Source of the DNA: Candidatus Omnitrophota bacterium | GTDB lineage: Bacteria > Omnitrophota > Gorgyraeia > Duberdicusellales > 4484-171 | Assembly (NCBI GenBank): GCA_037146775.1 | Contig: JBAWWL010000009.1 | Coordinates: forward strand, 68,575-132,574 | Length of the DNA stretch: 64,000 bases | Reading direction: 5' to 3' | In this document: piece by piece, positions 1 through 64,000 of the stretch | How the letters are laid out: each line of letters starts with the position of its first letter | Position numbering within the stretch: position 1 is the stretch's first letter | Notes under the pieces: model-generated | What the model was told of the DNA's origin: nothing | What the model saw: only the letters and a program-made list of their open reading frames with translations | The model's database searches: none | Translations under genes and position numbers: made by a program

Positions 1-1711
1 TTACTAAAATCACCCGGCCGCTGCCTAATATCGTCGCTCCGGCAATATTTTTAATCTTACCTAAAGGGTCTCCTATACTTTTTGTAATAATTTCCTGCCG
101 GCCAAGCAATTGATCGACCATAAGCCCGATTTTTTTCTCGGCAGATTGCACAATGACTACCGGAAAGAACTTTTTTTCAATAATACCTTTTCTCGGCAGA
201 CCAAAAATATCATTAAGCCTCACTAGCGGAAGTATCGCGCCTCGGACGCTTATGGCTTCCTTGGTTTCCACGGTTCTTATGTCTTCAGAGCTTATCCTTA
301 TGGTTTCTACTACCGCGTCAACCGCGATAGCAAAGATATCGCTTCCTACTGCAACCAACAAACTTTCGGTAATGGCCAATGTCAGCGGCAACCTGACGAT
401 AAAACGTGCTCCTTGGCCGGGTGAAGAATTTACTTCTACGCGCCCTTTTAGCCTGGCAACTGTTTCTCTAACGATATCTAAGCCCACCCCGCGACCGGAA
501 ACATCAGAAACTTCCGCTTTAGTGCTTAAGCCTGGTGCAAAAAGCAATTGGAAAACTTGCTCATCAGACAATTCATTAATTCGCCCCTCGGGTACTAAAC
601 CTTTTTTTACCGCTTCTTCTTTGACTCTGGTTATATCCACACCGTTACCATCGTCAATTACCGAAATCATTATCTGCGATCCTTCCTGGCTGGCAGAAAG
701 AATAATCTTCCCCATTCTTGGCTTACCTTTAGATTCCCGCTCTAATACCGGTTCTATGCCGTGATCGACAGCGTTACGTAATAAGTGCGTAAGCGGGTCT
801 TTTATCTGGTCTAGGAGCGCTTTGTCAAGCTGGGTTTCTTCTCCCGTAATCTGAAAATCTATTTCTTTTTTACGTTCATAAGCTAAATCACGCATAGCGC
901 GCGGGAAAGTATTAAAAAGGGTTGCCACAGGAAGCATGCGCACTTTCATCATCTCAGCCTGCAAATTAGCGGTTAACAGATCAATGGTTTTATCAACTCT
1001 TTCTAAATCTTTAGTTAAAATATTTATTGATTCAGGGAAATTTTTTTGTTCCTCTACCTTCGATACTAAGTTTTTTACTAATTCTTGTAAACGGATCTTA
1101 GAAATAAGCAGTTCGCCGGAAAGATTTCCCAGCTTATCCAGCTTATCAATATCAACCCGAACGCTTTCTTCACTTGGCCGGCTCTCGGTAACAGTATGGG
1201 TGTTGGCAACCGGTGACGACGAGGCAGAAGATGGTTCTTGCTGTTTAAAAACTGTTGGCTTAAGCACAGGAGTGGAAGATGGTGTCTGGGCCTGCGTGGT
1301 TCCCTGCGCCGGAACTTTATCCGGGAAAATAGCCTCAATTTTCTGACAGAGCTCATCGACAAATGGCCGTTCTATACCCTTATCCTGCCAAGTCACCTTA
1401 TCTTCCAAAAGCGACTCAATAGCATCCAAAGACCGCAAGAGAACATCAAACTGTTCCCTTTTTAGCAATATACCGTGTTTCAGCGCTTGCTCCAGACCAT
1501 CTTCCATTCTGTGGCCAATATCTGAGATTCGCTTATATCCCATCATCATGGAAGCGCCTTTGATGGAGTGCGCTTCGCGCATCAGGTCTTCTAAAAGCGC
1601 TTTGTCATGCGGTGATTTTTCTAATTTGATCAACCCAAGATTCAGACGCTGGAGCCGCTCACGCACTTCCGCCTTGAATTTTTCAAGAAGTTTAGTTTTA
1701 TCAAAAGGCAT
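1..1711 (-). CDS. cheA: Chemotaxis histidine kinase CheA. The 3' end runs off the window start; the start codon is at 1709-1711.
   Basis: Translating the minus strand from the ATG at 1709-1711 gives an HPt domain (MPFDKTKLLEKFKAEVRERLQ...HSIKGAS), a dimerisation region, a HATPase region (NAVDHGIE, GRGVGLD) and a C-terminal CheW-like region (ILGSGRVILV) still open at position 1. An RBS-like AAGGAAAAA lies upstream. The ORF is absent from the supplied track because it has no stop inside the window. Confidence 0.85.
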   Translation of the reverse strand, partial: MPFDKTKLLEKFKAEVRERLQRLNLGLIKLEKSPHDKALLEDLMREAHSIKGASMMMGYKRISDIGHRMEDGLEQALKHGILLKREQFDVLLRSLDAIESLLEDKVTWQDKGIERPFVDELCQKIEAIFPDKVPAQGTTQAQTPSSTPVLKPTVFKQQEPSSASSSPVANTHTVTESRPSEESVRVDIDKLDKLGNLSGELLISKIRLQELVKNLVSKVEEQKNFPESINILTKDLERVDKTIDLLTANLQAEMMKVRMLPVATLFNTFPRAMRDLAYERKKEIDFQITGEETQLDKALLDQIKDPLTHLLRNAVDHGIEPVLERESKGKPRMGKIILSASQEGSQIMISVIDDGNGVDITRVKEEAVKKGLVPEGRINELSDEQVFQLLFAPGLSTKAEVSDVSGRGVGLDIVRETVARLKGRVEVNSSPGQGARFIVRLPLTLAITESLLVAVGSDIFAIAVDAVVETIRISSEDIRTVETKEAISVRGAILPLVRLNDIFGLPRKGIIEKKFFPVVIVQSAEKKIGLMVDQLLGRQEIITKSIGDPLGKIKNIAGATILGSGRVILV

Positions 1712-1728
1712 TTTTTCCTTATGCGAAA

Positions 1729-3606
1729 CTATACTAATTTAAACTTACTGGAAATTTCTTTAAGCTCGTGCGCCATTTCGTTTAATTGCTTTACGGCAGC
1801 CTGTGATTGCTGCGCGCCTGCAGCGATCTGCTTCATGGCTTCGTCAATATTAGCCATGGCATCAGCGATCTGTTTGGAACCGGAAATCTGTTGCGTAGTA
1901 GCCATGGCTATTTCCTTGGCTTTTTCCGCGGTCTCCTGCGCGAGCCTTGTTTCTTCCTCCACGCTAACAACACTGGTTTCCATGGACATTACTGAATTAG
2001 ACATTTCATGCTGGATAATTTCAATCAAACCGGTGATATCTTTTGTAGACTTGGCGGTTGAATCCGCGAGTTTACGGATTTCATCGGCAACTACCGTAAA
2101 ACCCCTGCCTTGTTCACCGGCGCGTGCTGCCTCGATAGAGGCGTTCACCGCTAAAAGATTGGTCTGATCCGCTACATCATCGATTACTTCGGTAATTTTA
2201 CCGATCTGTTGGGACTTTTCGCCTAAAGAAGTAATCATCTGGCCGGTTTTTCCGATCGCCTCTTTAATTTTAACCATACCGCTCACCGCATGCATAGCAG
2301 CCTGTGCTACGCGCTTAATACTTTCACCAACCTGCTCGGAAGTTGCAGAAAGCTCTTTAGCTGCCGAGGTTGTTTCAGCAACAGCGGAAGACTGCTCCCG
2401 TGCGCCCGCAGCCTGTTGTTGGCTAGCGGCAAGAATTTCTTGGCCGGCCGAGGTAATTTTATTCACTGCCTCTTGCGCTTTGCCTAAAACCGTTTTAAGA
2501 TTCTTAAGCATGTCATTGAAAGACTGCGCAAGTAATTCAATTTCGTCATTAGTTTTAATGGAAATATTTTTGGTGAGATCTCCGCGTCCAACATCTTCCG
2601 AGAATACTGATAATTGCTTAATTGGCCCTGCGATACTCATGGCTATCCTTAACGCAAAAAAGGTAATACATGCCGCAGTTATTATCGTAATGAGAAAAAT
2701 AATTTTTCCTAGCTGGCTGGTTTCTGCAAACGCCTCTCTTACATCAATCTCAGTAAGGATAAGCCAACCTAAATTAAACTCTTTGCCTAGCTTACCGGAC
2801 ACAGAAACGCCAAGTACAGGCTGGTTACGATAATCCGGATAAATTCCGGACGTATTTTTCTTTTGGTCTAAAAATAAGCGTACTGGCTGGGTATCGATTT
2901 TTTCTTTTAAAAATTCATTATTATTGCTCCTCAATTCTGTGATAACATATCCGTTCTTATTAACAATATAGGCCTCACCGCTACTGCCCAGTCCTGTGCG
3001 CTCAATCATAATTTCATTAATCCTTTTCATTTCATAGCGGAGCACAATAATGCCAAGCAATTCACCGGTGAGTTTATTTTTTAGCGGTCCGGAAAAAGCA
3101 ATAGTTGGCTTGCCGCTTGAAGCCATATACGCATCCTTTATGTGAATATCGTTTTTTCCATTGATAAAATAGTCATCTTGAGATTTATCCACGCCAACCA
3201 TGTCTTTTTCTGTAGATACAATGATTTTTCCTTGAGGATTTAATATATATATAGAGTAAATTTGCGAGTCAACAGGCATCTTGTCTTCGGTAAGATATTT
3301 GGTAAGCTCTTGCGTCAATAAGGTTGAGTCAGCGCTTTTCGAGCTGATTTTTTCCATAGATTCCAAAATAAACCTGTCTTTGCAAAAAGAATCAGTCCGC
3401 CGTTCTTTTTCGTGTAGATAAGAAACCATGTTCTCCTCTCTACCATGACCGATGGCCCCAAAATCATTCAGCACCTGCTTCTTTATGGCGTCCCGGCCTA
3501 GGCTAAAACTAAAGTATCCGACTATAGCAATCGGAACCAGCGAAACAACCAAGAATGAAAAAAGTAATTTAAACTTTAAACTTCCTAAAAAAATATTACG
3601 CATCAC
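1729..3606 (-). CDS. Methyl-accepting chemotaxis protein (two TM segments, periplasmic sensor, HAMP, MA signalling domain)
   Basis: The 625-aa ORF has an N-terminal TM helix, a periplasmic sensor region of about 250 aa and a second TM helix. HAMP and a C-terminal methyl-accepting coiled coil ([29 protein letters not shown]) follow. It sits immediately upstream of cheA. Confidence 0.85.
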
Positions 3607-4124
3607 TAACCTCCTGTCTTCCGTAACGCTTCCACCTCTTCTGAATGTAAAACTTTTTCTAAATCCAACAAAATTAAAATTCTATTCTCAAGCTGCACAT
3701 GACCTTTCGTATATGCTAACACCTTTTCGGGCAATGTTGCTAACGGCGCTTGGATTAATTTTTCATCAATATCAATAGTATCTTCAACTTTATCTACCAA
3801 TATCCCGGTCAAAGACCCGCTAATATCAGTAACTATTACCCTGGATTGCTCATTCCTCTCTCGTTGCTCAAGGCTGAAAAAATAGCGCAAGTCAATAAGT
3901 GCAATAATTTCACCGCGTAAATTGATTACTCCGGTAATAAACGGCACACGGTTAGGAATTCTGGTAATTTCAGGCAAAGCAAGCACTTCTTTTGCCTGTT
4001 TTATTTCTATACAATAATATTCTGCGCCTAAAGCAAACACCAGCACACGCACCATATTCTTTTTTTCTGCTGCTACTTCCAGGTCTTCTACTTCGATAAT
4101 AATTTTTTCTTTGTCCTGAGCCAT
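3606..4124 (-). CDS. cheW: CheW-like coupling protein
   Basis: 172 aa. CheW-domain pattern ([13 protein letters not shown]...[20 protein letters not shown]). Lies in the chemotaxis operon. Confidence 0.8.
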
Positions 4125-4130
4125 ATCTTC

Positions 4131-4601
4131 CTATTTAGATGATTTTTTCCTCACCTCAATACTTTCCTGTACTTTTTGTATGCTTTTAGCCGCATCGTGG
4201 CTTAAAAGCTTTAATATGTCGACGATAAGAATTAAACGCTTTTCTCTTCTCGCTACTCCCAATAAATAATCCGCCCCCTTGAGCATATCATCGGGCATGG
4301 TAATCGCCTCTTGCGTTATATTAAGCACCCCGGAAACATTATCTACGATCACGCCCGCCATATGTTCGTTAAACTGCGTTATAATAATCCGGTTAGTTTT
4401 CTGAAGCTTTTGCTTCGCAAGGCCTAATTTCACCCGCAGATTAATCAAGGTTATGATTTTTCCGCGCAGGCTCACTACACCCTCTACAAAATCTGCTACG
4501 TCTGGTATGGAAATAACCGGCCGCATCCGAATTACTTCCCGCACCTGTATAATATCTGCTCCATATTCCTTATCGCCGACAGAAAAAACAACTATTTTCA
4601 T
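4131..4601 (-). CDS. cheW: CheW-like coupling protein (second copy)
   Basis: 156 aa. CheW-domain pattern (EYGADIIQVREVIRM...VEGVVSLRGKIITLINLR). Confidence 0.8.
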   Translation of the reverse strand: MKIVVFSVGDKEYGADIIQVREVIRMRPVISIPDVADFVEGVVSLRGKIITLINLRVKLGLAKQKLQKTNRIIITQFNEHMAGVIVDNVSGVLNITQEAITMPDDMLKGADYLLGVARREKRLILIVDILKLLSHDAAKSIQKVQESIEVRKKSSK

Positions 4602-4700
4602 TCTTGTATCCTAATCAAAAGTATACTTATCATTTTTTACTATCCTCTATTCTCCCCACTATATACTACATACTATGTACCATGTACTTTGTATTATGCA

Positions 4701-6248
4701 TTATTCCATTTTAAGCCGTTCAATATTATCCCGGCATATGTTCGCTAACGTCGCCACGCTAAATCCTCCGCTATAAGCAATTATAGCGTCGAGAGAATAC
4801 TTTGACAATCCTTTTAGCGTATTTCTGTACTCGCGTATCGCCTCCTGTAAACTATCTTCTGTTCTATAAAGGTTCGCTAAATAAAAATGAGCTAAGGAAA
4901 AATCCTTATCCAGGTATAGAGCTTTACGAAAACTTTCTTTTGCCTTATCCGGCTCTTCCTCTTCGATATACACACAGCCAAAGAGATAGTGTGCCGCCGC
5001 GAATAAAGGGTTCAACCGTAACGCAGACATAAGCATTCCTTTTGCCGCGGTAAAGTTACCCTGATTTATATAAATTTCTGCCGCCAGATAATACGGCTCT
5101 AGCGTATTTTGATACAGGCGGATAGCTTCTTCGGCTAAAGCAAGCGCTTGGGTGTATTTTTTTAAATGCGTATATTTAATAATGTCGGTAATGAGCTCCT
5201 CCGCATTGCCGGGGGTAATCTGTTTTCCAGAAATAATACCTAATTCTACCTTTGCCTCACAGCGGGAAAGCTCTTCAATAATTTCTTCAAGATCAACCTT
5301 CTCGGCCGGATGCTCGATAGTCAAAGTAACTGGGCTTACCGAGGCTGTTTCTTTACGGTAATAAATCGCCTCATCCCAACTCACCATCGTAAATTTATCG
5401 CGCATAAAATGCAGGTTTTCGGAATAACCGATAAACAAGTAACCGCCGTCAAAAAGACTGGAATGAAATTTGTACATAGTATTAACGATGGTCTCAAATT
5501 CAAAGTAAATAACCACGTTACGGCAAAAAATAATATCAAAGCCTTGGGGAAATTCATCCTCGATCAGGTTATGGAAAACAAAATGCACCATTTCTTTGAT
5601 GTCGTTTTTAACAGCATAAGACTTGCTGTGACCGGAAGTATCCAGGTCAAAATACCTTTCCAGGCATTGTTTTGGCACCAACTTCACCGCGTTAGCGTTA
5701 AAAACTCCTTTTTGCGCCCGATCAAGCGATTCAGTGGCAGCATCGGTGGCAAGAATATGAATATCCCAGTTCTCGATATCAGGAATGATATCTCTGACTA
5801 CCATAGCAATCGAGTAAGGTTCTTCACCGCTTGAACAACCAGCACTCCAGATACGCAGGGTAGGCTTCCTGGCTAAGAGGTCAGTGGTTACGTTTTGAGA
5901 ATTATCTGTGCTTTCAAAAACCGGTGGCCGATTACCAAATTGAGTTAATTTGCGCTGGATAATTTCCGGTAGAACCTTCTCCCGTAAAGCCTTAAACTGA
6001 GATTCATTTCTAAAAAAATAAGTATGATTGACCGTTAACGCATTCAGGAGCTGCCGAAATTCCTCTTCTCTTTCCGGCGATGAAGTCAGGTAGGTATAAT
6101 ACGTAAAAACAGAATCAAGGCCACGCACGGCCATTCTTTTAGCAATAACATCTTGGAGGTTTTTTATTTCGTGATCGCGGAAATAAAGGCCGCTGCGGTT
6201 AGTAATAAAGTTTTTAAGTTTGAGGTTTAACTCTTCCGAAAAAAACAT
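4701..6248 (-). CDS. cheR: CheR-type protein-glutamate O-methyltransferase fused to C-terminal TPR repeats
   Basis: The N-terminal roughly 300 aa carry CheR SAM-methyltransferase motifs (IWSAGCSSGEEPYSIAMV, FCRNVVIYF). The C-terminal roughly 200 aa are TPR-like repeats (YYLAAEIYINQGNF...AHYLFGCVY...). Confidence 0.8.
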   Translation of the reverse strand: MFFSEELNLKLKNFITNRSGLYFRDHEIKNLQDVIAKRMAVRGLDSVFTYYTYLTSSPEREEEFRQLLNALTVNHTYFFRNESQFKALREKVLPEIIQRKLTQFGNRPPVFESTDNSQNVTTDLLARKPTLRIWSAGCSSGEEPYSIAMVVRDIIPDIENWDIHILATDAATESLDRAQKGVFNANAVKLVPKQCLERYFDLDTSGHSKSYAVKNDIKEMVHFVFHNLIEDEFPQGFDIIFCRNVVIYFEFETIVNTMYKFHSSLFDGGYLFIGYSENLHFMRDKFTMVSWDEAIYYRKETASVSPVTLTIEHPAEKVDLEEIIEELSRCEAKVELGIISGKQITPGNAEELITDIIKYTHLKKYTQALALAEEAIRLYQNTLEPYYLAAEIYINQGNFTAAKGMLMSALRLNPLFAAAHYLFGCVYIEEEEPDKAKESFRKALYLDKDFSLAHFYLANLYRTEDSLQEAIREYRNTLKGLSKYSLDAIIAYSGGFSVATLANICRDNIERLKME

Positions 6249-6420
6249 AAGGCGTTACTACCACCAGTAACAGGCAACCTCTCTTTTTACAAAATGAAGC
6301 GTTCTATTGGTTATGGAAAATTCCTTGGTTGTTATTTTACGGACTTTTTTTGTTCTCTATCTATAAAAGTTGATCGTGACGAGATCTCGCCACCTTTGGC
6401 GGCAGACCAGAAAGGTTCAC

Positions 6421-6765
6421 CTAAAAATTCATAAGGACTGACAACATCTTGCAAATCTCGTCCAATCTTTCTTTAAATACTTTAGCGTCCTCTTCTTTGA
6501 TTAACTTCTTACGCTTACATAATTCCAATATCGGAATACACTCGAATGCTGAACCGCGGGCAATTCGAAAAAAGTTAACCCTGTCCGCTTTATGATATTT
6601 ACCATTCCCTTCCGCAATATTAGTCGCTATAGACAACGAGGCACGATTTAACTGATCTGATAAATAATAGTTGCCCTTTGGAAATGTTTCGGCAAGAGTA
6701 CTGAGCTCATCGGCTATTGCGATGGCCTTTTTGCAAACTTCAAGATTTTCGAACAGAAAGGGCAT
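6421..6765 (-). CDS. Four-helix-bundle protein (23S rRNA intervening-sequence protein family)
   Basis: 114 aa. Characteristic N-terminus (FENLEVCKKAIAIADELSTL...QLNRASLSIATNIAEG...ARGSAFEC). Confidence 0.75.
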   Translation of the reverse strand: MPFLFENLEVCKKAIAIADELSTLAETFPKGNYYLSDQLNRASLSIATNIAEGNGKYHKADRVNFFRIARGSAFECIPILELCKRKKLIKEEDAKVFKERLDEICKMLSVLMNF

Positions 6766-6934
6766 CTACGCCATCCTTAGAACAATAGAGCAATAGAAAA
6801 TAGACCGCAATGGAACACTAGCTCTATTGTTCTATTATCTATTGTTCAATTGCTCTGTTTTTTCTGCCGCAGGTAGAAAAAAAGGACCCGTCTGCATCCA
6901 ATTCGAACCGCATCCGAAGTAAAAGCAGAAATTA

Positions 6935-7762
6935 TCATATCACATCTCCGACTAAAGCAAGAGCCTGCAATTTTTCGCGCACAAGGTCCCGTAGGGCCGC
7001 ATAATCAGCAGCCTTATACTTAGTTGTATCGATAGGCGACAACACCACCAACCTACCGGATACTTGTGTCTTAAAGATCCAGCCACCCTTCGGGATAGCT
7101 TCTCTAGTGCCGCCGATAAATATAGGAAGAAGTGGCCTGCCCTCTTTTATGGCAAGCTTGAAGGCGCCATTTTGGAATTCGCTCATCTCGTCTGTGCCGC
7201 TACGCGTACCTTCGGGAAAAAATAACATCGACACACCACGCCTAAGCCAGCCGGCCGCCTGACGATAGACGGACTTTATGCTTCCAAACTCACCTCTGGA
7301 AAGCAGAACGTGATTATTGACCCAAAGCAGCCCACCTATAAAAGGCAGTTTGAGAAGACTCTTCTTCGCCACCCACTTGAAGTACATGTGGGTCTTGTAT
7401 ATTACTATAATATCGGCTAAGCTTTGATGATTAGCTACTATCACATATGTCTGAGCATGATCAATATTCTCCAGCCCCTCTATCTTAAGCTTCCAATACG
7501 AATTTAAAGCAACTAAAGAATCCGCCCACCAAAAGCACTGAGCATGAACCATCTTGTCCCGGATAGAAAACGGAACAAGCAGGATCTTCAGGAATAAGCT
7601 AGCCAAAAATGCGGCCATGGTTATTACAGCGCTTACAATCCATATAAATATAGATTTTAAGATTCTCATTTGTATCCTCGGAATTTCCCTTATCGCTAAA
7701 TTATTCGGAGAGTGAACGATTTGTCCCGCACAAAAATTTCTTAATGGCGGACCCGTGTGCAA
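6935..7762 (-). CDS. plsC: 1-acyl-sn-glycerol-3-phosphate acyltransferase (PlsC family). The true start may be the internal Met near 7669.
   Basis: Acyltransferase motifs VIVANHQSLADIIV and FPEGTRS. An N-terminal TM helix follows the internal MRILKS. Confidence 0.75.
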   Translation of the reverse strand: MHTGPPLRNFCAGQIVHSPNNLAIREIPRIQMRILKSIFIWIVSAVITMAAFLASLFLKILLVPFSIRDKMVHAQCFWWADSLVALNSYWKLKIEGLENIDHAQTYVIVANHQSLADIIVIYKTHMYFKWVAKKSLLKLPFIGGLLWVNNHVLLSRGEFGSIKSVYRQAAGWLRRGVSMLFFPEGTRSGTDEMSEFQNGAFKLAIKEGRPLLPIFIGGTREAIPKGGWIFKTQVSGRLVVLSPIDTTKYKAADYAALRDLVREKLQALALVGDVI

Positions 7763-7960
7763 GCGAACCCTATTCTTCGACTCGCTCCGCTCGTTCAGGA
7801 CTTCGCAGCCTATTAAAATACCACTACTTATAAAAATTCATCGCAAACGCGGTATGGGTTGGCTCATCGCCCTAGACGAACCCATTTTCACCAAACATAC
7901 AAAATCCAAAAAACCGCCGGACTCAGTGCCCTACTACGACTACGTTATTTAGCAACATAC

Positions 7961-8452
7961 CTATTCAGGAAATTTGTCAAAATGTATGAAACTGCACGAT
8001 CCCGTATAAATAGACGATTGTGTGATTAAGGCATTGTCACCGCTTTTTGTTACGGTCATAATAAATTTCTGCTGCCCCTCTTTGTCAATATACAGGGTAT
8101 ACACTTCAATCGTCTCCGCAGGATACAGCACAAAAATAGTAGCCTCGTTTTTCCCTTTATTTAAAACCATAACCTCTGCACCCTGTGAACGAGCAGATTT
8201 TATGCTTTTTGATGCATCAATAAATCGCACATCTAATTTTCCATCAGTTACAACTACCTCAAATATGCCATTTGTTATATTGCCGTCTTGCCAACCAGCA
8301 TCCTTTTTGTTAAGCACGAGTTTCTCATACGCAAAATACGACTTGCCCTTAGGGTTTTCGCCGTGAGCAATTATGTATTCGTCTGCAAATACAGGTTTAG
8401 TAAGGATTAATACAAAAATGAATAATCCTGCATAGATAATTTTTTTCATGTC
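7961..8452 (-). CDS. Secreted hypothetical protein. The start is taken at the internal MKKIIYAG, which heads a signal peptide.
   Basis: The ORF in the track runs 7961..8536, but a clear signal peptide (MKKIIYAGLFIFVLILTKPVFA) starts at residue 29. No family was recognised. Confidence 0.45.
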   Translation of the reverse strand, partial: DMKKIIYAGLFIFVLILTKPVFADEYIIAHGENPKGKSYFAYEKLVLNKKDAGWQDGNITNGIFEVVVTDGKLDVRFIDASKSIKSARSQGAEVMVLNKGKNEATIFVLYPAETIEVYTLYIDKEGQQKFIMTVTKSGDNALITQSSIYTGSCSFIHFDKFPE

Positions 8453-8586
8453 ACGCTCCTTTCGAAACAAAGTGCACAGAGAACAGGATGACCTTCTACA
8501 ACCTCTAGGGTTCGCGTCCACAATTAGTGTGGACAATCTTTACTACCCTCCTCGTCGGAAGGGTTCACCTAAAAACTGGCGGCATT

Positions 8587-8850
8587 TTACTCCGCGGATT
8601 CCACTTTAGGCAACAATCGCTTCTTTAAAAAAGCAAAACCCGAACCAGACTTCAAATACCGCTCTAAATCTTCAGCCGTTTTCTTGTCCCTTAAAACGAT
8701 ATGCGTTTCCAGCTCCCAAGGACTATATCGCTTGCTGTATGTTGAAGTATCAGCGTTGTGAGATTCTAATCGTTTTTCAAAATCGGTCGTCAGGCCGATG
8801 TAAAGACGGTCAGGCTGGTTAACGCTTCTAAGGATGTAAACTGTATACAT
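8587..8850 (-). CDS. GIY-YIG nuclease family small protein. The start is taken at MYTVYILRS; the longer ORF upstream overlaps a tRNA.
   Basis: Motif YTVYILRS...RLYIGLTTDFEKRLESHN is typical of the short stand-alone GIY-YIG proteins. The upstream ORF extension to 9060 overlaps tRNA-Ser, so it is rejected. Confidence 0.65.
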   Translation of the reverse strand: MYTVYILRSVNQPDRLYIGLTTDFEKRLESHNADTSTYSKRYSPWELETHIVLRDKKTAEDLERYLKSGSGFAFLKKRLLPKVESAE

Positions 8851-8997
8851 AACGTTTATCGCCCTGCTTCGCCCTTCGACATATAAAATCCCAGTGGGGC
8901 TTCGCAGCGGCGTTCTTCTTCGCCACCAATAGAAGAATTTCAGTTGCTTCGAAGCCGCCCGCACCATAGTTTTACATAATTGAGCGGCGAAGAAGAA

Positions 8998-9084
8998 CGG
9001 AGAGGCAGGGATTCGAACCCTGGGACCCTTTCGGGTCACACGCTTTCCAAGCGTGCGCACTAAACCGGGCTATGCGACCTCTCC
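8998..9084 (-). tRNA. tRNA-Ser (anticodon GGA), long variable arm
   Basis: The reverse complement reads GGAGAGG TC GCAT AGCCCGGTTTAGT GCGC A CGCTTGGAAAGCG, then a long variable arm, GGGTTCGAATCCC, CCTCTCC and discriminator G. Acceptor, D, anticodon (loop CTTGGAAAG, so GGA) and T stems all pair. Confidence 0.85.
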
Positions 9085-9103
9085 GTATATTGTCAAAACT
9101 TTC

Positions 9104-9131
9104 AAAGAAAACACGCGCCTGGGGTGAGTTG
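9104..9131. repeat. 28-bp perfect direct repeat of the tRNA-Arg 3' end plus 10 downstream nt. The second copy is 9233..9260, which overlaps the tRNA.
   Basis: CAAAGAAAACACGCGCCTGGGGTGAGTTG occurs at 9104-9131 and 9233-9260. Its last 18 nt are the T-arm and acceptor 3' strand of tRNA-Arg. This resembles an attL/attR pair or an integration scar. Confidence 0.7.
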
Positions 9132-9242
9132 TATGTACTCTTTGACGAAGTCAAAGTTTTGAGCCTTAAGTACATCCAACGTTACTCCCAATCAGGCTGC
9201 AATTATACATTTCCACGAATATTTCAAATAACAAAGAAAACA

Positions 9243-9316
9243 CGCGCCTGGGGTGAGTTGAACACCCAACCATCTGATCCGAAGTCAGATGCTCTATCCA
9301 ATTGAGCCACAGGCGC
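9243..9316 (-). tRNA. tRNA-Arg (anticodon TCG)
   Basis: The reverse complement is GCGCCTG TG GCTC AATTGGATA GAGC A TCTGA CTTCGGA TCAGA TGGTT GGGTG TTCAACT CACCC CAGGCGC G. All four stems pair. It is 74 nt and the anticodon loop gives UCG. Confidence 0.85.
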
Positions 9317-9489
9317 ACAATTAGTACATAGTCGTTAGTCGATAGTATATAGCAAGAAAAGTTAAATATTAAAAATTAAATATTAAAAATCAAAATGGCA
9401 ATGCAAAACTCAAAAAAATGTAAATTCTGGTGCTTCATTTTGATATTTACATTTTAATTTTTTATTTTAAAACGTTACCGACAGACATA

Positions 9490-9610
9490 AGACGATACGA
9501 GCTTCGCCCGCTTCGCCGAGCGAATCGAGGCGAGTCACCGTCTGACGACCCCCGTCTTACTACATACTCACGACTATGTACTATGTACGACATGCTATGC
9601 ACTATAAATC
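9490..9610. repeat. Composite dispersed repeat: a GC-rich hairpin (CGCCCGCTTCGCCGAGCGAATCGAGGCGAGT) then ACCGT... then a TACTACATACTCACGACTATGTACTATGTAC module. Other copies are at 11480..11590 and 33087..33195 (the latter lacks the GC part), with partial copies at 4657..4700 and 54895..54960.
   Basis: Direct sequence comparison. All copies have the same orientation and lie 5' of minus-strand genes. Confidence 0.75.
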
Positions 9611-9901
9611 CAACAGTTTCCTGGCTTCACGCTTGCCGATTACTTTTTTTAAGTCTTCAAAATCTATAAAAGTTAAGTGCGGCAGCTCTTCTTTTAATTT
9701 ACGAATATAACCACCCTCGACATGCCTCCTGAATCCCATATATTTGAATTGAACTGAACAATTCGGGCAGGTCACACTCTTTGAATCTATACCGATTTTA
9801 TGGCAGGAAAAACATTCTGCGGAAAGCTCACCCACTACGATCAAGTGTTTTTCTATGTCCTGGATATCCAATCCTTGCCACACTCTCAAAAAGCCAAGCA
9901 T
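9602..9901 (-). CDS. Hypothetical zinc-ribbon protein (CxxC...CxxC)
   Basis: 99-aa ORF with ECFSCHK and CPNCS cysteine pairs. No family assignment. Confidence 0.4.
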   Translation of the reverse strand: MLGFLRVWQGLDIQDIEKHLIVVGELSAECFSCHKIGIDSKSVTCPNCSVQFKYMGFRRHVEGGYIRKLKEELPHLTFIDFEDLKKVIGKREARKLLDL

Positions 9902-9903
9902 CG

Positions 9904-10608
9904 CTATTTTCTAGAGCGCTTCTTATAAAAGTCCTCTACTACCTTTAGGGCCTGAACAGGAGTATCCACAATGGTAAATAAATCGAGGTTCACTCTCAAT
10001 AAGGTTCCCTCGTCAACTATCTGTTTTAGCCAGGAAACTAAACCTTCCCAATAGCTTGAGCCGATTAATATTACGGGGATAGAATCAATACGATTAGTTT
10101 CGACCAAAGCCAGAGCCTCGAAAAGTTCATCCAGCGTGCCGAACCCTCCGGGAAAAACTACGAAAGCACAGGAATATTTGGTGAAAATAACCTTGCGTAT
10201 AAAGAAATAGCGAAATTCTAAAAGATAATTTACGTATGGATTTGGCTTCTGCTGCTCGGGAATCAAAATATTCATTCCTATAGAAAGGCCTCCAGCCTCA
10301 TACGCCCCCTTGTTGGCTGCTTCCATAATACCAGGGCCGGCGCCAGTAATAATACCATAGCCTTTCTTAGAAAACATAGAAGCGCAGGTATAGGCAAGTT
10401 TGTAATACTTCTGGCCGGGAGCGAGGCGTTTTGAACCAAAAAACGAAACGCCTTTTTTAAGGCCGGCCAAAGCCTCAAAAGCGTCGACAAACTCGCTCAT
10501 AATCCGAAATACCCGCCAAGGATCGGACTTCACGAAATCACCGTCATCGATGGGACGTAAACCGTTTATTTTGGAAAATATTTTCTTGTTCATTTTTTGT
10601 TTTTTCAT
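9904..10608 (-). CDS. LOG family / TIGR00730 Rossmann-fold protein (cytokinin riboside 5'-monophosphate phosphoribohydrolase-like)
   Basis: Motifs GGGPGIMEAANKGA and PGGFGTLDELFE are diagnostic of the LOG family. Confidence 0.8.
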   Translation of the reverse strand: MKKQKMNKKIFSKINGLRPIDDGDFVKSDPWRVFRIMSEFVDAFEALAGLKKGVSFFGSKRLAPGQKYYKLAYTCASMFSKKGYGIITGAGPGIMEAANKGAYEAGGLSIGMNILIPEQQKPNPYVNYLLEFRYFFIRKVIFTKYSCAFVVFPGGFGTLDELFEALALVETNRIDSIPVILIGSSYWEGLVSWLKQIVDEGTLLRVNLDLFTIVDTPVQALKVVEDFYKKRSRK

Positions 10609-10934
10609 ACCACAAACCTATCCGACACATTGCTGATAAAAGGTATACGGGCCATTTTCCCGGTTAAGGAATAATAAATGCCGTAAAGGGAAAGAAAAAG
10701 AAAAACGATTAAACCGGCGATATAAAATATTTTTCCTACCCAGGGAATCAAAGAAAGCACACCAAAGGCGAATTCCCCCACAAAAAGCGCGATGCCTTGC
10801 CGGGCGTGAAAATGGGAAAAACGGTTATCTTTCTTCCAAATAAAAGTTAAAATCCAGAGAAAAAATACGTAAGATAAAGCGGCAAACGGCGCACCGTCCT
10901 TTATTTCATCCTCTGTTAAAATTAAATCATCCAT
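10605..10934 (-). CDS. Small membrane protein (DUF4870-like)
   Basis: 109 aa with two or three TM helices and the HFHARQG motif. Its stop overlaps the LOG gene start. Confidence 0.5.
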   Translation of the reverse strand: MDDLILTEDEIKDGAPFAALSYVFFLWILTFIWKKDNRFSHFHARQGIALFVGEFAFGVLSLIPWVGKIFYIAGLIVFLFLSLYGIYYSLTGKMARIPFISNVSDRFVV

Positions 10935-11589
10935 AGCTAACCAAACTCTAAACCGGTATCGTCGCTAGTATAGCGTATGTCGTATATAGTAAATAAATTC
11001 AAATACCAAAGCACAAATGACAAGTAAACTCAAAACTCAAAGCGTAAATCTCAAAACAGTTTTGCGTTTTAAGTTTTTACTTTTGAGTTTTATTCAATTT
11101 GTCATTTGGATTTTGACATTTGTCATTCCCTTCTCTACGTTTTGTCATTTGAAATTACACATATTATACTTTTTTTCTGCGGAAAAGTAAACGATTGTTT
11201 ATTTATGTTAATAGGTTAATAGGTTGATAGGCAATATGGAGAAAGTATGTCGTATGTAGTACGGAGTATATCGTTAAGAAAGCGGTGGGACGGGAGAAAA
11301 ATTAAAGAATTAACGAATTAAAATATTAACGCATTATTATATATTGTAAACGTAAAGCTAAAAACTTAAAATGTAAAATTGTTTACGCATCGTATATAGT
11401 ATGTCGTATATAGTGAAAACGTCTTACGGTTGCGCAACTCGTCACGGTTTACGTCTTACTTATCAAGACGAATAACGTCCGACGTCCAACGAAACGAGCA
11501 TCGCCCGCTTCGCTGAAGCTTTAGCGAGGCGAGTAACCGTTACCTCTATTCGATTTTCACTACATACTATGTACTATACGTCCATAGTG

Positions 11590-11634
11590 GGTAGAAAATA
11601 AGAAGCCCTGTTACGATTACTCGTAACAGGGCTT
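11590..11634 (-). terminator. Rho-independent terminator downstream of the OMP gene
   Basis: A perfect 13-bp stem (AAGCCCTGTTACG / CGTAACAGGGCTT) with a 6-nt loop, followed on the minus strand by CTTATTTTCT. Confidence 0.7.
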
Positions 11635-11658
11635 TGAAATTAACTACGATTTAACTAC

Positions 11659-13149
11659 TTAGAAGTTTAAGTTGATTCCGGCTCTTGCTGAATAGGCTAC
11701 TCCGTCGTTGTTCTCATTGAAATAATCGCCAGGAATAAACCATGCGCCGGTTAATTTAAGCTGTACATCTTCGGTGTAATCATAGGTCGCATAGGCATCA
11801 ACTTCGCTCGCAACATAATCTTCATCAAGCTTAACAGAATATAAATTTGATCTTGCAGGGCCGCTTACCGGCTTGAACCAACCATAAGCGCCAGAATCTT
11901 GGGCTTCGGTATCCTTCTGGGCTTGTGCTAACCAAGTGTAATTTAAGCCTACGGTAATATCTTCTCTGGGCATCAATGAACCACTGACAGTAATTACATG
12001 ACAGTTGGTGTTAGCAAAAAGCACATTGATGATTTCGCCCTGGGTCTGGTCTTCAAATAATGTCTGCCATTCATTGTAAGTACTCTCGCCAGCATAATGG
12101 CTAGAACTATTACCGCTGTTTGCATCATCATCGCCAGACTTGAAGGTGTAAATAAAACCCATTTTCGGGTTGTATTTGGTCATAAATCTGTACTCACCAT
12201 ACACCTGAGCTGCGCCTGCACTTAAGTGTCTGTATTCGTTGATTCCGGTAGCATCTAAATCACCGAGACTGCCGCCTGCGGGCAAAACTACATCGCCAAA
12301 CTGATAACCAGCTTCGCCGCCTAAGGTCAATTTTTCAATTGGGTTAAACTGCATTCTGCCACCTAAGGTGTATACCACTGACTGATTTTCTTTGGGCTGG
12401 AATAGATCATCGCCATTTGCAGAGCGCGCAATATTGTGCGGATTGGTCACTGCCCAGAAATAACCTTCAGTAATACCATCCAAAGAACCCCACTGATAAG
12501 CAGCGTTCATACCAAACATGTTAACATCGTCATACTTAAAACTATCACCTTCAACCGGCTTGGCAGCAACCAAATCAACAGTAAAAGGTGAGAAATCAAA
12601 TACTGCTCGCGCAGCATCAAATGATTTTCTTAGCGACATATCACCCATTACTCGGTTGTTGTAAGTAGTTCCACCCTGAGTTACTTGTTCGCTAGGTGTT
12701 GCTTCAGAAGAAGTCTGATTGGTATCAGGATCGCCGACAATAAACGCATTGCCGTAACGTAAGTTCTGACGGCCAACGGTGATAGTCAACGGCTGATACA
12801 AGAATTCCTTCATATGAATATATGCCAAATCTAAATCGATGTCAGTATCGGAATTGCTTTCTGCGCCCCATAATCTTTCATTGATCAAACGTACGGTGCC
12901 GGAAACATTTTCCGTCAAATCAGCGTCAAAGCGAAGCCTGACTTGCGAAGTAAAATATTCCTGGGCATCCATGAGATTTTCCATACTTGATCCACCATCT
13001 GAAGTCTTTTTCGCTTCCATGCTCAAGTTTCTGGCTACGCCTTGCATGGCGATATCTCCGCTCACCTTAATATTCTGTACGGCAGCGAAGGCAGCACCTG
13101 AAAGTGCGACAGCCATAACTGCTGTCAAAATAATCAATTTTCTACTCAT
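11659..13149 (-). CDS. Outer-membrane beta-barrel protein (porin-like)
   Basis: 496 aa with a signal peptide (MSRKLIILTAVMAVALSGAAFA). Alternating amphipathic beta-strand pattern and a C-terminal ...INLNF aromatic terminus typical of OMPs. Confidence 0.6.
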   Translation of the reverse strand: MSRKLIILTAVMAVALSGAAFAAVQNIKVSGDIAMQGVARNLSMEAKKTSDGGSSMENLMDAQEYFTSQVRLRFDADLTENVSGTVRLINERLWGAESNSDTDIDLDLAYIHMKEFLYQPLTITVGRQNLRYGNAFIVGDPDTNQTSSEATPSEQVTQGGTTYNNRVMGDMSLRKSFDAARAVFDFSPFTVDLVAAKPVEGDSFKYDDVNMFGMNAAYQWGSLDGITEGYFWAVTNPHNIARSANGDDLFQPKENQSVVYTLGGRMQFNPIEKLTLGGEAGYQFGDVVLPAGGSLGDLDATGINEYRHLSAGAAQVYGEYRFMTKYNPKMGFIYTFKSGDDDANSGNSSSHYAGESTYNEWQTLFEDQTQGEIINVLFANTNCHVITVSGSLMPREDITVGLNYTWLAQAQKDTEAQDSGAYGWFKPVSGPARSNLYSVKLDEDYVASEVDAYATYDYTEDVQLKLTGAWFIPGDYFNENNDGVAYSARAGINLNF

Positions 13150-13475
13150 TACTGTCCTCCTTTCAATCCTTAATTACTACAAACAAAATACGCCTATTTA
13201 TGTCCACAAGGTTTTAATCCTTGCAATTACCAATCTATAAGTTATATCATCCACGTTTTTGACAATCTTGGCTTTCTTTTTAATTCCTCACCTCCCCCTT
13301 GGCCAGATTAAGATCGTCTGTGAATGGTATAACCGAGTATTTCTTCATTGAGAAAGAGCTACTTATCTTTTAACAAAAATTCACTCTCTTGTCAAGAATT
13401 TTATGAAAAAAAATGCCAAATTTACATATATATGGGGTTTATTCATCTCTTCTCCACAACATGTAGGCTTTTCGG

Positions 13476-16400
13476 CTAAATAAGATAGACGTCAATACGC
13501 TCGATTTGGCGGTTACGCACAGCAATAGCTAAACTCGAGCTAACAGTATCGCCTTCTACAATATGATTCTTGCCGTCTTGAACAAGCACCACCCTGGACA
13601 CCTTACAACCATCCTTAAAGGTGTCTTTACGCTTAGGATTATGATAGACCACCAGGGTTGAAGAAAATAAATTAAAAGCGAAACAATTCTTATCAAGGGT
13701 TACCACTTTTTCCTTAAAGGTTATGGTTCTATCTTGGGTAGTAAAAAAATCCGCTTTCAGAGTAGGTGAAAATTTAATGTTAAGACTGTTGTCTTTCGCG
13801 ATAAAGAATGGCTCCTTGCCTAAACAGAGCAGCATCCAAATATTGAGGATCTCTACAGTTGCTCCGCTTAAGCGGGCAACAAAACCCTTACCCCATAAAC
13901 TCTTGTCAAGGTAAGCGCTACTGACAATGAAAGAAGAACTCTCCAAAGTATTTCTTCCGTACGTTTCAGGATCAAAGAAGCACACACAACAATTATGAAA
14001 ATCTTTGAAGAATTCTTCGTGGAGTCCGGTTTTAAGCATTTCCAGAAGATACTTATATTCCATATGCAGCCAAATCGACTCATTCTCAAGCCACCCTGGC
14101 ATAAAGATACGGCTCCTGCCTATCTCAAGCGGCTGGCTAGCCAAAGAAGCGTTCAAGCGGTACATCTTCAATTGCTCGTCAAAAAGCTCAGAAGTACGCA
14201 CGGCATGATACGTGCTGCGCTTTTTTTCTACACGCAAACAATGCACCGGGCCTTCTAAAAAATAAGGTAGCGGCGATTTCGTAAATTCTAAAGGCATCAG
14301 CTCCTTTTTCGTAAGATGATACTTCTTTACCTTATAAGTAAAATAGGCGTGGCAAAGGCCGTCACTACTATCTTTGGCTTTCTCGATACCAATAGTTAGT
14401 TTCGCCAACACATCCGCTAAAAAAGATTCAAGTTCCGCTAACTTTAATTCAGTGGTCACGCCGCTTATAGTAAAAAAAGTGCTGCGACGAAATTGCTCTT
14501 TTACGGTATTGGCTTTATCCCACCAGATAATGTCGCGGCTATTCTTTTCACTTATAAGATAATTTTTTAATAAAATCCGCAGGCGTTTAAAAAATAAAGC
14601 GTTCTCCTGAGCACAGGTCATCTTCTTCACGCCCTCTGCTTTTAAATGTGTGATTGCCTCCTGAAGCATAATACAGGCTCTTTTAAGCTCTAAGGTCTCG
14701 CACAAAGAAGAACCAAAAAGCGCAGGCAAACCGTTAAGCGAATCGCACCAGCCGGGCTTATCCGCCTCCATCTCAATGCCAATACCTTCGGGGTCAAGGG
14801 TAGCCAGTTTATTTAAAATTAAACTAAAAATTTTCTCCAAAAGTGTAGTTTTGTAAATCCTTCCTTTTTTATCGCGTAAAAAATTTCCGTTGCTGAGCCG
14901 TTTTTCTACTATCTCTTTCTTTTCAGCTACCTCCTCCACGCTATGCCACTGATAAACCGTATCGTCTTTTAAATGATACCGCCGTCTTCTTTCTTTTACC
15001 CGGTATTCGTCATCCCAAAAATAATATTCGCGGCTTTGATAAAGTTCGCGCAATTTGTCCGGATAGAAATAAAGATAATTTTCGATTAAATCCAAATTAT
15101 AACGCCAGTGGTCTATCCAGTAACCTTCGCCATGAGAAGCAAAAGGCTGACGGCTAGCCTCCTCTACTAGGCGTTTTACAAAAACTTCCTTGTCTTTAAC
15201 TTCCAGGCCTTCCTCCTTAAGCACTTTAAAACACTCTCCCAAGTGAAATCCGCTGGTCAAAAGATGTAGAAGCTTTTTATTGTTAATACGGAATTCCTTC
15301 AAGATTTTACCTGCAGTCTTGGATTTAAGAAACAATCTTTCGCCTTTAACCACCAAAGGATTATAGCCGTCAATTTTTATCAAATTAAGAAAATACACAA
15401 TGTTAGTTTTACCGATACGCGGATTAAAGAATAAATCTATCCTGCGGTTTTGGTTGATATCGCGGTAATTTGCCTCTCCTTCGCTAAAATAAGAAGGCGA
15501 TAGCTTAAATTTATTGTAGTCCCTCTCAAGGTCGCCATGCTTACGGGAAAAGATGTAGTAGATATGTTTGTCATCAAAGGTGTAGGGGTAGCCTCCACGA
15601 AGAACGTTATCCATATAAGAATTCTGCACGTATTCGTCAAACTCTTTATACCCGGAAACAACCAAAGCGTGATTTTTAAGTTTTGTAATTAAGCGCTCGT
15701 TCTCTTTTTCTTTATCTTGAATAAATTGGGCATCGATACCGGCAACAAAATCTTTAATCAGCTGTGACTTAAACGACGAGCCGAAAATACTGTAAAAGTC
15801 ACGGGTCTCGCCGGCAGATAACTTCCAGGAGAAATGGCTGAAAGCACACGGAGTTTTTCCGCAATCAATCTGGCTAAGAGGCACTTTAAAACCTTCTTCA
15901 TAAAAACGTACGGGAAAAGAAAATGAAGTGTCCTGGCCAAAGAGTGCGCTGGGGTCAACAATAAGATAAGGAGCAACTGTCTTACCTGCTTCGGGATAAA
16001 AGGCGTAATTAAAGTTAGCGCCATCAACATAACGAGTCTGGCTTGAATCTTTAGGGTCGACAATCAGACGAAAGGTGGCAAGTTTACCTTCCGCCTTAGA
16101 ATGCATCCACGCTTCAAGCGTACGCGCCAAGTCTTTAAGTAAAACGTGCGATAGACCAAACGGCACTATACGCGGGATGCCGTCAAGCACTTCAAGATCA
16201 ATATCTTTATCGGAAATATTTTTTATCGAAAGAATTCTCACGAGGCTGCCCACTGGTGTGGTAGGAAGCGTAAAATAACGCACACGAAAACTTAAACCAA
16301 GCTTATAATTTGTTTTTCTAATCTCGAAAGAATGGCTGCGAATTACCATTTCCTCTTCCCGCTCATAATCGGAAATGACCCTGAACGGTTCATAGGTTGT

Positions 16401-16667
16401 TTCGTGATTAATTTTTAAGAAGGTACGAAAACCCAGCAAAGGAGCTAAAGAATACGCTTTGTTAGCGGGAAAAAATTCAGCGATAGAATGATCCTTGTCT
16501 TTACTTCCAAAACTGATAATGCCTTGAGCGCGGTTTACGTAGAAAACCCACATTGGCACACCCCAGGCTCCGGAGACACCCGGAAGAAAGTTCGAGAAAG
16601 GATGTTTGCTGTTATAATTTTTTATAATAAAACTGCCGTCTTCCTGAAGCATATAGTCTTTATCCAT
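13476..16667 (-). CDS. Large (1063 aa) uncharacterised cytoplasmic protein. It may be a glycoside hydrolase/phosphorylase-like (COG3459/GH94-type) enzyme, but this is not confirmed.
   Basis: Long ORF with no signal peptide. Only a weak resemblance to six-hairpin glycosidase/phosphorylase-type proteins, so it is left unassigned. Confidence 0.4.
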   Translation of the reverse strand: MDKDYMLQEDGSFIIKNYNSKHPFSNFLPGVSGAWGVPMWVFYVNRAQGIISFGSKDKDHSIAEFFPANKAYSLAPLLGFRTFLKINHETTYEPFRVISDYEREEEMVIRSHSFEIRKTNYKLGLSFRVRYFTLPTTPVGSLVRILSIKNISDKDIDLEVLDGIPRIVPFGLSHVLLKDLARTLEAWMHSKAEGKLATFRLIVDPKDSSQTRYVDGANFNYAFYPEAGKTVAPYLIVDPSALFGQDTSFSFPVRFYEEGFKVPLSQIDCGKTPCAFSHFSWKLSAGETRDFYSIFGSSFKSQLIKDFVAGIDAQFIQDKEKENERLITKLKNHALVVSGYKEFDEYVQNSYMDNVLRGGYPYTFDDKHIYYIFSRKHGDLERDYNKFKLSPSYFSEGEANYRDINQNRRIDLFFNPRIGKTNIVYFLNLIKIDGYNPLVVKGERLFLKSKTAGKILKEFRINNKKLLHLLTSGFHLGECFKVLKEEGLEVKDKEVFVKRLVEEASRQPFASHGEGYWIDHWRYNLDLIENYLYFYPDKLRELYQSREYYFWDDEYRVKERRRRYHLKDDTVYQWHSVEEVAEKKEIVEKRLSNGNFLRDKKGRIYKTTLLEKIFSLILNKLATLDPEGIGIEMEADKPGWCDSLNGLPALFGSSLCETLELKRACIMLQEAITHLKAEGVKKMTCAQENALFFKRLRILLKNYLISEKNSRDIIWWDKANTVKEQFRRSTFFTISGVTTELKLAELESFLADVLAKLTIGIEKAKDSSDGLCHAYFTYKVKKYHLTKKELMPLEFTKSPLPYFLEGPVHCLRVEKKRSTYHAVRTSELFDEQLKMYRLNASLASQPLEIGRSRIFMPGWLENESIWLHMEYKYLLEMLKTGLHEEFFKDFHNCCVCFFDPETYGRNTLESSSFIVSSAYLDKSLWGKGFVARLSGATVEILNIWMLLCLGKEPFFIAKDNSLNIKFSPTLKADFFTTQDRTITFKEKVVTLDKNCFAFNLFSSTLVVYHNPKRKDTFKDGCKVSRVVLVQDGKNHIVEGDTVSSSLAIAVRNRQIERIDVYLI

Positions 16668-16691
16668 ATTTCCTCCTGTAGAATTTTATAA

Positions 16692-16853
16692 ATCAGAAGT
16701 CAGAGATCAGAGGTCAGAGATCAGAAATCAGAGGTCAGAGGTCAGAAGTCAGAGATCAGAGGTCAGAAGTTAGAGGTCAGACACCCTCTGTCTTCTGTCT
16801 TCTGTCGTCTGTCGTCTGTTCTCTGTCTTCTGTCATCTGTCTTCTGTCATCTG
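16692..16853. repeat. Heptanucleotide tandem array as an inverted pair: about 13 CAGAGGT-type units, then the spacer ACACCC, then about 10 TCTGTCT-type units
   Basis: This fills the whole intergenic region between 16667 and 16858. The left half is purine-rich and the right half pyrimidine-rich, at about 70% complementarity, giving an imperfect long hairpin or cruciform. Confidence 0.85.
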
Positions 16854-16857
16854 TTTA

Positions 16858-17499
16858 TCATTCATACAAATCTAATAATTCCTTCAACGAAGAGATTACT
16901 TTTTTATCTTTATATTTCTTTACCGCAGACAGAGAACTCGAGCCGCCCCGGATAAATACAGCATCCACACCGGCGCGACAAGCAGTTTCTAAATCAATGT
17001 CCATATCTCCCACGAAAACAGCGTCTTCTTTCTTAAGTTTAAATCTTCTTAGTATTGTTTTCAATATCTTAGGGTGCGGTTTATTGCTGTGAATGTCGTC
17101 AGCACAAAGAACCATATCGAAATATTTATCGATACTGCGTGCTTTTAAAATTACTTCGGTAAACGCGTGTGGCCGGTTAGAAGCTATGGCCAGAATTTTC
17201 TTTTTTCTCTTTAAAGCAGAAAGTACGCCTTTGACGGAAGGCGCAAGGCGCGAATACTGTACAAGCGCTTGATGATGATGCGCGCGATAAATAACTAAGG
17301 CAGCTTTGAAGTTTTTTTTCGCAAAGAAAGTTTCCATAAAGGCTCTATCGCCCCGGCCAACTTTCTTTTTAGCTTCCAAATAACTTATCGCGCTTAATCC
17401 TAACTGCCTACGCGTAAAGTTCAAGCTTTTCTCTATCGCCCGATAAGCGTCGGCTAATGTCCCGTCTAAATCAAAGATGAAAATCTTTTTTGTTTCCAC
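16858..17499 (-). CDS. HAD-superfamily hydrolase (phosphoglycolate phosphatase-like)
   Basis: Motif I is FIFDLDGTLAD. Motif IV is VFVGDMDIDLETA. Confidence 0.75.
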   Translation of the reverse strand: METKKIFIFDLDGTLADAYRAIEKSLNFTRRQLGLSAISYLEAKKKVGRGDRAFMETFFAKKNFKAALVIYRAHHHQALVQYSRLAPSVKGVLSALKRKKKILAIASNRPHAFTEVILKARSIDKYFDMVLCADDIHSNKPHPKILKTILRRFKLKKEDAVFVGDMDIDLETACRAGVDAVFIRGGSSSLSAVKKYKDKKVISSLKELLDLYE

Positions 17500-17527
17500 C
17501 GCAATACAAAAGTATTATGAAATCTTA

Positions 17528-18064
17528 TCAGGATTGTATTCGACTACAAATACCGGCCGCAACCAGCGCTTTCAGGGTATCACCTACCACGAAAGGTAAA
17601 ACGCCGGCCGAGAAAGCCGTCTGAGGAGAAAAATGATGCAGCCACACCAACCACATTGCGCCAATAGAAAAATAAACGACGCCGGCTAAAAGAAAAAAAA
17701 CAAAATTGCTTACCCACGATTTATTCGCTCTCAAGAAATGCGGAAAAATAAGAGCGACGATAAAAAAGCCGATAAGATAACCACCCGTAGGGCCCAGAAG
17801 ATACGCTAAGCCTCCTCCGGCATTGGTGAAGATAGGCAACCCCGCCACTCCACATAGAATATACAACACTTGAGAGAAAACCGATTTATTTTTTAGAAAG
17901 ATAATACTTAAAAAAAGCACCAAAGTTTGCAGCGTAAGCGGAACCGGTGTAAAAAAAAGAGGGATTCGTACGTAAGCGGATGCTGCCATCAAAAAAGTAA
18001 ACATAAAAATGAGACCAATGTCTATCACCAACGACTGTTTTTGACTATATACACATACGCGCAT
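17528..18064 (-). CDS. bioY: Biotin transporter BioY family
   Basis: Multi-TM protein with a BioY-type segment (PVPLTLQTLVLFLS...GPTGGYLIGF). Confidence 0.7.
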   Translation of the reverse strand: MRVCVYSQKQSLVIDIGLIFMFTFLMAASAYVRIPLFFTPVPLTLQTLVLFLSIIFLKNKSVFSQVLYILCGVAGLPIFTNAGGGLAYLLGPTGGYLIGFFIVALIFPHFLRANKSWVSNFVFFLLAGVVYFSIGAMWLVWLHHFSPQTAFSAGVLPFVVGDTLKALVAAGICSRIQS

Positions 18065-18218
18065 GTAAACCTCCTTATATACAGAAACTACTGCTATTTT
18101 TATATCGATTAACGATCTCTGCTTCCTTATGCTTCTTATGTGGTATTACGAAAAGCTACCAAAGGAAAGTATTTTAAAGCATATTTTTTAAAAAGGCAAG
18201 GAAATTATCCGATCCCGT

Positions 18219-19127
18219 CTATGCTTTTACGAAAGGTTTTATGCGGAAGAACTGTTTGATCTTGGTTATTTTTATGGCCTTACGCAGTAACGCACCTTTT
18301 TCGAGCATCTGCTTTTCCCCCATCTCTACCAGCTCTTTTGCCCGGTCAAAATCTCCCCAGGGAAAACTTTCCAGGTCCGGAGAAAGAAGAAAATCTATCC
18401 CCATAAGACTATCTTCTATGATATGACGGTAACGTATTCTATCCGCTAAATTCATCACGTCCATGGCATTGCGCACTTGAGGAAAATGGTAGCCGGTACT
18501 TTCTAAGTTAATACCGATCACAAAGTCAACTTTTTCCCTGATCGCTTTACTGGGAACCGGCATAAGCACGCCGCCGTCAATGAGTAGTTTGTCTCCTATC
18601 TGTAGCGGTGGGAACAGGCCCGGATAGGCTGACGAAGCGAGAACGGCCTGATACAAGAGGCCGTCATTCACGCAGACGCTTTCTCCCTTCATAAGGTCTA
18701 CCGCGGTAGCGATAAAAGGAATTTTGCAGTCCGCAAAAGTAGCGTCTTCGAAAAAATGCCTAAATATTTTTAAGAAAGCTTTAAGATCGACCAGCGCGGG
18801 CAAAGCAATACGCAAATTCCAGATATAAAATTCTTTTAAAATACTGAAAGACTTTTCCAGAAATGCCGCTTTTTCTGCAATATTGGTCTGCGAAAAAGTA
18901 TTCTTTAGAATTGCCAGTTCCTTTTGGTGTTTTTGGAGAATAACAAAAATGTTCTCTTCTACGTAGCGGACATCGCCCTTAAGCGCATAGAGGCCTCCAA
19001 TAACCGCACCGATGGAAGTTCCCGAAACAATATGCACGGGTATTTCCATTTTCTCAAGCGCCCTTAAAACCCCAACATGGAAAAACCCTCTCGCTACTCC
19101 TCCGCCCAAAGCAAGGCCAATCTTCAT
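18219..19127 (-). CDS. Patatin-like phospholipase
   Basis: GGGVARG oxyanion motif and catalytic GTSIG. A DGG motif lies downstream. Confidence 0.8.
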   Translation of the reverse strand: MKIGLALGGGVARGFFHVGVLRALEKMEIPVHIVSGTSIGAVIGGLYALKGDVRYVEENIFVILQKHQKELAILKNTFSQTNIAEKAAFLEKSFSILKEFYIWNLRIALPALVDLKAFLKIFRHFFEDATFADCKIPFIATAVDLMKGESVCVNDGLLYQAVLASSAYPGLFPPLQIGDKLLIDGGVLMPVPSKAIREKVDFVIGINLESTGYHFPQVRNAMDVMNLADRIRYRHIIEDSLMGIDFLLSPDLESFPWGDFDRAKELVEMGEKQMLEKGALLRKAIKITKIKQFFRIKPFVKA

Positions 19128-19227
19128 CTATACTACCCCCTCACTCAACATTCCTGTGCATTAATTGACTGGAAACAAAAAAAAGGCAGACCCCTATAAA
19201 GGCCTGCCTCAAAAATTCACCGCTAAA

Positions 19228-19446
19228 CTATTCCTTAGCAACCGCAACAGTAATAATACCTACCAGAATTAAAAATAATCCGACACACCCCTTTACTATC
19301 ATCAGCAAGGGATGAATCCAGCGGATGACCGCAGCCAAGCCCAGGGCGACAAAAAGTAAACCCAAGACTATCTTACTCACCATTTTTACCGCGTCTGAAG
19401 ACTTTTTCCCTTCCGCCACGTTTTGAGTTTTTACCTCTTCTGCCAT
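19228..19446 (-). CDS. Small membrane protein
   Basis: 72 aa with two predicted TM helices and no known family. Confidence 0.35.
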   Translation of the reverse strand: MAEEVKTQNVAEGKKSSDAVKMVSKIVLGLLFVALGLAAVIRWIHPLLMIVKGCVGLFLILVGIITVAVAKE

Positions 19447-19523
19447 ACTACACCTCCTTAAGTATCGTTACCACTATTCTCTAAAATAATATATAATTTT
19501 GAAGCGTTTGTCAATACATCTCT

Positions 19524-20519
19524 CTATTTTCTTCTATTGGCTAAACGGACTATTTTTTCTATAGCCTTTTCGTAGGTATAACCTTTATGATAAGCCTGTT
19601 TCATGAACCCGCTATCCCTGTTGATGTCGGGATTGGGATTTATATCCAGTACATACAGCGCGCCCTGGCGTTCGCGCACATCTACCCTGAAATAACTCCG
19701 GCAACGCAAAGCAGCCGCTCCTCTTTGAGCTATCGCTATTATATTTTTTGTTACCTGGTTCTCTACCTCTACCACAGAAGGCGTTAACAGCTTGAATTCA
19801 TCGCAGTCAACCTCCCATTTAGAATCGTACGTTAAATAGGGCGGAAAATTTTGATATTGCGAATAGTCCATTACCGATACCCCCAACGGCCAGCAAAAGA
19901 GCCCGCCCAAAAAGGCAACGCTATATTCTTTGCCTCCTATAAATTCTTCCACCACCAGCCCTTGAGGGAACTCTTTTATCTTTTTCTCTACAACCCGACA
20001 AAGTTCTTCCTTGGTATACACCAAAGAATCTTTGTCGATACCCAGGCTCGCGTCTTCGTGGCAAGGCTTTACAAAAAAAGGTGCGCGCATATCCATGGCG
20101 TTCAGATCTTGCGGATTTTTTACAAAAAGCCCTCGAGGAACAGGTATGTTTTTCTTTTTTAAAATTTCCTTCGCTTTCCATTTACTAAGGCACAGGCTCA
20201 AGGTAAACGAAGAATTACCGGTAAAAGGGACTTTAATCTTTTCCAACAACCTGACAAATGCAGCTTCCTTCTCGGAATCGTCGCTAAAACCTTCAAAAAG
20301 ATTAAAAACACAATAAGGATTTATTGCTAAGATTTTCGCCGCGATATCTTCCTTTTCGGTAAAATCTTTTTTCTCTAAATAGAGCGTTTCGGTAGGCATG
20401 CCTTTCTTAAAAAAAACTTCCTCAACAGATGCTTTACAGCGTAAAATATCGCACACATCTTTTCTGGGTACTTCTTCCTTGTCTACCGCGATAAGTATTT
20501 TTTTATCTTTTCTCTTCAT
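19524..20519 (-). CDS. ATP-grasp ligase (D-Ala-D-Ala ligase-like)
   Basis: 331 aa. An N-terminal pre-ATP-grasp region is followed by an ATP-grasp fold (VVEEFIGGKEYSVAFLGG...YVLDINPNP). Confidence 0.65.
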   Translation of the reverse strand: MKRKDKKILIAVDKEEVPRKDVCDILRCKASVEEVFFKKGMPTETLYLEKKDFTEKEDIAAKILAINPYCVFNLFEGFSDDSEKEAAFVRLLEKIKVPFTGNSSFTLSLCLSKWKAKEILKKKNIPVPRGLFVKNPQDLNAMDMRAPFFVKPCHEDASLGIDKDSLVYTKEELCRVVEKKIKEFPQGLVVEEFIGGKEYSVAFLGGLFCWPLGVSVMDYSQYQNFPPYLTYDSKWEVDCDEFKLLTPSVVEVENQVTKNIIAIAQRGAAALRCRSYFRVDVRERQGALYVLDINPNPDINRDSGFMKQAYHKGYTYEKAIEKIVRLANRRK

Positions 20520-20525
20520 GGTTCA

Positions 20526-21896
20526 TCAAAGCTTAAGAATAACCCATGGCGCTACATGCACAGCAAAGATCCTACCCTTCAAAATAATTCTACTAAAAAT
20601 ATACTGGGGTTGCTTGAGTTCGGAAAGAGGAAACCTTATCACCAGCGTATGCCCACTGGCGCTTAACCGCGCCCCCTTTACATCGATACGCTTTCTCTTA
20701 TCATAGACAAACATAACGCTTCCCTTGGCTTTGAAAAAAATTTTCGGCATTGACGCAAAGTCTTTATCGTAACGATAGCCCATCAGATATATATCCGCCT
20801 TGATCTCCTGGGCCACTTCTTTATTCAACTCAATATTGATATACAAAAACTCGTCATCCTTATTATAATTAATTTCTGACACCAGCCGAGAATCAATTTT
20901 CAGAGAGCGCTTATACGATCCCTTCTGCAAATCGACGAAAGGGTAAAAACAGAGCAATTCGTTGCTTCTTACGAAACTTAAGAAATATGTCTGAGCAAAG
21001 CTCATCTGACTTTTATACAAGCTAATTGCCCGGCGTTTTTTTTCTACTTCTCCAGGCTTTAAAGGGACCTCTTCCCAGGCAATATCGCCTGTCATTAAAT
21101 CCACAGGCGGCTCTAAACCAGTTTGCGGCATGTATTTTCGAGGGTTCGGCCAACCCACTCTGTGGACAAGATAGGGATATACCGCAGGCTTGGGAATGGT
21201 TTTTTCTAAATCCCAGAGCGCAACACGCAGGTATACATAAAAACTGCGGTGGTCCGGATTCGTATCCTGGGGAGAAGATACAAATATTTTGGTCGGTTTA
21301 AAATCGGCTAAGACACTTTTGAGATCTTTCAAAATGCTCTCGCCCGTATACGGCGCACCGGGAGACAGTGCATCCTTGTAGGGCACACGGCTTATGCGCG
21401 TCAGCAAGCTGTTTAACGGATATTTAGGGTTCCAAAAACCCGTTAATATGGTTTCGGTAAACCTATCAGGATAACCCAAGTATGCAAGATCCGTCGGCGC
21501 TAAGCCGAAAAAAGCCATGGCATTCTTTGCTTCGCTGGCGCGGGTTTTACCTATCTCAATAAAACCGGCCTTAGAAAAAACCGGTATTTTTTTATAAAAC
21601 AAATAACTAAATTCGTTATAATCGCCATTGGTAAGATACGCGACTTTCAGCTTCGCTCCACAAGCGCGCGCATGCTGGATGATACCGGCGGCGGCAATGG
21701 CTTCGTCGTCAGGATGAGGCGCCAAAATCAAAACTCTGTCTTCGGGAGAAAATTCGAGGCGGGCAAAACAATTAGCAGCTACGCCAAAAAAAATAGCACA
21801 CGCAAATAAAATTCTCATCATCGTTTTTGCAACTGTCATGATTTTCATTATATACCAATGAGAGCAAGTAGCAAAGCGTAAAAAAACAAAAAACAT
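20526..21896 (-). CDS. PIG-L/LmbE-family N-acetylglucosaminyl deacetylase-like amidase with a C-terminal extra domain and an N-terminal signal/TM
   Basis: LILAPHPDDEAIAAAGII is the canonical LmbE/PIG-L zinc-site motif. The total 456 aa exceed a stand-alone LmbE domain. Confidence 0.7.
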   Translation of the reverse strand: MFFVFLRFATCSHWYIMKIMTVAKTMMRILFACAIFFGVAANCFARLEFSPEDRVLILAPHPDDEAIAAAGIIQHARACGAKLKVAYLTNGDYNEFSYLFYKKIPVFSKAGFIEIGKTRASEAKNAMAFFGLAPTDLAYLGYPDRFTETILTGFWNPKYPLNSLLTRISRVPYKDALSPGAPYTGESILKDLKSVLADFKPTKIFVSSPQDTNPDHRSFYVYLRVALWDLEKTIPKPAVYPYLVHRVGWPNPRKYMPQTGLEPPVDLMTGDIAWEEVPLKPGEVEKKRRAISLYKSQMSFAQTYFLSFVRSNELLCFYPFVDLQKGSYKRSLKIDSRLVSEINYNKDDEFLYINIELNKEVAQEIKADIYLMGYRYDKDFASMPKIFFKAKGSVMFVYDKRKRIDVKGARLSASGHTLVIRFPLSELKQPQYIFSRIILKGRIFAVHVAPWVILKL

Positions 21897-22059
21897 CGTT
21901 TTTTATTCGACGCCGAGAAAAGAGGTGCCCGTATCTGGAGAACAATTTTGTTGTCGGTATCCCGCCCACAAACCAAGACAACAGTGATTTCACGCAAAAA
22001 TACGCAACACACACACCAAACTCAACACTATATTGTTGTATCGAAGAAATAAAAGAAAG

Positions 22060-23079
22060 TTATCGAAGGACAAACCCGTAGCGCCGGAAAGCTTCCTGCA
22101 AAATAACTCGTATCAAAGAAGAATAGCTTCTCCCCTGCAATTTGCACATAATAGGCAGATCACTATACAAAGGCGAAAGGCCGGGCAAAGGATTAATATC
22201 AATGATGTGCGCAACGCCTTTACTGTTAAGCCGGAAATCAATACGTGCTATATCCCGCAGTTCTAAAACCGTAAAAGCGCGCATTGCAGTTTCGGCGACG
22301 GCACGCTTAAGGCCGGAGACGATAGAACTTTGCGGCTCATAAATAATTCTGGTTTTCCATTCCCTTTTATTTTCCTGCGAATAAAGAAAACATTTTGTCT
22401 CCTGCCGCGGCATAATACGCATCATTCCCAAAAGCCGCGGTTTACGATTGCCGCAGACCGCGACCGTGATCTCCGAGCCCTCCAAGAATTCCTCCACCAA
22501 TACCGGCTGTTTATACGCAGAAAAAATATGCTGTGCCTGTTTTCTGAATGCTTCAAACGAAGAAACAACAGAATGCAAAAAAATACCCTTAGAAGAGCCC
22601 TCCCAGCGCGGTTTCACGATATATAATTTTTTCTTGGCAAATAAAGATTTGAGGGAAACTGCCGCAGCAATGTTATTAATCGTATAAGCTAAGGGGACAG
22701 CTACGCCGGCGGCTTTCAGTATAAAACTGGTCAGATACTTGTCGAGGGCAACACCTAAAGAAATGGGGTCTGATCCTGAATAAGGTATACCAAGGCTCTC
22801 GAGAATTGAAGGTACTTGCGATTCTCTTGAACGTCCCGTGCCGATACCCTCGGCGATATTAAGGACAAAATCGGGGCGGACTTTAAGCAGGTGCTGACTA
22901 AGATTGTGGCCCTGTTCAATAAGAAGAGGGCTGAACCCCAACTTCTTTATTTCGCCAGCCAAGGCTTCAATGGTTTCGAACTCGTCGTATTCTTCGCAAC
23001 TGTCGTCCGCGGCACCTTTCTTCTTTAAGTTAAAAACAATACCTATGGTGCGCGGAAACAAATATTTTGCTGCCTGCAA
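22060..23079 (-). CDS. ATP-grasp ligase, Ddl family-like
   Basis: SLGIPYSGSDPISLGVALDKYLTSFILKAAGVAVP matches the central Ddl region. A C-terminal HIIDINPLPGLSP motif follows. Confidence 0.7.
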   Translation of the reverse strand: MQAAKYLFPRTIGIVFNLKKKGAADDSCEEYDEFETIEALAGEIKKLGFSPLLIEQGHNLSQHLLKVRPDFVLNIAEGIGTGRSRESQVPSILESLGIPYSGSDPISLGVALDKYLTSFILKAAGVAVPLAYTINNIAAAVSLKSLFAKKKLYIVKPRWEGSSKGIFLHSVVSSFEAFRKQAQHIFSAYKQPVLVEEFLEGSEITVAVCGNRKPRLLGMMRIMPRQETKCFLYSQENKREWKTRIIYEPQSSIVSGLKRAVAETAMRAFTVLELRDIARIDFRLNSKGVAHIIDINPLPGLSPLYSDLPIMCKLQGRSYSSLIRVILQEAFRRYGFVLR

Positions 23080-23088
23080 AGTTTATCC

Positions 23089-24276
23089 TTACTCTTTTGG
23101 GTTATAATAAAAGAATGACTCGTTTTTATAATTTCTTAATGTCAATCCTTCCGCAGATACAGAGAGAACATAATTAGGATCAATGGGAATTTTACCCTTA
23201 CCATCAATGCCATCCACGACAAACCTAGGAATACACATGCCGCCGGTATGCCCGCGCATGCGTTCCATAAGATCCATCCCCTTCCATATCGAAGTACGGA
23301 AATGATGCGCGCCCACCACCGGGTCACATTGGTACAGATAATATGGCCTTACCTGTATGTGCTGCAAACCATGACATAATTCTTGCATAACATTAGCCTC
23401 GTCATTAATCCCTTTTAAAAGCACCGACTGATTACTTATCGGAATACCACAGCGCTGCAATTTACGGCAAGCGGCCGTGGACTGGGCGGTTATTTCCCGA
23501 GGATGATTAAACTGGGTATTGACCCAAAGATGTTCGTATTTTCCCAGCACCTTACACAAGTTATCGTCTATGCGTTGAGGCATAACCACAGGAGCTCTGG
23601 TGCCAATACGAACCGCCTGAATGGTTTCTATCTGCGCAATAGATGAAAGAATGTAGTCAATTTTTTCCGTCGGAAGTGTAAGCGGATCCCCACCGGAGAC
23701 GATCACCTCGCGAATCTGTTTATTTTCGCGCACATATGTCAAAGCCAAATCAATATCTTTAAGGGTTGGTTCGGGGATACGGCTGCGCCACAAGCGCTTT
23801 CTCGTACAGTGGCGGCAATACATGAAACAACGCCCTGTAACCAGCAACAAAGCCCTATCGGGGTAACGATGCACCAGGCAAGGCGCAGGAGACGTCTTTT
23901 CTTCTCCTAACGGATCGATCTTTTCATGAATTTCGCCGCGGATTTCTTCTACAGACGGGATACACTGCTGGCGTATAGGGTCATGCGAATCGGTAAGGTC
24001 TTTTGCTAAAGAAAGATAATAAAGCGGAATGCGCATATGGAACGTACGCATTACCTGTTTGAGGAACGGCTTTTCTTCTTCGTTAATAAAAATGAATTTA
24101 GAAAGGTCGTCTATATTCTTGAGGGAATTTCTGTAGGCGGTAAGCCAATTCTCCTCGGCTGCAAGCGCATTACATCCTCCGGGCTCCTCCTTGTTCTGAG
24201 AATCCTCTTCCAAAGAATGCATAAATCTCTTTTGGTCAGCCATTCGTTTACCCCTCCTAAAAAAAATCCCCCTCAT
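23089..24276 (-). CDS. KamA-family radical SAM protein (lysine 2,3-aminomutase-like)
   Basis: CFMYCRHCTRK (CxxxCxxC radical SAM cluster), VSGGDPL, and the KamA-type layout of the N-terminal half. Confidence 0.8.
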   Translation of the reverse strand: MRGIFFRRGKRMADQKRFMHSLEEDSQNKEEPGGCNALAAEENWLTAYRNSLKNIDDLSKFIFINEEEKPFLKQVMRTFHMRIPLYYLSLAKDLTDSHDPIRQQCIPSVEEIRGEIHEKIDPLGEEKTSPAPCLVHRYPDRALLLVTGRCFMYCRHCTRKRLWRSRIPEPTLKDIDLALTYVRENKQIREVIVSGGDPLTLPTEKIDYILSSIAQIETIQAVRIGTRAPVVMPQRIDDNLCKVLGKYEHLWVNTQFNHPREITAQSTAACRKLQRCGIPISNQSVLLKGINDEANVMQELCHGLQHIQVRPYYLYQCDPVVGAHHFRTSIWKGMDLMERMRGHTGGMCIPRFVVDGIDGKGKIPIDPNYVLSVSAEGLTLRNYKNESFFYYNPKE

Positions 24277-24322
24277 TATCTCGTGGTGAGAGGGATTTTT
24301 TCATTCTATACTACCAGCGGCT

Positions 24323-24856
24323 TCACTTACTTTTAGCCGGAGCTTCAATGGCAGAAGGAACTACGCCTTCCGTCACGCTAGGCATTGTCGATTCCTCTTC
24401 GAAAATATAATTATAGCTTTTTGCTTTTAAGCCTGTTTCCGTCTTATCGGTGATCACCTCAACGTTATCGCCGACCTCAAGATACGAATCCTCTAAAAAT
24501 TCTTTCGTAGTAATCACTTTGGTATTATCAATCGTAATATAGCTGCCATCTTCGGCAATCTCCTTAACAATACCCTTGATGACTTCTTCTTTGACCGGCT
24601 GAACCGTTGCCTGCGATACCTCGGCTTTTCCGGGCTGCTGTAACGGTGCCTCAACCGGCGGCGTGGCTGTAGATGTTGGTTGTTGTCCAGCTTGCACGGG
24701 CTGTTCTTTTGACGGTGCAGCTTGAACTGGTTGCTGGGAAACATCTTTTGTAACTGCAGTAGCCGCCTTCTCTACTGTGGCGTTTTGAGCAAACCCCGCC
24801 ACGCACAAAACACATACAAGAACAGAAAACATAAACAAAAATCTTCCTGCAATCAT
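24323..24856 (-). CDS. Secreted Pro/Gln/Thr-rich protein. The start is taken at MIAGRFLF, which heads a signal peptide.
   Basis: Signal peptide MIAGRFLFMFSVLVCVLCVAGFA. A low-complexity PQ-rich linker is followed by a small globular C-terminal domain. Confidence 0.45.
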   Translation of the reverse strand: MIAGRFLFMFSVLVCVLCVAGFAQNATVEKAATAVTKDVSQQPVQAAPSKEQPVQAGQQPTSTATPPVEAPLQQPGKAEVSQATVQPVKEEVIKGIVKEIAEDGSYITIDNTKVITTKEFLEDSYLEVGDNVEVITDKTETGLKAKSYNYIFEEESTMPSVTEGVVPSAIEAPAKSK

Positions 24857-24869
24857 TTTTTCCTCCTCC

Positions 24870-25076
24870 TTAGAATTCTTCTCCGCCCTCATCTGCATCC
24901 AAATCATCTTCCTGCTGCACAGACTCGACGACTTCTACCTGTGGCGGTTCAAGCCGAACAATCTTCACCTCTGCATCACAGCTTAAACAAAAAATAGTAT
25001 CACCTGCTTCCAGATATTCTTCCAACTCAATCTCTTCCGCACACTCCGGACATTTCACTATCTTTGTTTTTGCCAT
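24870..25076 (-). CDS. LysW-like zinc-ribbon protein with an acidic C-terminal tail (candidate amino-group carrier protein)
   Basis: 68 aa. CPECAEEIELEE...TIFCLSCDAEVKIV matches the LysW/ArgW zinc-ribbon pattern. The acidic tail EDDLDADEGGEEF follows. Confidence 0.5.
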   Translation of the reverse strand: MAKTKIVKCPECAEEIELEEYLEAGDTIFCLSCDAEVKIVRLEPPQVEVVESVQQEDDLDADEGGEEF

Positions 25077-25113
25077 CTTAAAACCTCTTGCGACTTTTTA
25101 CGTACTATACCTA

Positions 25114-25299
25114 CTAAATAGCCCCTTCCTTCTTTAACTCTTTTTCTGCCTCAAACCAGTTATCCGCGCCATTGCCGGTGGGCCTGCCTTTATGTATCCA
25201 AATATAATAAGCCCGTTCATTAATTTTTTGTAAAACATGTGCCGGATACTTTGCCTGAGGATTTTTTTCCTGCGGTTTTGTGATCTTTTTTAGCGCCAT
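25114..25299 (-). CDS. DUF2934-like small protein. The start is taken at MALKK.
   Basis: ...ERAYYIWIHKGRPTGNGADNWFEAEKEL matches the DUF2934 signature. Confidence 0.5.
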   Translation of the reverse strand: MALKKITKPQEKNPQAKYPAHVLQKINERAYYIWIHKGRPTGNGADNWFEAEKELKKEGAI

Positions 25300-25428
25300 A
25301 GCTACTCCTTTTTTAAAATATTGTTTCAGAGAATACACTCAATTAAAATATACTCAAAAAAATCTCTTTGTCAATACTTTTCAGATTATAAACAAACATT
25401 TTTGGGTGTTTAAACAGGCGGAAGGATA

Positions 25429-25719
25429 CTACGTGCTCTCTTCAATGTTCCAGGCAAAAGCCTTTACACCTTCTTTACCTAAAATAGCGCGCAACTCGCG
25501 TACGCACGATAATAGACGAATAGACGCATCGGGCGCACAGGCAACATAAAGAATATTATTCCGGCCTGGCCAAATATCTGTTCCTAAATGAATCCCCGAA
25601 GTTTCGCCGCTGCCAAATGCTCCCATAATTTTAGTATAATTCTTTAAGCTGCATTTTACCATAAGTTCCATAACCTCATTCTCTATCGCTTCATTATAAC
25701 TGATCATTACCATTTTCAT
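25429..25719 (-). CDS. Small P-II-like / DUF3240-type protein
   Basis: 96 aa with a ferredoxin-like alpha/beta pattern. It lies next to an RND pump, where such proteins often occur. Weak. Confidence 0.35.
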   Translation of the reverse strand: MKMVMISYNEAIENEVMELMVKCSLKNYTKIMGAFGSGETSGIHLGTDIWPGRNNILYVACAPDASIRLLSCVRELRAILGKEGVKAFAWNIEEST

Positions 25720-25745
25720 ATTAACCTCACTCCGTTTGGCAGAAA

Positions 25746-25913
25746 TCAGACGTCAGAGGTCAGAGATCAGAGATCAGAAAAAAAAGAAATAAGAATATTC
25801 TGCCTTCTGGCTTCTGGCTTCTGTCATCTGACCTCTATTTTTTGTCCTCTGCCTTCTGATCTCTGTCATCTGTCCTCTGTTCTCTGACCTCTGTCCTCTG
25901 TCTTCTGTTCTGA
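25746..25913. repeat. Heptanucleotide tandem array as an inverted pair (CAGAGGT-type units, A-rich spacer, then TCTGNCY units), flanked by inverted GGCAGAA/TTCTGCC
   Basis: Same family as the array at 16692-16853. The right half extends into the 3' end of the RND ORF. Confidence 0.85.
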
Positions 25914-28900
25914 TGAAACACCGCATACACCGTAGGAACAAATATCATAGTAATTAAGGTGGACACCGATAATCCGCCAACCATGGTAACACCTATAGGC
26001 TGCCACGTCTCTGAACCCTCACCGTTAGAAAGAGCCAAAGGCAGTAACCCCGCCAAGGTGGTAATGGTGGTCATCAAAACTGGCCGCAACCTATCCTTGC
26101 CACCAAGAGTAACTGCTTCATGCATCGACAAACCTCTGGCACGTAATATTTGGATATAGCTCACCAGAACAATAGCATTATTAACTACAATACCCATTAG
26201 CATAACCACACCTAAATAGCTGATTACATTTAAGGTTACGGGTTCAGGAAAAATGAATTTGAGAAAAGGCAATTGCGTAGCCAAGAAGCCTAAAATTACT
26301 CCCGTAAAAGTAAAAGGAATCGAAAACATGATAATGAAAGGATCAAGCAAAGATTCAAACTGCGCCGCCATCACCATATATACCAAACAGGTACCCAGAA
26401 TTAAAAGCAAGAAAAGGTCCCTGAATGCTTTTCTCTGTTCATCGGCCTCACCCCCAAAATTCACCATAATGTCAGCGGGTAAAGTTATTTTTGAAAATTC
26501 TTTTTTAAGGTCATCGACAATTTCTCCGGAAGAACGTTTATAGGTGTTGCATTCCACCCGTACTATCCTTTCACGATTCTGGCGTTCAATCTCTATGGGC
26601 CCGAGGCTTTCATATATTTTTGCAATATTCGATAGTTGAACCGGCCTTCTTAGACTGCCCCCCTTTAAAGTAATGACATCCTGTAACGGAGTAAATGTTT
26701 TTATGTCTTCCGGTAAAGGCGAAATAATCGGTAAATTCCCGATATCTTCCAGCTTCGAACGAGACGGTTCATCAAGCCGGACATAAATATCGTAGGTTTC
26801 CCCCTTCTCTCTATATTTGGTAGCGGAAGAGCCCTCGATAAATGTTTTTAGGTTACTCGCAATAGTGTACATATCCAGGCTTAGCATGGCTGCTTTTTCT
26901 CGATCAACTTCTATCTTAATTTCCGGCCGGTTTTCATCACGAGAAATAGCCGCATCGACGGTCCCGGGTATTTTTTCCATAATTGCTTTTATTTTTTGTG
27001 CTATCAAATCCGTATCCGCAAAAGAATGCCCAATTATTTCAACCTGTATGGCTTTACCGCTGGTTCCAGTAATTAACCTGCCTATAGGATTGCCGGTAGA
27101 AATGTCTGCCTTGATAACACCGGGAATGTTTCTTATTTTGTTACGTACTGCCTGGCCTACTTCTTTTACGGATCGCTTCCTTTTCTCTTTAGGTACAAGC
27201 TTTGCCCCCGAAGTGACAACATGTGTTCCTGAAGCGTTACCCATGCTTCTTCCTATGCCACTTACTTGTCCGCTTCTTACATAATAAAACCTTGCTTCAG
27301 ACACATCAGCTTTTAAAATTTCCTCTATCCGCTTCGCAACCTTGTCTGTTTCTTCCAACCGCGTTCCCACGGGAAGACTAACCGTAATGCGCAAATCTCC
27401 GGAATCTTCTTCCGGAATAAATTCACTGCCGACGAAACGGGCTAAAAATAAACTCGCGATAAAAGCGGCGAGAAAGCCAAGAAGCACTATTTTTTTATGC
27501 CGTAATGCCCAACCAAGAACGCGCGCATAATAATCTTCCCACGACTGAAACATTTTTTCCGAAATCTCATAAATCTTCTCTTTCCACACCCTCAATCTCT
27601 GCCACCTGCCCCCTGCCTTCTGTCCTCTGACCTCTGTCCTCTGATCCCTCCCCATCCACTTCGAACAAAGCATGGGGCTAAAAGTGGCGGCGGTAAAAAG
27701 AGAAGCGAGCAATGTTACGGTTACAATAATTGCCAGCTCCCCAAACATGATACCTACTACTCCGGGAATAAACAGCATCGGTAAAAATACAACGACGGTA
27801 GTAAATGTTGAAGCAGATATGGATAAAAACATCTCGGAAGTTCCAAAGATTGCCGCCTCGGTGGGCCGGTTACCTCTTTGTAAGCGCCGATAAACATTAT
27901 CCACCACTACAATCGCATTATCTACCACCATACCGGTAGCAATAGCGATAGAAGAAAGACTAATAGTATTTATAGTTTTACCGCTTAAAAAAAGATAAAT
28001 AAAGCTGATAAGTAACGAAAAAGGAATGGTCAAGACGATGATCATACTGGGAGCGAATTGGCGCAAGAAAAACCAAACTACAACGATTACCAAAACTATC
28101 GCTATCCAAAGAGAAGATTTTAAAGATTCTAGTGAATTTATAATATCCTGGGAGGTATCAAAAATAATATTCATTTTAACATCAGCAGGAAGGTTCGTTT
28201 CTAACTCTTTCAGTCTTTTCTTAACGCGATTAGCTACCTCTACGGCGTTGGTTCCGCTTTGTTTTTGCACCATCATAATTATTCCGCGCTCTTGTTTAAT
28301 ACGCACCAGGCTGGTTACTTCTTTAAAACTGTCTTCCACTCTCGCTATATCTTTCAGATAAATAGGTTTGCCATTACGCTTACCTAAAATAACTAAGTTT
28401 ATTTCTTCGGGAGTGGCAAACTCTCCGGGTAATCTTATCAAATAATCGGTAAGGCCGGTTTTAAGGCTGCCTACGGGTTGGGTAATATTTTCTCTTTTTA
28501 AAGCTTCCTGGATGTCCAAGATAGAAAACGCATAACCCTCCAGGCGCTGACGATCTACCCAAATATTGATTTGCCGCTCCAACCCCCCGCCCTGTAACTG
28601 CACGGTACCTACCCCGGGAAGTTGGCGGAGAGCATCACCGATGTTTTTATCCATAAGATCATACAGATCGGGATAGGTTTGTTTTGCGGTCACGCCTATG
28701 GCTAAAATTGGAATATCTGCGGTATTAAATTTATGAATAAAAGGATTGTCCATTTCATCAGGAATATCGGGCAAATTCCTTTTGGCAAGTTCAATGCGGT
28801 CGCGGATATCATTAGAGGCTTCATCTAAATTAGTTCCCCAGATAAATTTAAGGGTGACGATCGAGAAACCTTCCGAAGAACGGGAAGTAATTTTTTCTAA

Positions 28901-29128
28901 ACCGGGAGTAGTACCCAGGCGATTTTCCAGTTCTTGTGTTACTTTCACCTCCACGTCCTCAGGGCTTGCGCCGGGATAAGTTGAGATAACCGTTATCGAG
29001 GGCGGCTCAATTTCAGGCATCATATCTATACCAAGGCGGGTAAGGCTGTAAAAAGCAAGAATAAGAATGGAAGAAAAGATCATTAAGTTAGTGACGGGCT
29101 TTTTTACGCCAAATTCGGGTAGATGCAT
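25835..29128 (-). CDS. RND-family efflux permease (AcrB/CzcA-like). The last roughly 25 codons are encoded by the heptamer repeat array.
   Basis: 1097 aa with a 12-TM RND pattern and two large periplasmic loops. The N-terminus MHLPEFGVKKPVTNLMIFSSILILAFYSLTRLGIDMMPEIEPPSITVISTYPGASPE is canonical. The C-terminal tail QNRRQRTEVREQRTDDRDQKAEDKK is low-complexity and repeat-derived. Confidence 0.85.
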   Translation of the reverse strand: MHLPEFGVKKPVTNLMIFSSILILAFYSLTRLGIDMMPEIEPPSITVISTYPGASPEDVEVKVTQELENRLGTTPGLEKITSRSSEGFSIVTLKFIWGTNLDEASNDIRDRIELAKRNLPDIPDEMDNPFIHKFNTADIPILAIGVTAKQTYPDLYDLMDKNIGDALRQLPGVGTVQLQGGGLERQINIWVDRQRLEGYAFSILDIQEALKRENITQPVGSLKTGLTDYLIRLPGEFATPEEINLVILGKRNGKPIYLKDIARVEDSFKEVTSLVRIKQERGIIMMVQKQSGTNAVEVANRVKKRLKELETNLPADVKMNIIFDTSQDIINSLESLKSSLWIAIVLVIVVVWFFLRQFAPSMIIVLTIPFSLLISFIYLFLSGKTINTISLSSIAIATGMVVDNAIVVVDNVYRRLQRGNRPTEAAIFGTSEMFLSISASTFTTVVVFLPMLFIPGVVGIMFGELAIIVTVTLLASLFTAATFSPMLCSKWMGRDQRTEVRGQKAGGRWQRLRVWKEKIYEISEKMFQSWEDYYARVLGWALRHKKIVLLGFLAAFIASLFLARFVGSEFIPEEDSGDLRITVSLPVGTRLEETDKVAKRIEEILKADVSEARFYYVRSGQVSGIGRSMGNASGTHVVTSGAKLVPKEKRKRSVKEVGQAVRNKIRNIPGVIKADISTGNPIGRLITGTSGKAIQVEIIGHSFADTDLIAQKIKAIMEKIPGTVDAAISRDENRPEIKIEVDREKAAMLSLDMYTIASNLKTFIEGSSATKYREKGETYDIYVRLDEPSRSKLEDIGNLPIISPLPEDIKTFTPLQDVITLKGGSLRRPVQLSNIAKIYESLGPIEIERQNRERIVRVECNTYKRSSGEIVDDLKKEFSKITLPADIMVNFGGEADEQRKAFRDLFLLLILGTCLVYMVMAAQFESLLDPFIIMFSIPFTFTGVILGFLATQLPFLKFIFPEPVTLNVISYLGVVMLMGIVVNNAIVLVSYIQILRARGLSMHEAVTLGGKDRLRPVLMTTITTLAGLLPLALSNGEGSETWQPIGVTMVGGLSVSTLITMIFVPTVYAVFHQNRRQRTEVREQRTDDRDQKAEDKK
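27601..27650. repeat. Short heptamer-array fragment (CCTTCTGTCCTCTGACCTCTGTCCTCTGA) embedded in the RND coding sequence
   Basis: Same repeat family. It encodes an ...EVRGQKAGGRWQRLRV insertion in a periplasmic/cytoplasmic loop. Confidence 0.7.
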
Positions 29129-29137
29129 TGTTTCCTC

Positions 29138-29557
29138 TTAGTTACATTCCCCATGCGGAAGCATGGGGTCTTGCTCCTTTTTCTGATTACGTATATATCG
29201 CCTAACCTTTTCTATTTCTATTTTTTGTACCTGCCGATAGCCGTACCTAGTTGCCCAAAAAGCTTTTCCTTTCTCCACAGGCTTCCGCCTGTGGTATCTG
29301 CATTTCCCTTGCAAACAAAGACCCAAATGTATTTCTCTTGAAGAAACACTTTTTAGAGTTCTCACAACCGCAGATAGTTCTTCTTTAGTATTAACCTCTA
29401 CCAACAAATGCACGTGGTCTTTATTTGTTTCGTACTCTAATACTTTATATTTATGCCTTTGTATGCATTCTGCAAAAATATCCTTAATAGCTCGTTCCAT
29501 CCCATCCTGTAGTATTGGTTTTCTATATTTAGTCACAAACCAAACATGGCAATGCAT
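29138..29557 (-). mobile_element. tnpA: IS200/IS605-family Y1 (HUH) transposase TnpA. It is possibly a domesticated RAYT-like copy; only 9 bp separate it from the RND start.
   Basis: 139 aa. MHCHVWFVTKYRKPIL...DHVHLLVEV carries the HUH motif, with a downstream Tyr. It is flanked on one side by the heptamer array at 29557-29640. No room for a full IS end before the RND start. Confidence 0.8.
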
Positions 29558-29640
29558 CGCTCTGTCCTCTGACCTCTGCCCTCTGTCATCTGCCCTCTGT
29601 CATCTGCCCTCTGTCATCTGTCCTCTGTCTTCCGTCTCTT
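29557..29640. repeat. Heptamer tandem array (TCTGTCCTCTGACCTCTGCCCTCTGTCATCTG...) directly abutting the tnpA start. It also encodes the C-terminal tail of the adaptor protein.
   Basis: Same TCTGNCY family. It translates as ...EETEDRGQMTEGR at the end of ORF 29600..30577. Confidence 0.8.
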
Positions 29641-30508
29641 CCTCAACAACTACTTCCGCTCCCTCGCGTAGACGTTGCTGACCCATAATAACGACAAGAT
29701 CTCCTTCTTGTAACCCCTCGGTTACCTCATAATAGGGACCTTGACGGATACCTAAAGCAATCTTCTTTAATACTGCTTTCTTGTTCTCAATTGTAAACAC
29801 ATACAAATCCGGATATCTGCCTATAATCGCCTCTTTTAAAATAACCAGCGCCTTTTTATGTTCCTGCAAAACCAAGTTAACCCGGGCAAACATTCCTGAC
29901 TGGAGTTTATGCTCATAATTATCCACAGTAATCTCTATCGGCGCAGCACGGGTGCCTAAATCTACAACCGGGCTAATCTTGGTGATTTTTCCGACGAACT
30001 GTTCTGTGGAATATGCATCAACGCTTATGTTTGCACTCTGGCCTAATGAAATCTTGGATAAATATTTTTCAGGAATTTCTACCCCTATCTTTACTCTATC
30101 CATGCTCACCACCAAAGCGATCGCAGTCTGAGTATTCACATTAGTACCTATATCCACATACACTCTGCCTATTCTACCGCTTAAGGTACTTTCTACGGGC
30201 GCTTTCTCAAACTTTAAGCCCACCTCATCGCGATCAATGTAAGCGATTACCTCTCCTTTGTTAATTACGGCACCGTCTTCTTTCAGTTTTTCAATAATTT
30301 TACCGCTTACCTTAGGATAAATAGCGACTTCGTCTTCTGCTTTGATATTACCGACATATTCAAGGATGCTCGCCACATTCTTGAATGTGACTCTATATAC
30401 TTTCACCGGTATCGATTGCAAAGCTTCGTCTTTCTTTGCCCCTTGCGTCGAGCAAGCGCTCATAAACAATATGGCCATAGAAATTATTGCGATATTATTT
30501 TTTTTCAT
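29600..30508 (-). CDS. RND efflux periplasmic adaptor (membrane fusion protein), lipoprotein. The start is taken at MKKNNIAIISMAILFMSAC.
   Basis: Lipobox LFMSAC, a biotinyl/lipoyl-like half-barrel and beta-barrel HlyD-like pattern. Lies between tolC and the RND gene. Confidence 0.8.
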   Translation of the reverse strand: MKKNNIAIISMAILFMSACSTQGAKKDEALQSIPVKVYRVTFKNVASILEYVGNIKAEDEVAIYPKVSGKIIEKLKEDGAVINKGEVIAYIDRDEVGLKFEKAPVESTLSGRIGRVYVDIGTNVNTQTAIALVVSMDRVKIGVEIPEKYLSKISLGQSANISVDAYSTEQFVGKITKISPVVDLGTRAAPIEITVDNYEHKLQSGMFARVNLVLQEHKKALVILKEAIIGRYPDLYVFTIENKKAVLKKIALGIRQGPYYEVTEGLQEGDLVVIMGQQRLREGAEVVVEEETEDRGQMTEGR

Positions 30509-30524
30509 GTTATGTAAAAACATC

Positions 30525-31796
30525 TTACATGCTCCCCTCTGCCTTGTCCAGGCTGCTTTTAGCGATAATATAATCATAAAGCACTTGCTCTCTGTTAAAT
30601 AAAGACACCTTGTATTTAAGATACGCGTCGCTTAGATCAATCACACTGGCTATGCCTTGCTTATATCTCTTTTTCAAAGTATAAAGATTATTCTTATAAA
30701 AATTTGCATCGGACTCCGCAGCTTCTATCCCGCCTACCGCGGTCTTTAAAGCTAAATATGCATTTTTTAACTCTAACGCAATATCTCCGACGGTTCTTTC
30801 GCGTAAAAGCTGAGTCTGTTTTAAATCAACTATTGCCTGCTCTATTTTTGTCTTCGTAGAAAACCCGTCAAAGAGAGGCCAGGTTAAAGTAAAACCATAT
30901 ACATTATAATTCTTCCATTTACTTGAACCGACTGCGGTTGCGGTTACAAAACGGTCGCCACCATAAGAATCCCAGGTCGCATAAATCTCAGGCATATTCC
31001 CGGCTTTAGCTATATTGATTGCTTTTTTGTCTGCTTTTTCCTGCGCCTCATACTGTTTTATTTCCGGCCGCTTAGCCATGGCATTAAGTAATGCCTTATC
31101 ATAAATAACTTCCCGGGGTTCGTAAAAGAACTTTGCTTCGGGTTTTATGCTTACCGAATCTTTCATGAATAATAAATTACGCAGCTGCGCCTCGCTTGTC
31201 TTAGCCTGATTTAAAGAGGCTTCACAGTTTTTTTTAGCACTATCCAAAGAAGCTTTCACATTCAAAAGTTCATTCTCGGAAACTTCGCCTTTTCCGTAAC
31301 GTGCTTCTATCGTCGCATAGTGCTGTTCTGTATTTCTTAAGATTTTTTTATTTAAATCTGCAAAGTAATTTGCCAAAACCAGGGTACAAAATGATTTTTT
31401 GACTTGGAATACTAAGTCCAATTTTGTTTTGTCTCTAAGCGCTACCTCGACATCGCGTTTATATTCATTCTGCTTTATGGTATTAATAATTTTCCCGCTT
31501 TTAAAAATAACTTGTTTGAGGCTTGCATCAATCAAGGTGCTGGTATAAGGCTTATCTCTAAGCTCTTGGGTGGTATCTCGGTCAATAGAAAAATCTAAAG
31601 TAGGCAATATTTCCGTCCACGCTTCTTTAATTTTCCATTTGGCTTTTTCTATTGCTTCAGCGCTCAGCAATATATCACGGTTATCCCTTAAGGCAATCAC
31701 CACTGCCTCATCGAGAGTAAGAGCTACTTCTTTAGCGATAAGCACGGGTAAGAATAAAAAATTAGTGGCCAAGCAAAGTGTAATTATTTTTTTCAT
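30525..31796 (-). CDS. TolC-family outer membrane efflux protein
   Basis: 423 aa with a signal peptide and two TolC repeats of coiled-coil alpha-hairpins. Confidence 0.8.
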   Translation of the reverse strand: MKKIITLCLATNFLFLPVLIAKEVALTLDEAVVIALRDNRDILLSAEAIEKAKWKIKEAWTEILPTLDFSIDRDTTQELRDKPYTSTLIDASLKQVIFKSGKIINTIKQNEYKRDVEVALRDKTKLDLVFQVKKSFCTLVLANYFADLNKKILRNTEQHYATIEARYGKGEVSENELLNVKASLDSAKKNCEASLNQAKTSEAQLRNLLFMKDSVSIKPEAKFFYEPREVIYDKALLNAMAKRPEIKQYEAQEKADKKAINIAKAGNMPEIYATWDSYGGDRFVTATAVGSSKWKNYNVYGFTLTWPLFDGFSTKTKIEQAIVDLKQTQLLRERTVGDIALELKNAYLALKTAVGGIEAAESDANFYKNNLYTLKKRYKQGIASVIDLSDAYLKYKVSLFNREQVLYDYIIAKSSLDKAEGSM

Positions 31797-32251
31797 TTTG
31801 TAACAGGTGGTTCCCCGGTCAAGATATCTTTCATTTGAGTAATAATCCTTAAATAATTATTTCGGTCTTCTTCCGACATTTTTCCGAATACCTTAATCGC
31901 CATTTGCCGCCGGCATTCGCCGATCCTCTTAACAAGCGTATCGCCCTCGGGAGTTAATGTAACATTGATAATCCTGCGATCGCCGGTATCATGCGATCTC
32001 ACCGCATAACCCTCTCTGACCAGCCTATCCACCATACCAGTCATGGCTGCGGTAGTCACGTTCATACAACGAGCTAAGTCAGTCATCTTCGATGAGCCCT
32101 CGCGGTGTAAAGATTCCATGATAAAAAACTGCGGCAGGGTGATATTACCTTTATATAATTCGCCGGTTAAGCGCTTAGCAAATTCCTTCATAATAAGCGG
32201 CATAATCGTATTTAATTTGTCGGCAAAATCGGATAAAGAAATATGTTGCAT
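31793..32251 (-). CDS. MarR-family transcriptional regulator
   Basis: Winged-HTH MarR pattern (LPQFFIMESLHREGSSKMTDLARCMNVTTAAMTGMVDRLVREGYAVR). First gene of the efflux operon. Confidence 0.8.
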   Translation of the reverse strand: MQHISLSDFADKLNTIMPLIMKEFAKRLTGELYKGNITLPQFFIMESLHREGSSKMTDLARCMNVTTAAMTGMVDRLVREGYAVRSHDTGDRRIINVTLTPEGDTLVKRIGECRRQMAIKVFGKMSEEDRNNYLRIITQMKDILTGEPPVTK

Positions 32252-32254
32252 TGT

Positions 32255-32310
32255 TTAATTCTATTAATATTCAACTATATTGATTGTTAACTATGTTAAC
32301 TATATCAGAA
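32255..32310. promoter_or_regulatory. Putative MarR operator/promoter region: direct repeat GTTAACTAT GTTAACTAT plus an AT-rich -10-like sequence upstream of marR
   Basis: TATTAATATTCAACTATATTGATTGTTAACTATGTTAACTATATC lies immediately upstream of the marR start at 32251. Confidence 0.45.
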
Positions 32311-32608
32311 ATAGAAATTTTGTCAAGACAGATAAACCCAGATTCTGCCTGCTCCCGAAGGGAGCGAGCAAAATCTGTCCGAAGGGCCACCGCTAAAATT
32401 TCTAACCAACAGGCGCCCGTCGGGCAGCCTGCTGGGCTATGGAAATTTTGGAAAACGGCGGGGTAATCCCAAAATTTGCATTAGAAAGTGGTTGGCGTGT
32501 TTTACCCATTGAAAGGGTTGTGGCTATACAATTATTTTCTGCACTAAAAAAATGCAGGCAAATTTTGGGATAAAACCGAATTGTTCAGGTTAAATCTCCG
32601 GCGGAAGT

Positions 32609-32839
32609 CTAATTAGGGCATGCGCGAAACAAACTGAACGCAACCAAAACCGCACACAATAATACTATACCCATAATTCTGGTGTTACGGATTTCTTTAC
32701 TAAAAGAAATCGGCTCTATCCTCCAATTAATCCGGGCATAGAACTTCTGCTGTATAGAGATAGCACGGTTAGGATACCGGATAAAAAACACACCGGCAAG
32801 AGCAGCAAAAATACACCACAACAAATATATTATACGCAT
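32609..32839 (-). CDS. Small membrane protein (hypothetical)
   Basis: 76 aa with two TM helices and an RBS-like GGAGGAGGG. A perfect palindrome CCACGGGCATGCCCGTGG lies 15 bp upstream. Confidence 0.35.
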   Translation of the reverse strand: MRIIYLLWCIFAALAGVFFIRYPNRAISIQQKFYARINWRIEPISFSKEIRNTRIMGIVLLCAVLVAFSLFRACPN

Positions 32840-33193
32840 CGACCCTCCTCCACGGGCATGCCCGTGGCAACCACATCAGTAACATTCTGCTTATAACGAA
32901 ATTCATATGAGTGAATTCAAAATTCCAAGTACAAATTACAAACAAACTCTAAACACTAAACTCTAAATCCTAAATAAACTCAAAACGAAAAACTCAAAAT
33001 TAAAAACGATACTGGTTTGAGTTTGGAATATTTGAATTTTGGATTTGTTTAGGATTTAGGATTTCGGATTTAGAGTTTATCATAAGCCGTTACCGTTAAT
33101 CGGTTTTCACTACATACGACGTACTATGTACTACATACTATATACTCAGTACTCACTACTCACGACTATCTACCATGTACTACGTACGACATA

Positions 33194-33586
33194 CTATTTC
33201 ACTGCATATTTTCCCGCGCCCAACATCATAAGCGCCAAGCAGATGCACGCAATAACAAAAGTATATTCGAAACCTCCTTGCTGGATAAAAAATCCTTTAG
33301 ATAAATGCACGGTGGCTGCGGCTACCATGATAAATACCAATAATAATGCCGCCGCCAGTCTGGTCCAGAAACCAACCAGTAAACACACACCACCGATAAG
33401 TTCGCTGCAGGCCGCAATATAAGCCCACACCAAAGACGGTTTAAAACCAAGGCCTGAGAGCATCTGACTAAAACCATGCAGACCCGGACCGGAAAACAAA
33501 CCAAAACTTGCCTGCAAACCATGCCCGATAAACACAACTGCTAAACATAAACGTAAAACTAAAATAGCTACATCTGTCATATACAC
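33194..33586 (-). CDS. DoxX-family membrane protein
   Basis: MTDVAILVLRLCLAVVFIGHGLQ... matches the DoxX pattern. 130 aa with 4 TM helices. Confidence 0.7.
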   Translation of the reverse strand: MYMTDVAILVLRLCLAVVFIGHGLQASFGLFSGPGLHGFSQMLSGLGFKPSLVWAYIAACSELIGGVCLLVGFWTRLAAALLLVFIMVAAATVHLSKGFFIQQGGFEYTFVIACICLALMMLGAGKYAVK

Positions 33587-33659
33587 CTCCTCGTTAAAAC
33601 TTTCGTACCACTAAAGACATCTTATAATTATTCAAAAATTACGATTTTCTCGATATTTT

Positions 33660-34784
33660 TCATGAAACTTTTGACAGCATCAAAGCCTTGAGCACGCCCA
33701 CCTTATTCCTCCAGCCATATAAACGATAGATACACATTAAAAAATGTAAAACTATCGCCAACCTCCCCTTCAAATGTATACCCATAACTTGGCCACAGGC
33801 CCTATTATTAGCCATGGGTATAATATAACCAAAATCAAAAGGCTGATACTCCTTAAATTCCAGGCCCTTGATACTGCGGATAACCTGTGCGCCGGCAAAC
33901 AAGCCTTGTGTAATAGCAAACTGTACTGCCATCCGCAAACAAGTATTACCATACGAAAAACAGGCAGCATCTCCGGCCACAAAAATACTCTCATGTGCTT
34001 TAAGCGACATATCAACTTTTAATCTACCCTGCGGATTCTTCCCTAAAGAAAGCTTCTGGATAAAATCAGCGCAACGCACGCCGGCCGTCCAGATAAGCAT
34101 ACTGTTATTATAGTTCGAAGAATCAGAAAACCGCAGGCTTCTTTCCTCTATTCTTTCGACAACCACGCCGGTAGCAACTTCGATATCCAGCATCCTAAGA
34201 TTATCCGAAACATAAGCTTTCATCCAATCCGGCAGTGGACCTAAAATTGAAACTGCGCGTTCAGCAATAATGATTCTACCCTTTTTTCCGTGGCGGTTAA
34301 GGTAACAACGCAGGCCACAAGCTACTTCTATGCCGCTATAGCCGGCGCCGGCTACAATAAAATTCTCGTATTGGTTCCGGCCTAATGCAGCGGTTATTTT
34401 CACCGCATCTTGCGCACTATCCAACGTGTATCCGTACTTTTTTACGGCATCGTTGCCGTAACTGTTTGTTTCGGTGCCGCTGGCAAGAATCAGATAATCA
34501 TACGGGAATACTGCGTCAGAGGTAATAACTTCTTTCTTTTCTGGATCCAAAGCAATAACTTCTTTATTGAAAAAACGAGCGCCGTATTTCAAAGCAATCG
34601 GCCCAAGCTCACAGGTTATAAAACGCGGGCTGATATTTCTGGCAAAACAATCAGGAAGTAACGGCAGAAAATCAAAGGTTTCTTTTTTGTCGATAAGAAG
34701 AATATCCAGAGGAACTTTTGCGCTTGCCAGCCGAACGAGTGCGGCTATGCCAGAAAATCCCGCGCCAACTATTATAATTCTCAT
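33660..34784 (-). CDS. NAD(P)/FAD-dependent oxidoreductase (type II NADH dehydrogenase / pyridine nucleotide-disulfide oxidoreductase-like)
   Basis: N-terminal IIVGAGFSG Rossmann motif and a second NAD-binding motif FIVAGAGYSGIE. 374 aa. Confidence 0.7.
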   Translation of the reverse strand: MRIIIVGAGFSGIAALVRLASAKVPLDILLIDKKETFDFLPLLPDCFARNISPRFITCELGPIALKYGARFFNKEVIALDPEKKEVITSDAVFPYDYLILASGTETNSYGNDAVKKYGYTLDSAQDAVKITAALGRNQYENFIVAGAGYSGIEVACGLRCYLNRHGKKGRIIIAERAVSILGPLPDWMKAYVSDNLRMLDIEVATGVVVERIEERSLRFSDSSNYNNSMLIWTAGVRCADFIQKLSLGKNPQGRLKVDMSLKAHESIFVAGDAACFSYGNTCLRMAVQFAITQGLFAGAQVIRSIKGLEFKEYQPFDFGYIIPMANNRACGQVMGIHLKGRLAIVLHFLMCIYRLYGWRNKVGVLKALMLSKVS

Positions 34785-35695
34785 CGTATAAAAATGGCAG
34801 CAATCATTATTACGCTTACCATTACCTGTATACAGATGGTAAGTTTCGAAGAAAGCATAAGTTTAGTTTTATCAAGATAGTGGTGTTTCAAAATACCTAT
34901 CGCTTTTACGGCAGGAAATATCCCCAGTAAAGAACATAGCGCAAACGGACTGACGTATCGGCGCTGGACCAGAACCACTATTGAAATAAATCCAGCCACG
35001 ACCAGCAGACGATAGAAAACATAAGCACGATCCAGGCCAAGAATACTTACCCAATTCATTTTTTTTGCCCTTACGTCGTCGCTATAATCAGGAATTTCGT
35101 TGGCAAAAAGAATCGCGGTAGTAAAAATACCGAAAGGAACAGACAAAAGAAAACTCTTCATGTCCGGGAATAGTTTTGTTTGGATAAAATAGCCGCCCAT
35201 GACTAACGCCGGGCCGAAGGTAAGAAAAATAATAAACTCACCACACCTACGGTAAGAAAACTGCAAAGGCTTATGTGAATATGACCAGCCCAACAAAAGT
35301 ATCACCAGATAATATCCGACAACACTTGAAGCCTTAAGCGTTATACTTAAACCAAGAACGCAAAAACCGGCCGCAAGGGCGGTGAACGCGGCTAAACGCT
35401 TAAAAAATAACTCGGAAAATACTTTTTCCTGAATAAGCTTGGAGCCGCCAAAAAATTTATAGAAATTTTTATCCTGCCAGTCCGCGCCGCTTTTTGAATC
35501 CGCGTAATCATTCATCAAATTAGCGCTCAAATGCGTGGCGATTACTGCCCCCAACCCAAATAAAAATGTTATTATATGAAAATTTTCTCTTACATACAAA
35601 GAACCAAAGATAAATGGTAATACACTTGCGCTTAAAAACGGCAGGCGCAAGGCGCGGGAAAGGTTCTTTATTGTAATTTTTTTATTTGCAGCCAT
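34781..35695 (-). CDS. UbiA-family prenyltransferase (candidate lycopene elongase-like or MenA-like)
   Basis: Polytopic membrane protein with an NDYADSKSGAD aspartate-rich motif. It is adjacent to carotenoid genes. Confidence 0.7.
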   Translation of the reverse strand: MAANKKITIKNLSRALRLPFLSASVLPFIFGSLYVRENFHIITFLFGLGAVIATHLSANLMNDYADSKSGADWQDKNFYKFFGGSKLIQEKVFSELFFKRLAAFTALAAGFCVLGLSITLKASSVVGYYLVILLLGWSYSHKPLQFSYRRCGEFIIFLTFGPALVMGGYFIQTKLFPDMKSFLLSVPFGIFTTAILFANEIPDYSDDVRAKKMNWVSILGLDRAYVFYRLLVVAGFISIVVLVQRRYVSPFALCSLLGIFPAVKAIGILKHHYLDKTKLMLSSKLTICIQVMVSVIMIAAIFIR

Positions 35696-35720
35696 ACCAG
35701 CTTCATGTTAACATAAAGCC

Positions 35721-36761
35721 ATGTTTTTGGAAATAAAAAAAAGGATAGAAGCGGAACTGGACAAATATATCCACGAAGCCAATGAACTATACCGCCTAAA
35801 AAAGATATCCCCCCTGCTTTTTAACGCTATAAAAGAGTTTATTTCCCGGGAAGGCAAACGCGTGCGGCCCATTCTTTTTGTAGTAAGCTACCTCGGTTTT
35901 GCGAAAAAAACCGCTCCCGGACTATACCGCAGCGCGCTCTCTCTGGAGCTCTTACACGATTTCATGCTCGTTCACGATGATATCATTGATAAGTCAGAGA
36001 CCCGCAGAGGGAAACCTTCAATGCACGCACTTTTAAACACTTATCTTAGCGAACATACACACGTAAAATTTAGCGGTCAAGACCTGACTATCGTGGTAGG
36101 AGACGTAATGTATGCCATGGCTATTCACTCCTTTTTAGCGATCCGGGAAAAATTAGAGCGTAAAGAACGCGCACTACAGAAACTCGTTGATGCGGCTATG
36201 TATACCGGGAGCGGAGAATTTATTGAGCTTTTAGCCGGCCTGAATCGGATTGACGCCATTAAAAAACAAGATATCTATAAAATCTATGACTTTAAAACTG
36301 CCTGCTATACCTTCGCCACCCCTCTTTCCATGGGAGCGATACTTGCCGGAGCGCGAGACGAGGAAGTAAAAAAACTCTTTGCTTGCGGCATATATTTAGG
36401 GAGAGCTTTCCAAATCAAAGACGATATTCTCGGTATGTTCGGTGACGAGAAAAAAATCGGAAAATCAACTACTACCGATTTACAGGAGGCGAAAAAAACG
36501 ATCCTTATCTGGTATGCCTACCATCATGCTTCTTCCAATGACAAAAAAGTAATCGAATCTCTGCTGGAAAAAGAAATGATAAACACCCAAGATATAGAAA
36601 CTATGCGTGCCATCGTGACCCAATCAGGAGCGCTTATCTTCGCAGAAAAAGAGATAGCAGCTTTGGTACAAAAAGTAAAAACTTTAAGCGCAGCCTCCAG
36701 GATGCAATCGTCATATCAAGAAGCGCTCACCGCTTATTTCAAGAAACTACTCGCCATATAA
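35721..36761 (+). CDS. crtE: Polyprenyl (geranylgeranyl) diphosphate synthase
   Basis: First aspartate-rich motif is LVHDDIID. Second is FQIKDDILG. Confidence 0.8.
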   Translation: MFLEIKKRIEAELDKYIHEANELYRLKKISPLLFNAIKEFISREGKRVRPILFVVSYLGFAKKTAPGLYRSALSLELLHDFMLVHDDIIDKSETRRGKPSMHALLNTYLSEHTHVKFSGQDLTIVVGDVMYAMAIHSFLAIREKLERKERALQKLVDAAMYTGSGEFIELLAGLNRIDAIKKQDIYKIYDFKTACYTFATPLSMGAILAGARDEEVKKLFACGIYLGRAFQIKDDILGMFGDEKKIGKSTTTDLQEAKKTILIWYAYHHASSNDKKVIESLLEKEMINTQDIETMRAIVTQSGALIFAEKEIAALVQKVKTLSAASRMQSSYQEALTAYFKKLLAI

Positions 36762-36765
36762 TCCT

Positions 36766-37641
36766 TCAGTCAGCGGCACAAACAAATTTACAAGTATTAC
36801 TTTTAATATCCAAAACGAGCTCATTCTGAGGGTCAATCGCTAAGGCTTTGCCCAGATATTGCTCATACTGGGCACTATCGCCCTTCCTTTGATATACTTG
36901 AGCCAGGCGCACATAAATATCCACAAAGCCGGGATCGGCATGGAGAGCTTTTTCTAAATAAACTTGCGCTTTTTGCAGATTTCCTCCGGCAAGCGAAGGC
37001 GCCAGAAGATAGAAACTGCCAAGTCCAAATAATACCGCCGCCGCATCCGGCTGCAGGCTTTCGGCCTTCTTTAAAGTTGACAAAACCGACGTGCCGTTAA
37101 TAAGTTTGGAAAGCGGTCCGCCATAATGCGCGATCATTCCTTTTGATCCGGCCGTTAAAAGATACGCCCGGACATAGTTACTTAAATCAACATTATCTTT
37201 ACCCTGCCTTATAACCTCACTCGCCAACGACACCGCCCGCTCAAACTCCATCTTGTTATATTTGATATATCCTAAACTGATATGCGCGGGAGCAAAACGC
37301 GGATGGGAAACAACCACTGCTTCTAGCATAGTTTCAGCGTCATGTACGTTGTGCTTACGCCGATATACCTCCGCCAGGCCCCATTGCGCTTCAACGACCT
37401 CGGGAGAAAGCTTGGCTATCTTAACAAAAGCACTCTCTGCCTCGTTATCTTGGTGCACATTCAAATAAACTAAGGCCAATACATATAGATCGTTTACGGA
37501 ATCCGGGCTCTTCTCGACTGCCGAGACTGCCTGGCTGATATCAATCTTATCAGCAGCCTCGTGTAAATTCTTCCAATCCAGGCCATAGCCGCTGGGCAAA
37601 ACACCAAGAAGCATAAGAAAGAATATTATTATGTGTTTCAT
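36766..37641 (-). CDS. Secreted TPR-repeat protein
   Basis: Signal peptide MKHIIIFFLMLLGVLPSG and multiple TPR-like helical repeats. Confidence 0.55.
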   Translation of the reverse strand: MKHIIIFFLMLLGVLPSGYGLDWKNLHEAADKIDISQAVSAVEKSPDSVNDLYVLALVYLNVHQDNEAESAFVKIAKLSPEVVEAQWGLAEVYRRKHNVHDAETMLEAVVVSHPRFAPAHISLGYIKYNKMEFERAVSLASEVIRQGKDNVDLSNYVRAYLLTAGSKGMIAHYGGPLSKLINGTSVLSTLKKAESLQPDAAAVLFGLGSFYLLAPSLAGGNLQKAQVYLEKALHADPGFVDIYVRLAQVYQRKGDSAQYEQYLGKALAIDPQNELVLDIKSNTCKFVCAAD

Positions 37642-37931
37642 GATTGCCTCCGCTTACCACGCTCCCACAAAACAATACTTACGGTCACCATACTAAAACC
37701 AAAAAGAAAATCCTCAAAAGGTATAGTAAAAATCCTATAGCCTAAAAAAAATTGCGGGTTATAAAGTACCACCTGCCGGGTAAGATAACCATTCACAAGC
37801 AGTTTGAAACAAAGAATTATGAACAAAAAAACACAGAACTCTTTTCTGCACAATAGGCGTGTGCCGCTCATCCTATCAAAAAGCACTGCCGCCAAAACCG
37901 ACGCGACCGAAAGTATGGTATATTCTTTCAT
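37638..37931 (-). CDS. Lycopene cyclase-domain small membrane protein (CrtYc/Yd-, CrtYe/Yf-type subunit). The start is taken at MKEYTIL.
   Basis: About 97 aa with 3 TM helices and the PFEDFLFGF motif typical of heterodimeric lycopene cyclase domain proteins. Confidence 0.55.
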   Translation of the reverse strand: MKEYTILSVASVLAAVLFDRMSGTRLLCRKEFCVFLFIILCFKLLVNGYLTRQVVLYNPQFFLGYRIFTIPFEDFLFGFSMVTVSIVLWERGKRRQS

Positions 37932-38236
37932 CGAATTCTTCCCCGGATATAGTTTACTATTTCCCAGGTAAAAATGCAGCAAAACGGTATGACAACAAAA
38001 AATAATATTTCTTCAATGGGCAGATTAATGATCCGTGCCGGCCACACACTGTGTGGATCAAATGACCAGTGTCCGCGATAAGTAGCAATCACATCCCAGC
38101 CGCCGAAAATAAACACAACCAGCGCTATAACCTTGAAAAGATTTAAACGGTTACGCCAAAAATGAAGCCCTGGCCAGAAACTGGCCAGTAAAGGAATGAT
38201 ACCGCTGGCTAGAAGCGCAAAAAAATATTTCGACAT
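37928..38236 (-). CDS. Lycopene cyclase-domain small membrane protein (second subunit)
   Basis: 102 aa with 3 TM helices and the PIEEILFFVVIPF motif. Confidence 0.6.
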   Translation of the reverse strand: MSKYFFALLASGIIPLLASFWPGLHFWRNRLNLFKVIALVVFIFGGWDVIATYRGHWSFDPHSVWPARIINLPIEEILFFVVIPFCCIFTWEIVNYIRGRIR

Positions 38237-38264
38237 AGCTTTATTGTAGCGTTAGGGAAGCGAT

Positions 38265-39185
38265 TTGCAACCATCAATTACATCTTGGTTTTATGGTAAA
38301 TCCGGTGTAAAATGTTTTATGCACACCAAATACAAAAGCATAAAAAAAGGTTTTCTGCAAGCCAGAGCAATCACCAAAAAGCACGCAAAGACGTTTTATT
38401 TCGCCTCTTTATTTTTATCCAAAAAAAAACAATCCGCAGCATACGCGGTCTATGCCATATGTAGAATCAGCGACGAATCCGTAGACAACACCAGGCAATC
38501 CGGGCAAGATACAGCGCTTACGCGCATCAAAGAAAATATCGCAGCCGCCTATGCAAGTAATCCGCTCCAAGACGATTTGCTTAAAGCCTTTCGAAAAACA
38601 GTCAAAACATACCGCATTCCCAAACACTATTTTGATGAACTCATCGAAGGAATGGATATGGACACCCGCGTCAGCCGTTACGAAACCTTCCAGGAATTAT
38701 ACCGCTATTGCTATAAAGTCGCCGGCGTAGTCGGCCTGATTATGCTCAAAATTTTCGGCTACCAAAACCCGCAAGCCGAGGCTTACGCCGTTGATTTAGG
38801 GGTGGCTATGCAGCTTACCAATATTATCCGGGATATCGCTGAAGATTTCGAAAAAGGAAGGATTTATCTACCGGCTCATGACCTGCGTCAATTCGGTGTC
38901 TCGGAAAAAATGATAACCCAGGGAATTGTTGACGATAAATTCATAGCGCTCTTAAAATATCAGATTGAACGGGCCAGACACTACTACAAAACAGCCTCAA
39001 AAGGCATACCGCTCATCAGCGACAGAAACTGCCGCTTTGTAACTTTGGCAATGCAAGAGCTGTACTCAGGGATATTAGCTGCCGTAGAAAGGAATAACTA
39101 CGATGTTTTTTCGCAGCGTGCCCAGGTAAGCACCATAAAAAAAATTCTTACCGCCTCAAAAATCGCCTTACGCCAAGAATACTAA
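38265..39185 (+). CDS. crtB: Phytoene synthase (squalene/phytoene synthase family). The start may be the Met at about 38319.
   Basis: YAVYAICRISDESVD (first Asp-rich region) and YCYKVAGVVGLIM...DLGVAMQLTNIIRDIAED (second Asp-rich region). Confidence 0.8.
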   Translation: MQPSITSWFYGKSGVKCFMHTKYKSIKKGFLQARAITKKHAKTFYFASLFLSKKKQSAAYAVYAICRISDESVDNTRQSGQDTALTRIKENIAAAYASNPLQDDLLKAFRKTVKTYRIPKHYFDELIEGMDMDTRVSRYETFQELYRYCYKVAGVVGLIMLKIFGYQNPQAEAYAVDLGVAMQLTNIIRDIAEDFEKGRIYLPAHDLRQFGVSEKMITQGIVDDKFIALLKYQIERARHYYKTASKGIPLISDRNCRFVTLAMQELYSGILAAVERNNYDVFSQRAQVSTIKKILTASKIALRQEY

Positions 39186-40651
39186 AAGCCTCTTTCAATT
39201 AAATCAGCGGTTATCCGGGAACTGGCGATTACTACCGGTAATCCTCCTCCCGGTTGAACGCTCGCGCCTACGTAATGAAGATTTTTTATGCGCTGGTCGA
39301 AATTTGCCGGCCTAAAAAAAGCGCTCTGGGTAAGATTATGCGCCAGACCAAAGGTGGCGCCATATTTTATATTATAGCGGTCTAAAAAATCGCGAGGGTA
39401 AAAATGACGCTCCACCTCAATTAAATCTTCTAGATTGCTGCCAATAATTTTGCTAACTTTTTCAAAAATGGTCTTACGAAGCGCTTCTTCGGACGCCTCT
39501 ATATCGCTTTTAGCTTTCTTTAAATTAGGGACTGGAACTAAAATATATAAGATATCTTTACCTTGCGGGGCAAGAGACGAATCGGTCACCGTGGGTACAT
39601 GTATATAAAACGAGGGGTCATAAGGAACGTTTCCGGTTTTAAATATTTGGTCAAGATTAGCAACCAGATCTTTTGCGAAAAATAGATTGTGATGTTCCAA
39701 ACCTTTTACTTTCCGCTTCAGGCCAAGATAAATAAGATACACCGAGCAAGAATAACGGTAGGATTTAAGATTTCGCGATAAAAGACTTTCTTGTGCGTAA
39801 GCGTAGTCGGCATTTATCGCCACACTATCAAAGGATACATCTAAGCCGTTTGCGTTTATGGCAAGCGTACTTTTTTCCGGACGGATATTTTTTATTTCAC
39901 AGTTATAATGAAATTTAGCGCCGAAACGCTTAGCTAAGGCCTCAAGAGCGCGAGGGATTTCATACATACCGCCAAGGGGGTGGTAGATTTTTTGCACATG
40001 GTCAGTATAGGAAATAATACTGTAAAACGCCGGTGCCTCAAAAGGCGAGACGCCCATGAACATCGCTTCAAAAGTAAAAGCGTAACAAAGCTTTTCGTTA
40101 GGAAAGAATTCTTTTACCATATTCCAATAAGACTGAAACGGCCTTATATCTTTAAGCAATGGCCAGAGTAGCGGGTTAAAACAAGCCGAAGGCGTAAAAC
40201 AGCGATACAACAGGGGCCTCACCTTTTCGTATAATACCGTGGTAGCTTTTATGAATTTATCGAAACCTGCACTGCTACCTTTCTGAAGGCGCTCAATCTC
40301 TTCCCGGGTACGCACAGGATCACGGTACACCGTAAAGGTGTCGGAATCCGGATAAAAGAGTTTATAACTTACCTCTAACACTTTCAGACTAAGATGATCC
40401 TCCAGGCGTTCGTTGCAATAGGAAAAAACCTCTCCAAAGAAATCCGGCATAAGCACAAACGAAGGCCCCGTATCAAATTTAAAACCACCTTCGGTAATGA
40501 GATTATTGCGTCCACCGCAAGAAGGTAGCTTTTCAAAGACTTCTACCGGATAACCCTTATGAGCCAACCGGCTCGCTAAAGCTAATCCGCCCACACCACC
40601 GCCAACAATCGCAATCTTTTTTTTCATAAAATACCTTTGGTTTTCTCCCAA
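39182..40651 (-). CDS. crtI: Phytoene desaturase (CrtI family)
   Basis: N-terminal KIAIVGGGVGGLALASRLA FAD-binding motif and the CrtI-type C-terminus GASVQPGGGLPVV. Confidence 0.85.
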   Translation of the reverse strand: MGENQRYFMKKKIAIVGGGVGGLALASRLAHKGYPVEVFEKLPSCGGRNNLITEGGFKFDTGPSFVLMPDFFGEVFSYCNERLEDHLSLKVLEVSYKLFYPDSDTFTVYRDPVRTREEIERLQKGSSAGFDKFIKATTVLYEKVRPLLYRCFTPSACFNPLLWPLLKDIRPFQSYWNMVKEFFPNEKLCYAFTFEAMFMGVSPFEAPAFYSIISYTDHVQKIYHPLGGMYEIPRALEALAKRFGAKFHYNCEIKNIRPEKSTLAINANGLDVSFDSVAINADYAYAQESLLSRNLKSYRYSCSVYLIYLGLKRKVKGLEHHNLFFAKDLVANLDQIFKTGNVPYDPSFYIHVPTVTDSSLAPQGKDILYILVPVPNLKKAKSDIEASEEALRKTIFEKVSKIIGSNLEDLIEVERHFYPRDFLDRYNIKYGATFGLAHNLTQSAFFRPANFDQRIKNLHYVGASVQPGGGLPVVIASSRITADLIERGF

Positions 40652-41067
40652 GATTCTCTTGGCCCGGCTACCTCCAAAAACAACGGGTGGACACTTGTCC
40701 GTTTCGCCTTGATAAGTTCTTTATTCTTATTCTTATCTCTTATTTTTAGCTTTCTTGAAAGATGCGCACATTCAAAACAAATTTGTCCGCGCGAAACTTT
40801 TATTGGTTTGACCCGCCTAGAGAAACTTACGATTTTTTCCTTTCGAAAATCATACCCCCTCCTCCTGCTTTCTTTATAGATATGAGCGAGATAAAATCCT
40901 ATAGCGGAAACCGGATCGGGATGTTTTTTGAAACGCTCAAGCTGGGAATGATGGGTATAACCTTTTGTTTTCTTAAGCAGAACTTTCTGAGCAAGTAATG
41001 CTTCTCTCCAAAGAGCGAGAAGACCTTGACAGTCGAGATGGCGCGGGTGGATACTCCATAGCCGCAT
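40624..41067 (-). CDS. Pyrimidine-dimer DNA glycosylase (T4 endonuclease V / DenV-like)
   Basis: MRLWSIHPRHLDCQGLLALWREALLAQKVL...GYTHHSQLERF matches the Pyr_excise family N-terminus. Confidence 0.7.
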   Translation of the reverse strand: MRLWSIHPRHLDCQGLLALWREALLAQKVLLKKTKGYTHHSQLERFKKHPDPVSAIGFYLAHIYKESRRRGYDFRKEKIVSFSRRVKPIKVSRGQICFECAHLSRKLKIRDKNKNKELIKAKRTSVHPLFLEVAGPRESWEKTKGIL

Positions 41068-41205
41068 AGATTAGCCTAATATATAAAAATTAGCAATTTT
41101 TATTCTAACAGAAATTTTTTTGCGTTGTTATTTTATGTTAGACCTGTACTTATAAAACAATCATTGGAACTTTATTTGCGGTAAGAATGAGCCTTTGGTG
41201 GTTTT

Positions 41206-41679
41206 CTAAAATTTATTCATGCTTACTTCAAATTGCCTTTCTCCATCGCTCAAAATAACCTTATCGGGTCTTATCTCAACTATTAAGTTTCCTTTGACTT
41301 TCTCTCCGACACTTAGGATCTCTCCGTTAATTACTGCTTTTGGATTTTTAGTATCCCAAATGATACCCGAAAGATTAATACTGGAATCCTCTTTTGCGGT
41401 GTTTGCTATTTGACTGCGCGTAAAGGGGTCTCTCCCTAACTTCAATCGATCCGATTCATTCTCAAGCCTATGATACAAAGATCCACCGCCCATGCCGCCG
41501 CCAGCAGAATCGTTTTGGACGGAAGGCAAAACCGCAGCGGAAGACGATTGCGCAATAAAGTTTTTCTGTTTCTTGCCGGCTTTTATGGCATTGACTACGG
41601 CAAATATTAAAATTATCACTAACAATATTACTACGCCAATTTTTATTTTATCCTGCGGCCCTAATTTCATTTCTAACAT
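41206..41679 (-). CDS. pilP: Type IV pilus assembly protein PilP-like
   Basis: N-terminal TM followed by a C-terminal beta domain (AVINGEILSVGEKVKGNLIVEIRPDKVILSDGERQFEV). Lies downstream of pilO. Confidence 0.55.
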   Translation of the reverse strand: MLEMKLGPQDKIKIGVVILLVIILIFAVVNAIKAGKKQKNFIAQSSSAAVLPSVQNDSAGGGMGGGSLYHRLENESDRLKLGRDPFTRSQIANTAKEDSSINLSGIIWDTKNPKAVINGEILSVGEKVKGNLIVEIRPDKVILSDGERQFEVSMNKF

Positions 41680-41697
41680 ATCCGCTTGGCTCCTTAG

Positions 41698-42273
41698 TTA
41701 TGCTACTAAATATACATTAATTTCTATATAAATATCCAGTTTATTATCATTTTCCTGTTTCTTTTCTATCTGCAGTTTTTCTACGGTGATAAATGCTGAT
41801 AGAGACTTTTTTAAGGCCTCCATGTAACAAACGAAATCATAATAGCCACAACGCATTTTTATAGAAATTGGCATTTTGTAGCAAATTTTTCCTTCTATCT
41901 GCTGCGGGATATTGTTGTCATCCACAAAAGCCACCTTACGGCGCGGCTCCATGGAATTAATATCGACTTTCATGTCTCTCGCAATGTCTATAATCAATTT
42001 CAAGGTTTCTTCCTCTGTGGCGGGAAAATATCCGTTAAGTGTATTATACCGTCCTCTTAAAAACTCTATCCCCTCTTCAACAGTTTTACCATTTTTAGTA
42101 ATTGTTTCGACTTCCTGTTTTTGCGCCTCAATCTCTGCCAGCTGTACTTTAAGGGATTTTAGTGTTGCCTGTGTGGGTAAATATATGAATATCAAAAAAA
42201 TAAAAATAGTAAATATCCCCACACCTACAATAATCAGTATTTTTTTCTGAGAAATAGTCATATTCTGTACCAT
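41698..42273 (-). CDS. pilO: Type IV pilus assembly protein PilO-like
   Basis: 191 aa with an N-terminal TM, a coiled coil and a C-terminal alpha/beta domain. Follows pilMN. Confidence 0.6.
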   Translation of the reverse strand: MVQNMTISQKKILIIVGVGIFTIFIFLIFIYLPTQATLKSLKVQLAEIEAQKQEVETITKNGKTVEEGIEFLRGRYNTLNGYFPATEEETLKLIIDIARDMKVDINSMEPRRKVAFVDDNNIPQQIEGKICYKMPISIKMRCGYYDFVCYMEALKKSLSAFITVEKLQIEKKQENDNKLDIYIEINVYLVA

Positions 42274-42281
42274 TATATTAC

Positions 42282-43976
42282 TTATTTTTTAGGCGTTTCC
42301 AGCCGCATGTCGCATTGTATCTCAAACTGCTGCACATTATTAGCATGCCTGGACGAAACCAAGTTCGCCTCCAGGATATAAGATGTTTTCTCAAGTTGCC
42401 CCATAAAACCGGTCAAAACATCTTCTATGGGCGTGCCTTCTTCTAAAATAATACCTTTTAAGGTCAGAAATTGTTTTTGCCGGTCAAAAAACAACCCGTC
42501 TAAAACCATTTCTTTCGGTATTAAGCTGCTTATAAGTTTTAGCAGTCCATACACAGGAGCCCTATCCCGTTGTATAGCAACCAAAAGTTTTTCTCTTACT
42601 TCTATCTTAGTATTTAAATCTTTAATTAATTCTATGATACTCAGTTGCAGCTTGGCATTAGCTACGCGTTTCTTATAGTCATTCACATGAAAGTTAGCAA
42701 TGAAAAGCAAGAATAAAAATACTGCCACAGAGGTAACGGCTATAATCCGAAAAAATGCTTTTTGTCTTACTTCTGTTTTTTGTGCCTTAATTTCATAAGG
42801 CACTAAGTTTATATAATCTTGCTTCATAAATGCAGCGCCCAAGGCACTGCTAAACTGGTTTAAATTTTTAAAAAAGTTTTCCTTATCTTTTTCCTGAATG
42901 ACAATGCACTCCGGCAAAGGCAGCGGTTCAATCCTGACATTAAGTTCACCGGCCAAATACGTGCTGAGGTTTCTCAGATTAGCGCCGCCGCCAGTGACGT
43001 AAAGCAAAGAAGGCTGGTCTTCTTTAGAATTAGCGGCAAAATAGTTAAGAGAAAGTCTTAACTCTTTTACTAAATTTTCTAACTGCGGCCGCATTAAAGA
43101 CAAAATGTAAATCGCCGGAATATTATCCTTCAATACCTCCGAATTATCCTGAGGAATCCCAAATTCTTTTTTTATCTCTTCTGCTTTTTCCAAAGAAAGT
43201 TCAATTTTGCCTTTATCCGACATAAGGGCGCCTGTCAACGATTGAGTAACCTTATCGGAAGAAAACGACAGGGTTCTCATAAAGCAGGGCTTATTGTCGC
43301 GGAAAACGCAAAGAGTTGATTCATTATAACCGATATCCAACACAGCAAATATATGCGCATTATCACTGCTGCAGTTTAGTATCTGGGTATAATTGATCAG
43401 GGGTACTGAAATTTTGGTGACAGAAAGGCCACAGCCGATGACAATAGCTAAATACTTATCAACAAACTCACGCTTGGCGAAAACACACACCACATCGCTT
43501 TTCTTTACGCCATTGGCATCTGTGTATTCGCGCAACACCCTGGTATCCATCAGGGCCTTTTCTATATCAAACTGCACATCATCCTTTAACTGCCATTTTA
43601 CCGCTTGCGGGATTTCTTTTTCAGGGATAGAGGAAAGAGTTATTAGCTTAATCACGAGGGAATCAGGACTGGATACAGTTAAAATAGCTTCTTTGGTAGA
43701 TACGTCATTCCTACGTAGAAAATCGCTGATAAAACTTTTTATTTCCGTCAATCCTTCCTGTCCGGATAATACCTTTTTTAAATCATAGGACAAAAGCACA
43801 GGGATCGCGCCTTTGTATCCAATATAAACGATTTTTACAAAAGACTCGCCCCAATCAATAGAAATAAGCTTTTTTTTGTGTGTGGCAAAATCAAGTTTAC
43901 CTAAACCGGAAAAAATAGCCTTAGAATTTGATGTCTTTTGAGGTAATCCCTTGATTTTTCCGCTAAATAATTTCAT
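42282..43976 (-). CDS. pilMN: PilM-PilN fusion protein (actin-like ATPase-fold PilM fused to TM/coiled-coil PilN)
   Basis: The N-terminal roughly 380 aa are PilM-like (LISIDWGESFVKIV, TGGGANL). A TM helix (FFRIIAVTSVAVFLFLLFIANF) and a PilN-like C-terminal region follow. Confidence 0.7.
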   Translation of the reverse strand: MKLFSGKIKGLPQKTSNSKAIFSGLGKLDFATHKKKLISIDWGESFVKIVYIGYKGAIPVLLSYDLKKVLSGQEGLTEIKSFISDFLRRNDVSTKEAILTVSSPDSLVIKLITLSSIPEKEIPQAVKWQLKDDVQFDIEKALMDTRVLREYTDANGVKKSDVVCVFAKREFVDKYLAIVIGCGLSVTKISVPLINYTQILNCSSDNAHIFAVLDIGYNESTLCVFRDNKPCFMRTLSFSSDKVTQSLTGALMSDKGKIELSLEKAEEIKKEFGIPQDNSEVLKDNIPAIYILSLMRPQLENLVKELRLSLNYFAANSKEDQPSLLYVTGGGANLRNLSTYLAGELNVRIEPLPLPECIVIQEKDKENFFKNLNQFSSALGAAFMKQDYINLVPYEIKAQKTEVRQKAFFRIIAVTSVAVFLFLLFIANFHVNDYKKRVANAKLQLSIIELIKDLNTKIEVREKLLVAIQRDRAPVYGLLKLISSLIPKEMVLDGLFFDRQKQFLTLKGIILEEGTPIEDVLTGFMGQLEKTSYILEANLVSSRHANNVQQFEIQCDMRLETPKK

Positions 43977-43998
43977 ATTAAAAAAAATTACACCGATT

Positions 43999-44075
43999 AA
44001 CTAATCCCTGTCTACCGGCCCTCGTCTTCCCGTCTCGCCTTCGGCTCGCCGAGGCGGACGCCGCGAGGTGAGCAA
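43999..44075. repeat. GC-rich hairpin repeat (CCGGCCCTCG[T/G]CTTCCCGTCTCGCCTTCGGCTCGCCGAGGCGGACGCCGCGAGG[T/C]GAG). The second copy is at 46325..46400.
   Basis: The two copies are nearly identical over about 70 bp and contain nested inverted repeats CTCGCC...GGCGAG. Confidence 0.8.
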
Positions 44076-44099
44076 ACAGATGTATAATCATCTATTTAA

Positions 44100-44327
44100 T
44101 TAACCGTGTGTCTTAAATAAATAATAGGAGACGAACAAACACAAAGCAGAAGCCAGCAGAAGTGAAATGCCTACCCCTATTTTTAAATTATAAATCTTTT
44201 CTTCCGTTGTTACAAGCACTTTATTGGTTACCGCTTCAAGTTTGCGCAATCTTTGCGGCAAAAACAAAAGCAAAATACCAAAAATGAACGCAACCGTTCC
44301 CGCACAGATTAAAAATAACATATACAC
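44100..44327 (-). CDS. Small membrane protein
   Basis: 75 aa with two TM helices, lying inside the pilus cluster. Confidence 0.35.
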   Translation of the reverse strand: MYMLFLICAGTVAFIFGILLLFLPQRLRKLEAVTNKVLVTTEEKIYNLKIGVGISLLLASALCLFVSYYLFKTHG

Positions 44328-44329
44328 CT

Positions 44330-44425
44330 CCTTACTTTAGAATGATTACGCAGATTCTTAAAAAAGATTACACAGATTAATTAATCAGTGTAATCTATAT
44401 TTTAATCGGTGTAATCATTATAAGC
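44330..44425. promoter_or_regulatory. Cluster of GATTACACAGAT-type motifs (4 copies, both orientations)
   Basis: GATTACGCAGATT, AGATTACACAGATT, AATCAGTGTAATC and AATCGGTGTAATCATT lie between the PilX-like gene and the small membrane gene. Confidence 0.6.
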
Positions 44426-44437
44426 TTTACAGGATGT

Positions 44438-45673
44438 CTAGTATATCTCCTTCCAATCACTTGGCACATAAGCGCCCGGAACAAATGACGGTAAGCTGGC
44501 CAGTGACGACAATGCGTCGTCATGATGTATTGCTGACCCACCCCACATATTCATTGTATCACCGATAAATGAACCAAAGAGCCCTCCCTGGCCATGAAAA
44601 GTAAGGGCCCCGTTTGGAGCATAGACAGCTGCGTACATATCAGATTGCGAAGTAATAGCTATTGACTGCGACGTACCATTAGAACCATACATCTGAAAAT
44701 TGGAAGGTAAATAAGTAAGATTATTTATATCTCCTTTGATGTCTAGATTTCCAGCAAAATATACCACCACCGGCCCAGTGCTTGCGCTGGACACAACGAT
44801 AGCCCCGCCGCTTTTGACATCCATGGATGTGCTACCTGTAATATATATATTTGCCGGACCGGTTATTGTTATGGTATCCTTATTTTTAGGGGTGAATGCC
44901 GTATATTTATGATCACCAGTTATGGGGGTTGCCGTACTACTTATCGTACCTTCACCGGCAAGGCCTGTGAGTGAAGTTGGCACCACAACCGGCGGCAAAG
45001 TTACATTAGCATCATGAGCTATGCTCCCGGAAACAGCCGCAGCATTATTAAAAGTTCCTGATGGCCCGGTGGTAGCATTCCCGCCTATAGTAGCAGTGCC
45101 GCCAACAGTTATATCCGCATTCGTACCCACATCCCCGTGCAGACCAATATTTCCATCTACATTATATCTACCGATACTGGAATCATAGCTATCTGTAGCA
45201 GAATTGCCAGTCAAACCCGCTCCAATACTACTTCCTCCACCTGAACCGCCGCTGAATGATGCGTAGTTACCGAATAAGCTAGACTTCGTAACTTTAACAT
45301 ATACAACTCGTTTCGCTTGTTGCGTAGCTGTGCGCGAAGGAATATAGCCAATAGCAGTAATTTCCGGCGTAGTACCCGTGGGGCTGGCCATAGAGACATC
45401 ATAATCACCGTAGCCAGAAAGAGTTGCCTGTATTGTTTTGGGGTCGGTTCCGGACCAACCAGTCCAATCGGATTTGCTTAAAGCCAAAAGCCCCTTTTGG
45501 ATACCGGATTCAGCAAGATAAAAAGCCTGCTGGGACTGCATATAGTTTACGGAATTCATGGTGTTAGTACCTAAAAGAGAAACAATCGTTGCCGCCATAA
45601 CCGCGACTAAAAGCATAATCACCAAAGCAGCGATAATACTCACTCCTTTTTTGTTAGCCGCACAACGCATCAT
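44438..45673 (-). CDS. PilX-like pilus assembly/tip protein with a large Gly/Thr/Ser-rich C-terminal domain
   Basis: The N-terminal KKGVSIIAALVIMLLVAVMAATIV...NYMQSQQAFYLAESGIQ matches PilX_N (N-terminal helix plus the QQAF...AE motif). The C-terminal roughly 280 aa are GT-rich and repetitive (adhesin-like). Confidence 0.6.
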   Translation of the reverse strand: MMRCAANKKGVSIIAALVIMLLVAVMAATIVSLLGTNTMNSVNYMQSQQAFYLAESGIQKGLLALSKSDWTGWSGTDPKTIQATLSGYGDYDVSMASPTGTTPEITAIGYIPSRTATQQAKRVVYVKVTKSSLFGNYASFSGGSGGGSSIGAGLTGNSATDSYDSSIGRYNVDGNIGLHGDVGTNADITVGGTATIGGNATTGPSGTFNNAAAVSGSIAHDANVTLPPVVVPTSLTGLAGEGTISSTATPITGDHKYTAFTPKNKDTITITGPANIYITGSTSMDVKSGGAIVVSSASTGPVVVYFAGNLDIKGDINNLTYLPSNFQMYGSNGTSQSIAITSQSDMYAAVYAPNGALTFHGQGGLFGSFIGDTMNMWGGSAIHHDDALSSLASLPSFVPGAYVPSDWKEIY

Positions 45674-46191
45674 TGTAACCTCCTTGGGCTGACACCGCTT
45701 TTAAGAGCTAGCTGCGTTCCGCCAAGAGAAAAAGTTAAATCAATCACAACCCTTTTTATATCAGTATCGCTAGGGTTAACCTGGGGCGTAGCTATTTGTG
45801 CGCCCGCGCTGTTGTAATAGGTAAAAGATAAAGAACTTACATTATCTGCCAATTGATTAGAAGTAGCCCCTATAGTGCGCATAAGATGGCCTGAGGAAAG
45901 GTTAAAGGTGATATCGTTATCATTAATATCGATAAAACGAAAAGTAGAGCCACTAGCGGTTATAACGCTTGCCTTGCTTTTTATCTGACGCATCTCGCGG
46001 ATCATCTTATCCATGGCAAGGTTTGCACTTTCCGACATAGTGTTGCGGTCTACGGCAAGCCGCCAACCGTCAACAACAGCAAACATAAGCGGCGCAGTGA
46101 CGGCAAAAGTAATACCTAAAAGCACGACAACGATAATAATTTCTAATAATGTAAACCCAGGTATTAATGGAAAATGCTTTTTCCCGCTCAT
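45670..46191 (-). CDS. Minor pilin / pseudopilin (PilW/GspJ-like) with a prepilin N-terminus
   Basis: PGFTLLEIIIVVVLLGI prepilin cleavage/methylation motif. Confidence 0.65.
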   Translation of the reverse strand: MSGKKHFPLIPGFTLLEIIIVVVLLGITFAVTAPLMFAVVDGWRLAVDRNTMSESANLAMDKMIREMRQIKSKASVITASGSTFRFIDINDNDITFNLSSGHLMRTIGATSNQLADNVSSLSFTYYNSAGAQIATPQVNPSDTDIKRVVIDLTFSLGGTQLALKSGVSPRRLQ

Positions 46192-46244
46192 TGATAATTA
46201 GTTGACAAGTATTGTAACATCGTTGACTTTAAATTAGAAATTAT

Positions 46245-46445
46245 TAAAACCATAAACACTAAACTCTAAATCCTAAATAAACTCAAAACTAAAAACTCAA
46301 AACGATAATGTTTTGAGTTTGTTTACCTGCCTGCCGGCCCTCGGCTTCCCGTCTCGCCTTCGGCTCGCCGAGGCGGACGCCGCGAGGCGAGTAGGCAGGG
46401 AGTTTAGGATTTCTGGTTTAGGGTTTGACATAATCTTGTTTCGAA
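46245..46445. repeat. Composite intergenic element: AT-rich inverted arms (AAACTCTAAATCCTAAATAAACTCAAAAC ... GAGTTTAGGATTT...GGTTTAGGGTTT) around the GC-rich hairpin core
   Basis: A large imperfect palindrome. The same AT-rich arms recur at 32925-33085 and, in degenerate form, at 10990-11130. The GC core recurs at 43999-44075. Confidence 0.75.
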
Positions 46446-46497
46446 TTTCGAGTTCAATGTTCAATAAATCTTTTTCGGGTAAACGATGCCTTGACGT

Positions 46498-46848
46498 TCA
46501 ATAATTAGTCTTTAGAAACGCGAGCCATACGCTGCCTATAGCAACGTGATAAACCCTGACCTCAACAATCTTGTTATCAGCGTTGACGCTGGTAATCGTA
46601 ACCTGATAGCTGTAACCGGAAAAATTTCCGCTGTAGCTTTGCAAAGATTCGTTGACCGCTCCGGCGAAACCTGTTCCTATAATCCGCTCAGCTTCTTTTT
46701 CAGCCAGAAGTGTTGCTACCGACATAACTCGCGGCTTATGGATATTTGAAAGGACCTGCTGCATGGTTACGGCCAGACCTAAAAATGATACGCCGACGAT
46801 GACAATTACCATAATGACTTCGACAAGAGTAAAAGATTTTTTATTCAT
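46498..46848 (-). CDS. Minor pilin / pseudopilin (PilV/GspI-like). The start is taken at MNKKSFTLVEV.
   Basis: KSFTLVEVIMVIVIVGV prepilin motif. About 117 aa. Confidence 0.6.
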   Translation of the reverse strand: MNKKSFTLVEVIMVIVIVGVSFLGLAVTMQQVLSNIHKPRVMSVATLLAEKEAERIIGTGFAGAVNESLQSYSGNFSGYSYQVTITSVNADNKIVEVRVYHVAIGSVWLAFLKTNY

Positions 46849-46866
46849 TTTAATAAAAGATTGCAC

Positions 46867-46932
46867 CGATTTTACGAAAGATTACACAGATTTCTAAACC
46901 AAAAACAATCTGTGCAATCTGTGATATACAGA
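46867..46932. promoter_or_regulatory. GATTACACAGAT-type motif cluster (3-4 copies)
   Basis: GATTGCACCGATT, AGATTACACAGATT and AATCTGTGCAATCTGTGATATACAGATTA. Confidence 0.6.
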
Positions 46933-47283
46933 TTAAAACATAAACCGCTTTACCTGACAACTCTTATTGCCGAAATTAACCAATAAACCAACATGTAAGT
47001 CAGACACCTTTAAATACGAAAGTAACTGATATTTAAACACCTCTGGAGTATCACCGGTTAGAGCTTTAATTTCTACAATAACCTTGTCTAGTACGATCAA
47101 ATCTAACTTAAAAGAGCCTATTTTTTTATCTTGAAAAGAAACCGTAAATTCCTTTTCTGTTTGATATTCTAAACCTGCCGATTTTAATGCAAGCTTTAGT
47201 GCATTGTGATATATCTTTTCCTTAAAACCAGGCCCTAGCTCAGAGTGAACTTTAAAGCAACAAGAAATTATTTGCTCAGTCAA
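46933..47283 (-). CDS. GxxExxY family protein
   Basis: 116 aa. CCFKVHSELGPGFKEKIYHNAL...GLLVNFG matches the TIGR04256 GxxExxY pattern. It is inserted between two pilin genes and flanked on both sides by motif clusters. Confidence 0.75.
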   Translation of the reverse strand: MTEQIISCCFKVHSELGPGFKEKIYHNALKLALKSAGLEYQTEKEFTVSFQDKKIGSFKLDLIVLDKVIVEIKALTGDTPEVFKYQLLSYLKVSDLHVGLLVNFGNKSCQVKRFMF

Positions 47284-47436
47284 AGGATCTCTGCTATCCT
47301 TCTCCAGTTTTCCCCCTAAATCTGTGTAATCTATTAGGGCGTCACAAAAGTGCCGCCCTTGATTACGCAGATTAAAAATCCGATTACACAGATTAAAAAC
47401 ATCGTCGGTATTATCTGTGTAATCTTTATGAAATAT
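47284..47436. promoter_or_regulatory. GATTACACAGAT-type motif cluster (5 copies)
   Basis: AAATCTGTGTAATCTATT, GATTACGCAGATTAAAAATCCGATTACACAGATTAAAAA and TTATCTGTGTAATCTTT. Confidence 0.6.
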
Positions 47437-47976
47437 CTACTGGACCTTCCCCGTATTCGGTTCAACGGTAACTACCACTCCTGTGTTTAAGGTCACCACA
47501 CCTTGGCTGAAAAGCACCGTTACTGCGCCGCCGCCAGGGCCACAACTACAAGGCGTTCCCGCAGCATTAAAAACAAGGCCGTTACCAATGCCGTCAAAAT
47601 TTGCCTGGACAATACTCACTCCATGATATTCGCCTACACCTAAATTTACGGTAAAATTTACTTTGGTTAAAGGGTCGGAAGTTATGCTCCAGGTGCCGGG
47701 ACTTGATTCATAATAGACACTGTAGCTATTGGAAGAGGCATCAAAATAAATCCTTGTCTTCTTTTGGGAACTTAGAGCGTAACTTTGCGTATATCTGATG
47801 TCGGATTTAATTTTTGTGGCCGCCTGAGTAACGCGTATTTGCTCTAGATAATGCTTGGGGCTTAAAGCTACAACGCCAACGATCGCGATTATTAAAAAAG
47901 TAATGACTAGTTCTATAAGCGTGAAACCATTTGGATTCTTTAGTTCAATAAGTTTAATTTGTCTTAAGCCTACCAT
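47437..47976 (-). CDS. GspH/FimT-like pseudopilin
   Basis: NGFTLIELVITFLIIAIVGVVAL prepilin motif. 179 aa. Confidence 0.65.
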   Translation of the reverse strand: MVGLRQIKLIELKNPNGFTLIELVITFLIIAIVGVVALSPKHYLEQIRVTQAATKIKSDIRYTQSYALSSQKKTRIYFDASSNSYSVYYESSPGTWSITSDPLTKVNFTVNLGVGEYHGVSIVQANFDGIGNGLVFNAAGTPCSCGPGGGAVTVLFSQGVVTLNTGVVVTVEPNTGKVQ

Positions 47977-48175
47977 ATTAAATTCGAAGCAAGATTTTAA
48001 ATCACTGAAAGAGCTGCGTCAACCGGTTACGGTTACTCGTCTTGCTAAAGTTTCGGCGAAAGAGAATAAAAAGTATAAAAAATCATAAAAGCAGGAAAGC
48101 AGGTTAGGCTTTTATGCCGCACCTGCTTTCCTTAATTTAGTATAAATTCTTCTTTAGTGTTAGTCTTTATGCTGT

Positions 48176-48553
48176 TTATTTCAAAGAACCGTCTGTGCTG
48201 CTGTAAGTGTAAGTGGTGCCTGCCGGACCCGTATAAGTAGTAGCGCTGGCCTTAGTCCAATCTGCCGTTACCGGTTGCGCAAGCACATTATCAAAACACT
48301 TATTAGTAGTAGTGCAGGCTCCGGTAAAGCTTGTAGTCTCTAAAGATGACGGATACGCGCAAGTTCCACCATTACACTCATTCGCATAATAGGTGCTGAT
48401 TCCTGAACGCACGCCGCCAACCACGCCTTTTTCTGCAGCGGTTTTAGCATTAGCCTGTAAATCGAAATATTTTGGTATTGCTACTGCGGCCAAAATTCCC
48501 AAGATAACAATAATCATAACCAATTCAATAAGCGTAAAACCCCTTCTCTTCAT
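48176..48553 (-). CDS. pilA: Type IV major pilin PilA. The start is taken at MKRRGFTLIEL.
   Basis: RGFTLIELVMIIVILGILAAVAIPKY is a textbook type IVa pilin N-terminus. A C-terminal Cys pair is present. About 125 aa. Confidence 0.75.
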   Translation of the reverse strand: MKRRGFTLIELVMIIVILGILAAVAIPKYFDLQANAKTAAEKGVVGGVRSGISTYYANECNGGTCAYPSSLETTSFTGACTTTNKCFDNVLAQPVTADWTKASATTYTGPAGTTYTYSSTDGSLK

Positions 48554-48699
48554 GACTAGACCTCCTCCTTTTACATTACCCATATTCTATACTCAAAAAT
48601 ACCTTATAAATTTGACCAGTGCTATTTATTCTGGCTTAAACTTATCTCTTATCCCTAAGCTCGGATAACTGCTATATTTTATAATATCTATCTTCAAAA

Positions 48700-48821
48700 T
48701 GCAAAAACTATTTTTACTTTTTTAAAATGATTACACCGATTAATGAATTTGTGTAATCTTGGCGTCACTATGCCATCTAATCTGTGTAATCTTTTAAAAA
48801 TCTGTGTAATTTATTATAAAA
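48700..48821. promoter_or_regulatory. GATTACACAGAT-type motif cluster (4 copies) upstream of pilA
   Basis: AATGATTACACCGATTAATG, TTGTGTAATCTTG, TAATCTGTGTAATCTTTT and AAATCTGTGTAATTTAT. Confidence 0.6.
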
Positions 48822-50039
48822 CTATTTTTGAAATAATTGCATCAAATTCCACATCGGCAAAAATATGCCCAGCGCCATCAATAAAACCCCGCAGCCAAGC
48901 ACAAGCAACAACATCGGCTCAATCAAAGAGGTAAGGTTATCAATCATAAAACCCGCCTCGGCATCATAATAATCTGCTACATGCAATAATAATTCGTCTA
49001 CCTTTCCGGTATCTTCACCCACAGAAACCATCTGTGTTACTACAGGAGTAAACATGCCGCTTGTTTTCATTGACTCGGCCATCCCCTTGCCTTCACTAAC
49101 TCCAACTCCAATGCTCGCTATTGCGCGGGATATTACCGTATTATTTACGCCTTGGGCGGAAAGATCCATGATCCTTAAGATAGGCACGCCTGCGCGCATC
49201 ATAGTTCCTGTAACCTTGGCAAATCTTCCCATTTCTATTTTAATCATGAGCGAACCAAAAACCGGAAATTTCAATCGCAGGCTATCCCACCAAAGCCTAC
49301 CCTTCTTGGTAGCGGTAAGTCTACGAAAACCATAGATTAAAGCTGCGATAATAATAATCAGTGCCCACCAGAATTTTGTAACCGCCTTATTTGTCCAAAT
49401 GAGGATTAAAGTAGGCAGCGGCAAGTTTACGCCGGCAGACATATATACTTTCGCAAAGCGCGGAACAATCAAAAGAGTCAAAATTAAAAAAGCAATACTT
49501 ATGGCAACGACGACTATGATAGGGTATCTGGTTGCTCCCTTGATGCGCGAATTAACTTTCGCGTCATACTCTCTCAAATCTGCCAACCTCTCTAAAGCCT
49601 CGACAAGAGTTCCACTCTCTTCCCCCACCTTAACCATATTTGTGTATAAAGAGTCGAACAGTTTCGGATGATTTTCAAAAGCAGCAGAAAGGCTTTTACC
49701 TGAGTTTATATCTATCGCAATATGATCGAGCGTTTCTTTAAAAACCTTATTTGTGGACTGGTTGCTCATCGCGTTAAGGCTTGCAATAACACTTACCCCC
49801 GCCTTCTGCATTACGGCAAATTGACGCGTAAACATATTTAATTCCGTAGGCCTTACTTTTCTAAAAAGCTTTGTAAAGATTTTATCGAATCCTGACTCTT
49901 TTCCGGCTACCTCGATAGAAACCGGTATAAAATCGGCTTCTTTTAATTTGTCGGCAACCGCGCCCTCTGAAGCAGCCTCCATAAATCCGCTAGTAAGCTT
50001 TGCGAATTTATCCCTAGCTTTATATTGATACTTAATCAT
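48822..50039 (-). CDS. pilC: Type IV pilus platform protein PilC (GspF family)
   Basis: 405 aa with two GspF repeats and 3 TM helices. Lies downstream of pilB. Confidence 0.85.
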   Translation of the reverse strand: MIKYQYKARDKFAKLTSGFMEAASEGAVADKLKEADFIPVSIEVAGKESGFDKIFTKLFRKVRPTELNMFTRQFAVMQKAGVSVIASLNAMSNQSTNKVFKETLDHIAIDINSGKSLSAAFENHPKLFDSLYTNMVKVGEESGTLVEALERLADLREYDAKVNSRIKGATRYPIIVVVAISIAFLILTLLIVPRFAKVYMSAGVNLPLPTLILIWTNKAVTKFWWALIIIIAALIYGFRRLTATKKGRLWWDSLRLKFPVFGSLMIKIEMGRFAKVTGTMMRAGVPILRIMDLSAQGVNNTVISRAIASIGVGVSEGKGMAESMKTSGMFTPVVTQMVSVGEDTGKVDELLLHVADYYDAEAGFMIDNLTSLIEPMLLLVLGCGVLLMALGIFLPMWNLMQLFQK

Positions 50040-51709
50040 TATTCCACCTTTGTTACGCGTAGCACTTCTTCGGCGGTCGTAATACCCTTAATCGCTTTTT
50101 CTAAACCGTCTTTATACAGTGCCTTCATTCCCGATTCAACGGCTTTATTCATTATCTGGTCAGCAGAAGCCTTATTGTTAATCATCTCCCTGATGGCATC
50201 ATTGATTAACAGCATTTCATATACACCAATTCTTCCGCGATAACCGGTATTCTTGCATTCCGGGCACCCCTTGCCGCGATAAAGCTCTTGTTTTGGAGCC
50301 ATGCCTAAATCTTTCAGAACAGATGCGTCAGGCGAATATTTTTCCTTACATTTTTCACAAATTTTTCTAACTAATCTTTGCGCAAGTATACCTATAACAG
50401 AACTAGAAATTAAAAATGGTTCTACCCCCATATCTATTAAACGCGCCAAAGATGATGGCGCATCGTTGGTATGTAAAGTCGAGAGAACCAAATGTCCGGT
50501 CAAAGAAGCTTGTATGGCAATTTCGGCCGTTTCTTTATCGCGTATTTCGCCAACCATGATGATGTCCGGATCTTGACGTAATATCGCGCGCAAGCCATCG
50601 GCAAAAGTTATGCCCGCCCGAGGATTCACTTGAGTCTGCCTGATCAAGGGCAACTCGTATTCAACCGGGTCTTCTATGGTAATGATATTCTTTTCCATGG
50701 TACTGATAGTGCTTAACGTTGAATATAACGTGGTGGTTTTGCCGCTTCCGGTTGGACCGGTAACTAAAATTATGCCGTTAGGGTGACGGATAAGTTTATC
50801 GAAAATTGTAAGTTCGTCTTTGTCAAACCCTAAGTCTTCCAACCCCAAAACAACTGCCGACTTATCTAATAACCGCATTACTACATTTTCGCCATGTATG
50901 GTCGGAAAGGTAGAAACCCTCACATCCAAATCTTTATTCTGCACTTTCAAGCGGATCCTGCCATCTTGGGGTTTTCTACTTTCGGCAATATCCATCCCCG
51001 ACAGCAGCTTTATCCTGGAAGCAATAGCCCGATGCAGGTGCTTGGGAAAAGTGTAGGCCTCATGCATAATTCCGTCTATTCTGTTACGCACCCTTGACGC
51101 GCCATGCTCCGGCTCGACATGTATATCGGAAGCCCTGTCTTTGACTGCCTGCATAAACATCATATTAACCAACTTAATGACCGGCGCCTCTTCAACAATT
51201 TCGGACAAATCTTTCTCTTCTTCTGTACCAACCTTCTTCGTCTCTATAGACTTAACTATTTCGCTTATAGAACCGCCGACAACGTAATAATAATCTAAAA
51301 TCCGCTGTATGCCTTTCTCGGTAGTAAGGACCGGGTCGATAGAATCCTTTTTGCTCACTTTCCGCACCTGATCCAACGCGACAATATCCTGCGGGTTAAC
51401 CATAGCCACAGTAAGGCTTTGACCGATCATAAAAAGCGGCACCACTTTGTATTTCTTCGCGATATTTTCGGGAATTAGCTTTACTAGTTCACTGTCAATA
51501 ATATAATCTTTTAAATCCATGAAAGGGACATTTAGGTGTACGGCAAGTGCGCTCGCAATATCATCCTCACTGATAAAACCCAATTTTTCCAGTGCCCGAT
51601 CAAGAGAAAGCCCGGTACGCTTAACCTCATCTTGTGCTTTAGTAAGTTGCTCCTGGGTAATTAAGCCCTTTTCCAGTAATAGATTAACTATTTCAAAATT
51701 TCCTGCCAT
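50039..51709 (-). CDS. pilB: Type IV pilus assembly ATPase PilB (GspE family)
   Basis: N-terminal GSPII domain. Walker A is VTGPTGSGKTTTL, with an Asp box, Walker B and a CPECKNTGYRGRIGVYE tetracysteine motif. Confidence 0.85.
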   Translation of the reverse strand: MAGNFEIVNLLLEKGLITQEQLTKAQDEVKRTGLSLDRALEKLGFISEDDIASALAVHLNVPFMDLKDYIIDSELVKLIPENIAKKYKVVPLFMIGQSLTVAMVNPQDIVALDQVRKVSKKDSIDPVLTTEKGIQRILDYYYVVGGSISEIVKSIETKKVGTEEEKDLSEIVEEAPVIKLVNMMFMQAVKDRASDIHVEPEHGASRVRNRIDGIMHEAYTFPKHLHRAIASRIKLLSGMDIAESRKPQDGRIRLKVQNKDLDVRVSTFPTIHGENVVMRLLDKSAVVLGLEDLGFDKDELTIFDKLIRHPNGIILVTGPTGSGKTTTLYSTLSTISTMEKNIITIEDPVEYELPLIRQTQVNPRAGITFADGLRAILRQDPDIIMVGEIRDKETAEIAIQASLTGHLVLSTLHTNDAPSSLARLIDMGVEPFLISSSVIGILAQRLVRKICEKCKEKYSPDASVLKDLGMAPKQELYRGKGCPECKNTGYRGRIGVYEMLLINDAIREMINNKASADQIMNKAVESGMKALYKDGLEKAIKGITTAEEVLRVTKVE

Positions 51710-51795
51710 ATTTTTCTCCTTTTAATAAATGATTACACGGATTAAGTCAAGATTACACAGACCTATTAATCGGTGTAATCATTTTTTTTCTAAGC
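51710..51795. promoter_or_regulatory. GATTACACAGAT-type motif cluster (3 copies) upstream of pilB
   Basis: AATGATTACACGGATTAAG, AAGATTACACAGACC and TTAATCGGTGTAATCATT. Confidence 0.6.
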
Positions 51796-52167
51796 TCAAG
51801 CCTCTTTTACCAATTCTTTTATTTTTGTAAGTAAAGCCTGCGGATCGAAAGGCTTAGTAACGTAAGCATTGGCACCGGTTTCTTCACCCATCTTTTTGTC
51901 GGATTCCTGCGCGCGGGCGGTAAACATAATAATGGGTATATGCTTATATTTCTCATCAAATTTAAGCATCCGGCATACTTTATAACCGTCTATCTTGGGC
52001 AGCATAAGATCTAGTATGATCAGGTCGGGTTTTTCTTTTCTTGCCTTGTCTAGCCCCACAAAACCATCGTGGGCGGAGATTACCTCATAACCATTTGCCT
52101 CCAAGCGAAAAGTTACTGTCTCTACCAAATCTTTCTCGTCGTCAATAATTAAAATTCTTTTTTTCAT
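51796..52167 (-). CDS. Response regulator receiver protein (single domain). The start is taken at MKKRILIID.
   Basis: ILIIDDEKDLVE...PDLIILDLMLPKIDGYKVCRMLK...IIMFTARA is a CheY-like receiver. The longer ORF upstream overlaps the kinase gene, so it is rejected. Confidence 0.75.
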   Translation of the reverse strand: MKKRILIIDDEKDLVETVTFRLEANGYEVISAHDGFVGLDKARKEKPDLIILDLMLPKIDGYKVCRMLKFDEKYKHIPIIMFTARAQESDKKMGEETGANAYVTKPFDPQALLTKIKELVKEA

Positions 52168-52168
52168 T

Positions 52169-53485
52169 TTACCGCTCACTCTTTCTAATATCTCTGGGCA
52201 ATATGACGCTAAATTTGCTTCCTTTACCGATTTCTGAATCGAGCCGTACCTGGCCGCCATGTACATCAACGATACCCTTGACGATAGAAAGCCCGAGGCC
52301 AGTACCTGGAACTTCTCCTCTGGCATGCATTGCCATACGGTGGAACCGGTCGAAAATTTTTTCAAAATCCTCGCGAGGAATCCCCATGCCAGTATCAATA
52401 ACGGTAATTTCTACCATCTCTCCCTTCTCTTCAACGCCTACTTCTACTTTTCCTTTCGGCCTGTTATATTTAATAGCATTATCAACAAGATTGGTCACCA
52501 CCTGCGTAAGTTTATCCGGATCTCCCCAAATCTCAATAGGTACACCGGGTAATATACTGGTAAAGAGAAGCCCTTTTTCCCTGGCAAGCGGACTTAAGGA
52601 GCTTGCAACGGTTTTCACCATTCCGGCAACATCAAAAAGCTTTCTCTTCGCCGGCGCCTTCTTCGCGTCAAGCTTGGCCAGCTCAAGCAACTCATCAATA
52701 AGGCGGCCGAGACGCTCGATATTCTGTTTTGCCACCTCAAGAAATCTTTTCTGTTCTTGCGTAATTTGCCCGGTCATCCCCTCCAGGAGAAGGCCAACCG
52801 CTTCTTTAATTGCGGTTAATGGGGTACGCAGTTCGTGTGAAACATTGGAAACAAAATCAGACTTAAGCTGATCTCGGGAACGTGCTTCTTCCTGAAGCCT
52901 GGCATTCTCGATAATAACCGCGGCAAAATCAGCGATGGTCTTTAGAATATCTAAATCCTCTTCTCGAAAAACTTCCTTAGTTATCTTGTTGTTTACATTA
53001 ATAACACCGATAACCCTGTCACGTACTTTAAGGGGGACGCTAAGCAAAGAATTGGTATAATACCTTCCGTTACTGCGCTTAGAAAATCTTGAGTCGCGGT
53101 CCAGGTCTTTAATAAGAAGGGGTTCTCCTGTCATCGCGATCCAGCCGGCAACGCCTTCGCCAAGTTTTATTTTGGCTTCTCTAATAATTTCGTCGTTGAG
53201 CCCCTTAGCAAACTTTATCACTAAACCGCCCTTGTCCGTATCCAAAAGCATCAGAGATACAATTTCCACCGATAAAAGATCGGCGATCCTGTTCGCCAAA
53301 ATCCTGAGGCATTTCTCAAAATCAAACACAGAAGACGCCTCTTTGCCGATATGATACGCGGCCGCCAGCTCAAAAAGACGGCGCTCAAGTATGTCTCGAT
53401 TCTGCCGGTGCATGTCGTCAACCATGGTTTTTATTTCAAAATTATCTGCTACCGCGCTTATGCTTTCCTGTAATTTATCTTTCAT
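52169..53485 (-). CDS. GAF-domain sensor histidine kinase
   Basis: GAF (residues about 40-190), HisKA (SHELRTPL) and HATPase (DNAIKYN...GTGLGLSIVK). Confidence 0.8.
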   Translation of the reverse strand: MKDKLQESISAVADNFEIKTMVDDMHRQNRDILERRLFELAAAYHIGKEASSVFDFEKCLRILANRIADLLSVEIVSLMLLDTDKGGLVIKFAKGLNDEIIREAKIKLGEGVAGWIAMTGEPLLIKDLDRDSRFSKRSNGRYYTNSLLSVPLKVRDRVIGVINVNNKITKEVFREEDLDILKTIADFAAVIIENARLQEEARSRDQLKSDFVSNVSHELRTPLTAIKEAVGLLLEGMTGQITQEQKRFLEVAKQNIERLGRLIDELLELAKLDAKKAPAKRKLFDVAGMVKTVASSLSPLAREKGLLFTSILPGVPIEIWGDPDKLTQVVTNLVDNAIKYNRPKGKVEVGVEEKGEMVEITVIDTGMGIPREDFEKIFDRFHRMAMHARGEVPGTGLGLSIVKGIVDVHGGQVRLDSEIGKGSKFSVILPRDIRKSER

Positions 53486-53488
53486 ACC

Positions 53489-53884
53489 TCACCTCTTGCC
53501 GCTTGACAACTTTTCTTCTATCATATGAAGCGTTGATTTCAACACACTCTGCATATCGCTATACATGCTCATTTTAGGAATATACGTGCTCACCCCTAAC
53601 TGTTCCGCCCCCTTAATAGAGCGCTCATCAGGATAAGCAGTCATCATAACAACCGGGATACTTGCGGAAATTTTTCTTATTTCTTTTAAGGTCTTAATAC
53701 CGTCCATCTCGGGCATCATATAATCCAAAATAACGATATCGGGCTTCTTGGTTTGCATAATACCTAACGCATCCTTGCCGTTTGAAGCCGTAATAGCACC
53801 ATACCCCCAACTTTTGATTCTAGTTGCCATCAGCTCAAGAAAATCATGCTCATCATCTACCAACAGAATTGACGGCTTTGCCAT
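53489..53884 (-). CDS. Response regulator receiver protein (single domain)
   Basis: ILLVDDEHDFLE...PDIVILDYMMPEMDG...VVMMTAY. Confidence 0.75.
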   Translation of the reverse strand: MAKPSILLVDDEHDFLELMATRIKSWGYGAITASNGKDALGIMQTKKPDIVILDYMMPEMDGIKTLKEIRKISASIPVVMMTAYPDERSIKGAEQLGVSTYIPKMSMYSDMQSVLKSTLHMIEEKLSSGKR

Positions 53885-54069
53885 AATAACTCCTTTTTCT
53901 CTGTTCTTTTCGATATGCGCAGCAACAGGTATACGCTTACTAAAACACTATAATAACTTTTAATTATAGCAACTAAAAGAGCTCTCGACAACCATTTTTC
54001 TCCTACCGTAAATATCCTCCCACTCGTAAGCTTACTTTTTTGGATAGCAATTACGTTCTTAGATAATCC

Positions 54070-54588
54070 TTACTTTTTATATTTAGCTAACTCCGCTTCA
54101 AGCTCTTTTATTTTGTTTTTAAGTTCGATCATCTTTAATTCGCGACCAATGGCAACATCGTTAAAAATCTTAAGCTGCCTGTTTTTTTCAATAAATTCCA
54201 GGTAAATCTTCCTGATACGCATCATTACTTCGACCTTGGCGATAAGTTCGTCTAAGTTATCCGGCATATAAAAATATTCTTCCGCCCCACTGTCCAGCAA
54301 CGCTTTCAGCTTATCCGCAATATCTTTATAGGTGGCAGAAACGCAAATAATCGGAATATAGCGCGTTTCTTCCTTGTGTTTCAAGATGTGTATCATTGTG
54401 AATCCATCCATTATAGGCATCGCCAGGTCGGTAACAATAATATCAATCTCTCGTGTCTGAGCTATTTTTAGCCCCTCTTCGCCGTTTCCGGCATCTATGA
54501 CGGTATATTGTGCGTCTTCGAGCGCCTTTTTATAAATGGCTTTCTTAGTTTCGCTGTCCTCAACAAGTAAAATTAAACCTTTGGTCAT
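54070..54588 (-). CDS. Response regulator receiver with a C-terminal coiled coil
   Basis: ILLVEDSETKKAIY...IDIIVTDLAMPIMDG...ICVSAT, followed by a C-terminal helical region ELKNKIKELEAELAKYKK. Confidence 0.7.
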   Translation of the reverse strand: MTKGLILLVEDSETKKAIYKKALEDAQYTVIDAGNGEEGLKIAQTREIDIIVTDLAMPIMDGFTMIHILKHKEETRYIPIICVSATYKDIADKLKALLDSGAEEYFYMPDNLDELIAKVEVMMRIRKIYLEFIEKNRQLKIFNDVAIGRELKMIELKNKIKELEAELAKYKK

Positions 54589-54940
54589 TGTTCCTCCTTT
54601 TGCCGATACGATCGGACTAAGGCGTAATCCTTGCTAAAAAAATAGCTATCGTCCAACACATTTCTTTATTCTTCCCAACAACCCATCAAAAACAATCATC
54701 CAACAAACTGGCTATATTTTATATTTTTAATTTTTGATATTTGATATTTAATTTTTCTGACCCTTCCTGCCTACTAACCTATCAACATACTAACCTATCA
54801 ACCTATATTCTTTCCCCAAATAATTCGTTAATCATTTAATCCGTTAATTCTTTAACCTACTAACCTATCCACCTATCAACATATCAACCTACATAATACT
54901 CACAACTATATACTATGTACTCAATACTCACGACTATATA

Positions 54941-56242
54941 CTATAGCGACGCATCTACCTCAATAAAAATACCTAAAATAATATCTCGCCCGGCAAGATG
55001 CATAGTTTGCGCATTGAGAAAAACTGGTACAATGGTACCATTTTTATGCTGCACTTCAACCGCAATATCTTCTGTACGGCCCCTTTGTGCGTGTATATAA
55101 AATTTTTCTTTATACTTTTCTTCCTGGCCAAAAGGATGCAATTGCCACTGCTGCATACCGACCAACTCCTCGTGGCTATAGCCCAAAAGCGTTTGCGCCT
55201 GCCGGTTACACTCAATGATATTGCCGGTTTCAATATCAGCTATAACCATTGCTGTACCCGCATTATCAAAAATAGTCTTAAATTTTTCCTCTGATTCCCG
55301 CAGCGCCAACTCAGTCTTCTTGCGTTCGCTAATGTCAACATTTACCTCCGCTACCAGCCATTCACCGTTTTCATTTTGGAAAGGTATGGTTGTTATCTGG
55401 ACGGGCCTGTTATTTTCTTTTACTAATACTTCTTCCGTAACTTTTAGCTGTTTAGTTTTTAAAGCCTCTACGATACCGCAGCCGGGACAAATATCGTTGC
55501 GGCCCATGAAATACTGATAACATTTTCTTCCCTGCACTTCGCCATATACTTTCGCCCATTCCGGATCAATATAACGTATATTGAATTCTGTATCAATGAT
55601 ATCCAGCCCTGTCTTGGTAGCTCCGAGAATATATTCTATTTGTTTTTTAAGCGTGCCTAATTCTAGCTGCATTGTTTTACGGTGCGCAACCTCTTCCTGT
55701 AATTCCACGTTTGTCCTAGCTAATTCAAAAGTACGCCTTTGTACGCGTAGCTCTAAATCTTCTTTCACTTTTTCAAGTTGAGCCTCAAGTTTATGGCGCT
55801 CGGTGATATCGCGGAAAATACCGGCCACATATTGCTTCCCGCCGCAATTAAGCATGAACCCTTTAATATCAACATGCAATATTTTTTTATCTTTCTTAAG
55901 TAAAGGGATATTTTTTGCTAAGGTAATCTTTTTGTTGATAATCTTCTCAAACTGAGCCAATACGTAGGGAAACTCTCCTGCGGGATGAATTTTATCAATA
56001 GTCAGCTTTTTAAGCTCTCCAAGGCTATAACCCAGCATTTGGCATATACTTTTATTGCCTAAATATATTTTCTTAGTTTTTGGTTCCGCCAAGAGCATGC
56101 CATCATTAGCATAGTCAAAAATATCTTTAAAAATCTCTAGCGGCGCCGCACACATATCTCTCGTTTCACCTCGTAGCGTGCCTTTGGATAAAAAATTCTT
56201 CCTATGTGATAATTTATGCATAATTTTTTTTGTCCGCTTCAT
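54941..56242 (-). CDS. PAS-domain signalling protein (multiple PAS, no output domain recognised)
   Basis: Several PAS-like segments separated by coiled coils (e.g. FDYANDGMLLAE..., IEYILGATKTGLDIID..., FKTIFDNAGTAMVIADIETGNIIECNRQAQTLLGYSHEELVG). No kinase, GGDEF or HTH domain. Confidence 0.6.
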   Translation of the reverse strand: MKRTKKIMHKLSHRKNFLSKGTLRGETRDMCAAPLEIFKDIFDYANDGMLLAEPKTKKIYLGNKSICQMLGYSLGELKKLTIDKIHPAGEFPYVLAQFEKIINKKITLAKNIPLLKKDKKILHVDIKGFMLNCGGKQYVAGIFRDITERHKLEAQLEKVKEDLELRVQRRTFELARTNVELQEEVAHRKTMQLELGTLKKQIEYILGATKTGLDIIDTEFNIRYIDPEWAKVYGEVQGRKCYQYFMGRNDICPGCGIVEALKTKQLKVTEEVLVKENNRPVQITTIPFQNENGEWLVAEVNVDISERKKTELALRESEEKFKTIFDNAGTAMVIADIETGNIIECNRQAQTLLGYSHEELVGMQQWQLHPFGQEEKYKEKFYIHAQRGRTEDIAVEVQHKNGTIVPVFLNAQTMHLAGRDIILGIFIEVDASL

Positions 56243-56260
56243 GTCAAAATATTAATTTTT

Positions 56261-58342
56261 TTAAACTCGGCGGTCTACGATAGGGAGCAAAAAGCTAAAG
56301 GTTGAACCCTTGCCAAATTCTGACTCTACCCAGATTTTTCCCTTATGCGCCTGTATAATTTCCTTAGAGATTGCGAGCCCCAAGCCGGTACCCCCCGTCT
56401 TTCTATCCATAGGATTCTCCAGCTGCTCAAACTTTTGAAATAATCGGGGTATATCTTCTTCCTTAATACCGGGCCCGGTATCTTTTACCGAAACTTTAAT
56501 AGTGTTGCTTTCTTTGGCTGTAGCAACACTGATGGAACCGGAACGCGTAAACTTAATAGCGTTATCCAGAAGATTGGTCAACACCTGGGTAATCCTGTCT
56601 CGGTCAAAAACAATTTTCGCTAAATCGTCCTGGAGGCAAAGAGAAAAATCTAGTCCTTTCTCTTTGGCTACGGGAGCCATTGCCTGCGCCGTTTCTCGTA
56701 CGATCTCGTTTATATTGTTTTCGACGAACCTAAAATTTATCCTGCTTGCTTCGAACTTCTGAAAATCTAAAACATCATTAATTAATCTGGCTAGCCGGTC
56801 AACATTCCTTTGGGCAATAGTTAAGAATTCTTTCTGGCTAGGATTAAGGTTCCCGGCCGTCTCATCTAAAACTATTATTATACCTTCTTTGATGGCAGTC
56901 AACGGAGTACGTAACTCATGGGATATCGTTGACGTAAATTCAGATTTTGCTTTAAGCGCTTCTTCAGCTTTCTTTTTTTCCTCAATCAGATCCTCAAGGA
57001 TATTAAACGTTGCTTCCTGGGCTCGGATCAACTCTTTTGTCCGTTCTTGGACTTTCTGCTCTAACCCACTTGAAAATCTTTCAAGATCCTGTCTTGCGCA
57101 AATCAACTCATCTTGTTTTTCCTTAAGAAACTCGCGCATGGTTTGCAAGGCATCAGCAAACTCCTCTATTTCATCGCGCGTTCTTATGCGTATAGGATAA
57201 TCCCATTCGCCGGCCATAATCTTTTCAACAACTATGTGTAATTGTCGAATAGGCCTGGAAACAAATCCCCCCAGAAAATACCCCGCCGGGAACATCATCA
57301 TCATCAATGCGATCCCAGCTAAAACAAGATATAAAGTAAGCTTATGTAATGGCGCGAGCGCCTTAACCGTATCGTTAATTACCAACACGGTCCACGCAAT
57401 GTTGCGTTGTACCAGGAAGGGGGCCTCGATATCTGTGTCGGTCACAAACGCTTTCATCTTATGCGGCGCATCAACTGTAATTATTTCATAGGCACGCCTA
57501 CTCGCCAATATTTTTCGTATTGCTTCATCGCCGGCAAGCTTACTGCTTAATGGGGTTATGCCGCCACCGAACAGAATGCGGCCATTCTTATTCATGACGA
57601 AAATACTGCTGACATCCGTAAGTTCAAGAGCGGCTATCTGCGCAAACAGCCGATCAATAGCAAAAGCCTCTTTACATACCCCGACTATTTTGCCTGTTCC
57701 AGGCTCACGCATAGGCACTGCCAGGGGAATAACCCAAGTCTTCGAAGAAGCATCATACTCCACGTCTCCCATATAAAGTGCGCCGTTACCATTATTATAC
57801 GCCTTCTGCCACCACGCTTCGTCAGCCTGATAGAAATCGCTGGTTTTGCCCGAAGCAGCTACAAGCGCACCAAATTTATCCGTAATGAAAATTTCTGCTA
57901 TATCTTTTCTAAGCACAGTCACATCTCGCATAGAAAGGCTAACTCGATTTTCTAAATATTCCTTCATTAAAGAAGAGCCTGCCTCGGACTGGATCCATAA
58001 TTTATCCATTTCCAACAGCTGCTGTTCGATTACTTCCCTTCCTTTGTTACTATATTGCTCATTACTTTGCTTCACCACATCCACCCATAGCGGCCTAGTC
58101 GCAATTATCTCAAGAAACCTTATTTCATCCATCAGTGCCATTTCTATAGAATGAGCAAGCGAATGTGAAACATTCTTATACCCAACACCGATAGCCTCGG
58201 TAAGCAAATAAGAGCCAACCGCATAACCCAGCATAAGGCCAATAATAATGATACATAAGGTACCGAAAAAAATAAAAAAAGCAGCTTTGTACCGAATACT
58301 GTTTTTAAAGCGCTTCCAACCTTTAAAAAATATCATACTCAT
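56261..58342 (-). CDS. Sensor histidine kinase (periplasmic Cache-like sensor, HAMP, HisKA, HATPase). The start is taken at MSMIFF.
   Basis: Two TM helices flank a periplasmic domain of about 280 aa. HAMP, HisKA (SHELRTPL) and HATPase (DNAIKFT...GTGLGLAISK) follow. Confidence 0.8.
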   Translation of the reverse strand: MSMIFFKGWKRFKNSIRYKAAFFIFFGTLCIIIIGLMLGYAVGSYLLTEAIGVGYKNVSHSLAHSIEMALMDEIRFLEIIATRPLWVDVVKQSNEQYSNKGREVIEQQLLEMDKLWIQSEAGSSLMKEYLENRVSLSMRDVTVLRKDIAEIFITDKFGALVAASGKTSDFYQADEAWWQKAYNNGNGALYMGDVEYDASSKTWVIPLAVPMREPGTGKIVGVCKEAFAIDRLFAQIAALELTDVSSIFVMNKNGRILFGGGITPLSSKLAGDEAIRKILASRRAYEIITVDAPHKMKAFVTDTDIEAPFLVQRNIAWTVLVINDTVKALAPLHKLTLYLVLAGIALMMMMFPAGYFLGGFVSRPIRQLHIVVEKIMAGEWDYPIRIRTRDEIEEFADALQTMREFLKEKQDELICARQDLERFSSGLEQKVQERTKELIRAQEATFNILEDLIEEKKKAEEALKAKSEFTSTISHELRTPLTAIKEGIIIVLDETAGNLNPSQKEFLTIAQRNVDRLARLINDVLDFQKFEASRINFRFVENNINEIVRETAQAMAPVAKEKGLDFSLCLQDDLAKIVFDRDRITQVLTNLLDNAIKFTRSGSISVATAKESNTIKVSVKDTGPGIKEEDIPRLFQKFEQLENPMDRKTGGTGLGLAISKEIIQAHKGKIWVESEFGKGSTFSFLLPIVDRRV

Positions 58343-58446
58343 CTTGTTCTTAAACTGTTTCTTTTGCCTTTGTTCAAGAATAATTCCGCAGGCCAAAAGG
58401 ATATTAGGTACTTTTCATATCCGCGAATATATACACGGTAAAAAGA

Positions 58447-60255
58447 TTACCCTTTCCGTTCAAGCTCATTTTTCAGGTGCCCAATCTCTTCTTTGAGTTC
58501 TTTCATTCGTAATTCCCGATCGACAGTAACTCTCTGAAACTGCTCGAGCGCCGTCAGGCGATGAATTAGTTCTTCCTCCAACTTTTTACGCGCTTCACTT
58601 TCAAGCATTTCTGAAATAACATTAGCTACCGAAAGCGCAAAGTTTTGTTCCTCTAAAAGCCATTCCCGCCGAGGCCCTATGTGCTCAAAACACAATACAC
58701 CGGCAAGGCATTCCGCCAGACGCAACGGAACGACCATCATCGAAGTAATACCTAAGGGAATAAAATAACTGGTAACAAATTCTTTTACGCGGCCATCAAT
58801 AGATACATCGTTGGCAGCGATAACCCGCTCATCTTTCAACACCTTATGGTACAGAGGGTATCGCTCCATTATCAGCTCTAAGCCTTGCGAATAGTTCTTT
58901 TTACTGAGCTCAAATAGCGCTCGGCAAACCAACCTTGATCCATCGGTATTGAAGCGCCATATACTCACGCGCTCGACCTCAAGCGTTTTTGCTACGCTTT
59001 CCGCAACCATATTAAAAACTTCTTCCGTGTTGCCAGGCTTAAATAACGCCGGGTCAGTTAAGTCTACCAGTATTTTATTCTGCCTGGCTAATGTGTCCTT
59101 ACTTTTCTGGAGTACACTTTCCATTTTCTTTAATTTGGAAATATCTTTACCGACATGAACAATCTTAGTCAGCCCCCCTGCTTCGTCAAAAATCGGCGAT
59201 GTCGTTACCAAAAGAGGTGTTCCAATATGGGGATCATCAATCTCAGCTACGTGAGAAGCCTGATCGTGCCTTGTCTTCTCCAAGGGACAATCCAACCAAG
59301 GTTTATCAAGTTTGTGAAAAACCTCATAACATTTTCTTCCGACAACATCTTTTGCCTCTACGTGAAATATATTCAAAAATGCTTCGTTTACCTTTAAGAT
59401 AGTATGCGCTGTGTTTATGATAATAATGGTATCCGAAACAGCATTAAAAGTTTTTTCCCATTCTCCCACTGCGGCAAAAAGCTGTTTTTCAGTGTTTTTA
59501 CGTTCGGTAATGTCTTCGTATACAGCGACAATCTCTCCGCTGGGAAGTTTGTATACATAGTTTTCTCTCCATCCCACTAATCTATCGTCGTGATACAAAG
59601 AAATAGGCTGATGCACTGACTGGCCGGTTTCCCACACTTGCTTGAATATATCAAAAAGGCCAAACTCTTTGACTCCAGGAAATATCTGCAACACGCTTTT
59701 CCCCGCAACGTCATCACGCCTTATTTTATCAATACGTTCAGCGGCTCTATTGATATCTTTAAAAATGAAATCCTCGCCGTTATTCTTTGCTTCATATACC
59801 GCAACCGCATTATGCATGTCGCTAAAAAGCTCGCGGAATCTTGTCTCGCTGGAATGTAAATCCTCTTGTGATTTTTTTTGTTCGCTCACATCAACGATGG
59901 TAGTTATTACTCCCCGGATCTTGCCGCCCTCATCTACGTGCGTGGTTTTACGAAACATAACGTCATGCAAGGCACCGTCGCGAGAACGCAGGCGCACTTC
60001 ATACGTGTGCGTACCTGGCTGCGCCAACAATGCGTCATCCATGCGGCAATAGGTGTCTCTTGAATCTTCGGGCACAACGCCATAGACAGGTTGGCCGACA
60101 ATCTTGTCCCGTGACAAACCGATAAATTCTTCAAATGCTTTATTAGAGCCTTGGCAGATGCCTGAAATATCTTTATAAAAAACAGGGCTGGAAATGCTAT
60201 CAAGCAATAATTGTAGGAGTTGATACTGAAGAAAATTTTGATGATCGTCTGACAT
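58447..60255 (-). CDS. PAS-PAS-GAF signalling protein with a C-terminal coiled coil (no catalytic output)
   Basis: Two PAS-like regions, a GAF-like region (residues about 400-540) and a C-terminal coiled coil LEQFQRVTVDRELRMKELKEEIGHLKNELE. Confidence 0.6.
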   Translation of the reverse strand: MSDDHQNFLQYQLLQLLLDSISSPVFYKDISGICQGSNKAFEEFIGLSRDKIVGQPVYGVVPEDSRDTYCRMDDALLAQPGTHTYEVRLRSRDGALHDVMFRKTTHVDEGGKIRGVITTIVDVSEQKKSQEDLHSSETRFRELFSDMHNAVAVYEAKNNGEDFIFKDINRAAERIDKIRRDDVAGKSVLQIFPGVKEFGLFDIFKQVWETGQSVHQPISLYHDDRLVGWRENYVYKLPSGEIVAVYEDITERKNTEKQLFAAVGEWEKTFNAVSDTIIIINTAHTILKVNEAFLNIFHVEAKDVVGRKCYEVFHKLDKPWLDCPLEKTRHDQASHVAEIDDPHIGTPLLVTTSPIFDEAGGLTKIVHVGKDISKLKKMESVLQKSKDTLARQNKILVDLTDPALFKPGNTEEVFNMVAESVAKTLEVERVSIWRFNTDGSRLVCRALFELSKKNYSQGLELIMERYPLYHKVLKDERVIAANDVSIDGRVKEFVTSYFIPLGITSMMVVPLRLAECLAGVLCFEHIGPRREWLLEEQNFALSVANVISEMLESEARKKLEEELIHRLTALEQFQRVTVDRELRMKELKEEIGHLKNELERKG

Positions 60256-60283
60256 GAGCTTTCCTTGTTTATTCTTTCCGCGC

Positions 60284-60802
60284 TTAATGAGACGCGCGCA
60301 ACCGCTTCCTTTCCAGTTGGCCGCCAGGACCGATACACACGACCTCTTCTATTTTAACTTTAATGACGACTACCCGCTCCGGCAACTCAACCTCAAAGTT
60401 TTTGTGCTGTCTCTCGCTATGCACCCCTTCCGCGATTCTCTTTGCAGACAAATCAAGCTGCCTCTTGCTCATGTCTTGGAATATTTTTTCATATTCTGTA
60501 CCGCTAGATAAAATCTTTGCCGTACCGTTTAACTGATAACCGGTCAATGTTTCGATGCGTACCGTTGAAAGCGACACAAGCGGGTTAAGCTCTAAATTCT
60601 TCAAAGTTCTGCCAAGCACGTAATCGGCCAGATAGACGGAATCGCCTTCTATTTTAATAAGAAATTTTGGCGCAACATTCGGCCGGTTGTTAAAATCACA
60701 GGTAGCAATATTAATAAATTCTTTTGTTTCAAGAAATCTGCGTAACGTATCGCCAAGAATGGATTTCATAGTTAACAGCACTATACGGGATTCCGTTTGC
60801 AC
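60284..60802 (-). CDS. Pyridoxamine 5'-phosphate oxidase-like (FMN-binding split-barrel) family protein
   Basis: FINIATCDFNNRPNVAPKFLIKIEGDSVYLADY is typical of PNPOx-like split barrels. Confidence 0.5.
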   Translation of the reverse strand: MQTESRIVLLTMKSILGDTLRRFLETKEFINIATCDFNNRPNVAPKFLIKIEGDSVYLADYVLGRTLKNLELNPLVSLSTVRIETLTGYQLNGTAKILSSGTEYEKIFQDMSKRQLDLSAKRIAEGVHSERQHKNFEVELPERVVVIKVKIEEVVCIGPGGQLERKRLRASH

Positions 60803-60856
60803 AGGAAAAACGTATAGGGTAATTATAGCAGAAATAGAAAAGATTGAGAAACTATT

Positions 60857-61075
60857 TTATGTAGTATATTTGAGGTCAAAACGATGGTCAAGGCAAGTAT
60901 TTTGTCTACGCTCCATCTGCCTTCGTTCTTTTTCCCGGATAACTAAAGGCTGTCCGCAACGCTCACAACGGTACACAACCCGCTCTCTATGTAATTTGAC
61001 CATGCGCAGGTCTTTCACCTTTTTAAAACTATGGCCGGCTATTTTACAAATCCAGTGTTTTTTAAATCCGAACAT
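60857..61075 (-). CDS. Small zinc-ribbon protein (hypothetical)
   Basis: 72 aa with C..H and CERCGQ pairs and a basic C-terminus. Confidence 0.3.
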   Translation of the reverse strand: MFGFKKHWICKIAGHSFKKVKDLRMVKLHRERVVYRCERCGQPLVIREKERRQMERRQNTCLDHRFDLKYTT

Positions 61076-61268
61076 GACTTTCTTACACTCCTTTATTATT
61101 GTTATAAAAACGTTACGTGAAACGCCTGGTAGCGGAAGAGGTAAAATTATTTTCTGCTAATTTACGTGTATACAAAAATTATCGGTCATGAAAAATAAAT
61201 TATAAACGGAAGTTTTTCATTGTCAACAGCAAAATTAAATTTTTTTAAAAAATGGCGGGGCTAAACGG

Positions 61269-63959
61269 CTATTTTTTCTGTTGTTCCTTTTCTTTTTGTT
61301 TCTCGGCAACAATTTTTTCGGCAATATTGGGCGGGACCGGCTCATATTTGGAAAATTGCATTGAGAACGTAGCGCGGCCACTCGAGAGCGAACGGAAAAT
61401 CTGCGAATAACCAAACATCTCCGCAAGCGGCGTTTCCGACGTAATAAGTTTTTGGTTACTTTTTGCATCTATATTTAAAATTTTTCCTCTTTTTGAACAG
61501 AGATAGCCGACGATACTGCTTACGTATTCCTCAGGAGTTAAAACCTCTACCAGCATGTATGGCTCAATAAGAATAGGCCTGCCCTGCGGGAAGGTTTCCC
61601 GGAAACAACCCATCGCTGCCAGGCGAAAAGCAATATCGGAAGAATCAACGTCATGAAATGAGCCGTCCAATACCGTCGCTTTAAGGTCTACCGTAGGAAA
61701 ACCGGCATACACTCCCTTCTTCATGACTGCCAATAAACCTTTTTCTATCGAAGGAATAAAATTCTGTGGGATTGCTCCTCCTTTAATTTTGCTTTCAAAC
61801 ACAAATCCTCCGCCACGGGGGTTAGGCGAGAATTCAATCACCACGTGCCCGTACTGACCGTGGCCGCCGGTCTGTTTGATATGCTTATATTCGCCGGTAA
61901 CAGCCATTGAAATAGTTTCCTTGTATGCTACCTTAGGCGGGCTTACCTCGGCTTCCACTTTGAATTCATCTTTTAGCCTGTCTACAATAATTTCCAGATG
62001 CAGCTCTCCCATGCCGGAGAGAATAATCTCGTTAGTATCTTCGTCAGTATTAAACGCAAACGTCGGGTCTTCCTCTACCAGTTTCATGATAGCTTTGCTT
62101 AATTTATCCTGATCCTGCCGTGTTTTAGGCGTAATGCTTATTGAAACAACCGGGTCAGGAAATTCTATCGACTCAAGCAGTATTGGCCGATTCGGATCAC
62201 ACAACGTATCACCGGTTGTGGTGCTGGACAACCCTACCGCCGCACCGATATCGCCGGCGCAGATATAGCTTTTATTTTCTTTCTGATTAGCGTGCATCTG
62301 CAAAATTCTACTTACTCGCTCTTTTTTATTTTTTGCGCTATTTAATATATACGTACCCGGTTCAAGATACCCTGAATATACTCTAAAATAAACGAGTTTT
62401 CCTACATGCTGATCCGCTTGAATCTTAAACGCCAGCGCCGCAAACGGTTCGTTTAAAGAAGGCGTTGTTTTAATAATGACCGTAGGGTCTTGTGGATCTT
62501 TTCCCTCGGCCGGCGGTACGTCTAAGGGCGAAGGCAGATAAAAGATAACCGCGTCAAGAAGCATCTGCACACCCTTGCTTTTAAGCGCTGTTCCGCAGAG
62601 AACCGGAATAAGTTTATTGGCGATAGTACCTTTGCGGATAGCGTCTTTAAACTCCTGAATGCTGACTGAATTTTCATCCTTTAAATATTTTTCCATTAAC
62701 GCCTCGTCCATGTGCAGCGTTTTTTCCATAGTACTGTGGCGCCATTTTTTTGCCGTTTCCATATATTCCGGCGGTATATCTGTCACCGTAAATCCTGCCT
62801 CTTGATGCTCTTGATCGTACACATAAGCTTTCATTTCAATAAGATCGATGATACCCCTGAAGTCCGCTTCCGCACCCAAGGGAATCGCTACCACCGCGGT
62901 ATTCGCGGCTAATTTATCTTCTATTTCTTTTACGACTTTGAAAAAATCAGCGCCAACACGATCCATTTTATTGATAAAGGCGATTTTAGGCACATTGTAT
63001 TTATCAGACTGCCGCCATACGGTTTCTGATTGGGCTTCGACTCCGCCAACCGCACAAAATACCACAATAGCTCCGTCAAGTATCCGTAAAGAACGTTCCA
63101 CCTCCGCGGTAAAATCCACATGGCCGGGAGTATCAATCACATTGATTCGCATATCGTGCCACAAACAAGTAGTAGCTGCCGCAGTAATAGTAATGCCGCG
63201 CTCACGCTCTTGTTTCATCCAATCCATAGTTGCTTTTCCGTCGTGGACCTCTCCAACTTTGTGTATTTTTCCGGTAAAGAAAAGTAACCGTTCGGTAAGC
63301 GTAGTTTTGCCGGAATCGATATGCGCCATAACGCCGATATTTCTTACCTTGCTTAAATCAATAGACAATTCACTGGGAGCAACTCTAGTGGTCTGTTCTT
63401 GTGATGCTCCTGCCTGCGCTCCAGCTTCTTCAGCAGCTACACTGTCGGTATCTACCGGAATAGCTTCAGCCGGAGTAAGAGGCTGATCAGGGCTTTCGCC
63501 CTCTTGCGGGGAGGCCGGAGCCGGCAATACAGGTTCTTGTACAAGAGGCGGCTGCTGCACCACGGGAGGCTCTACTGTTTCCGCCAAAAGAGGCGTTTCG
63601 CTGGCTGTTTGTTCCTGAATCGGCGGCAATGCGTCCTGTGCGCCTTGTTCAGGAATCGCTTGCGCTTCTTGCGGCACGACTATGCCTTGGCCGGCGGTTT
63701 CTTTGGTCTTGTTGACTAATTGAGCATGTAGTTGCTGCTTCTCGGCTGTTGCCTTCTCCAATTCTTCTTCTTTAGCTAAAATCTGTCTTTGTTTATGCTC
63801 TACCTCTGCTTCCAGCGCTTCGTAACTTTTTTTTAATTGCTTATACTCGTCTTTCGTCACCCATTCACTCTGCTCTAGCTTACGCTTTAACTCGTTAGCG
63901 AGTTTAGTCTGCTCTTGCCACCGGGCAAGATAGTCTTTCAACTTCGCTTTCATTATCAA
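61269..63959 (-). CDS. Elongation factor G-family GTPase (paralog) with a roughly 200-aa N-terminal coiled-coil and Pro/Gln-rich extension
   Basis: From about residue 205: [21 protein letters not shown]...[22 protein letters not shown], and the full five-domain EF-G layout. The N-terminal 200 aa are a coiled coil ([46 protein letters not shown]) plus a PQ-rich linker. No in-frame Met lies between residue 1 and the G domain. Confidence 0.8.
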
Positions 63960-64000
63960 TATTTCCTCATCCCGCGCCTGAAGATTTTGCTGTAATGACG

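Follow-up and report, generated by a model that had tools for sequence, protein, structure and literature searches.

The window analysed here, a 64,000-nt stretch of a contig from the metagenome-assembled genome of an uncultured Candidatus Omnitrophota bacterium, carries a paired array of heptanucleotide tandem repeats between the genes for a HAD-family hydrolase and a large protein, which are positioned upstream and downstream of the array, respectively, with all genes in its vicinity lying on the - strand (Table 1). The large protein of 1063 aa shows a weak match to the GH149 family and gave no match in a Pfam search. The spacer between the two genes extends over 190 nt (16668-16857), and the heptamer pair, which the initial annotation had described as the whole intergenic region, is real but occupies 162 of these 190 nt. 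The remainder consists of the 4 nt that separate the HAD stop codon from the start of arm 2, as read on the - strand, and of a 25-nt non-repeat leader, in which a GGAGG motif (16672-16676) is located 4 nt ahead of the ATG at 16667.

Table 1. Main array, flanking genes and further members of the repeat family in the window
Feature	Position	Strand	Basis
Large-protein gene, 1063 aa, downstream of the array	13476-16667	-	ORF, profile search
Non-repeat leader of the large-protein gene	16668-16692	-	sequence, relatives, promoter scan
Main array, arm 1, ~12.7 TCAGARR units, purine-rich on +	16693-16781	+	TRF, sequence, unit list
Arm junction CACCC, 5 nt; loop in the predicted hairpin	16782-16786	.	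sequence, fold
Main array, arm 2, ~9.7 TCTGTCN units, pyrimidine-rich on +	16787-16854	+	TRF, sequence, unit list
HAD-family hydrolase gene, upstream of the array	16858-17499	-	profile search, synteny in relatives
Second pair, purine-rich arm, CAGARRT x 5.6	25740-25778	+	TRF, sequence
Second pair, A-rich spacer	25779-25797	.	sequence
Second pair, pyrimidine-rich arm, TCTGNYN x ~15	25798-25908	+	TRF, sequence
Degenerate array in frame inside the AcrB-type gene	27599-27650	+	sequence, profile search, relatives
IS200/IS605-type Y1 transposase gene, 139 aa, between the HlyD and AcrB genes	29138-29557	-	profile search
Single unpaired array, ~12 units	29560-29644	+	TRF, sequence, relatives

Tandem Repeats Finder (TRF) assigns to arm 1 a period of 7 with 12.7 copies, 81% matches and the consensus TCAGAGG, and additionally a 21-nt super-period that scores 88%, while arm 2 is described by a period of 7 with 9.7 copies, 86% matches and the consensus TCTGTCT. 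When arm 1 is read on the mRNA-sense - strand it becomes (AYYTCTG)n, and the two arms are members of one family, (TCTGNYN)n, placed in opposite orientation and sharing a conserved TCTG core. The inverted layout of the pair that had been annotated initially is thereby borne out, but not the notion of two different repeats. Across the 58 units of all arrays in the window, positions 1-4 (TCTG) carry 1.66-1.87 bits and position 6 (Y) 1.26 bits, with positions 5 and 7 at 0.39 bits, and the conservation of the core is present in the unpaired array as well. A five-unit pattern, (TCTGNYN)x4 followed by TCTG, has 27 matches in the window as opposed to none in 100 dinucleotide-preserving shuffles, and these matches are confined to 16694-16853, 25740-25907, 27619-27646 (four units only) and 29561-29627. 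This upholds the earlier statement that four copies within 13 kb are beyond chance, and the recurrences that had been placed near 25746-25913, 27601-27650 and 29557-29640 are found at 25740-25908, 27599-27650 and 29560-29644, respectively.

Three of the four loci of the TCTG family touch or enter reading frames. The purine-rich arm of the second pair ends approximately 20 nt ahead of the start of the next gene (25719), and positions 25835-25908 of the same pair encode a hydrophilic C-terminal tail of the AcrB-type protein (RRQRTEVREQRTDDRDQKAEDKK). The array at 27599-27650 is not intergenic at all and is contained within the AcrB-type reading frame, where it encodes about 10 extra residues (the DQRTEVRGQKAGGRWQR region) in the loop that follows ...SPMLCSKWM, after TM6; the Pfam model of the AcrB-type RND pump passes straight through this segment. 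The unpaired array supplies in its portion 29600-29644 the last 15 codons of the HlyD-type gene, again as a hydrophilic C-terminal tail, and ends at its other side 3 nt before the ATG of the Y1 transposase gene, giving a GAGGA motif resembling a Shine-Dalgarno sequence. Two of the translated arrays supplant the original stop codons and equip the AcrB- and HlyD-type proteins with a charged tail each, and in all three translated arrays (27599-27650, 25835-25908 and 29600-29644) the purine-rich strand is the sense strand. An unrelated oddity among the reading frames of the window is the elongation factor G ORF (61269-63959), which comprises 896 aa from a TTG with the EF-G model beginning at residue 200; its extra N-terminus is probably an over-extended ORF call, not a real extension.

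The window also contains inverted pairs made of other units, which are located at 6778-6856, (TAGAACAA)/(TCTATTGT), at 11026-11092, (AAACTCA)/(AGTTTTA), and at 32944-33071, (AAACTCA-like)/(TTTGGAT), and in all of these the purine- or A-rich arm comes first. A degenerate heptamer family with the unit ACTAYRT is present at 4658-4698, 9573-9588, 10960-10990, 11244-11269, 11389-11411, 11560-11590, 33109-33197 and 54896-54945, two of its copies (at about 11553 and 33104) having the junction TTTTCACTACATAC in common. In the long intergenic regions at 10.9-11.6, 32.9-33.2 and 54.7-54.95 kb, several short-period families are combined into mosaics, among them the 8-mers AACCTATC and TAATCCGT.

The arrays are real, and the chance that they represent an assembly artefact of low-complexity reads is negligible. 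The k=31 contigs of Logan, which constitute an independent assembly of the same reads (SRR12676968), are base-for-base identical to the window; they break within the two longest arrays, as an artefact would lead one to expect, but they do so at a 30-mer that is present twice in the array, with both contig ends matching the window exactly and overlapping by this repeated 30-nt k-mer, and they cross the arrays at 25740-25908 and 27599-27650 intact. The same family is found at the orthologous AcrB tail in a genome assembled from a different sample. It has to be noted that the exact unit number of the longest arrays could be off by one 49-nt block. The breaks of the short-k assemblies in the longest arrays are located at the ends of L121 and L203 and at the start of L204, and many contigs in the genome scan described below begin or end in such arrays. 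Heptamer arrays thus fragment short-read (metagenome) assemblies, and they put artificial-looking tails and insertions into predicted proteins.

With the large protein as query, a metagenome scan yielded 80 loci, six of which keep the BioY-HAD-large-protein gene order, with a HAD identity of 55-67%. None of these six synteny-keeping relatives has a heptamer array in the spacer between HAD and the next gene, which measures at most 87 nt, and therefore the array at 16692-16853 is a lineage-specific gain in a tight operon junction. Relative to the orthologous spacers about 14 nt are replaced, with no clear target duplication, on which grounds a transposon-like insertion was rejected. The scan returned no strain of the same species (best 64-66% identity), and the closest available genome, GCA_030692055.1, has an AcrB that is 88% identical. 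In that genome the HlyD and AcrB genes lie 4 bp apart, without the Y1 gene and without the array, the AcrB tail contains a 4-unit CAGA-type array versus approximately 15-17 units in the window, and the internal loop of AcrB contains approximately 4 degenerate units versus approximately 9 here, corresponding to a 10-aa difference. The copy number thus differs between relatives, as had been anticipated, at both the tail and the internal loop. The spacer after AcrB in this relative (L202, 6236-6376) has an inverted pair (AAATCCG)4...(CGGATTT)4, i.e. the slot behind AcrB is conserved while its sequence is replaced, being CAGA/TCTG in the window and AAATCCG/CGGATTT in the relative. The gain, expansion and replacement of arrays thus take place over the time in which species diverge. 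Among tandem-repeat periods, 7 is the most frequent both in the window and in 675 kb of relatives, and the window is about 5 times richer in such arrays per kb than the latter.

The initial annotation had considered a mobile or recombinogenic repeat family, of which the dispersed family stands, given its four loci and its orthologous position in the relative, and the discrete mobile element does not. The latter is unlikely because the copies at the four loci share no non-repeat core or terminal sequence and no target duplication is seen. A related proposal is that of a mobile repeat driven by the neighbouring Y1 (HUH) transposase in a REPIN/RAYT-like manner, in which the TCTG core would be the site of single-strand cleavage by the enzyme, which would also copy or expand the arrays in trans; we regard it as quite improbable. 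The Y1 gene does start 3 nt from the array at 29560-29644, and gene and adjoining array are both missing in GCA_030692055.1, but the array flanks the gene on one side only and many intergenic spacers of this array-rich lineage carry arrays anyway. The inverted pairs are laid out like REP doublets, as the proposal would have it, but the four loci are devoid of a conserved non-repeat core, of ends and of a target duplication, and the protein is of the IS200 type, since its score exceeds the cut-off of the IS200 model (80.3 versus 55 bits) and falls below that of the REP-associated transposase model NF047646 (36.8 versus 80 bits). A tblastn search with the Y1 protein against 837 kb around the 120 array loci of other genomes among the matches listed detected no homologue, and neither did a search against the loci of the large-protein relatives, such that a general link between Y1 and the arrays, which had been suggested for testing, is not borne out among these matches. 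Three of eight distinct Y1-family loci (the window, L205, L206, L207, L213, L214, L216 and L217) do have a short-period array 0-25 nt directly upstream of the Y1 start (L206 1-35, L213 339-412 and window 29560-29644), the units of which are nevertheless unrelated, namely CGTACAT, GTTGTCTGAG/AGGTTGC and CAGAGGN. REP or REPIN elements with a RAYT were rejected, the unit being a 7-nt tandem, not a 20-40-nt palindrome, next to a Y1 that fails the RAYT model and has an array on one side only.

The homologues of the Y1 protein (40-64% identity) are encoded in compact cassettes that are inserted, in the same direction, between the genes of operons and leave spacers of 4-72 nt, for instance at PilB|PilC, PP-binding|FabA and HlyD|AcrB sites, among others. 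A hairpin of the form CCCCATRC-loop-GYATGGGG is found at or across the Y1 stop codon at five of the eight loci (window, L205, L206, L214 and L217), and at four of these five a GGAGG-like site belonging to the next gene comes after the hairpin. The arrays upstream of Y1 could, from their sequence, reflect either a target preference or just shared permissive sites, and as a lead on Y1 making or moving arrays they are suggestive at most.

With regard to expression signals, a sigma-70 promoter scan of 16400-17100 gave none in or after the main array on either strand, and since the stretch downstream of the array is too short to accommodate a promoter, the pair would be transcribed within a polycistronic mRNA. 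A terminator scan of the same region gave none on the - strand and a single weak match on the + (antisense) strand. An intrinsic terminator was rejected, since the - strand has no G+C-rich stem-loop with a U-tract and the downstream gene follows at 25 nt with no promoter of its own. Rfam 15 at gathering thresholds matched only tRNAs in the whole window and nothing in the array, and at E<=1 it added only generic hairpin matches of 16-24 bits compared to thresholds of 53-100; a tRNA scan for an integration site gave only two unrelated tRNAs at approximately 9 kb. The contiguous 7-nt units without spacers are also unlike a CRISPR array, for which 23-55-nt repeats and unique spacers are needed, and with no 20-40-nt palindrome in the unit, the initial verdict of neither CRISPR nor classic REP is confirmed.

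Heptanucleotide phase variation is known (PMC13001214), and the arrays could in principle be a contingency switch in which the gain or loss of 7-nt units toggles expression, comparable to the heptanucleotide tract of neuO in E. coli K1. We consider this highly improbable. A change by one unit would shift the frame at the tract inside AcrB (27599-27650), but slippage is made less frequent by the degeneracy of the intragenic units; unit numbers differ between relatives, but the main array sits between a stop codon and a ribosome-binding site with no promoter-like site in or after it on either strand, and a change of its length alters neither a reading frame nor a promoter spacer. The phase-variable spacer between the HAD and large-protein genes that had been envisaged is, for lack of such a promoter-like site, unlikely.

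The two arms are 71-77% complementary, in agreement with the approximately 70% estimated beforehand, and the long imperfect hairpin that had been anticipated is recovered in the predicted folds of both strands. For the main element the RNA fold of the - (mRNA-sense) strand has -67.8 kcal/mol with a z of -5.4, and that of the + (antisense) strand -82 kcal/mol with a z of -8.2. For the second pair, the two strands fold about equally well. The better folding of the + strand, as modelled, would run against the prediction made by selection on an mRNA hairpin. Among 16 pairs taken from the window and other genomes, the agreement of mirrored units at the variable positions does not exceed that obtained with a shuffled unit order, a correlation in mirror register being absent from all 16, and in several pairs the two arms consistently carry different variants. 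Both a hairpin kept by compensatory change and one made by fold-back copying were rejected on this basis, the complementarity in 16 of 16 pairs being that of shuffled arms. The sequences suggest instead that the pairing potential comes from the shared core and is available in any register.

A pattern scan with one genome per species detected at least 120 array loci spread over many phyla, including Omnitrophota, Planctomycetota, Acidobacteriota, Desulfobacterota, Cyanobacteria, Bacteroidota and Verrucomicrobiota. Predicted phage genomes (L242, L245 and L298, the last being IMGVR_UViG_3300045928_000228, and others) also contain TCTGNYN arrays with purine-first pairs, and one viral contig of 45.6 kb has at least 4 pairs. 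The order of the arms is strikingly uniform: the CAGA arm precedes in 15 pairs against 1 in genomes and in 13 against 0 in viral contigs among the matches listed, and in 2 against 0 in the window, i.e. 30 of 31 close pairs of the window and the matches listed have the purine-rich arm in front (binomial p = 3e-8). Since both arm orders are strand-symmetric, this polarity does not stem from a bias in detection. When built of other 6-9-nt units, the inverted pairs at the same loci, among the matches listed, are purine-first in a ratio of 16:5. The gene calls in the foreign loci were crude longest-ORF calls; by these, 21 of the pairs among the matches listed lie between co-directional genes, 5 between convergent and 2 between divergent ones, and in the matches listed the pairs usually span from the upstream stop codon to 1-22 nt ahead of the next start codon.

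Three testable regularities can be derived from this distribution, namely a TCTG core with three loosely constrained positions that is found in many phyla and in phage contigs, an almost invariable purine-arm-first order of the paired arrays, and the typical occupation by these pairs of the entire spacer between co-transcribed genes. If these regularities are due to a directional process, for example transcription or the coupling of translation, the arrays would constitute a control element inside operons that is widespread and tunable by its length.

On balance, we lean towards an account, taken as a whole, in which the arrays belong to a dispersed STRR-like TCTGNYN family in its inverted-pair form that grows by slippage and has its effect as an intercistronic hairpin. 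The arrays sit in permissive places, these being tight intra-operon spacers, C-terminal tails and one cytoplasmic loop, and are most likely tolerated there. Judging by the unit pattern, they would grow and shrink by slipped-strand mispairing in 7-nt steps and in blocks of 14, 21 or 49 nt, presumably with no dedicated transposase being involved and with each arm evolving by itself. Within a 160-nt hairpin, any unit of one arm could pair with any unit of the other via the CAGA:UCUG core in any register, and a pair transcribed in a polycistronic mRNA would thereby give a register-tolerant intercistronic hairpin, much like REP/BIME. The pair most likely acts, if at all, as such a register-tolerant hairpin in the polycistronic transcript, which could reduce read-through or give protection to the part of the mRNA upstream of it, its strength being set by the number of units; the start codon following so closely after the pairs argues against efficient termination. 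The purine-arm-first polarity would fit a directional process such as transcription. Of the two kinds of RNA:DNA hybrid, pyrimidine-RNA on purine-DNA is the weaker one, and if the purine arm is transcribed ahead of the other, closure of the hairpin would coincide with a hybrid of this weak type.

Neutral slippage alone, however, leaves several observations unexplained: TCTG hardly varies while positions 5 and 7 are free to do so, in the unpaired array as in the others; a single unit family recurs at four loci; and the polarity is 30:1 in the window and the matches listed. The conserved core, the four-locus recurrence and the polarity would be compatible with a role in which the arrays are read by a protein or by the ribosome. 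In its most specific form, which we consider unlikely, the arrays would be binding sites for a DNA-binding protein that recognises the TCTG core every 7 bp and forms a polymer along consecutive heptads. Recognition of this kind is known from the omega repressor of inc18 plasmids, a ribbon-helix-helix protein whose targets are contiguous WATCACW heptads in both direct and inverted orientation, and the layout found here would be compatible with operators of this type. A conserved 4-nt core next to the free positions 5 and 7, in the unpaired array too, has the look of a binding motif, and the strict arm orientation resembles the orientation preference of cooperative binders; yet the window has several other 7- and 8-nt families, and other units occupy the same slot in relatives, each of which would need a protein of its own. 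The orientation of the arrays relative to co-directional flanking genes shows no bias (41 versus 40 among the matches listed, with crude ORF calls), which fits the reading of double-stranded DNA, but arrays are also present in coding sequence, in many phyla and in phages, and no gene for a candidate binder lies next to them. Regulator binding has also been proposed for the MTYCTGA pairs of Geobacter by Aklujkar et al. (PMC2700814).

A very remote alternative is that the arrays are the scars of templated repeat-addition at DNA breaks and not products of slippage. Here, each 3' end would gain CAGARRN units through a telomerase-like, reverse-transcriptase or primase-polymerase activity, and the ends would then be sealed head to head to produce (CAGARRN)n-spacer-(NYYTCTG)n, in the layout of a telomere-telomere fusion. 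If true, this would cover the 30:1 polarity and the invariant core with its degenerate remainder, as well as the pure insertion relative to orthologous spacers and the one-sided single arrays. No candidate for the enzyme was found, and slippage combined with selection is the more economical explanation.

Repeats of this kind have already been described in bacteria. As summarised in PMC4679880 and PMC4692102, heptamers are the most abundant class of long SSRs in bacteria, with polymerase slippage as the proposed cause of heptamer arrays (Mrazek 2007), and dispersed heptanucleotide arrays, the cyanobacterial STRR, have been reported since 1990 (Mazel 1990). The window arrays fit this heptanucleotide long SSR/STRR class, being head-to-tail 7-mers beyond chance at several loci and of varying length. 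They share with the STRR, the long SSRs and the TAACTGA arrays the several heptamer families per genome, the mostly intergenic location, often upstream of starts, the scattered phylogenetic distribution and slippage as the proposed origin. The TAACTGA arrays of Beggiatoaceae, which adjoin start codons just upstream, have a different unit and are almost always direct, with one inverted set in 170 (PMC4679880).

The window arrays also fit the type of the inverted heptamer pair, as both pairs in the window (2/2) and 28 of 29 pairs elsewhere, among the matches listed, have this layout. Two Xanthomonas genomes each contain 70-75 inverted GGGAATC pairs, which are always convergent (Rehm et al. 2015, PMC4692102); the repeat length differs between the two species, with the type, pair or single, being usually the same (PMC4692102). 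The Xanthomonas GGGAATC and Nostoc GGGGAYT repeats (PMC4692102) are, like those described here, dispersed intergenic heptamer arrays of 2-26 units, their length varies between related species and convergent gene contexts are commoner than divergent ones, and the convergence of the Xanthomonas pairs on the G-rich strand equals the polarity observed here. They differ in having G-runs and forming G-quadruplexes in vitro (PMC4692102), whereas CAGARRN is without a G-run. REP, BIME and REPIN elements resemble the present pairs as intergenic inverted doublets that make long hairpins inside operons and between convergent genes, but a REP unit is an imperfect palindrome of 20-40 nt that has a conserved GTAG head and is associated with a cognate RAYT, as opposed to the 7-nt tandem arms here.

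A further likeness is to Geobacter metallireducens, in which Aklujkar et al. (2009, PMC2700814) described eight pairs of five MTYCTGA heptamers, e.g. at proB-proA, as "class 3 global regulator binding sites", with IHF/HU-type "global regulators" proposed as binders and the binding itself being a hypothesis (PMC2700814). By published consensus, the TCTGAMT register of MTYCTGA equals the window unit TCTGACT. The Geobacter pairs are likewise on opposite strands, with the TCTGA strand running outward from the centre, and lie between operon genes, and the same genome also has paired families of 8 and 9 nt, as does the window. They are unlike the arrays described here in having 5 units and a fixed length compared to 10-15 degenerate units, and in belonging to another phylum. 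The arrays of the window are neither a new mobile element nor an immune array, and the locus adds the phylum Omnitrophota to the hosts of heptamer arrays.

Follow-up and report, generated by a model that had tools for sequence, protein, structure and literature searches.

In the LysW or amino-group-carrier-protein (AmCP) systems (LysW-LysX-LysZ-LysY-LysJ-LysK of Thermus, Sulfolobus and Thermococcus, and the AmCP clusters of Streptomyces) LysX amidates the acidic tail of LysW, and the alternative between acetyl and LysW protection is established for arginine and lysine biosynthesis. We know of no biochemistry for the LysW family besides this covalent loading by an ATP-grasp enzyme. RimK, acting on S6, and tubulin tyrosine ligase with the TTLLs are ATP-grasp enzymes too; they attach amino acids to a protein's acidic C-terminal tail. 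Aminomutases of the KamA family occur in AblA/AblB, in yodT-kamA loci, in kamDE-type lysine fermentation and in EpmB/EpmA. The locus described here, in a 64-kb window (the whole stretch of DNA analysed) on a contig of an uncultivated Candidatus Omnitrophota bacterium, encodes a LysW-like zinc ribbon (LysWl), a secreted P/Q-rich protein (secPQ), KamA, two ATP-grasp ligases (AG1 and AG2), LmbE, a small membrane protein and a patatin. All genes that an earlier note had listed are present on the minus strand, at the positions first given or close to them, and its family calls hold (PF21344 27.9, TIGR00238 312, PF02585 76.9 and patatin 110 bits); secPQ starts at 24856, after a ribosome-binding site (RBS), and not at 24907. 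The features are as follows.

25347..25374, minus strand: promoter-like site TTGACA-16-TATATT (11/12 in a consensus scan), preceding the genes for DUF2934, LysWl and secPQ
25114..25299, minus strand: DUF2934 small protein, 61 aa (ATG after an AAAGGAG RBS; PF11154, 40 bits)
24870..25076, minus strand: LysWl, 68 aa (PF21344, PDB matches, neighbourhood)
24323..24856, minus strand: secreted protein secPQ, 177 aa (sequence, orthologues)
24256..24303, minus strand: terminator-like hairpin with A-run, 9-bp G+C-rich core stem and U8 (RNA fold)
23089..24243, minus strand: KamA, 384 aa (TIGR00238; ATG after AGGAGGGG)
22060..23079, minus strand: AG1, predicted Ddl-fold ATP-grasp amide ligase, the constant partner of KamA
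20526..21839, minus strand: LmbE/PIG-L family, putative zinc amidase or deacetylase (PF02585, 76.9 bits)
19524..20519, minus strand: AG2, second predicted Ddl-fold ATP-grasp ligase (PF07478, 66 bits)
19486..19514, minus strand: promoter-like site TTGACA-17-TATTAT (consensus match), belonging to the 72-aa gene
19228..19446, minus strand: 72-aa two-helix membrane protein (orthologues with LmbE-type clusters)
19183..19210, minus strand: intrinsic-terminator-like hairpin, 12-bp stem then T-run, closing the cluster ahead of patatin
18219..19127, minus strand: patatin-like phospholipase (PF01734, 110 bits)

The genes had been read as one operon with gaps of a few bp. This applies to the distances between LysWl and secPQ (13 bp), KamA and AG1 (9 bp) and LmbE and AG2 (6 bp). 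It does not apply to the 79 bp between secPQ and KamA, which contain the hairpin and its U8, to the gap of at least 163 bp between AG1 and LmbE (the LmbE ORF could begin as early as 21896), to the 77 bp between AG2 and the 72-aa gene, with the promoter-like site inside, or to the 100 bp before patatin, with the terminator. Given the hairpin after secPQ, the AG1–LmbE gap and the terminator ahead of patatin, the locus is not one tight operon. Its gene arrangement is nevertheless far from chance, because the same arrangement recurs in dozens of genomes.

The assignment of KamA to the radical-SAM, PLP-dependent lysine 2,3-aminomutase family, with L-lysine to beta-lysine as its predicted reaction, is well supported. 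KamA, which most likely starts at 24243 (the ORF could begin at 24276), scores 312 bits against TIGR00238 (cut-off 199) and 440 bits against the AblA model TIGR03820, below its cut-off of 525, which is passed by the Aminobacterium orthologue (611). It aligns to the lysine 2,3-aminomutase (LAM) of C. subterminale (2a5h) at 361 bits and keeps the residues corresponding to C125/C129/C132 (CxxxCxxC), R134, D293, D330 and K337; D293 and D330 are the aspartates that bind the epsilon-ammonium group of lysine, and K337 is the PLP lysine. The zinc-site cysteines and C-terminal domain of clostridial LAM are missing. The lysine-binding and catalytic residues of LAM show no variation among all 75 KamAs linked to such clusters. 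Because catalysis by KamA needs a free alpha-amino group and the residues binding a free epsilon-ammonium are kept, its substrate would be free lysine.

For both ligases, profile, sequence and fold comparisons agree with the earlier classification as Ddl-type rather than RimK/LysX-type. AG1 retains the Ddl fold and the ATP/Mg motifs KP..GSS.G, R.D and [ED].N..PG, and AG2 is its paralogue (24% identity, BLASTP E 1e-21). Fold and catalytic motifs are shared with D-Ala-D-Ala ligase and the L-amino acid ligases (BacD/YwfE, BL00235, RizA and TabS), and by this analogy the default expectation is the formation of a small-molecule dipeptide via an acyl-phosphate. Net charges are +13 for AG1 and +6 for AG2, and both are strongly basic in the window's clade (+8 to +30); the correlation of charge with LysWl is weak (p 0.04) and tracks clades, the AG1s of the fusion clade being acidic despite the presence of LysWl. 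A few AG1 orthologues give weak matches to the TTL Pfam family.

AG1 has orthologues with 46-61% identity in 80 species-representative loci. In Omnitrophota the gene immediately upstream of AG1 is almost always kamA, many Synergistota loci have kamA somewhere in the cluster, and in 12 other loci (L013, L015, L017, L019, L023, L028, L032, L037, L044, L088, L092 and L115) KamA and AG1 form a single ORF or gene. AG2 follows AG1 in most loci and is missing from some minimal ones (e.g. L092, L023, L030, L036 and L038). The conserved core is KamA-AG1(-AG2), which occurs in Omnitrophota, Synergistota and Thermodesulfobacteriota; Elusimicrobia have AG1-AG2-GNAT without KamA. A small RimI-like GNAT of 155 aa usually accompanies the core, and is absent from the whole 64-kb window. 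As the earlier note had supposed, no described pathway fits: neither ablAB, yodT-kamA, lysine fermentation nor EpmAB matched, and literature searches were likewise empty. The gene set is uncharacterised yet widely conserved, and the window holds a lineage-specific version of it.

The reading that we favour, which its basis in sequence and gene context leaves about evenly poised between right and wrong, is a beta-lysine ligation cluster, which would synthesise beta-lysine and build it into an amide or short peptide. KamA would convert free L-lysine into beta-lysine, which AG1 would take to form an amide bond via an acyl-phosphate intermediate; that AG1 uses the product of KamA is suggested by the invariant adjacency of the two genes and their natural fusions. 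AG2 could then form a second amide bond, yielding a small peptide or conjugate, perhaps oligomeric, that contains beta-lysine. In most lineages the RimI-like GNAT would N-acetylate the product or its precursor, at times joined by hydrolases of the cytoplasm (GNAT-HDAC or S66). Loci of the window's clade lack the GNAT and have instead the exported LmbE and the two-helix membrane protein, which would act on something outside the cytoplasm. Of the earlier proposal, a beta-lysine peptide or conjugate or a carrier-tethered pathway, the ligation of beta-lysine is thereby retained; the carrier part fares worse, with tail-modifying enzymes missing and the core occurring elsewhere without LysWl.

That the two ligases simply make D-Ala-D-Ala for the cell wall, in a coincidental gene order, is scarcely credible. 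Ddl and VanA are their best sequence and fold matches, and some databases label orthologues 'D-alanine--D-alanine ligase'. However, the scores of AG1 and AG2 (134 vs 243 and 113 vs 243) are far below every Ddl equivalog and subfamily cut-off, as they are below all cut-offs of the related ligase families, and the N-terminal substrate-binding motif GG.S.E.EVS is replaced by FNLK...EEYD. Moreover, the two paralogues are kept across phyla with KamA, to which AG1 is at times fused, and with GNAT; genes for the cell wall or for known antibiotics are not part of this conserved context. Synthesis of the osmolyte N-epsilon-acetyl-beta-lysine in the manner of ablAB, or a catabolic locus of the lysine-fermentation or yodT-kamA type, is very improbable as well. 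It would account for the closeness of KamA, with all its lysine-binding residues, to the AblA model, and for the acetyltransferase in the same cluster in many relatives; Synergistota, moreover, ferment amino acids. Against this, the GNAT of the relatives does not match the AblB model, the window lacks a GNAT, and profile searches revealed no kamDE, kdd, kce, kal or yod genes and no EpmA. The conserved partners of KamA are instead two ATP-grasp ligases, which have no role in such pathways. The PylB-PylC pair of pyrrolysine biosynthesis differs too, since PylB is a methylornithine synthase and not a 2,3-aminomutase; here PylD is missing, there are two ligases, and AG1 is much nearer to Ddl than to PylC.

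The 68-aa protein had been called LysW-like, and its matches identify it as a genuine homologue of the LysW family. It scores 27.9 bits against PF21344 (Zn_ribbon_LysW; gathering score 27), and its best PDB relatives are true LysW proteins (3wwl, E 7.6e-6, and 5k2m); on the equivalog models TIGR01206 (27.5 bits, cut-off 53.2) and NF041070 it is far below the cut-offs. Like LysW it combines a globular CPxC...CxxC zinc ribbon and an L-E/D-P-P motif with an acidic tail of about 20 residues, in which D-L/F/Y/W-D recalls the EDWGE of LysW, and it is encoded beside ATP-grasp ligases. Unlike LysW, it has a tail 10-20 residues longer, with ends that differ across the subfamily and are usually F, Y or W instead of Glu; in the window the end is Phe, and this -GEEF resembles the tails targeted by RimK and the TTLLs. 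Those enzymes differ from AG1 and AG2 in type and add Glu or Tyr, not the beta-lysine that is the putative donor here.

Adjacency of LysWl to kamA and the ATP-grasp genes was tested from both directions in relatives. Among 38 non-identical LysWl genes of Omnitrophota, the window's included, 28 are within 1 kb of kamA and 6 within about 8 kb; for 2 the contig is too short for a decision, and 2, low-scoring, are orphans. In this phylum the subfamily is thus almost always beside the KamA-AG1 cluster, in several arrangements: upstream with secPQ, upstream without it (L016 and L028), directly 3' of GNAT (L024 and L044), or a few kb off with extra ligases (L020 and L027). This variation argues against mere inherited order. 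The minimal locus L092 consists only of ArsR-LysWl-secPQ-KamA::AG1, and L023 of the same set with S66. Both outcomes that had been set beforehand as counting against the earlier proposal were looked for; the protein matches the LysW model and is conserved nearby, and no known pathway was matched.

LysWl and secPQ look, from their sequence signals, like a unit of their own, with its own promoter-like site and terminator. In the window's clade the DUF2934 gene is its first member (upstream of LysWl in L001, L005, L009-L012, L016, L095-L101, L105 and L106). The secreted protein, which has a signal peptide, a P/Q-rich linker and a conserved beta-rich domain of about 60 aa with sub-threshold DUF5666/S1 matches only, follows LysWl in the window and in 28 of the 37 non-identical LysWl genes from other loci. 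The hairpin behind it (-24.5 kcal/mol, z -2.65) was missed by a simple terminator scan because its loop exceeds 8 nt; an equivalent hairpin with T-run stands right after the secPQ stop in eight loci (L005, L009, L010, L011, L012, L015, L019 and L023). It may be a leaky terminator, through which LysWl would be made in excess over the enzymes, or may simply end an independent transcript.

Within the beta-lysine ligation reading, the least certain step concerns LysWl in Omnitrophota, for which a covalent role as the partner of beta-lysine is plausible but less likely than not. Its acidic tail would be activated as the carboxylate by AG1 or AG2, or by AG3 where present, and joined in an amide bond to an amino group of beta-lysine, comparable to the action of LysX on LysW; this would either shield the amine in place of acetylation or prime peptide growth. 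A complete carrier pathway, in which an ATP-grasp enzyme loads lysine or beta-lysine on the tail, the intermediate is processed and LmbE releases the product, is improbable. The homology and tight linkage speak for it and for the covalent role alike, as do three related loci that pair LysWl with a LysX/RimK-like ATP-grasp, AG3 (best NCBIfam match LysX_arch, E 1.8e-6; best PDB profile match ArgX, 3vpb), and an S66 carboxypeptidase-like protein. Clusters with and without LysWl also differ in GNAT (8 have both, 7 to 11 LysWl only, 18 GNAT only and 2 neither; Fisher p 0.02 to 0.002 with phylogeny uncorrected): those lacking GNAT are nearly always LysWl-positive, a parallel to the acetyl-versus-LysW alternative. 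However, profile searches of the locus and its relatives revealed no kinase, reductase or aminotransferase for a tethered intermediate (LysZ/Y/J-type enzymes being absent), which leaves a carrier of the LysW kind without an evident task. The partner of LysWl is a radical-SAM aminomutase that acts on free lysine, the tail lacks the terminal Glu, and the pairing with a secreted protein fits a cytoplasmic carrier poorly. Furthermore, LysWl was not found, also by HMM search, in most core clusters (Synergistota, Thermodesulfobacteriota, Elusimicrobia and the majority of Omnitrophota loci) and therefore cannot be the general substrate.

It is possible, though rather unlikely, that LysWl, secPQ and DUF2934 are chemically unlinked to the ligases and share with them an ArsR-type regulator or a stress. 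An ArsR/SmtB gene is found upstream of LysWl or, where LysWl is absent, immediately before kamA, and such co-regulation alone could account for the adjacency. The separate promoter-like site and conserved hairpin, the export of secPQ, its homologues standing alone (also beside pyrR-pyrB-pyrC) and the LysWl unit of L020 and L041, which neighbours CorA at a distance of 5-6 kb from the cluster, agree with this. So do the acidic tails of both LysWl and secPQ, often ending in F, Y or W, which might serve as a buffer or immunity factor by binding, non-covalently, either a cation or a polycationic product made from beta-lysine. By contrast, LysWl stands right after GNAT or right before kamA without secPQ in L016, L024, L028 and L044, AG3, S66 and PurD-like ligases are confined to LysWl-positive loci, and covalent loading is the family's sole known biochemistry.

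LmbE, in which the PHPDDE and PDH motifs are conserved, has an N-terminal Sec-type signal peptide in every orthologue and should act outside the cytoplasm; therefore it cannot free a product bound to a carrier in the cytoplasm, the function suggested for it before. It also has a C-terminal domain of about 220 aa, of no assigned fold. Patatin and BioY, once considered as possible members, and HAD are neighbours, not components, being syntenic in the closest clade only and behind the terminator; for patatin, absent from all GNAT-type and fusion-type clusters, this is probable. LmbE itself is restricted to the window's clade, in which its gene separates AG1 from AG2, and the 72-aa membrane protein occurs only with LmbE-type clusters (L005, L010-L012, L040, L095, L096, L100, L101 and L106).

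The genes around the lysine 2,3-aminomutase homologue KamA, which the earlier note had described as a tight operon, are all real and all lie on the minus strand of the window:

25114-25299, minus, DUF2934 protein (PF11154)
24870-25076, minus, LysWl, a 68-aa LysW-like zinc ribbon with an acidic tail (PF21344, 27.9 bits, GA 27)
24323-24856, minus, secPQ, a secreted P/Q-rich protein (real start after the ribosome-binding site AAGGAGGAGG)
23089-24243, minus, KamA (TIGR00238 passed)
22060-23079, minus, AG1, ATP-grasp ligase (Ddl family only)
20526-21839, minus, LmbE/PIG-L protein (PF02585)
19524-20519, minus, AG2, ATP-grasp ligase paralogous to AG1 (Ddl family only)
19228-19446, minus, TM72, a 72-aa two-helix membrane protein without significant family match
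18219-19127, minus, patatin (PF01734)
downstream of patatin, minus, BioY, then HAD (from the neighbourhood comparison)

Tight spacing is limited to three gene pairs, LysWl-secPQ (13 bp), KamA-AG1 (9 bp) and LmbE-AG2 (6 bp). The gap between secPQ and kamA holds an element of an A-run, a hairpin and U8 (24256-24303; predicted fold -24.5 kcal/mol, z -2.65), and in eight related loci a matching hairpin with a T-run stands directly behind the stop codon of secPQ. The gap from AG1 to LmbE measures 163 bp or more, TM72 has a promoter-like site of its own, a terminator with a 12-bp stem lies between TM72 and patatin, and a strong promoter-like site is found upstream of the DUF2934 gene, the promoter and terminator scans being consensus matches only. 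By these signals the region consists of three or four units rather than a single tight operon. The secPQ-kamA hairpin may be the end of an independent transcript or the leaky terminator of a substrate gene that precedes its enzymes. An Rfam search of the region revealed no riboswitch or leader, and PADLOC gave no defence-system match except a generic one to patatin. Patatin and BioY were considered as pathway members and rejected, as they lie behind the terminator and are present in the closest clade only. Patatin, BioY and HAD are neighbours only, outside the pathway.

AG1 has hundreds of orthologues with 50-76% identity. A scan with one genome per species retrieved 119 relatives, and KamA-AG1-AG2(-GNAT) is found in at least 119 species-level genomes of Omnitrophota, Synergistota and Thermodesulfobacteriota, including cultivable Synergistota such as Aminobacterium. 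In the best 80 of the 119 loci, which were analysed, KamA-AG1-AG2 recurs with a 155-aa GNAT behind it. This unit varies with the phylum: AG1 is directly downstream of KamA in Omnitrophota; Synergistota have the order AG1-AG2-GNAT-KamA, or KamA a few kb off, sometimes with a 580-aa GNAT-HDAC fusion or an MFS transporter; Thermodesulfobacteriota show two forms, AG1-AG2-GNAT without KamA (locus L022) and KamA-AG1-AG2-GNAT (L046); and Elusimicrobia have AG1-AG2-GNAT without KamA. Twelve loci (L013, L015, L017, L019, L023, L028, L032, L037, L044, L088, L092 and L115) encode KamA::AG1 as a single ORF of ~725-730 aa, and two of these fusions were called as single genes by independent gene callers, with the domains Radical_SAM, LAM_C and Dala_Dala_lig_C. 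AG2 and GNAT are absent from some loci, and KamA plus AG1 is therefore the minimal pair. The form seen in the window (LmbE between AG1 and AG2, no GNAT, then TM72, patatin, BioY and HAD) is restricted to a single small clade in the tree of AG1, in which one member, L105, has both LmbE and GNAT. The GNATs of related clusters match RimI and AAC(6') models only. The 580-aa proteins beside KamA-AG1-AG2-GNAT (L003, 11919-13661; also L021, L029, L058 and L080) consist of an N-terminal GNAT-like region with a ...TGRGIG... motif and a histone-deacetylase-family domain, and have neither a signal peptide nor an NCBIfam name.

KamA gave a 361-bit alignment with lysine 2,3-aminomutase (LAM) of Clostridium subterminale (2a5h). 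The CxxxCxxC motif is kept, and equivalents of C125, C129, C132, R134, D293, D330 and the PLP lysine K337 are present; none of the seven varies among 75 cluster-linked KamAs. Asp293 and Asp330 of LAM hold the epsilon-ammonium of lysine and are replaced in glutamate 2,3-aminomutase; Arg134 is the carboxylate-binding arginine. The structural zinc site of clostridial LAM (C268, C375, C377, C380) is not kept, C268 being a Glu and KamA ending before the C-terminal cysteines. KamA passes the KamA-family subfamily model TIGR00238 (312 against a cut-off of 199) and scores 440 with the AblA equivalog TIGR03820, below the cut-off of 525; the Aminobacterium orthologue, from a like cluster, scores 611. 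As the lysine-binding residues are conserved and the Aminobacterium orthologue exceeds the AblA cut-off, conversion of free L-lysine to beta-lysine is the predicted reaction of KamA, a first step of the proposed pathway that is well supported by the sequence.

The description of AG1 and AG2 as Ddl-type ligases holds in that the Ddl fold and the ATP/Mg-binding motifs are kept and the Ddl family is the only match. A true Ddl identity was rejected: the best Ddl scores, 134 and 113 bits, are below the cut-off of 243, and the gene context is wrong. The D-Ala-binding N-terminal motif is absent, the N-terminus not being alignable to Ddl and having FNLK...EEYD in its place. Both ligases of the window's clade are strongly basic. 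Over Omnitrophota as a whole, charge and LysWl are linked weakly and along clade lines (p 0.04, uncorrected), and charge complementarity is given no weight here. The natural KamA::ATP-grasp fusions suggest that lysine is turned directly, with no NRPS, into an amide or peptide of beta-lysine. In the second step AG1 and then AG2 would join beta-lysine via an acyl-phosphate into a small amide or peptide, which we infer from the KamA::AG1 fusion, the adjacency of the genes and the intact catalytic motifs. The route indicated by the fusions would bring in ATP-grasp beta-amino-acid ligases of a new class that could serve biocatalysis.

The third element of the proposal, whatever its place in the order of reactions, is tailoring: in most lineages the RimI-like GNAT would add an acetyl group, and in the window's clade LmbE would act outside the cytoplasm. 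LmbE matches PF02585 with 76.9 bits, scores under the BshB and MshB cut-offs, and has PHPDDE and NPDH metal-binding motifs that are invariant in six orthologues. All orthologues have a basic N-terminus, a hydrophobic stretch of 15-20 residues whose sequence varies, and a cleavage motif of small residues. A single-sequence AF2 model of LmbE was unusable (pLDDT 37). With such a signal peptide LmbE should be exported, and it therefore cannot release a cytoplasmic conjugate; this places the enzyme that was proposed to free the product from the carrier in the wrong compartment.

The zinc-ribbon domain (CxxC...CxxC) of LysWl passes the gathering threshold of PF21344, and its closest solved structures are both LysW, from Thermus (3wwl, E 7.6e-6) and from Thermococcus (5k2m, E 2.4e-4). 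The alignment (residues 7-55) covers both CxxC knuckles and the L-D/E-P motif. Scores are under the LysW equivalog and domain cut-offs (TIGR01206, 27.5 against 53.2; NF041070, 19.1 against 75). A search of the representative library gave a small family, with 195 matches at E <= 1e-3 and four at E <= 1e-10. Judged by PF21344 and the solved structures, LysWl is a genuine LysW-family protein, as had been proposed. The tail in the window reads ...DLDADEGGEEF and has no EDWGE-type end with the terminal Glu, the gamma-carboxyl of which is the attachment site in LysW. Across the subfamily the acidic tail is long and contains an internal acidic-aromatic/hydrophobic-acidic motif that recalls EDWGE; most members end with F, Y or W, the others with various residues. 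In the orthologues of loci L005-L023 and L088-L106 the acidic tails of both LysWl (-EEF, -DEY, -DKW) and secPQ (-QEY, -QGY, -DSY, -LEW) very often end with an aromatic residue; the window's secPQ, which ends -AKSK, is an exception. LysW-like ribbons are also encoded by two tandem genes in L020 (17678-18161), and proteins with two to four such ribbons per chain occur in the representative library (e.g. P0245, P0259 and P0299).

Conservation of the gene neighbourhood had been suggested as a check on the association of LysWl with kamA. When AG1 was the anchor, LysWl was present in 18 of ~45 Omnitrophota loci and in none of ~37 loci of other phyla. An HMM built from the LysWl genes added nothing to this count in the 80 AG1-anchored loci, and had no match in Synergistota, Elusimicrobia or Thermodesulfobacteriota. 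The reciprocal search, anchored on LysWl itself and, in metagenomes, on the secPQ domain, yielded 38 non-identical LysWl genes, that of the window included. In 28 of the 38 kamA is within 1 kb, and in six more it is within ~8 kb (three at 1-7 kb, three at 7-8 kb); two are on contigs that end too early to judge, and the last two, which score lowest, are orphans flanked on either side by 8 kb of unrelated genes. LysWl is found upstream, either together with secPQ or lacking it (L016, L028), directly after GNAT (L024, L044), or 4-6 kb off beside other ligases (L020, L027, L041). Because its position is variable, the linkage exceeds inherited gene order. In both search directions, then, LysWl adjoins kamA/AG1 in Omnitrophota relatives, and a LysW-family protein is specifically attached to the beta-lysine ligation cluster in this phylum. 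In evaluable Omnitrophota loci, LysWl and GNAT occur together in eight, LysWl without GNAT in seven (11 with four further loci), GNAT without LysWl in 18 and neither in two. LysWl is present in nearly all clusters that lack GNAT (Fisher p 0.02 to 0.002, shared ancestry uncorrected).

An ArsR/SmtB regulator is encoded upstream of LysWl, and directly upstream of kamA when LysWl is absent. The minimal loci are ArsR-LysWl-secPQ-KamA::AG1 (L092) and the same set with an S66 LD-carboxypeptidase-like gene (L023). S66 peptidase genes adjoin LysWl in four loci (L020, L023, L027 and L089), in two loci accompanied by a PurD-like ATP-grasp. A further ATP-grasp, AG3, is present in three loci, all LysWl-positive (L089, 11835-12944; L027, 4664-5689, minus; L013, 12650-13642). 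It is a conserved protein of ~330-369 aa without Pfam match, usually beside the S66 peptidase, with weak matches to LysX, RimK and ArgX (best, LysX NCBIfam E 1.8e-6 and ArgX 3vpb profile E 0.011). The 64-kb window has no AG3, S66 or PurD-like ATP-grasp. Homologues of the secPQ domain without LysWl or KamA are found directly upstream of pyrR-pyrB-pyrC-like genes (L108, 7641-8051; L109, 2120-2515).

For Omnitrophota a fourth step is proposed, in which the LysW-like tail would provide the carboxylate that is amidated by beta-lysine. That the LysWl tail is this partner is plausible, and we put it forward tentatively. In a fuller version, to which we give a rather low probability, a LysW-family protein outside lysine and arginine biosynthesis would be the acceptor for KamA-made beta-lysine, loaded by Ddl-fold ligases or, where present, by the divergent LysX-like ligase, and would either take the place of N-acetyl protection or prime the growth of a beta-lysine peptide that is later cut off. 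The role of LysWl may instead be non-covalent, or LysWl merely co-regulated with the cluster, which we consider possible and somewhat unlikely. The LysW-type carrier pathway, as stated in the earlier note, is possible and not the best-supported reading. In L013, L027 and L089 the divergent LysX/RimK-like AG3 is adjacent. LysW/AmCP systems combine a LysX/ArgX-type ATP-grasp with LysZ/Y/J-type enzymes and a releasing hydrolase; none of these is in the 64-kb window, and enzymes that could modify a tethered intermediate are missing. Against such a pathway stand also the predicted export of LmbE, the KamA pocket kept for free lysine, the tail without terminal Glu, the terminator-like hairpin after the LysWl-secPQ pair, the lack of LysWl in most core clusters, and its pairing, in most cases, with a secreted protein whose homologues also stand alone near pyrimidine genes. 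The observation in the earlier note was largely right. If LysWl takes part covalently, the concept of amino-group carrier proteins would reach a new chemistry and a new type of ligase, and there would be a second case of acetyl and protein protecting groups being exchanged in evolution. If it is the acceptor, a new carrier- or scaffold-dependent beta-amino-acid pathway would be present in an uncultivated phylum.

The cluster can be likened to a hybrid of the AblA step of acetyl-beta-lysine synthesis and Ddl-type L-amino-acid ligases, with a possible further likeness to LysW/LysX or RimK-type tail ligation; PylB-PylC resembles it in logic. Several known pathways were rejected as its identity: the ablAB N-acetyl-beta-lysine pathway, as the window has no AblB-type acetyltransferase and no GNAT; yodT-kamA and kamDE lysine fermentation, of which none of the genes were found; and EF-P beta-lysylation, with an EpmB score of 242 against a cut-off of 369 and no EpmA. 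The defining features of each were tested and found lacking, and the cluster is consequently no member of the ablAB, yodT-kamA, lysine-fermentation, EpmAB, Ddl or canonical LysW pathways. Full-text literature gave no account of a KamA-AG1-AG2 cluster, which the 2009 amidoligase survey (Iyer et al.) may mention, and no assigned function or product was found for KamA-AG1-AG2(-GNAT). This agrees with the claim that no described pathway has this gene combination: the beta-lysine ligation cluster is real and conserved, and apparently undescribed.

The surroundings of the cluster contain 7-nt tandem arrays (TCAGAGG, or the pyrimidine-rich TCTGTCC/CTCTGTC) of up to 12.7 copies:

16693-16854, 7-nt tandem array
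25740-25908, 7-nt tandem array
27619-27643, 7-nt tandem array
29560-29644, 7-nt tandem array

Two of the arrays bracket the HAD...PG0541 block that holds the KamA-AG1-AG2 cluster; one reaches into the RND pump gene at its 3' end, where it encodes an RTEVR.Q low-complexity tail, and one adjoins an IS200-like transposase gene. This IS200/IS605-type Y1 transposase gene (29138-29557, minus) lies between the genes for a HlyD-type adaptor (29600-30577) and the RND pump (25835-29128), both of the efflux operon MarR-OEP-HlyD-RND-PG0541. A 1063-aa protein without Pfam match is encoded at 13476-16667 (minus), and its synteny downstream of HAD is kept in related Omnitrophota.

Follow-up and report, generated by a model that had tools for sequence, protein, structure and literature searches.

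An IS200-Class Transposase Gene with Intragenic Hairpins Lodged in an Efflux Operon of an Omnitrophota Bacterium

The 64,000-nucleotide stretch of Candidatus Omnitrophota DNA analyzed in this work (hereinafter the window) harbors, between the adaptor and the pump genes of an RND efflux operon, a tnpA gene that is probably a member of a distinctive IS200-class clade of operon-lodged, promoterless, hairpin-bearing cassettes. On sequence grounds, its product belongs to a small clade retrieved so far only from Omnitrophota and Planctomycetota. The arrangement of the clade is REPtron-like, in that there is one locus per genome, co-oriented with an operon, with hairpins inside the ORF and, in some genomes, hairpin doublets in other intergenic gaps, but it is built on an enzyme of the IS200 class.

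Operon Context and Empty Sites

The gene is co-directional with the operon in which it is embedded, and the neighboring genes, coding for MarR, an outer-membrane factor, the adaptor (HlyD_D23) and the AcrB-type RND pump, all lie on the minus strand. The features of the region are the following:

29138-29557, minus strand: tnpA, an intact gene for a 139-aa IS200-type Y1 (HUH) transposase, with an ATG start
29600-30523, minus strand: RND adaptor (membrane-fusion protein), upstream neighbor of tnpA; its 307-aa form corresponds to database entry P0037
25835-29128, minus strand: AcrB-type RND permease, downstream neighbor of tnpA
29129-29137, minus strand: spacer gaggaaaca, Shine-Dalgarno-like, separating the tnpA stop codon from the RND ATG
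29560-29644, minus strand: heptamer array of GGNCAGA / TGACAGA units (Tandem Repeats Finder: period 7, 12.4 copies)
32299-32326, minus strand: promoter-like site TTGACA-16-TATAGT with TG, upstream of marR

The tnpA stop codon ends at 29138 and the ATG of the RND permease lies at 29128, leaving a gap of 9 nt. On the other side, the 85-nt heptamer array comes to within 2 nt of the tnpA ATG and fills the 42 nt that separate it from the adaptor stop codon; the latter (TGA, 29602-29600) falls within the array, so that the last ~14 adaptor codons are heptamer-coded. An earlier note on this DNA had described a lone Y1 transposase gene embedded in the efflux operon, stopping 9 bp before the permease and starting against an array that forms the adaptor tail, and in all these respects its description is confirmed.

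The site upstream of marR is the best, and indeed the only, promoter-like site of the region, and no terminator-like site was found on the minus strand within the operon. This site is the likely source of the transcript carrying tnpA, judging from the sequence; the marR promoter would then drive tnpA together with the efflux operon, to which the gene might also be translationally coupled.

The comparison with insert-free relatives, which had been proposed in the same note, revealed three empty sites. In the orthologous operons L194, L161 and L162 the adaptor gene stands next to the pump gene (gaps of 137, 4 and 4 nt, respectively) and tnpA is missing; the sequence of the empty sites is GAGGAA-TAA/TAG-4 nt-ATG. 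The insertion is thus polymorphic at orthologous sites, as expected of IS200 elements, and the cassette probably came into the adaptor-pump junction after the lineage had split from its closest sequenced relatives. The efflux operon appears to have been kept intact despite the insertion. No common target motif was seen at the left junctions of the clade members; the GAGGAA present on both sides of tnpA in the window and at locus L003 was considered as such a motif and set aside, since it most simply represents two ribosome-binding sites.

The same insertion is present in a second MAG (L160), which over 10.9 kb differs from the window only by a 14-nt (two-unit) indel in the array. In the window the adaptor and tnpA are in frame across the array, and a read-through fusion of the two proteins might be imagined; however, the indel breaks this frame in L160, and the shared frame of the window is therefore incidental.

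The Transposase

The tnpA product matches Pfam Y1_Tnp over profile positions 5-121 of 121 (E 3.5e-26) and scores above the cut-off of the NCBIfam IS200 model (80.3 bits; cut-off 55), and below that of the REP-associated transposase model REP_Tyr_transpos (36.8 bits; cut-off 80). The HUH histidines (H48/H50), the catalytic Y121 and Q125 are all conserved. The DHVH motif, the Y-x3-Q motif and a protein reduced to the core domain are those of the IS200 group; the class 2 signature of RAYT/TnpA_REP proteins, together with a score over the model cut-off, is missing, the catalytic motif being YIRNQ and not Y---NP. In the AlphaFold model (pLDDT 83.8) the nearest folds are the ISDra2 / IS608 TnpA (E about 1e-7), and the best matches by sequence and fold are 2xm3, 2a6m and 2fyx; PDB 4er8 is only the 30th fold match and was not matched in the sequence search. 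Judged by its sequence and predicted fold, the enzyme is of the IS200 class and not of the RAYT class. The idea of a RAYT-like gene, put forward in the earlier note, thus stands for the layout, which is REPtron-like with inverted palindromes in the relatives, and falls for the protein.

The 64-kb window contains one tnpA copy, and the exact protein was found at this locus only, in two MAGs and one read-set assembly. The data available agree with a single copy; the copy numbers of this gene and of its relatives come from MAGs, in which repeats may be collapsed or lost.

Distribution and Evolution of the Clade

The clade comprises 36 protein clusters of 117-153 aa, characterized by the motifs DHVH, FWA and YIRNQKxIPHT (YIRNQKKEQ in the window protein). 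It was found at 12 loci in 12 Omnitrophota or Planctomycetota assemblies, one each, in keeping with the single-copy expectation raised previously, and at 21 further loci in metagenomes; in the same scan, classical IS200 elements occupied 2-3 loci per genome. IMG/VR viral contigs yielded no clade member, only classical IS200 at <=32% identity, and so lend no support to a phage-borne clade.

The members are co-oriented with housekeeping operons, often with upstream gaps of 1-8 nt, in settings that include T2SS-E/-F, FabD/FabF, ACP/FabZ, ArgG/ArgH and V-ATPase subunits E/C, as well as positions beside pyruvate-ferredoxin oxidoreductase and radical-SAM genes. A functional tie to type II secretion / type IV pilus genes was considered and discarded, since T2SS-E is a neighbor at three loci only (L003, L011/L022 and L015), the others lying in fatty-acid, arginine, V-ATPase, oxidoreductase or radical-SAM operons. 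As a rule, clade members have no left end, start at MYYHVWF and are tightly embedded in an operon; we envisage the clade as made up of compact promoterless cassettes of ~380-480 nt, inserted co-directionally in the short gaps of housekeeping operons. Their dN/dS ranges from 0.1 to 0.4; purifying selection acts on the clade members, among them those lacking a left end, which are intact in many genomes.

The position of tnpA between the V-ATPase E and C genes is common to at least 10 contigs. For the same pairs of this V-ATPase clade, the dS of tnpA is 0.2-0.55 and that of the flanking genes goes from 0.5 to saturation; the synonymous divergence of tnpA is 5-10 times below that of its flanks. 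This discordance rules out a simple vertical inheritance of the V-ATPase clade and might reflect a spread between genomes into the same operon junction. Empty V-ATPase E-C sites were also considered as a source of the target, and rejected: their spacers contain other small repeats and none of the A or B hairpins described below.

These data bear on the possibility that tnpA is a domesticated, vertically inherited RAYT-type gene that maintains dispersed repeats for its host, in a symbiosis similar to that of REPINs and RAYTs. This appears improbable to us: the dS discordance contradicts simple vertical descent, many related operons are devoid of the gene, and the sequence signature and the model score are not those of a RAYT, even though the single locus per genome, the dN/dS values and the shared V-ATPase position would fit such a history.

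Hairpins Inside the Gene

Two perfect hairpins of 20 nt, each with an 8-bp stem and a tetraloop, lie within the tnpA ORF of the window, in the middle and at the 3' end, together with the remnant of another:

29275-29294, minus strand: hairpin B, CCACAGGC-GGAA-GCCTGTGG, within the ORF, with a GNRA loop on the sense strand
29149-29168, minus strand: hairpin A, CCCCATGC-TTCC-GCATGGGG, then AATG, at the 3' end of the ORF
29304-29323, minus strand: decayed remnant of the mid-ORF hairpin A, ggtctttg-tttg-caagggaa

The 64 kb contain no match other than the two perfect hairpins (29275-29294 and 29149-29168), against expectations of 0.00 and 0.13. Hairpin B codes for YHRRKPVE, an optional in-frame insertion of the clade, and folds in the predicted mRNA. 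Hairpin A stands at the position of a right-end hairpin, with the tnpA stop codon 8 nt further on, and matches the mid-ORF unit of the closest relative (L002) at 27 of 28 nt, versus an identity of 73% for the whole gene. The remnant is the counterpart of the conserved mid-ORF hairpin A of the clade; the alignments with L002 and with the clade revealed a 2-nt loop deletion and C>T changes. The residues coded by the hairpins form disordered loops or tail in the AlphaFold model. An Rfam scan of 28900-29900 gave only two sub-threshold chance matches.

Upstream of the window tnpA ATG no left-end hairpin was found, the region being wholly heptamer array. Subterminal hairpins in the same orientation at both ends, typical of IS200, are therefore lacking: only the right-end-type hairpin is present, overlapping the end of the ORF, and hairpins A and B are mutually inverted and both inside the ORF rather than flanking it. 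The earlier claim that there is no room for IS200 ends holds for the left one and is wrong as regards subterminal hairpins, two of which lie within the ORF. Since the right-end-type hairpin has been kept and the left-end one is absent, the window cassette is probably immobile or rarely mobile.

Throughout the clade, 27 loci carry 43 hairpins inside the ORFs and another 11 no more than 150 nt away from an ORF; in the relatives they are also found upstream, at the stop codon and downstream, and at its foot the hairpin is flanked by GATA or GA. Form A is in frame within the ORF, between the HUH and Tyr motifs, and form B lies beside A or at the stop codon, with the stop in the loop and GGAGG as the 3' flank. 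Changes on both sides of the stem affect 16 cells of the mid-ORF hairpin, versus 5.1 +/- 1.9 (0/500 shuffles); in the alignment of B units such cells number 23 versus 6.5 +/- 2.5 in shuffles, the 100% pairing of the latter alignment being biased, as only units with no more than one mismatch had been picked for it. A Val>Ala change in the L092 mid-ORF hairpin is offset by a synonymous one. The intragenic hairpins are maintained by compensatory changes, both inside the ORF and at the stop codon.

Outside tnpA, no cognate hairpin exists in the 64-kb window, so that the dispersed repeats distinctive of a RAYT are missing here, and in 181 kb of related loci the hairpins beyond the gene are 7, including the isolated A+B doublets that L017 harbors in two more gaps of the V-ATPase operon housing its tnpA. 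Such doublets fill other intergenic gaps in some genomes only, in the manner of REP/BIME elements. A RAYT-type gene kept for its dispersed repeats is hardly compatible with these low numbers; the inverted orientation of the hairpins and the BIME-like doublets speak in its favor, as do the palindromes of RAYT subclass 2.4, whose tnpA_REP genes contain in-frame REP insertions (Quentin et al. 2018, PMC6006769).

In most clade members no left end can be recognised. In the canonical relatives L130 and L027 both ends, left and right, are hairpins of this same type (those of L027 lie 8 nt upstream of the ATG and 5 nt downstream of the stop), L082 has hairpins at -49 and +381, and L082, L015 and L083 resemble ordinary compact IS with an upstream hairpin. 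The window copy could thus represent an ordinary compact IS200 insertion that lost its left end, or had it overwritten as the heptamer array expanded, and that now lies stranded but not yet decayed, special only in its place in the operon. We consider this rather unlikely. The missing left end, the MYYHVWF start and the tight embedding are a rule of the clade and not an accident of one copy, and purifying selection acts on intact members devoid of a left end; the window copy retains its catalytic residues, and a plain IS would not need the compensatory upkeep of an intragenic hairpin. Nevertheless, the right-end-type hairpin lies at the canonical place, ~10 nt short of the host DNA junction, some relatives (L082, L027) bear a hairpin on either side, close orthologues are polymorphic for the insertion, the mid-ORF hairpin of the window copy is decayed, and the GC content of tnpA is 0.383 versus 0.418 for the window, all of which would agree with a stranded IS200.

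Heptamer Arrays

The heptamer pattern of the array has 13 matches in the window versus 0 expected from shuffles, and 26 period-7 arrays were detected overall, of many unrelated unit types (among them CAGAGGN, AAACTCA and ACTATGT) and far from tnpA. The RND permease itself has heptamer-coded segments without counterpart in its orthologues (27599-27643 and the C-terminal tail, 25835-25908); at the same C-terminal site, the pump orthologue of L161, whose operon has no tnpA, shows an ACAGA-core array. The adaptor-tail array is absent in the orthologous adaptors of L161, L162 and L194, and the tail of the closest adaptor orthologue, without tnpA, already holds the seed GACAG.

The earlier note had suggested that these arrays might be the cognate sequences mobilised by the transposase. 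That the arrays are mobilised or generated by TnpA, as a non-palindromic RAYT substrate, is largely refuted, and we assign it a very low probability. Comparison across related loci does not tie the arrays to tnpA: the tnpA-less spacer of L170 contains inverted short-unit arrays, the L161 operon has its own, and 4 of the 14 clade loci have no heptamer array at all. The element conserved throughout the clade is the hairpin and not the heptamer, and a single array forms no hairpin of the kind recognised by Y1 enzymes. The two-unit indel between near-identical MAGs fits slippage. The adjacency of the array to the tnpA start would agree with a substrate role, as would the fact that, of the four CAGAGGN-type arrays in the window, three are no more than 4 kb from tnpA (~0.007 expected by chance, in a post hoc estimate assuming uniform placement) and the density of period-7 arrays, 0.35 per kb at clade loci versus 0.06 per kb at loci of other IS200 elements, a difference confounded by phylogeny. 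However, the many unit types, the arrays in operons without tnpA and the whole-unit variation between near-identical genomes demonstrate that the heptamer array is independent of the transposase system and represents a genome-wide repeat type, not a TnpA substrate. It may be a slippage-prone repeat that grew out of the adaptor 3' end and has come to fill the position expected for a left end.

The STRR of cyanobacteria are heptamer repeat arrays. Heptamer direct-repeat arrays are also formed by the TAACTGA repeats of Beggiatoaceae (PMC4679880). As in both these cases, the arrays are abundant, with 7-nt units, intergenic and lineage-bound; unlike them, they have other units, and some are translated as protein tails and loops. 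At the loci compared, no link of heptamer arrays to the transposase was found.

Discussion

The clade shares with the IS200 group (subclass 1.1; IS608, ISDra2) the DHVH and Y-x3-Q motifs, the core-only protein and the hairpin type CCCC...GNRA...GGGG, with the same GGATA and AGG flanks as at the left end of L130. It differs from this group in the absence of a left-end hairpin and of a promoter region, in hairpins that are inverted and located in the ORF, in a cassette of about 380-480 nt versus 600-700, in its co-orientation inside operons and in its single locus per genome, IS200 subclass 1.1 having a mean of 4.8 near-identical copies per genome (PMC6006769). With REPtrons/RAYTs it has in common an apparently single-copy Y1 gene associated with short inverted palindromes, inverted-palindrome doublets in intergenic operon gaps (L017) and a conserved short flank at the hairpin foot (GATA here, GTAG in REP). 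Unlike RAYTs, it lacks the class 2 Y---NP, its palindromes are few and, in the window, confined to the gene, and the inheritance of its V-ATPase members is not simply vertical.

Three other groups deserve comparison (all PMC6006769). Subclass 2.4 belongs to class 2 (NH[IFV]H, Y---NP, about 194 aa), occurs in Cyanobacteria and Bacteroidetes and has long, GTAG-footed REPs, whereas the clade has a class 1 enzyme and a short hairpin at a fixed position in nearly all members, with compensatory upkeep. Subclass 1.2 is near IS200, is low in copy number and is without typical terminal structures; its Y---Q--HH, WQ and specific C-terminal domain (Table 1 therein) differ, in a comparison by published motifs, from the YIRNQKKEQ and FWA of the window protein. 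Class 3, an IS-REPtron intermediate of Planctomycetes with atypical flanking secondary structures that can be dispersed, has NHVH, Y----Q, about 178 aa and a CnGA foot; the corresponding features are DHVH, Y-x3-Q and a GATA or GA foot in the clade and 139 aa in the window protein.

As for how such cassettes might work, the cognate DNA of the enzyme would be the 20-nt hairpin, of the same kind as canonical IS200 ends, and TnpA would bind and cut the A and B hairpins as single-stranded DNA. The 3' flank GGAGG of form B might serve the next gene. We tentatively suggest, as a possibility and not as our expectation, that an IS200-class clade of Omnitrophota/Planctomycetota has turned into an operon-resident, REPtron-like cassette, whose in-frame and stop-codon hairpins couple the translation of the next gene, whose doublets seed other gaps and whose movement into the same operon junction of other genomes, in a homing-like manner or by recombination via conserved ends of genes, accounts for its spread.

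Genes of this type are labelled "IS200/IS605 family transposase" and taken as insertions that break operons. The clade provides a new case for how selfish IS200-type transposases become single-copy, REP-associated genes, in that an enzyme still of the IS200 class already has a REPtron-like layout, being apparently single-copy, embedded in an operon and with hairpins in its own ORF. It also offers a concrete candidate substrate, the 20-nt hairpin with its GATA and AATG flanks, in phyla with little or no experimental genetics. If the possibility suggested above is true, the clade would represent an evolutionary intermediate linking insertion sequences to RAYT systems that arose inside class 1. 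The clade could also reveal which step came first, the loss of an end, the loss of the promoter or the spread of solo hairpins.

An IS200-class gene within an efflux operon

The gene under study, tnpA, encodes a Y1 (HUH) transposase and is embedded in an RND efflux operon, between the adaptor and pump genes.

Genes of the efflux operon (positions in the window)
32251-31793, minus strand: marR
31796-30525, minus strand: outer-membrane factor
30523/30577-29600, minus strand: RND adaptor
29557-29138, minus strand: tnpA, 139-aa ORF (Pfam Y1_Tnp, E 3.5e-26)
29128-25835, minus strand: AcrB-type pump

This anatomy, as described in the earlier note, is real. The ORF ends 9 nt before the ATG of the pump, and a period-7 array of 12.4 units (29560-29644) lies 2 nt from its own ATG. 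This array contains the adaptor stop codon and codes for the last ~14 adaptor residues; the heptamer pattern has 13 matches in the window versus 0 expected. The sole good promoter-like site of the operon region is located upstream of marR, and no minus-strand terminator-like site was found inside the operon.

The protein had tentatively been taken as RAYT-like, an assignment that the comparisons do not support. It scores 80 bits against the NCBIfam IS200 model (cut-off 55) and 37 bits against that of REP-associated tyrosine transposases (cut-off 80). By fold, its AlphaFold model (pLDDT 83.8) resembles ISDra2 and IS608 (E about 1e-7), PDB 4er8 ranking 30th among the matches. Among PDB sequences, the profile of its closest relatives, a small IS200-class group (hereafter, the clade), finds the transposases of ISDra2, IS608, and Sulfolobus, with no match to E. 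coli TnpA_REP. The HUH motif (H48, H50), Y121, and Q125 are kept, and the catalytic motif YIRNQ is of the form Y-x3-Q, the signature of class 1, that of RAYTs being Y---NP (Quentin et al. 2018, PMC6006769). The window enzyme is an intact, IS200-class one.

Three orthologous efflux operons lack tnpA. At L194 the adaptor is 80% identical, the pump N-terminus (MHLPEFGVKKPVTNLMIF) is as in the window, and the spacer measures 137 nt; at L161, where the pump is 89% identical and synteny extends from marR onward, the junction reads ...GAGGAA TAA taca ATG, and at L162 ...GAGGAA TAG caag ATG. Compared with these operons, the window has acquired both the heptamer tail and tnpA (29638 to about 29138), which shows a recent insertion in this lineage. 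The right junction (...GGGG AATGTAAC TAA GAGGAA aca ATG) places a 3' hairpin ~10 nt from host DNA, that is, in a right-end-like position. A second MAG carries the same insertion (L160). Over 10.9 kb the sole difference is an indel of 14 nt, or two units, in the part of the array that separates the adaptor stop codon from the tnpA ATG (L160 5880-5950, window 29560-29644). Either the length of this array is polymorphic or its assembly is difficult.

Hairpins within the gene and at its end

The earlier note had also seen no room for IS hairpins, but two perfect ones lie within the ORF itself.

Hairpins of the window gene
29294-29275 (ORF nt 263-282), minus strand: hairpin B, CCACAGGC-GGAA-GCCTGTGG, perfect 8-bp stem, tetraloop
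29168-29149 (ORF nt 389-408), minus strand: hairpin A, CCCCATGC-TTCC-GCATGGGG, perfect 8-bp stem, tetraloop

Near reverse complements of each other, they are the sole matches in 64 kb (expected 0.00 and 0.13), and the second lies 8 nt from the stop codon. The mid-ORF A hairpin of the window (29323-29304) has decayed through C>T changes and the loss of 2 nt from its loop; the A unit at the 3' end agrees at 27/28 nt with the mid-ORF unit of a relative (L002) whose whole gene is 73% identical.

In most members of the clade, form A (CCCCAYRC-TTCC/TTAC-GYRTGGGG, then AATG) occurs at ORF nt ~238, where it codes for TP[CRH][FLY]R[VM]GN. Form B (GGATA-C[CT]ACAVRC-GNRA-...-AGG) occupies two positions: inside the ORF after A, as an optional insertion coding YHRRKPVE, and at the ORF end, where its loop holds the stop codon (ATT CCA CAC ACG TGA GTGTGTGG AGG) and a 3' flank, GGAGG, directly precedes the start of the next gene. 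Over 27 loci, 43 hairpins fall within ORFs and 11 more at <=150 nt from them. At L094 (4335-4460), a ~84-nt tandem duplication spans the tnpA 3' end with hairpin B.

In a codon alignment including decayed copies, 90.6% of the mid-ORF hairpin cells are paired, and both-side changes occur in 16 cells versus 5.1 +/- 1.9 after shuffling (0/500); in slid controls the pairing collapses. For instance, a 3'-arm change at L092 (GTG>GCG, Val>Ala) is offset by a synonymous 5'-arm one (CCA>CCG), L094 representing the uncompensated intermediate. B units have both-side changes in 23 cells versus 6.5 +/- 2.5, their paired percentage being biased by selection at <=1 mismatch. The hairpin-coded residues of the window protein (83-100 and 128-139) are disordered in the AlphaFold model; one group links helix 58-81 to strand 101-110, and the other belongs to the tail. 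Together with the covariation, this indicates selection on nucleic-acid structure, the protein tolerating hairpins in its loops; the alignments show candidate cognate hairpins, within the gene and at its end, whose structure is under selection.

A hairpin scan of classical IS200 relatives from other phyla, intended as a negative control, revealed the same hairpin type as their ends, and therefore the clade hairpins are IS200 end hairpins. At L130, GGATA-CCCCGTGC-GGAA-GCACGGGG-AGG is located 109 nt 5' of the ATG, and an identical stem in the same orientation about 17 nt past the stop. Placement and orientation in the clade differ from this canonical arrangement. A Candidatus Saganbacteria MAG (L027, 2960-3400; 32% identity, YHVWFxTKY and FWARRYGY motifs in common with the clade) has CCCCACA-6 nt-TGTGGGG 8 nt upstream of the ATG and 5 nt downstream of the stop; this very compact two-ended element is possibly the ancestral form of the clade.

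In a few members (L015, L082/L096, L083) an A hairpin is still present upstream, at a distance of 36-49 nt, and in L082 the gene has a hairpin on either side. These members fit a plain IS200 that has lost its left end, an explanation to which we assign a minor though appreciable probability, given also the covarying hairpins within the ORF.

Hairpins outside the genes are of low density (7 copies in 181 kb of related loci), with no dispersed copy outside tnpA in the 64-kb window. Hairpins in such places are A-AATGGATA-B doublets straight after stop codons in two other gaps of the V-ATPase operon that carries tnpA (L017), three tandem B units with a 36-nt period between tnpA and the next gene (L018 3358-3449, L093), and single distant copies (L019, L094, L099, L080). 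They resemble REP/BIME elements, though at low density. At L080 (172-224), 1.65 kb upstream of tnpA, a 53-nt copy (96% identical) of its mid-ORF hairpin region represents either a fragment of the gene or a hairpin unit that was mobilised. Another, unrelated family of GNRA hairpins with 8-bp stems, ATTCCTGC-GNAA-GCAGGAAT, recurs in Planctomycetota loci (L017 4383-4402, L021 2274-2293, L167 3109-3128), one copy standing in a V-ATPase E-C spacer that lacks tnpA. At 11603-11634 the window also has a hairpin whose 14-bp stem is perfect and whose tetraloop is GTAA/TTAC (AAGCCCTGTTACGA-gtaa-TCGTAACAGGGCTT).

Distribution and evolution of the clade

Among 5.8 billion proteins searched, only 36 clusters were recovered (117-153 aa, the closest 64% identical), the named members being Omnitrophota. 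Scanning 185,579 species genomes at >=40% identity gave 12 loci, each in a different assembly of Omnitrophota or Planctomycetota; for classical IS200, the same scan detected 2-3 loci in single genomes. Metagenomes added 21 loci, and no member was found in IMG/VR. The genes share the orientation of their neighbours and occupy short gaps in housekeeping operons (T2SS-E/T2SS-F, FabD/FabF, ACP/FabZ, ArgG/ArgH, V-ATPase subunit E/subunit C, adjoining pyruvate-ferredoxin oxidoreductase, between radical-SAM genes, after PqqD), with only 1-8 nt from the upstream stop codon to the tnpA ATG in six members. As a rule, these loci show operon embedding without promoter or left end. L015 (3001-5571) has an 876-aa ORF in which tnpA and a T2SS-E/MshEN-type ATPase gene are joined in frame, with a heptamer-like coded stretch in the linker.

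The gene is constantly found at the V-ATPase E-C junction in six loci (L017, L019, L021, L092, L094, L098), with a dN/dS of 0.1-0.4, which would suit a domesticated, vertically inherited RAYT-like gene. This origin appears improbable: the enzyme is of the IS200 class, many related V-ATPase operons lack the gene (>1700 subunit E homologues versus a few dozen tnpA clusters), and dS is 0.2-0.55 for tnpA versus 0.5 to saturation for both flanking genes in the same pairs, so that at this fixed site the cassette is younger than the genes around it. This suggests repeated insertion at the same site, or a transfer in which the flanking genes recombined through their conserved ends. The identity step at the ORF start is also expected from purifying selection alone.

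Heptamer arrays

The window contains 26 period-7 arrays of many unit types.

Period-7 arrays or array regions in the window
4658-4698
9328-9588
11026-11411
16693-16854
25740-25908
27599-27643
32940-33197
46279-46320
54713-54945

Several are adjacent inverted pairs and might form long hairpins (16693-16781 versus 16787-16854; 25740-25778 versus 25798-25908). Two segments of the pump, its C-terminal tail and one internal loop, are coded by CAGAGGN-type arrays, and an array also codes for the adaptor tail; orthologues lack the array-coded pump segments or have different arrays there, and the adaptor segment is likewise missing from them. The proposal that the arrays are the transposase substrate could draw on 3/4 CAGAGGN arrays lying <=4 kb from tnpA, which is nominally improbable by chance. 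Arrays occur, however, at the same sites without tnpA: at L161 the same C-terminal site of the pump is occupied by an ACAGA-core array, and the L170 V-ATPase spacer has inverted short-unit arrays. The clustering is therefore read as a property of the operon's lineage. With many unit types, and four clade loci free of any period-7 array, the proposal seems very improbable. The L194 adaptor tail (..GCCGACAGCAAGAAT) resembles a seed of the window array. We conclude that the arrays represent an independent, slippage-prone repeat class of Omnitrophota/Planctomycetota.

Proposed mechanism and relation to known systems

We favour, with some confidence, an IS200-class operon cassette with hairpins in and at the gene, co-transcribed, acting on the A/B hairpins, and rarely mobile. 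In this scheme tnpA would be transcribed together with the efflux operon; TnpA would bind the A/B hairpins as single-stranded DNA and nick and rejoin alongside them, which might move hairpin units occasionally and the cassette rarely. The window cassette, with one right-end-type hairpin and without a left end, is probably immobile.

Some of these features have been described: in-frame palindromes inside the transposase gene in RAYT subclass 2.4, IS200-like low-copy genes without ends in subclass 1.2, and a position between IS and REPtron in class 3 of Planctomycetes (PMC6006769). The clade matches none of their published signatures: its enzyme belongs to class 1, and its layout is REPtron-like.
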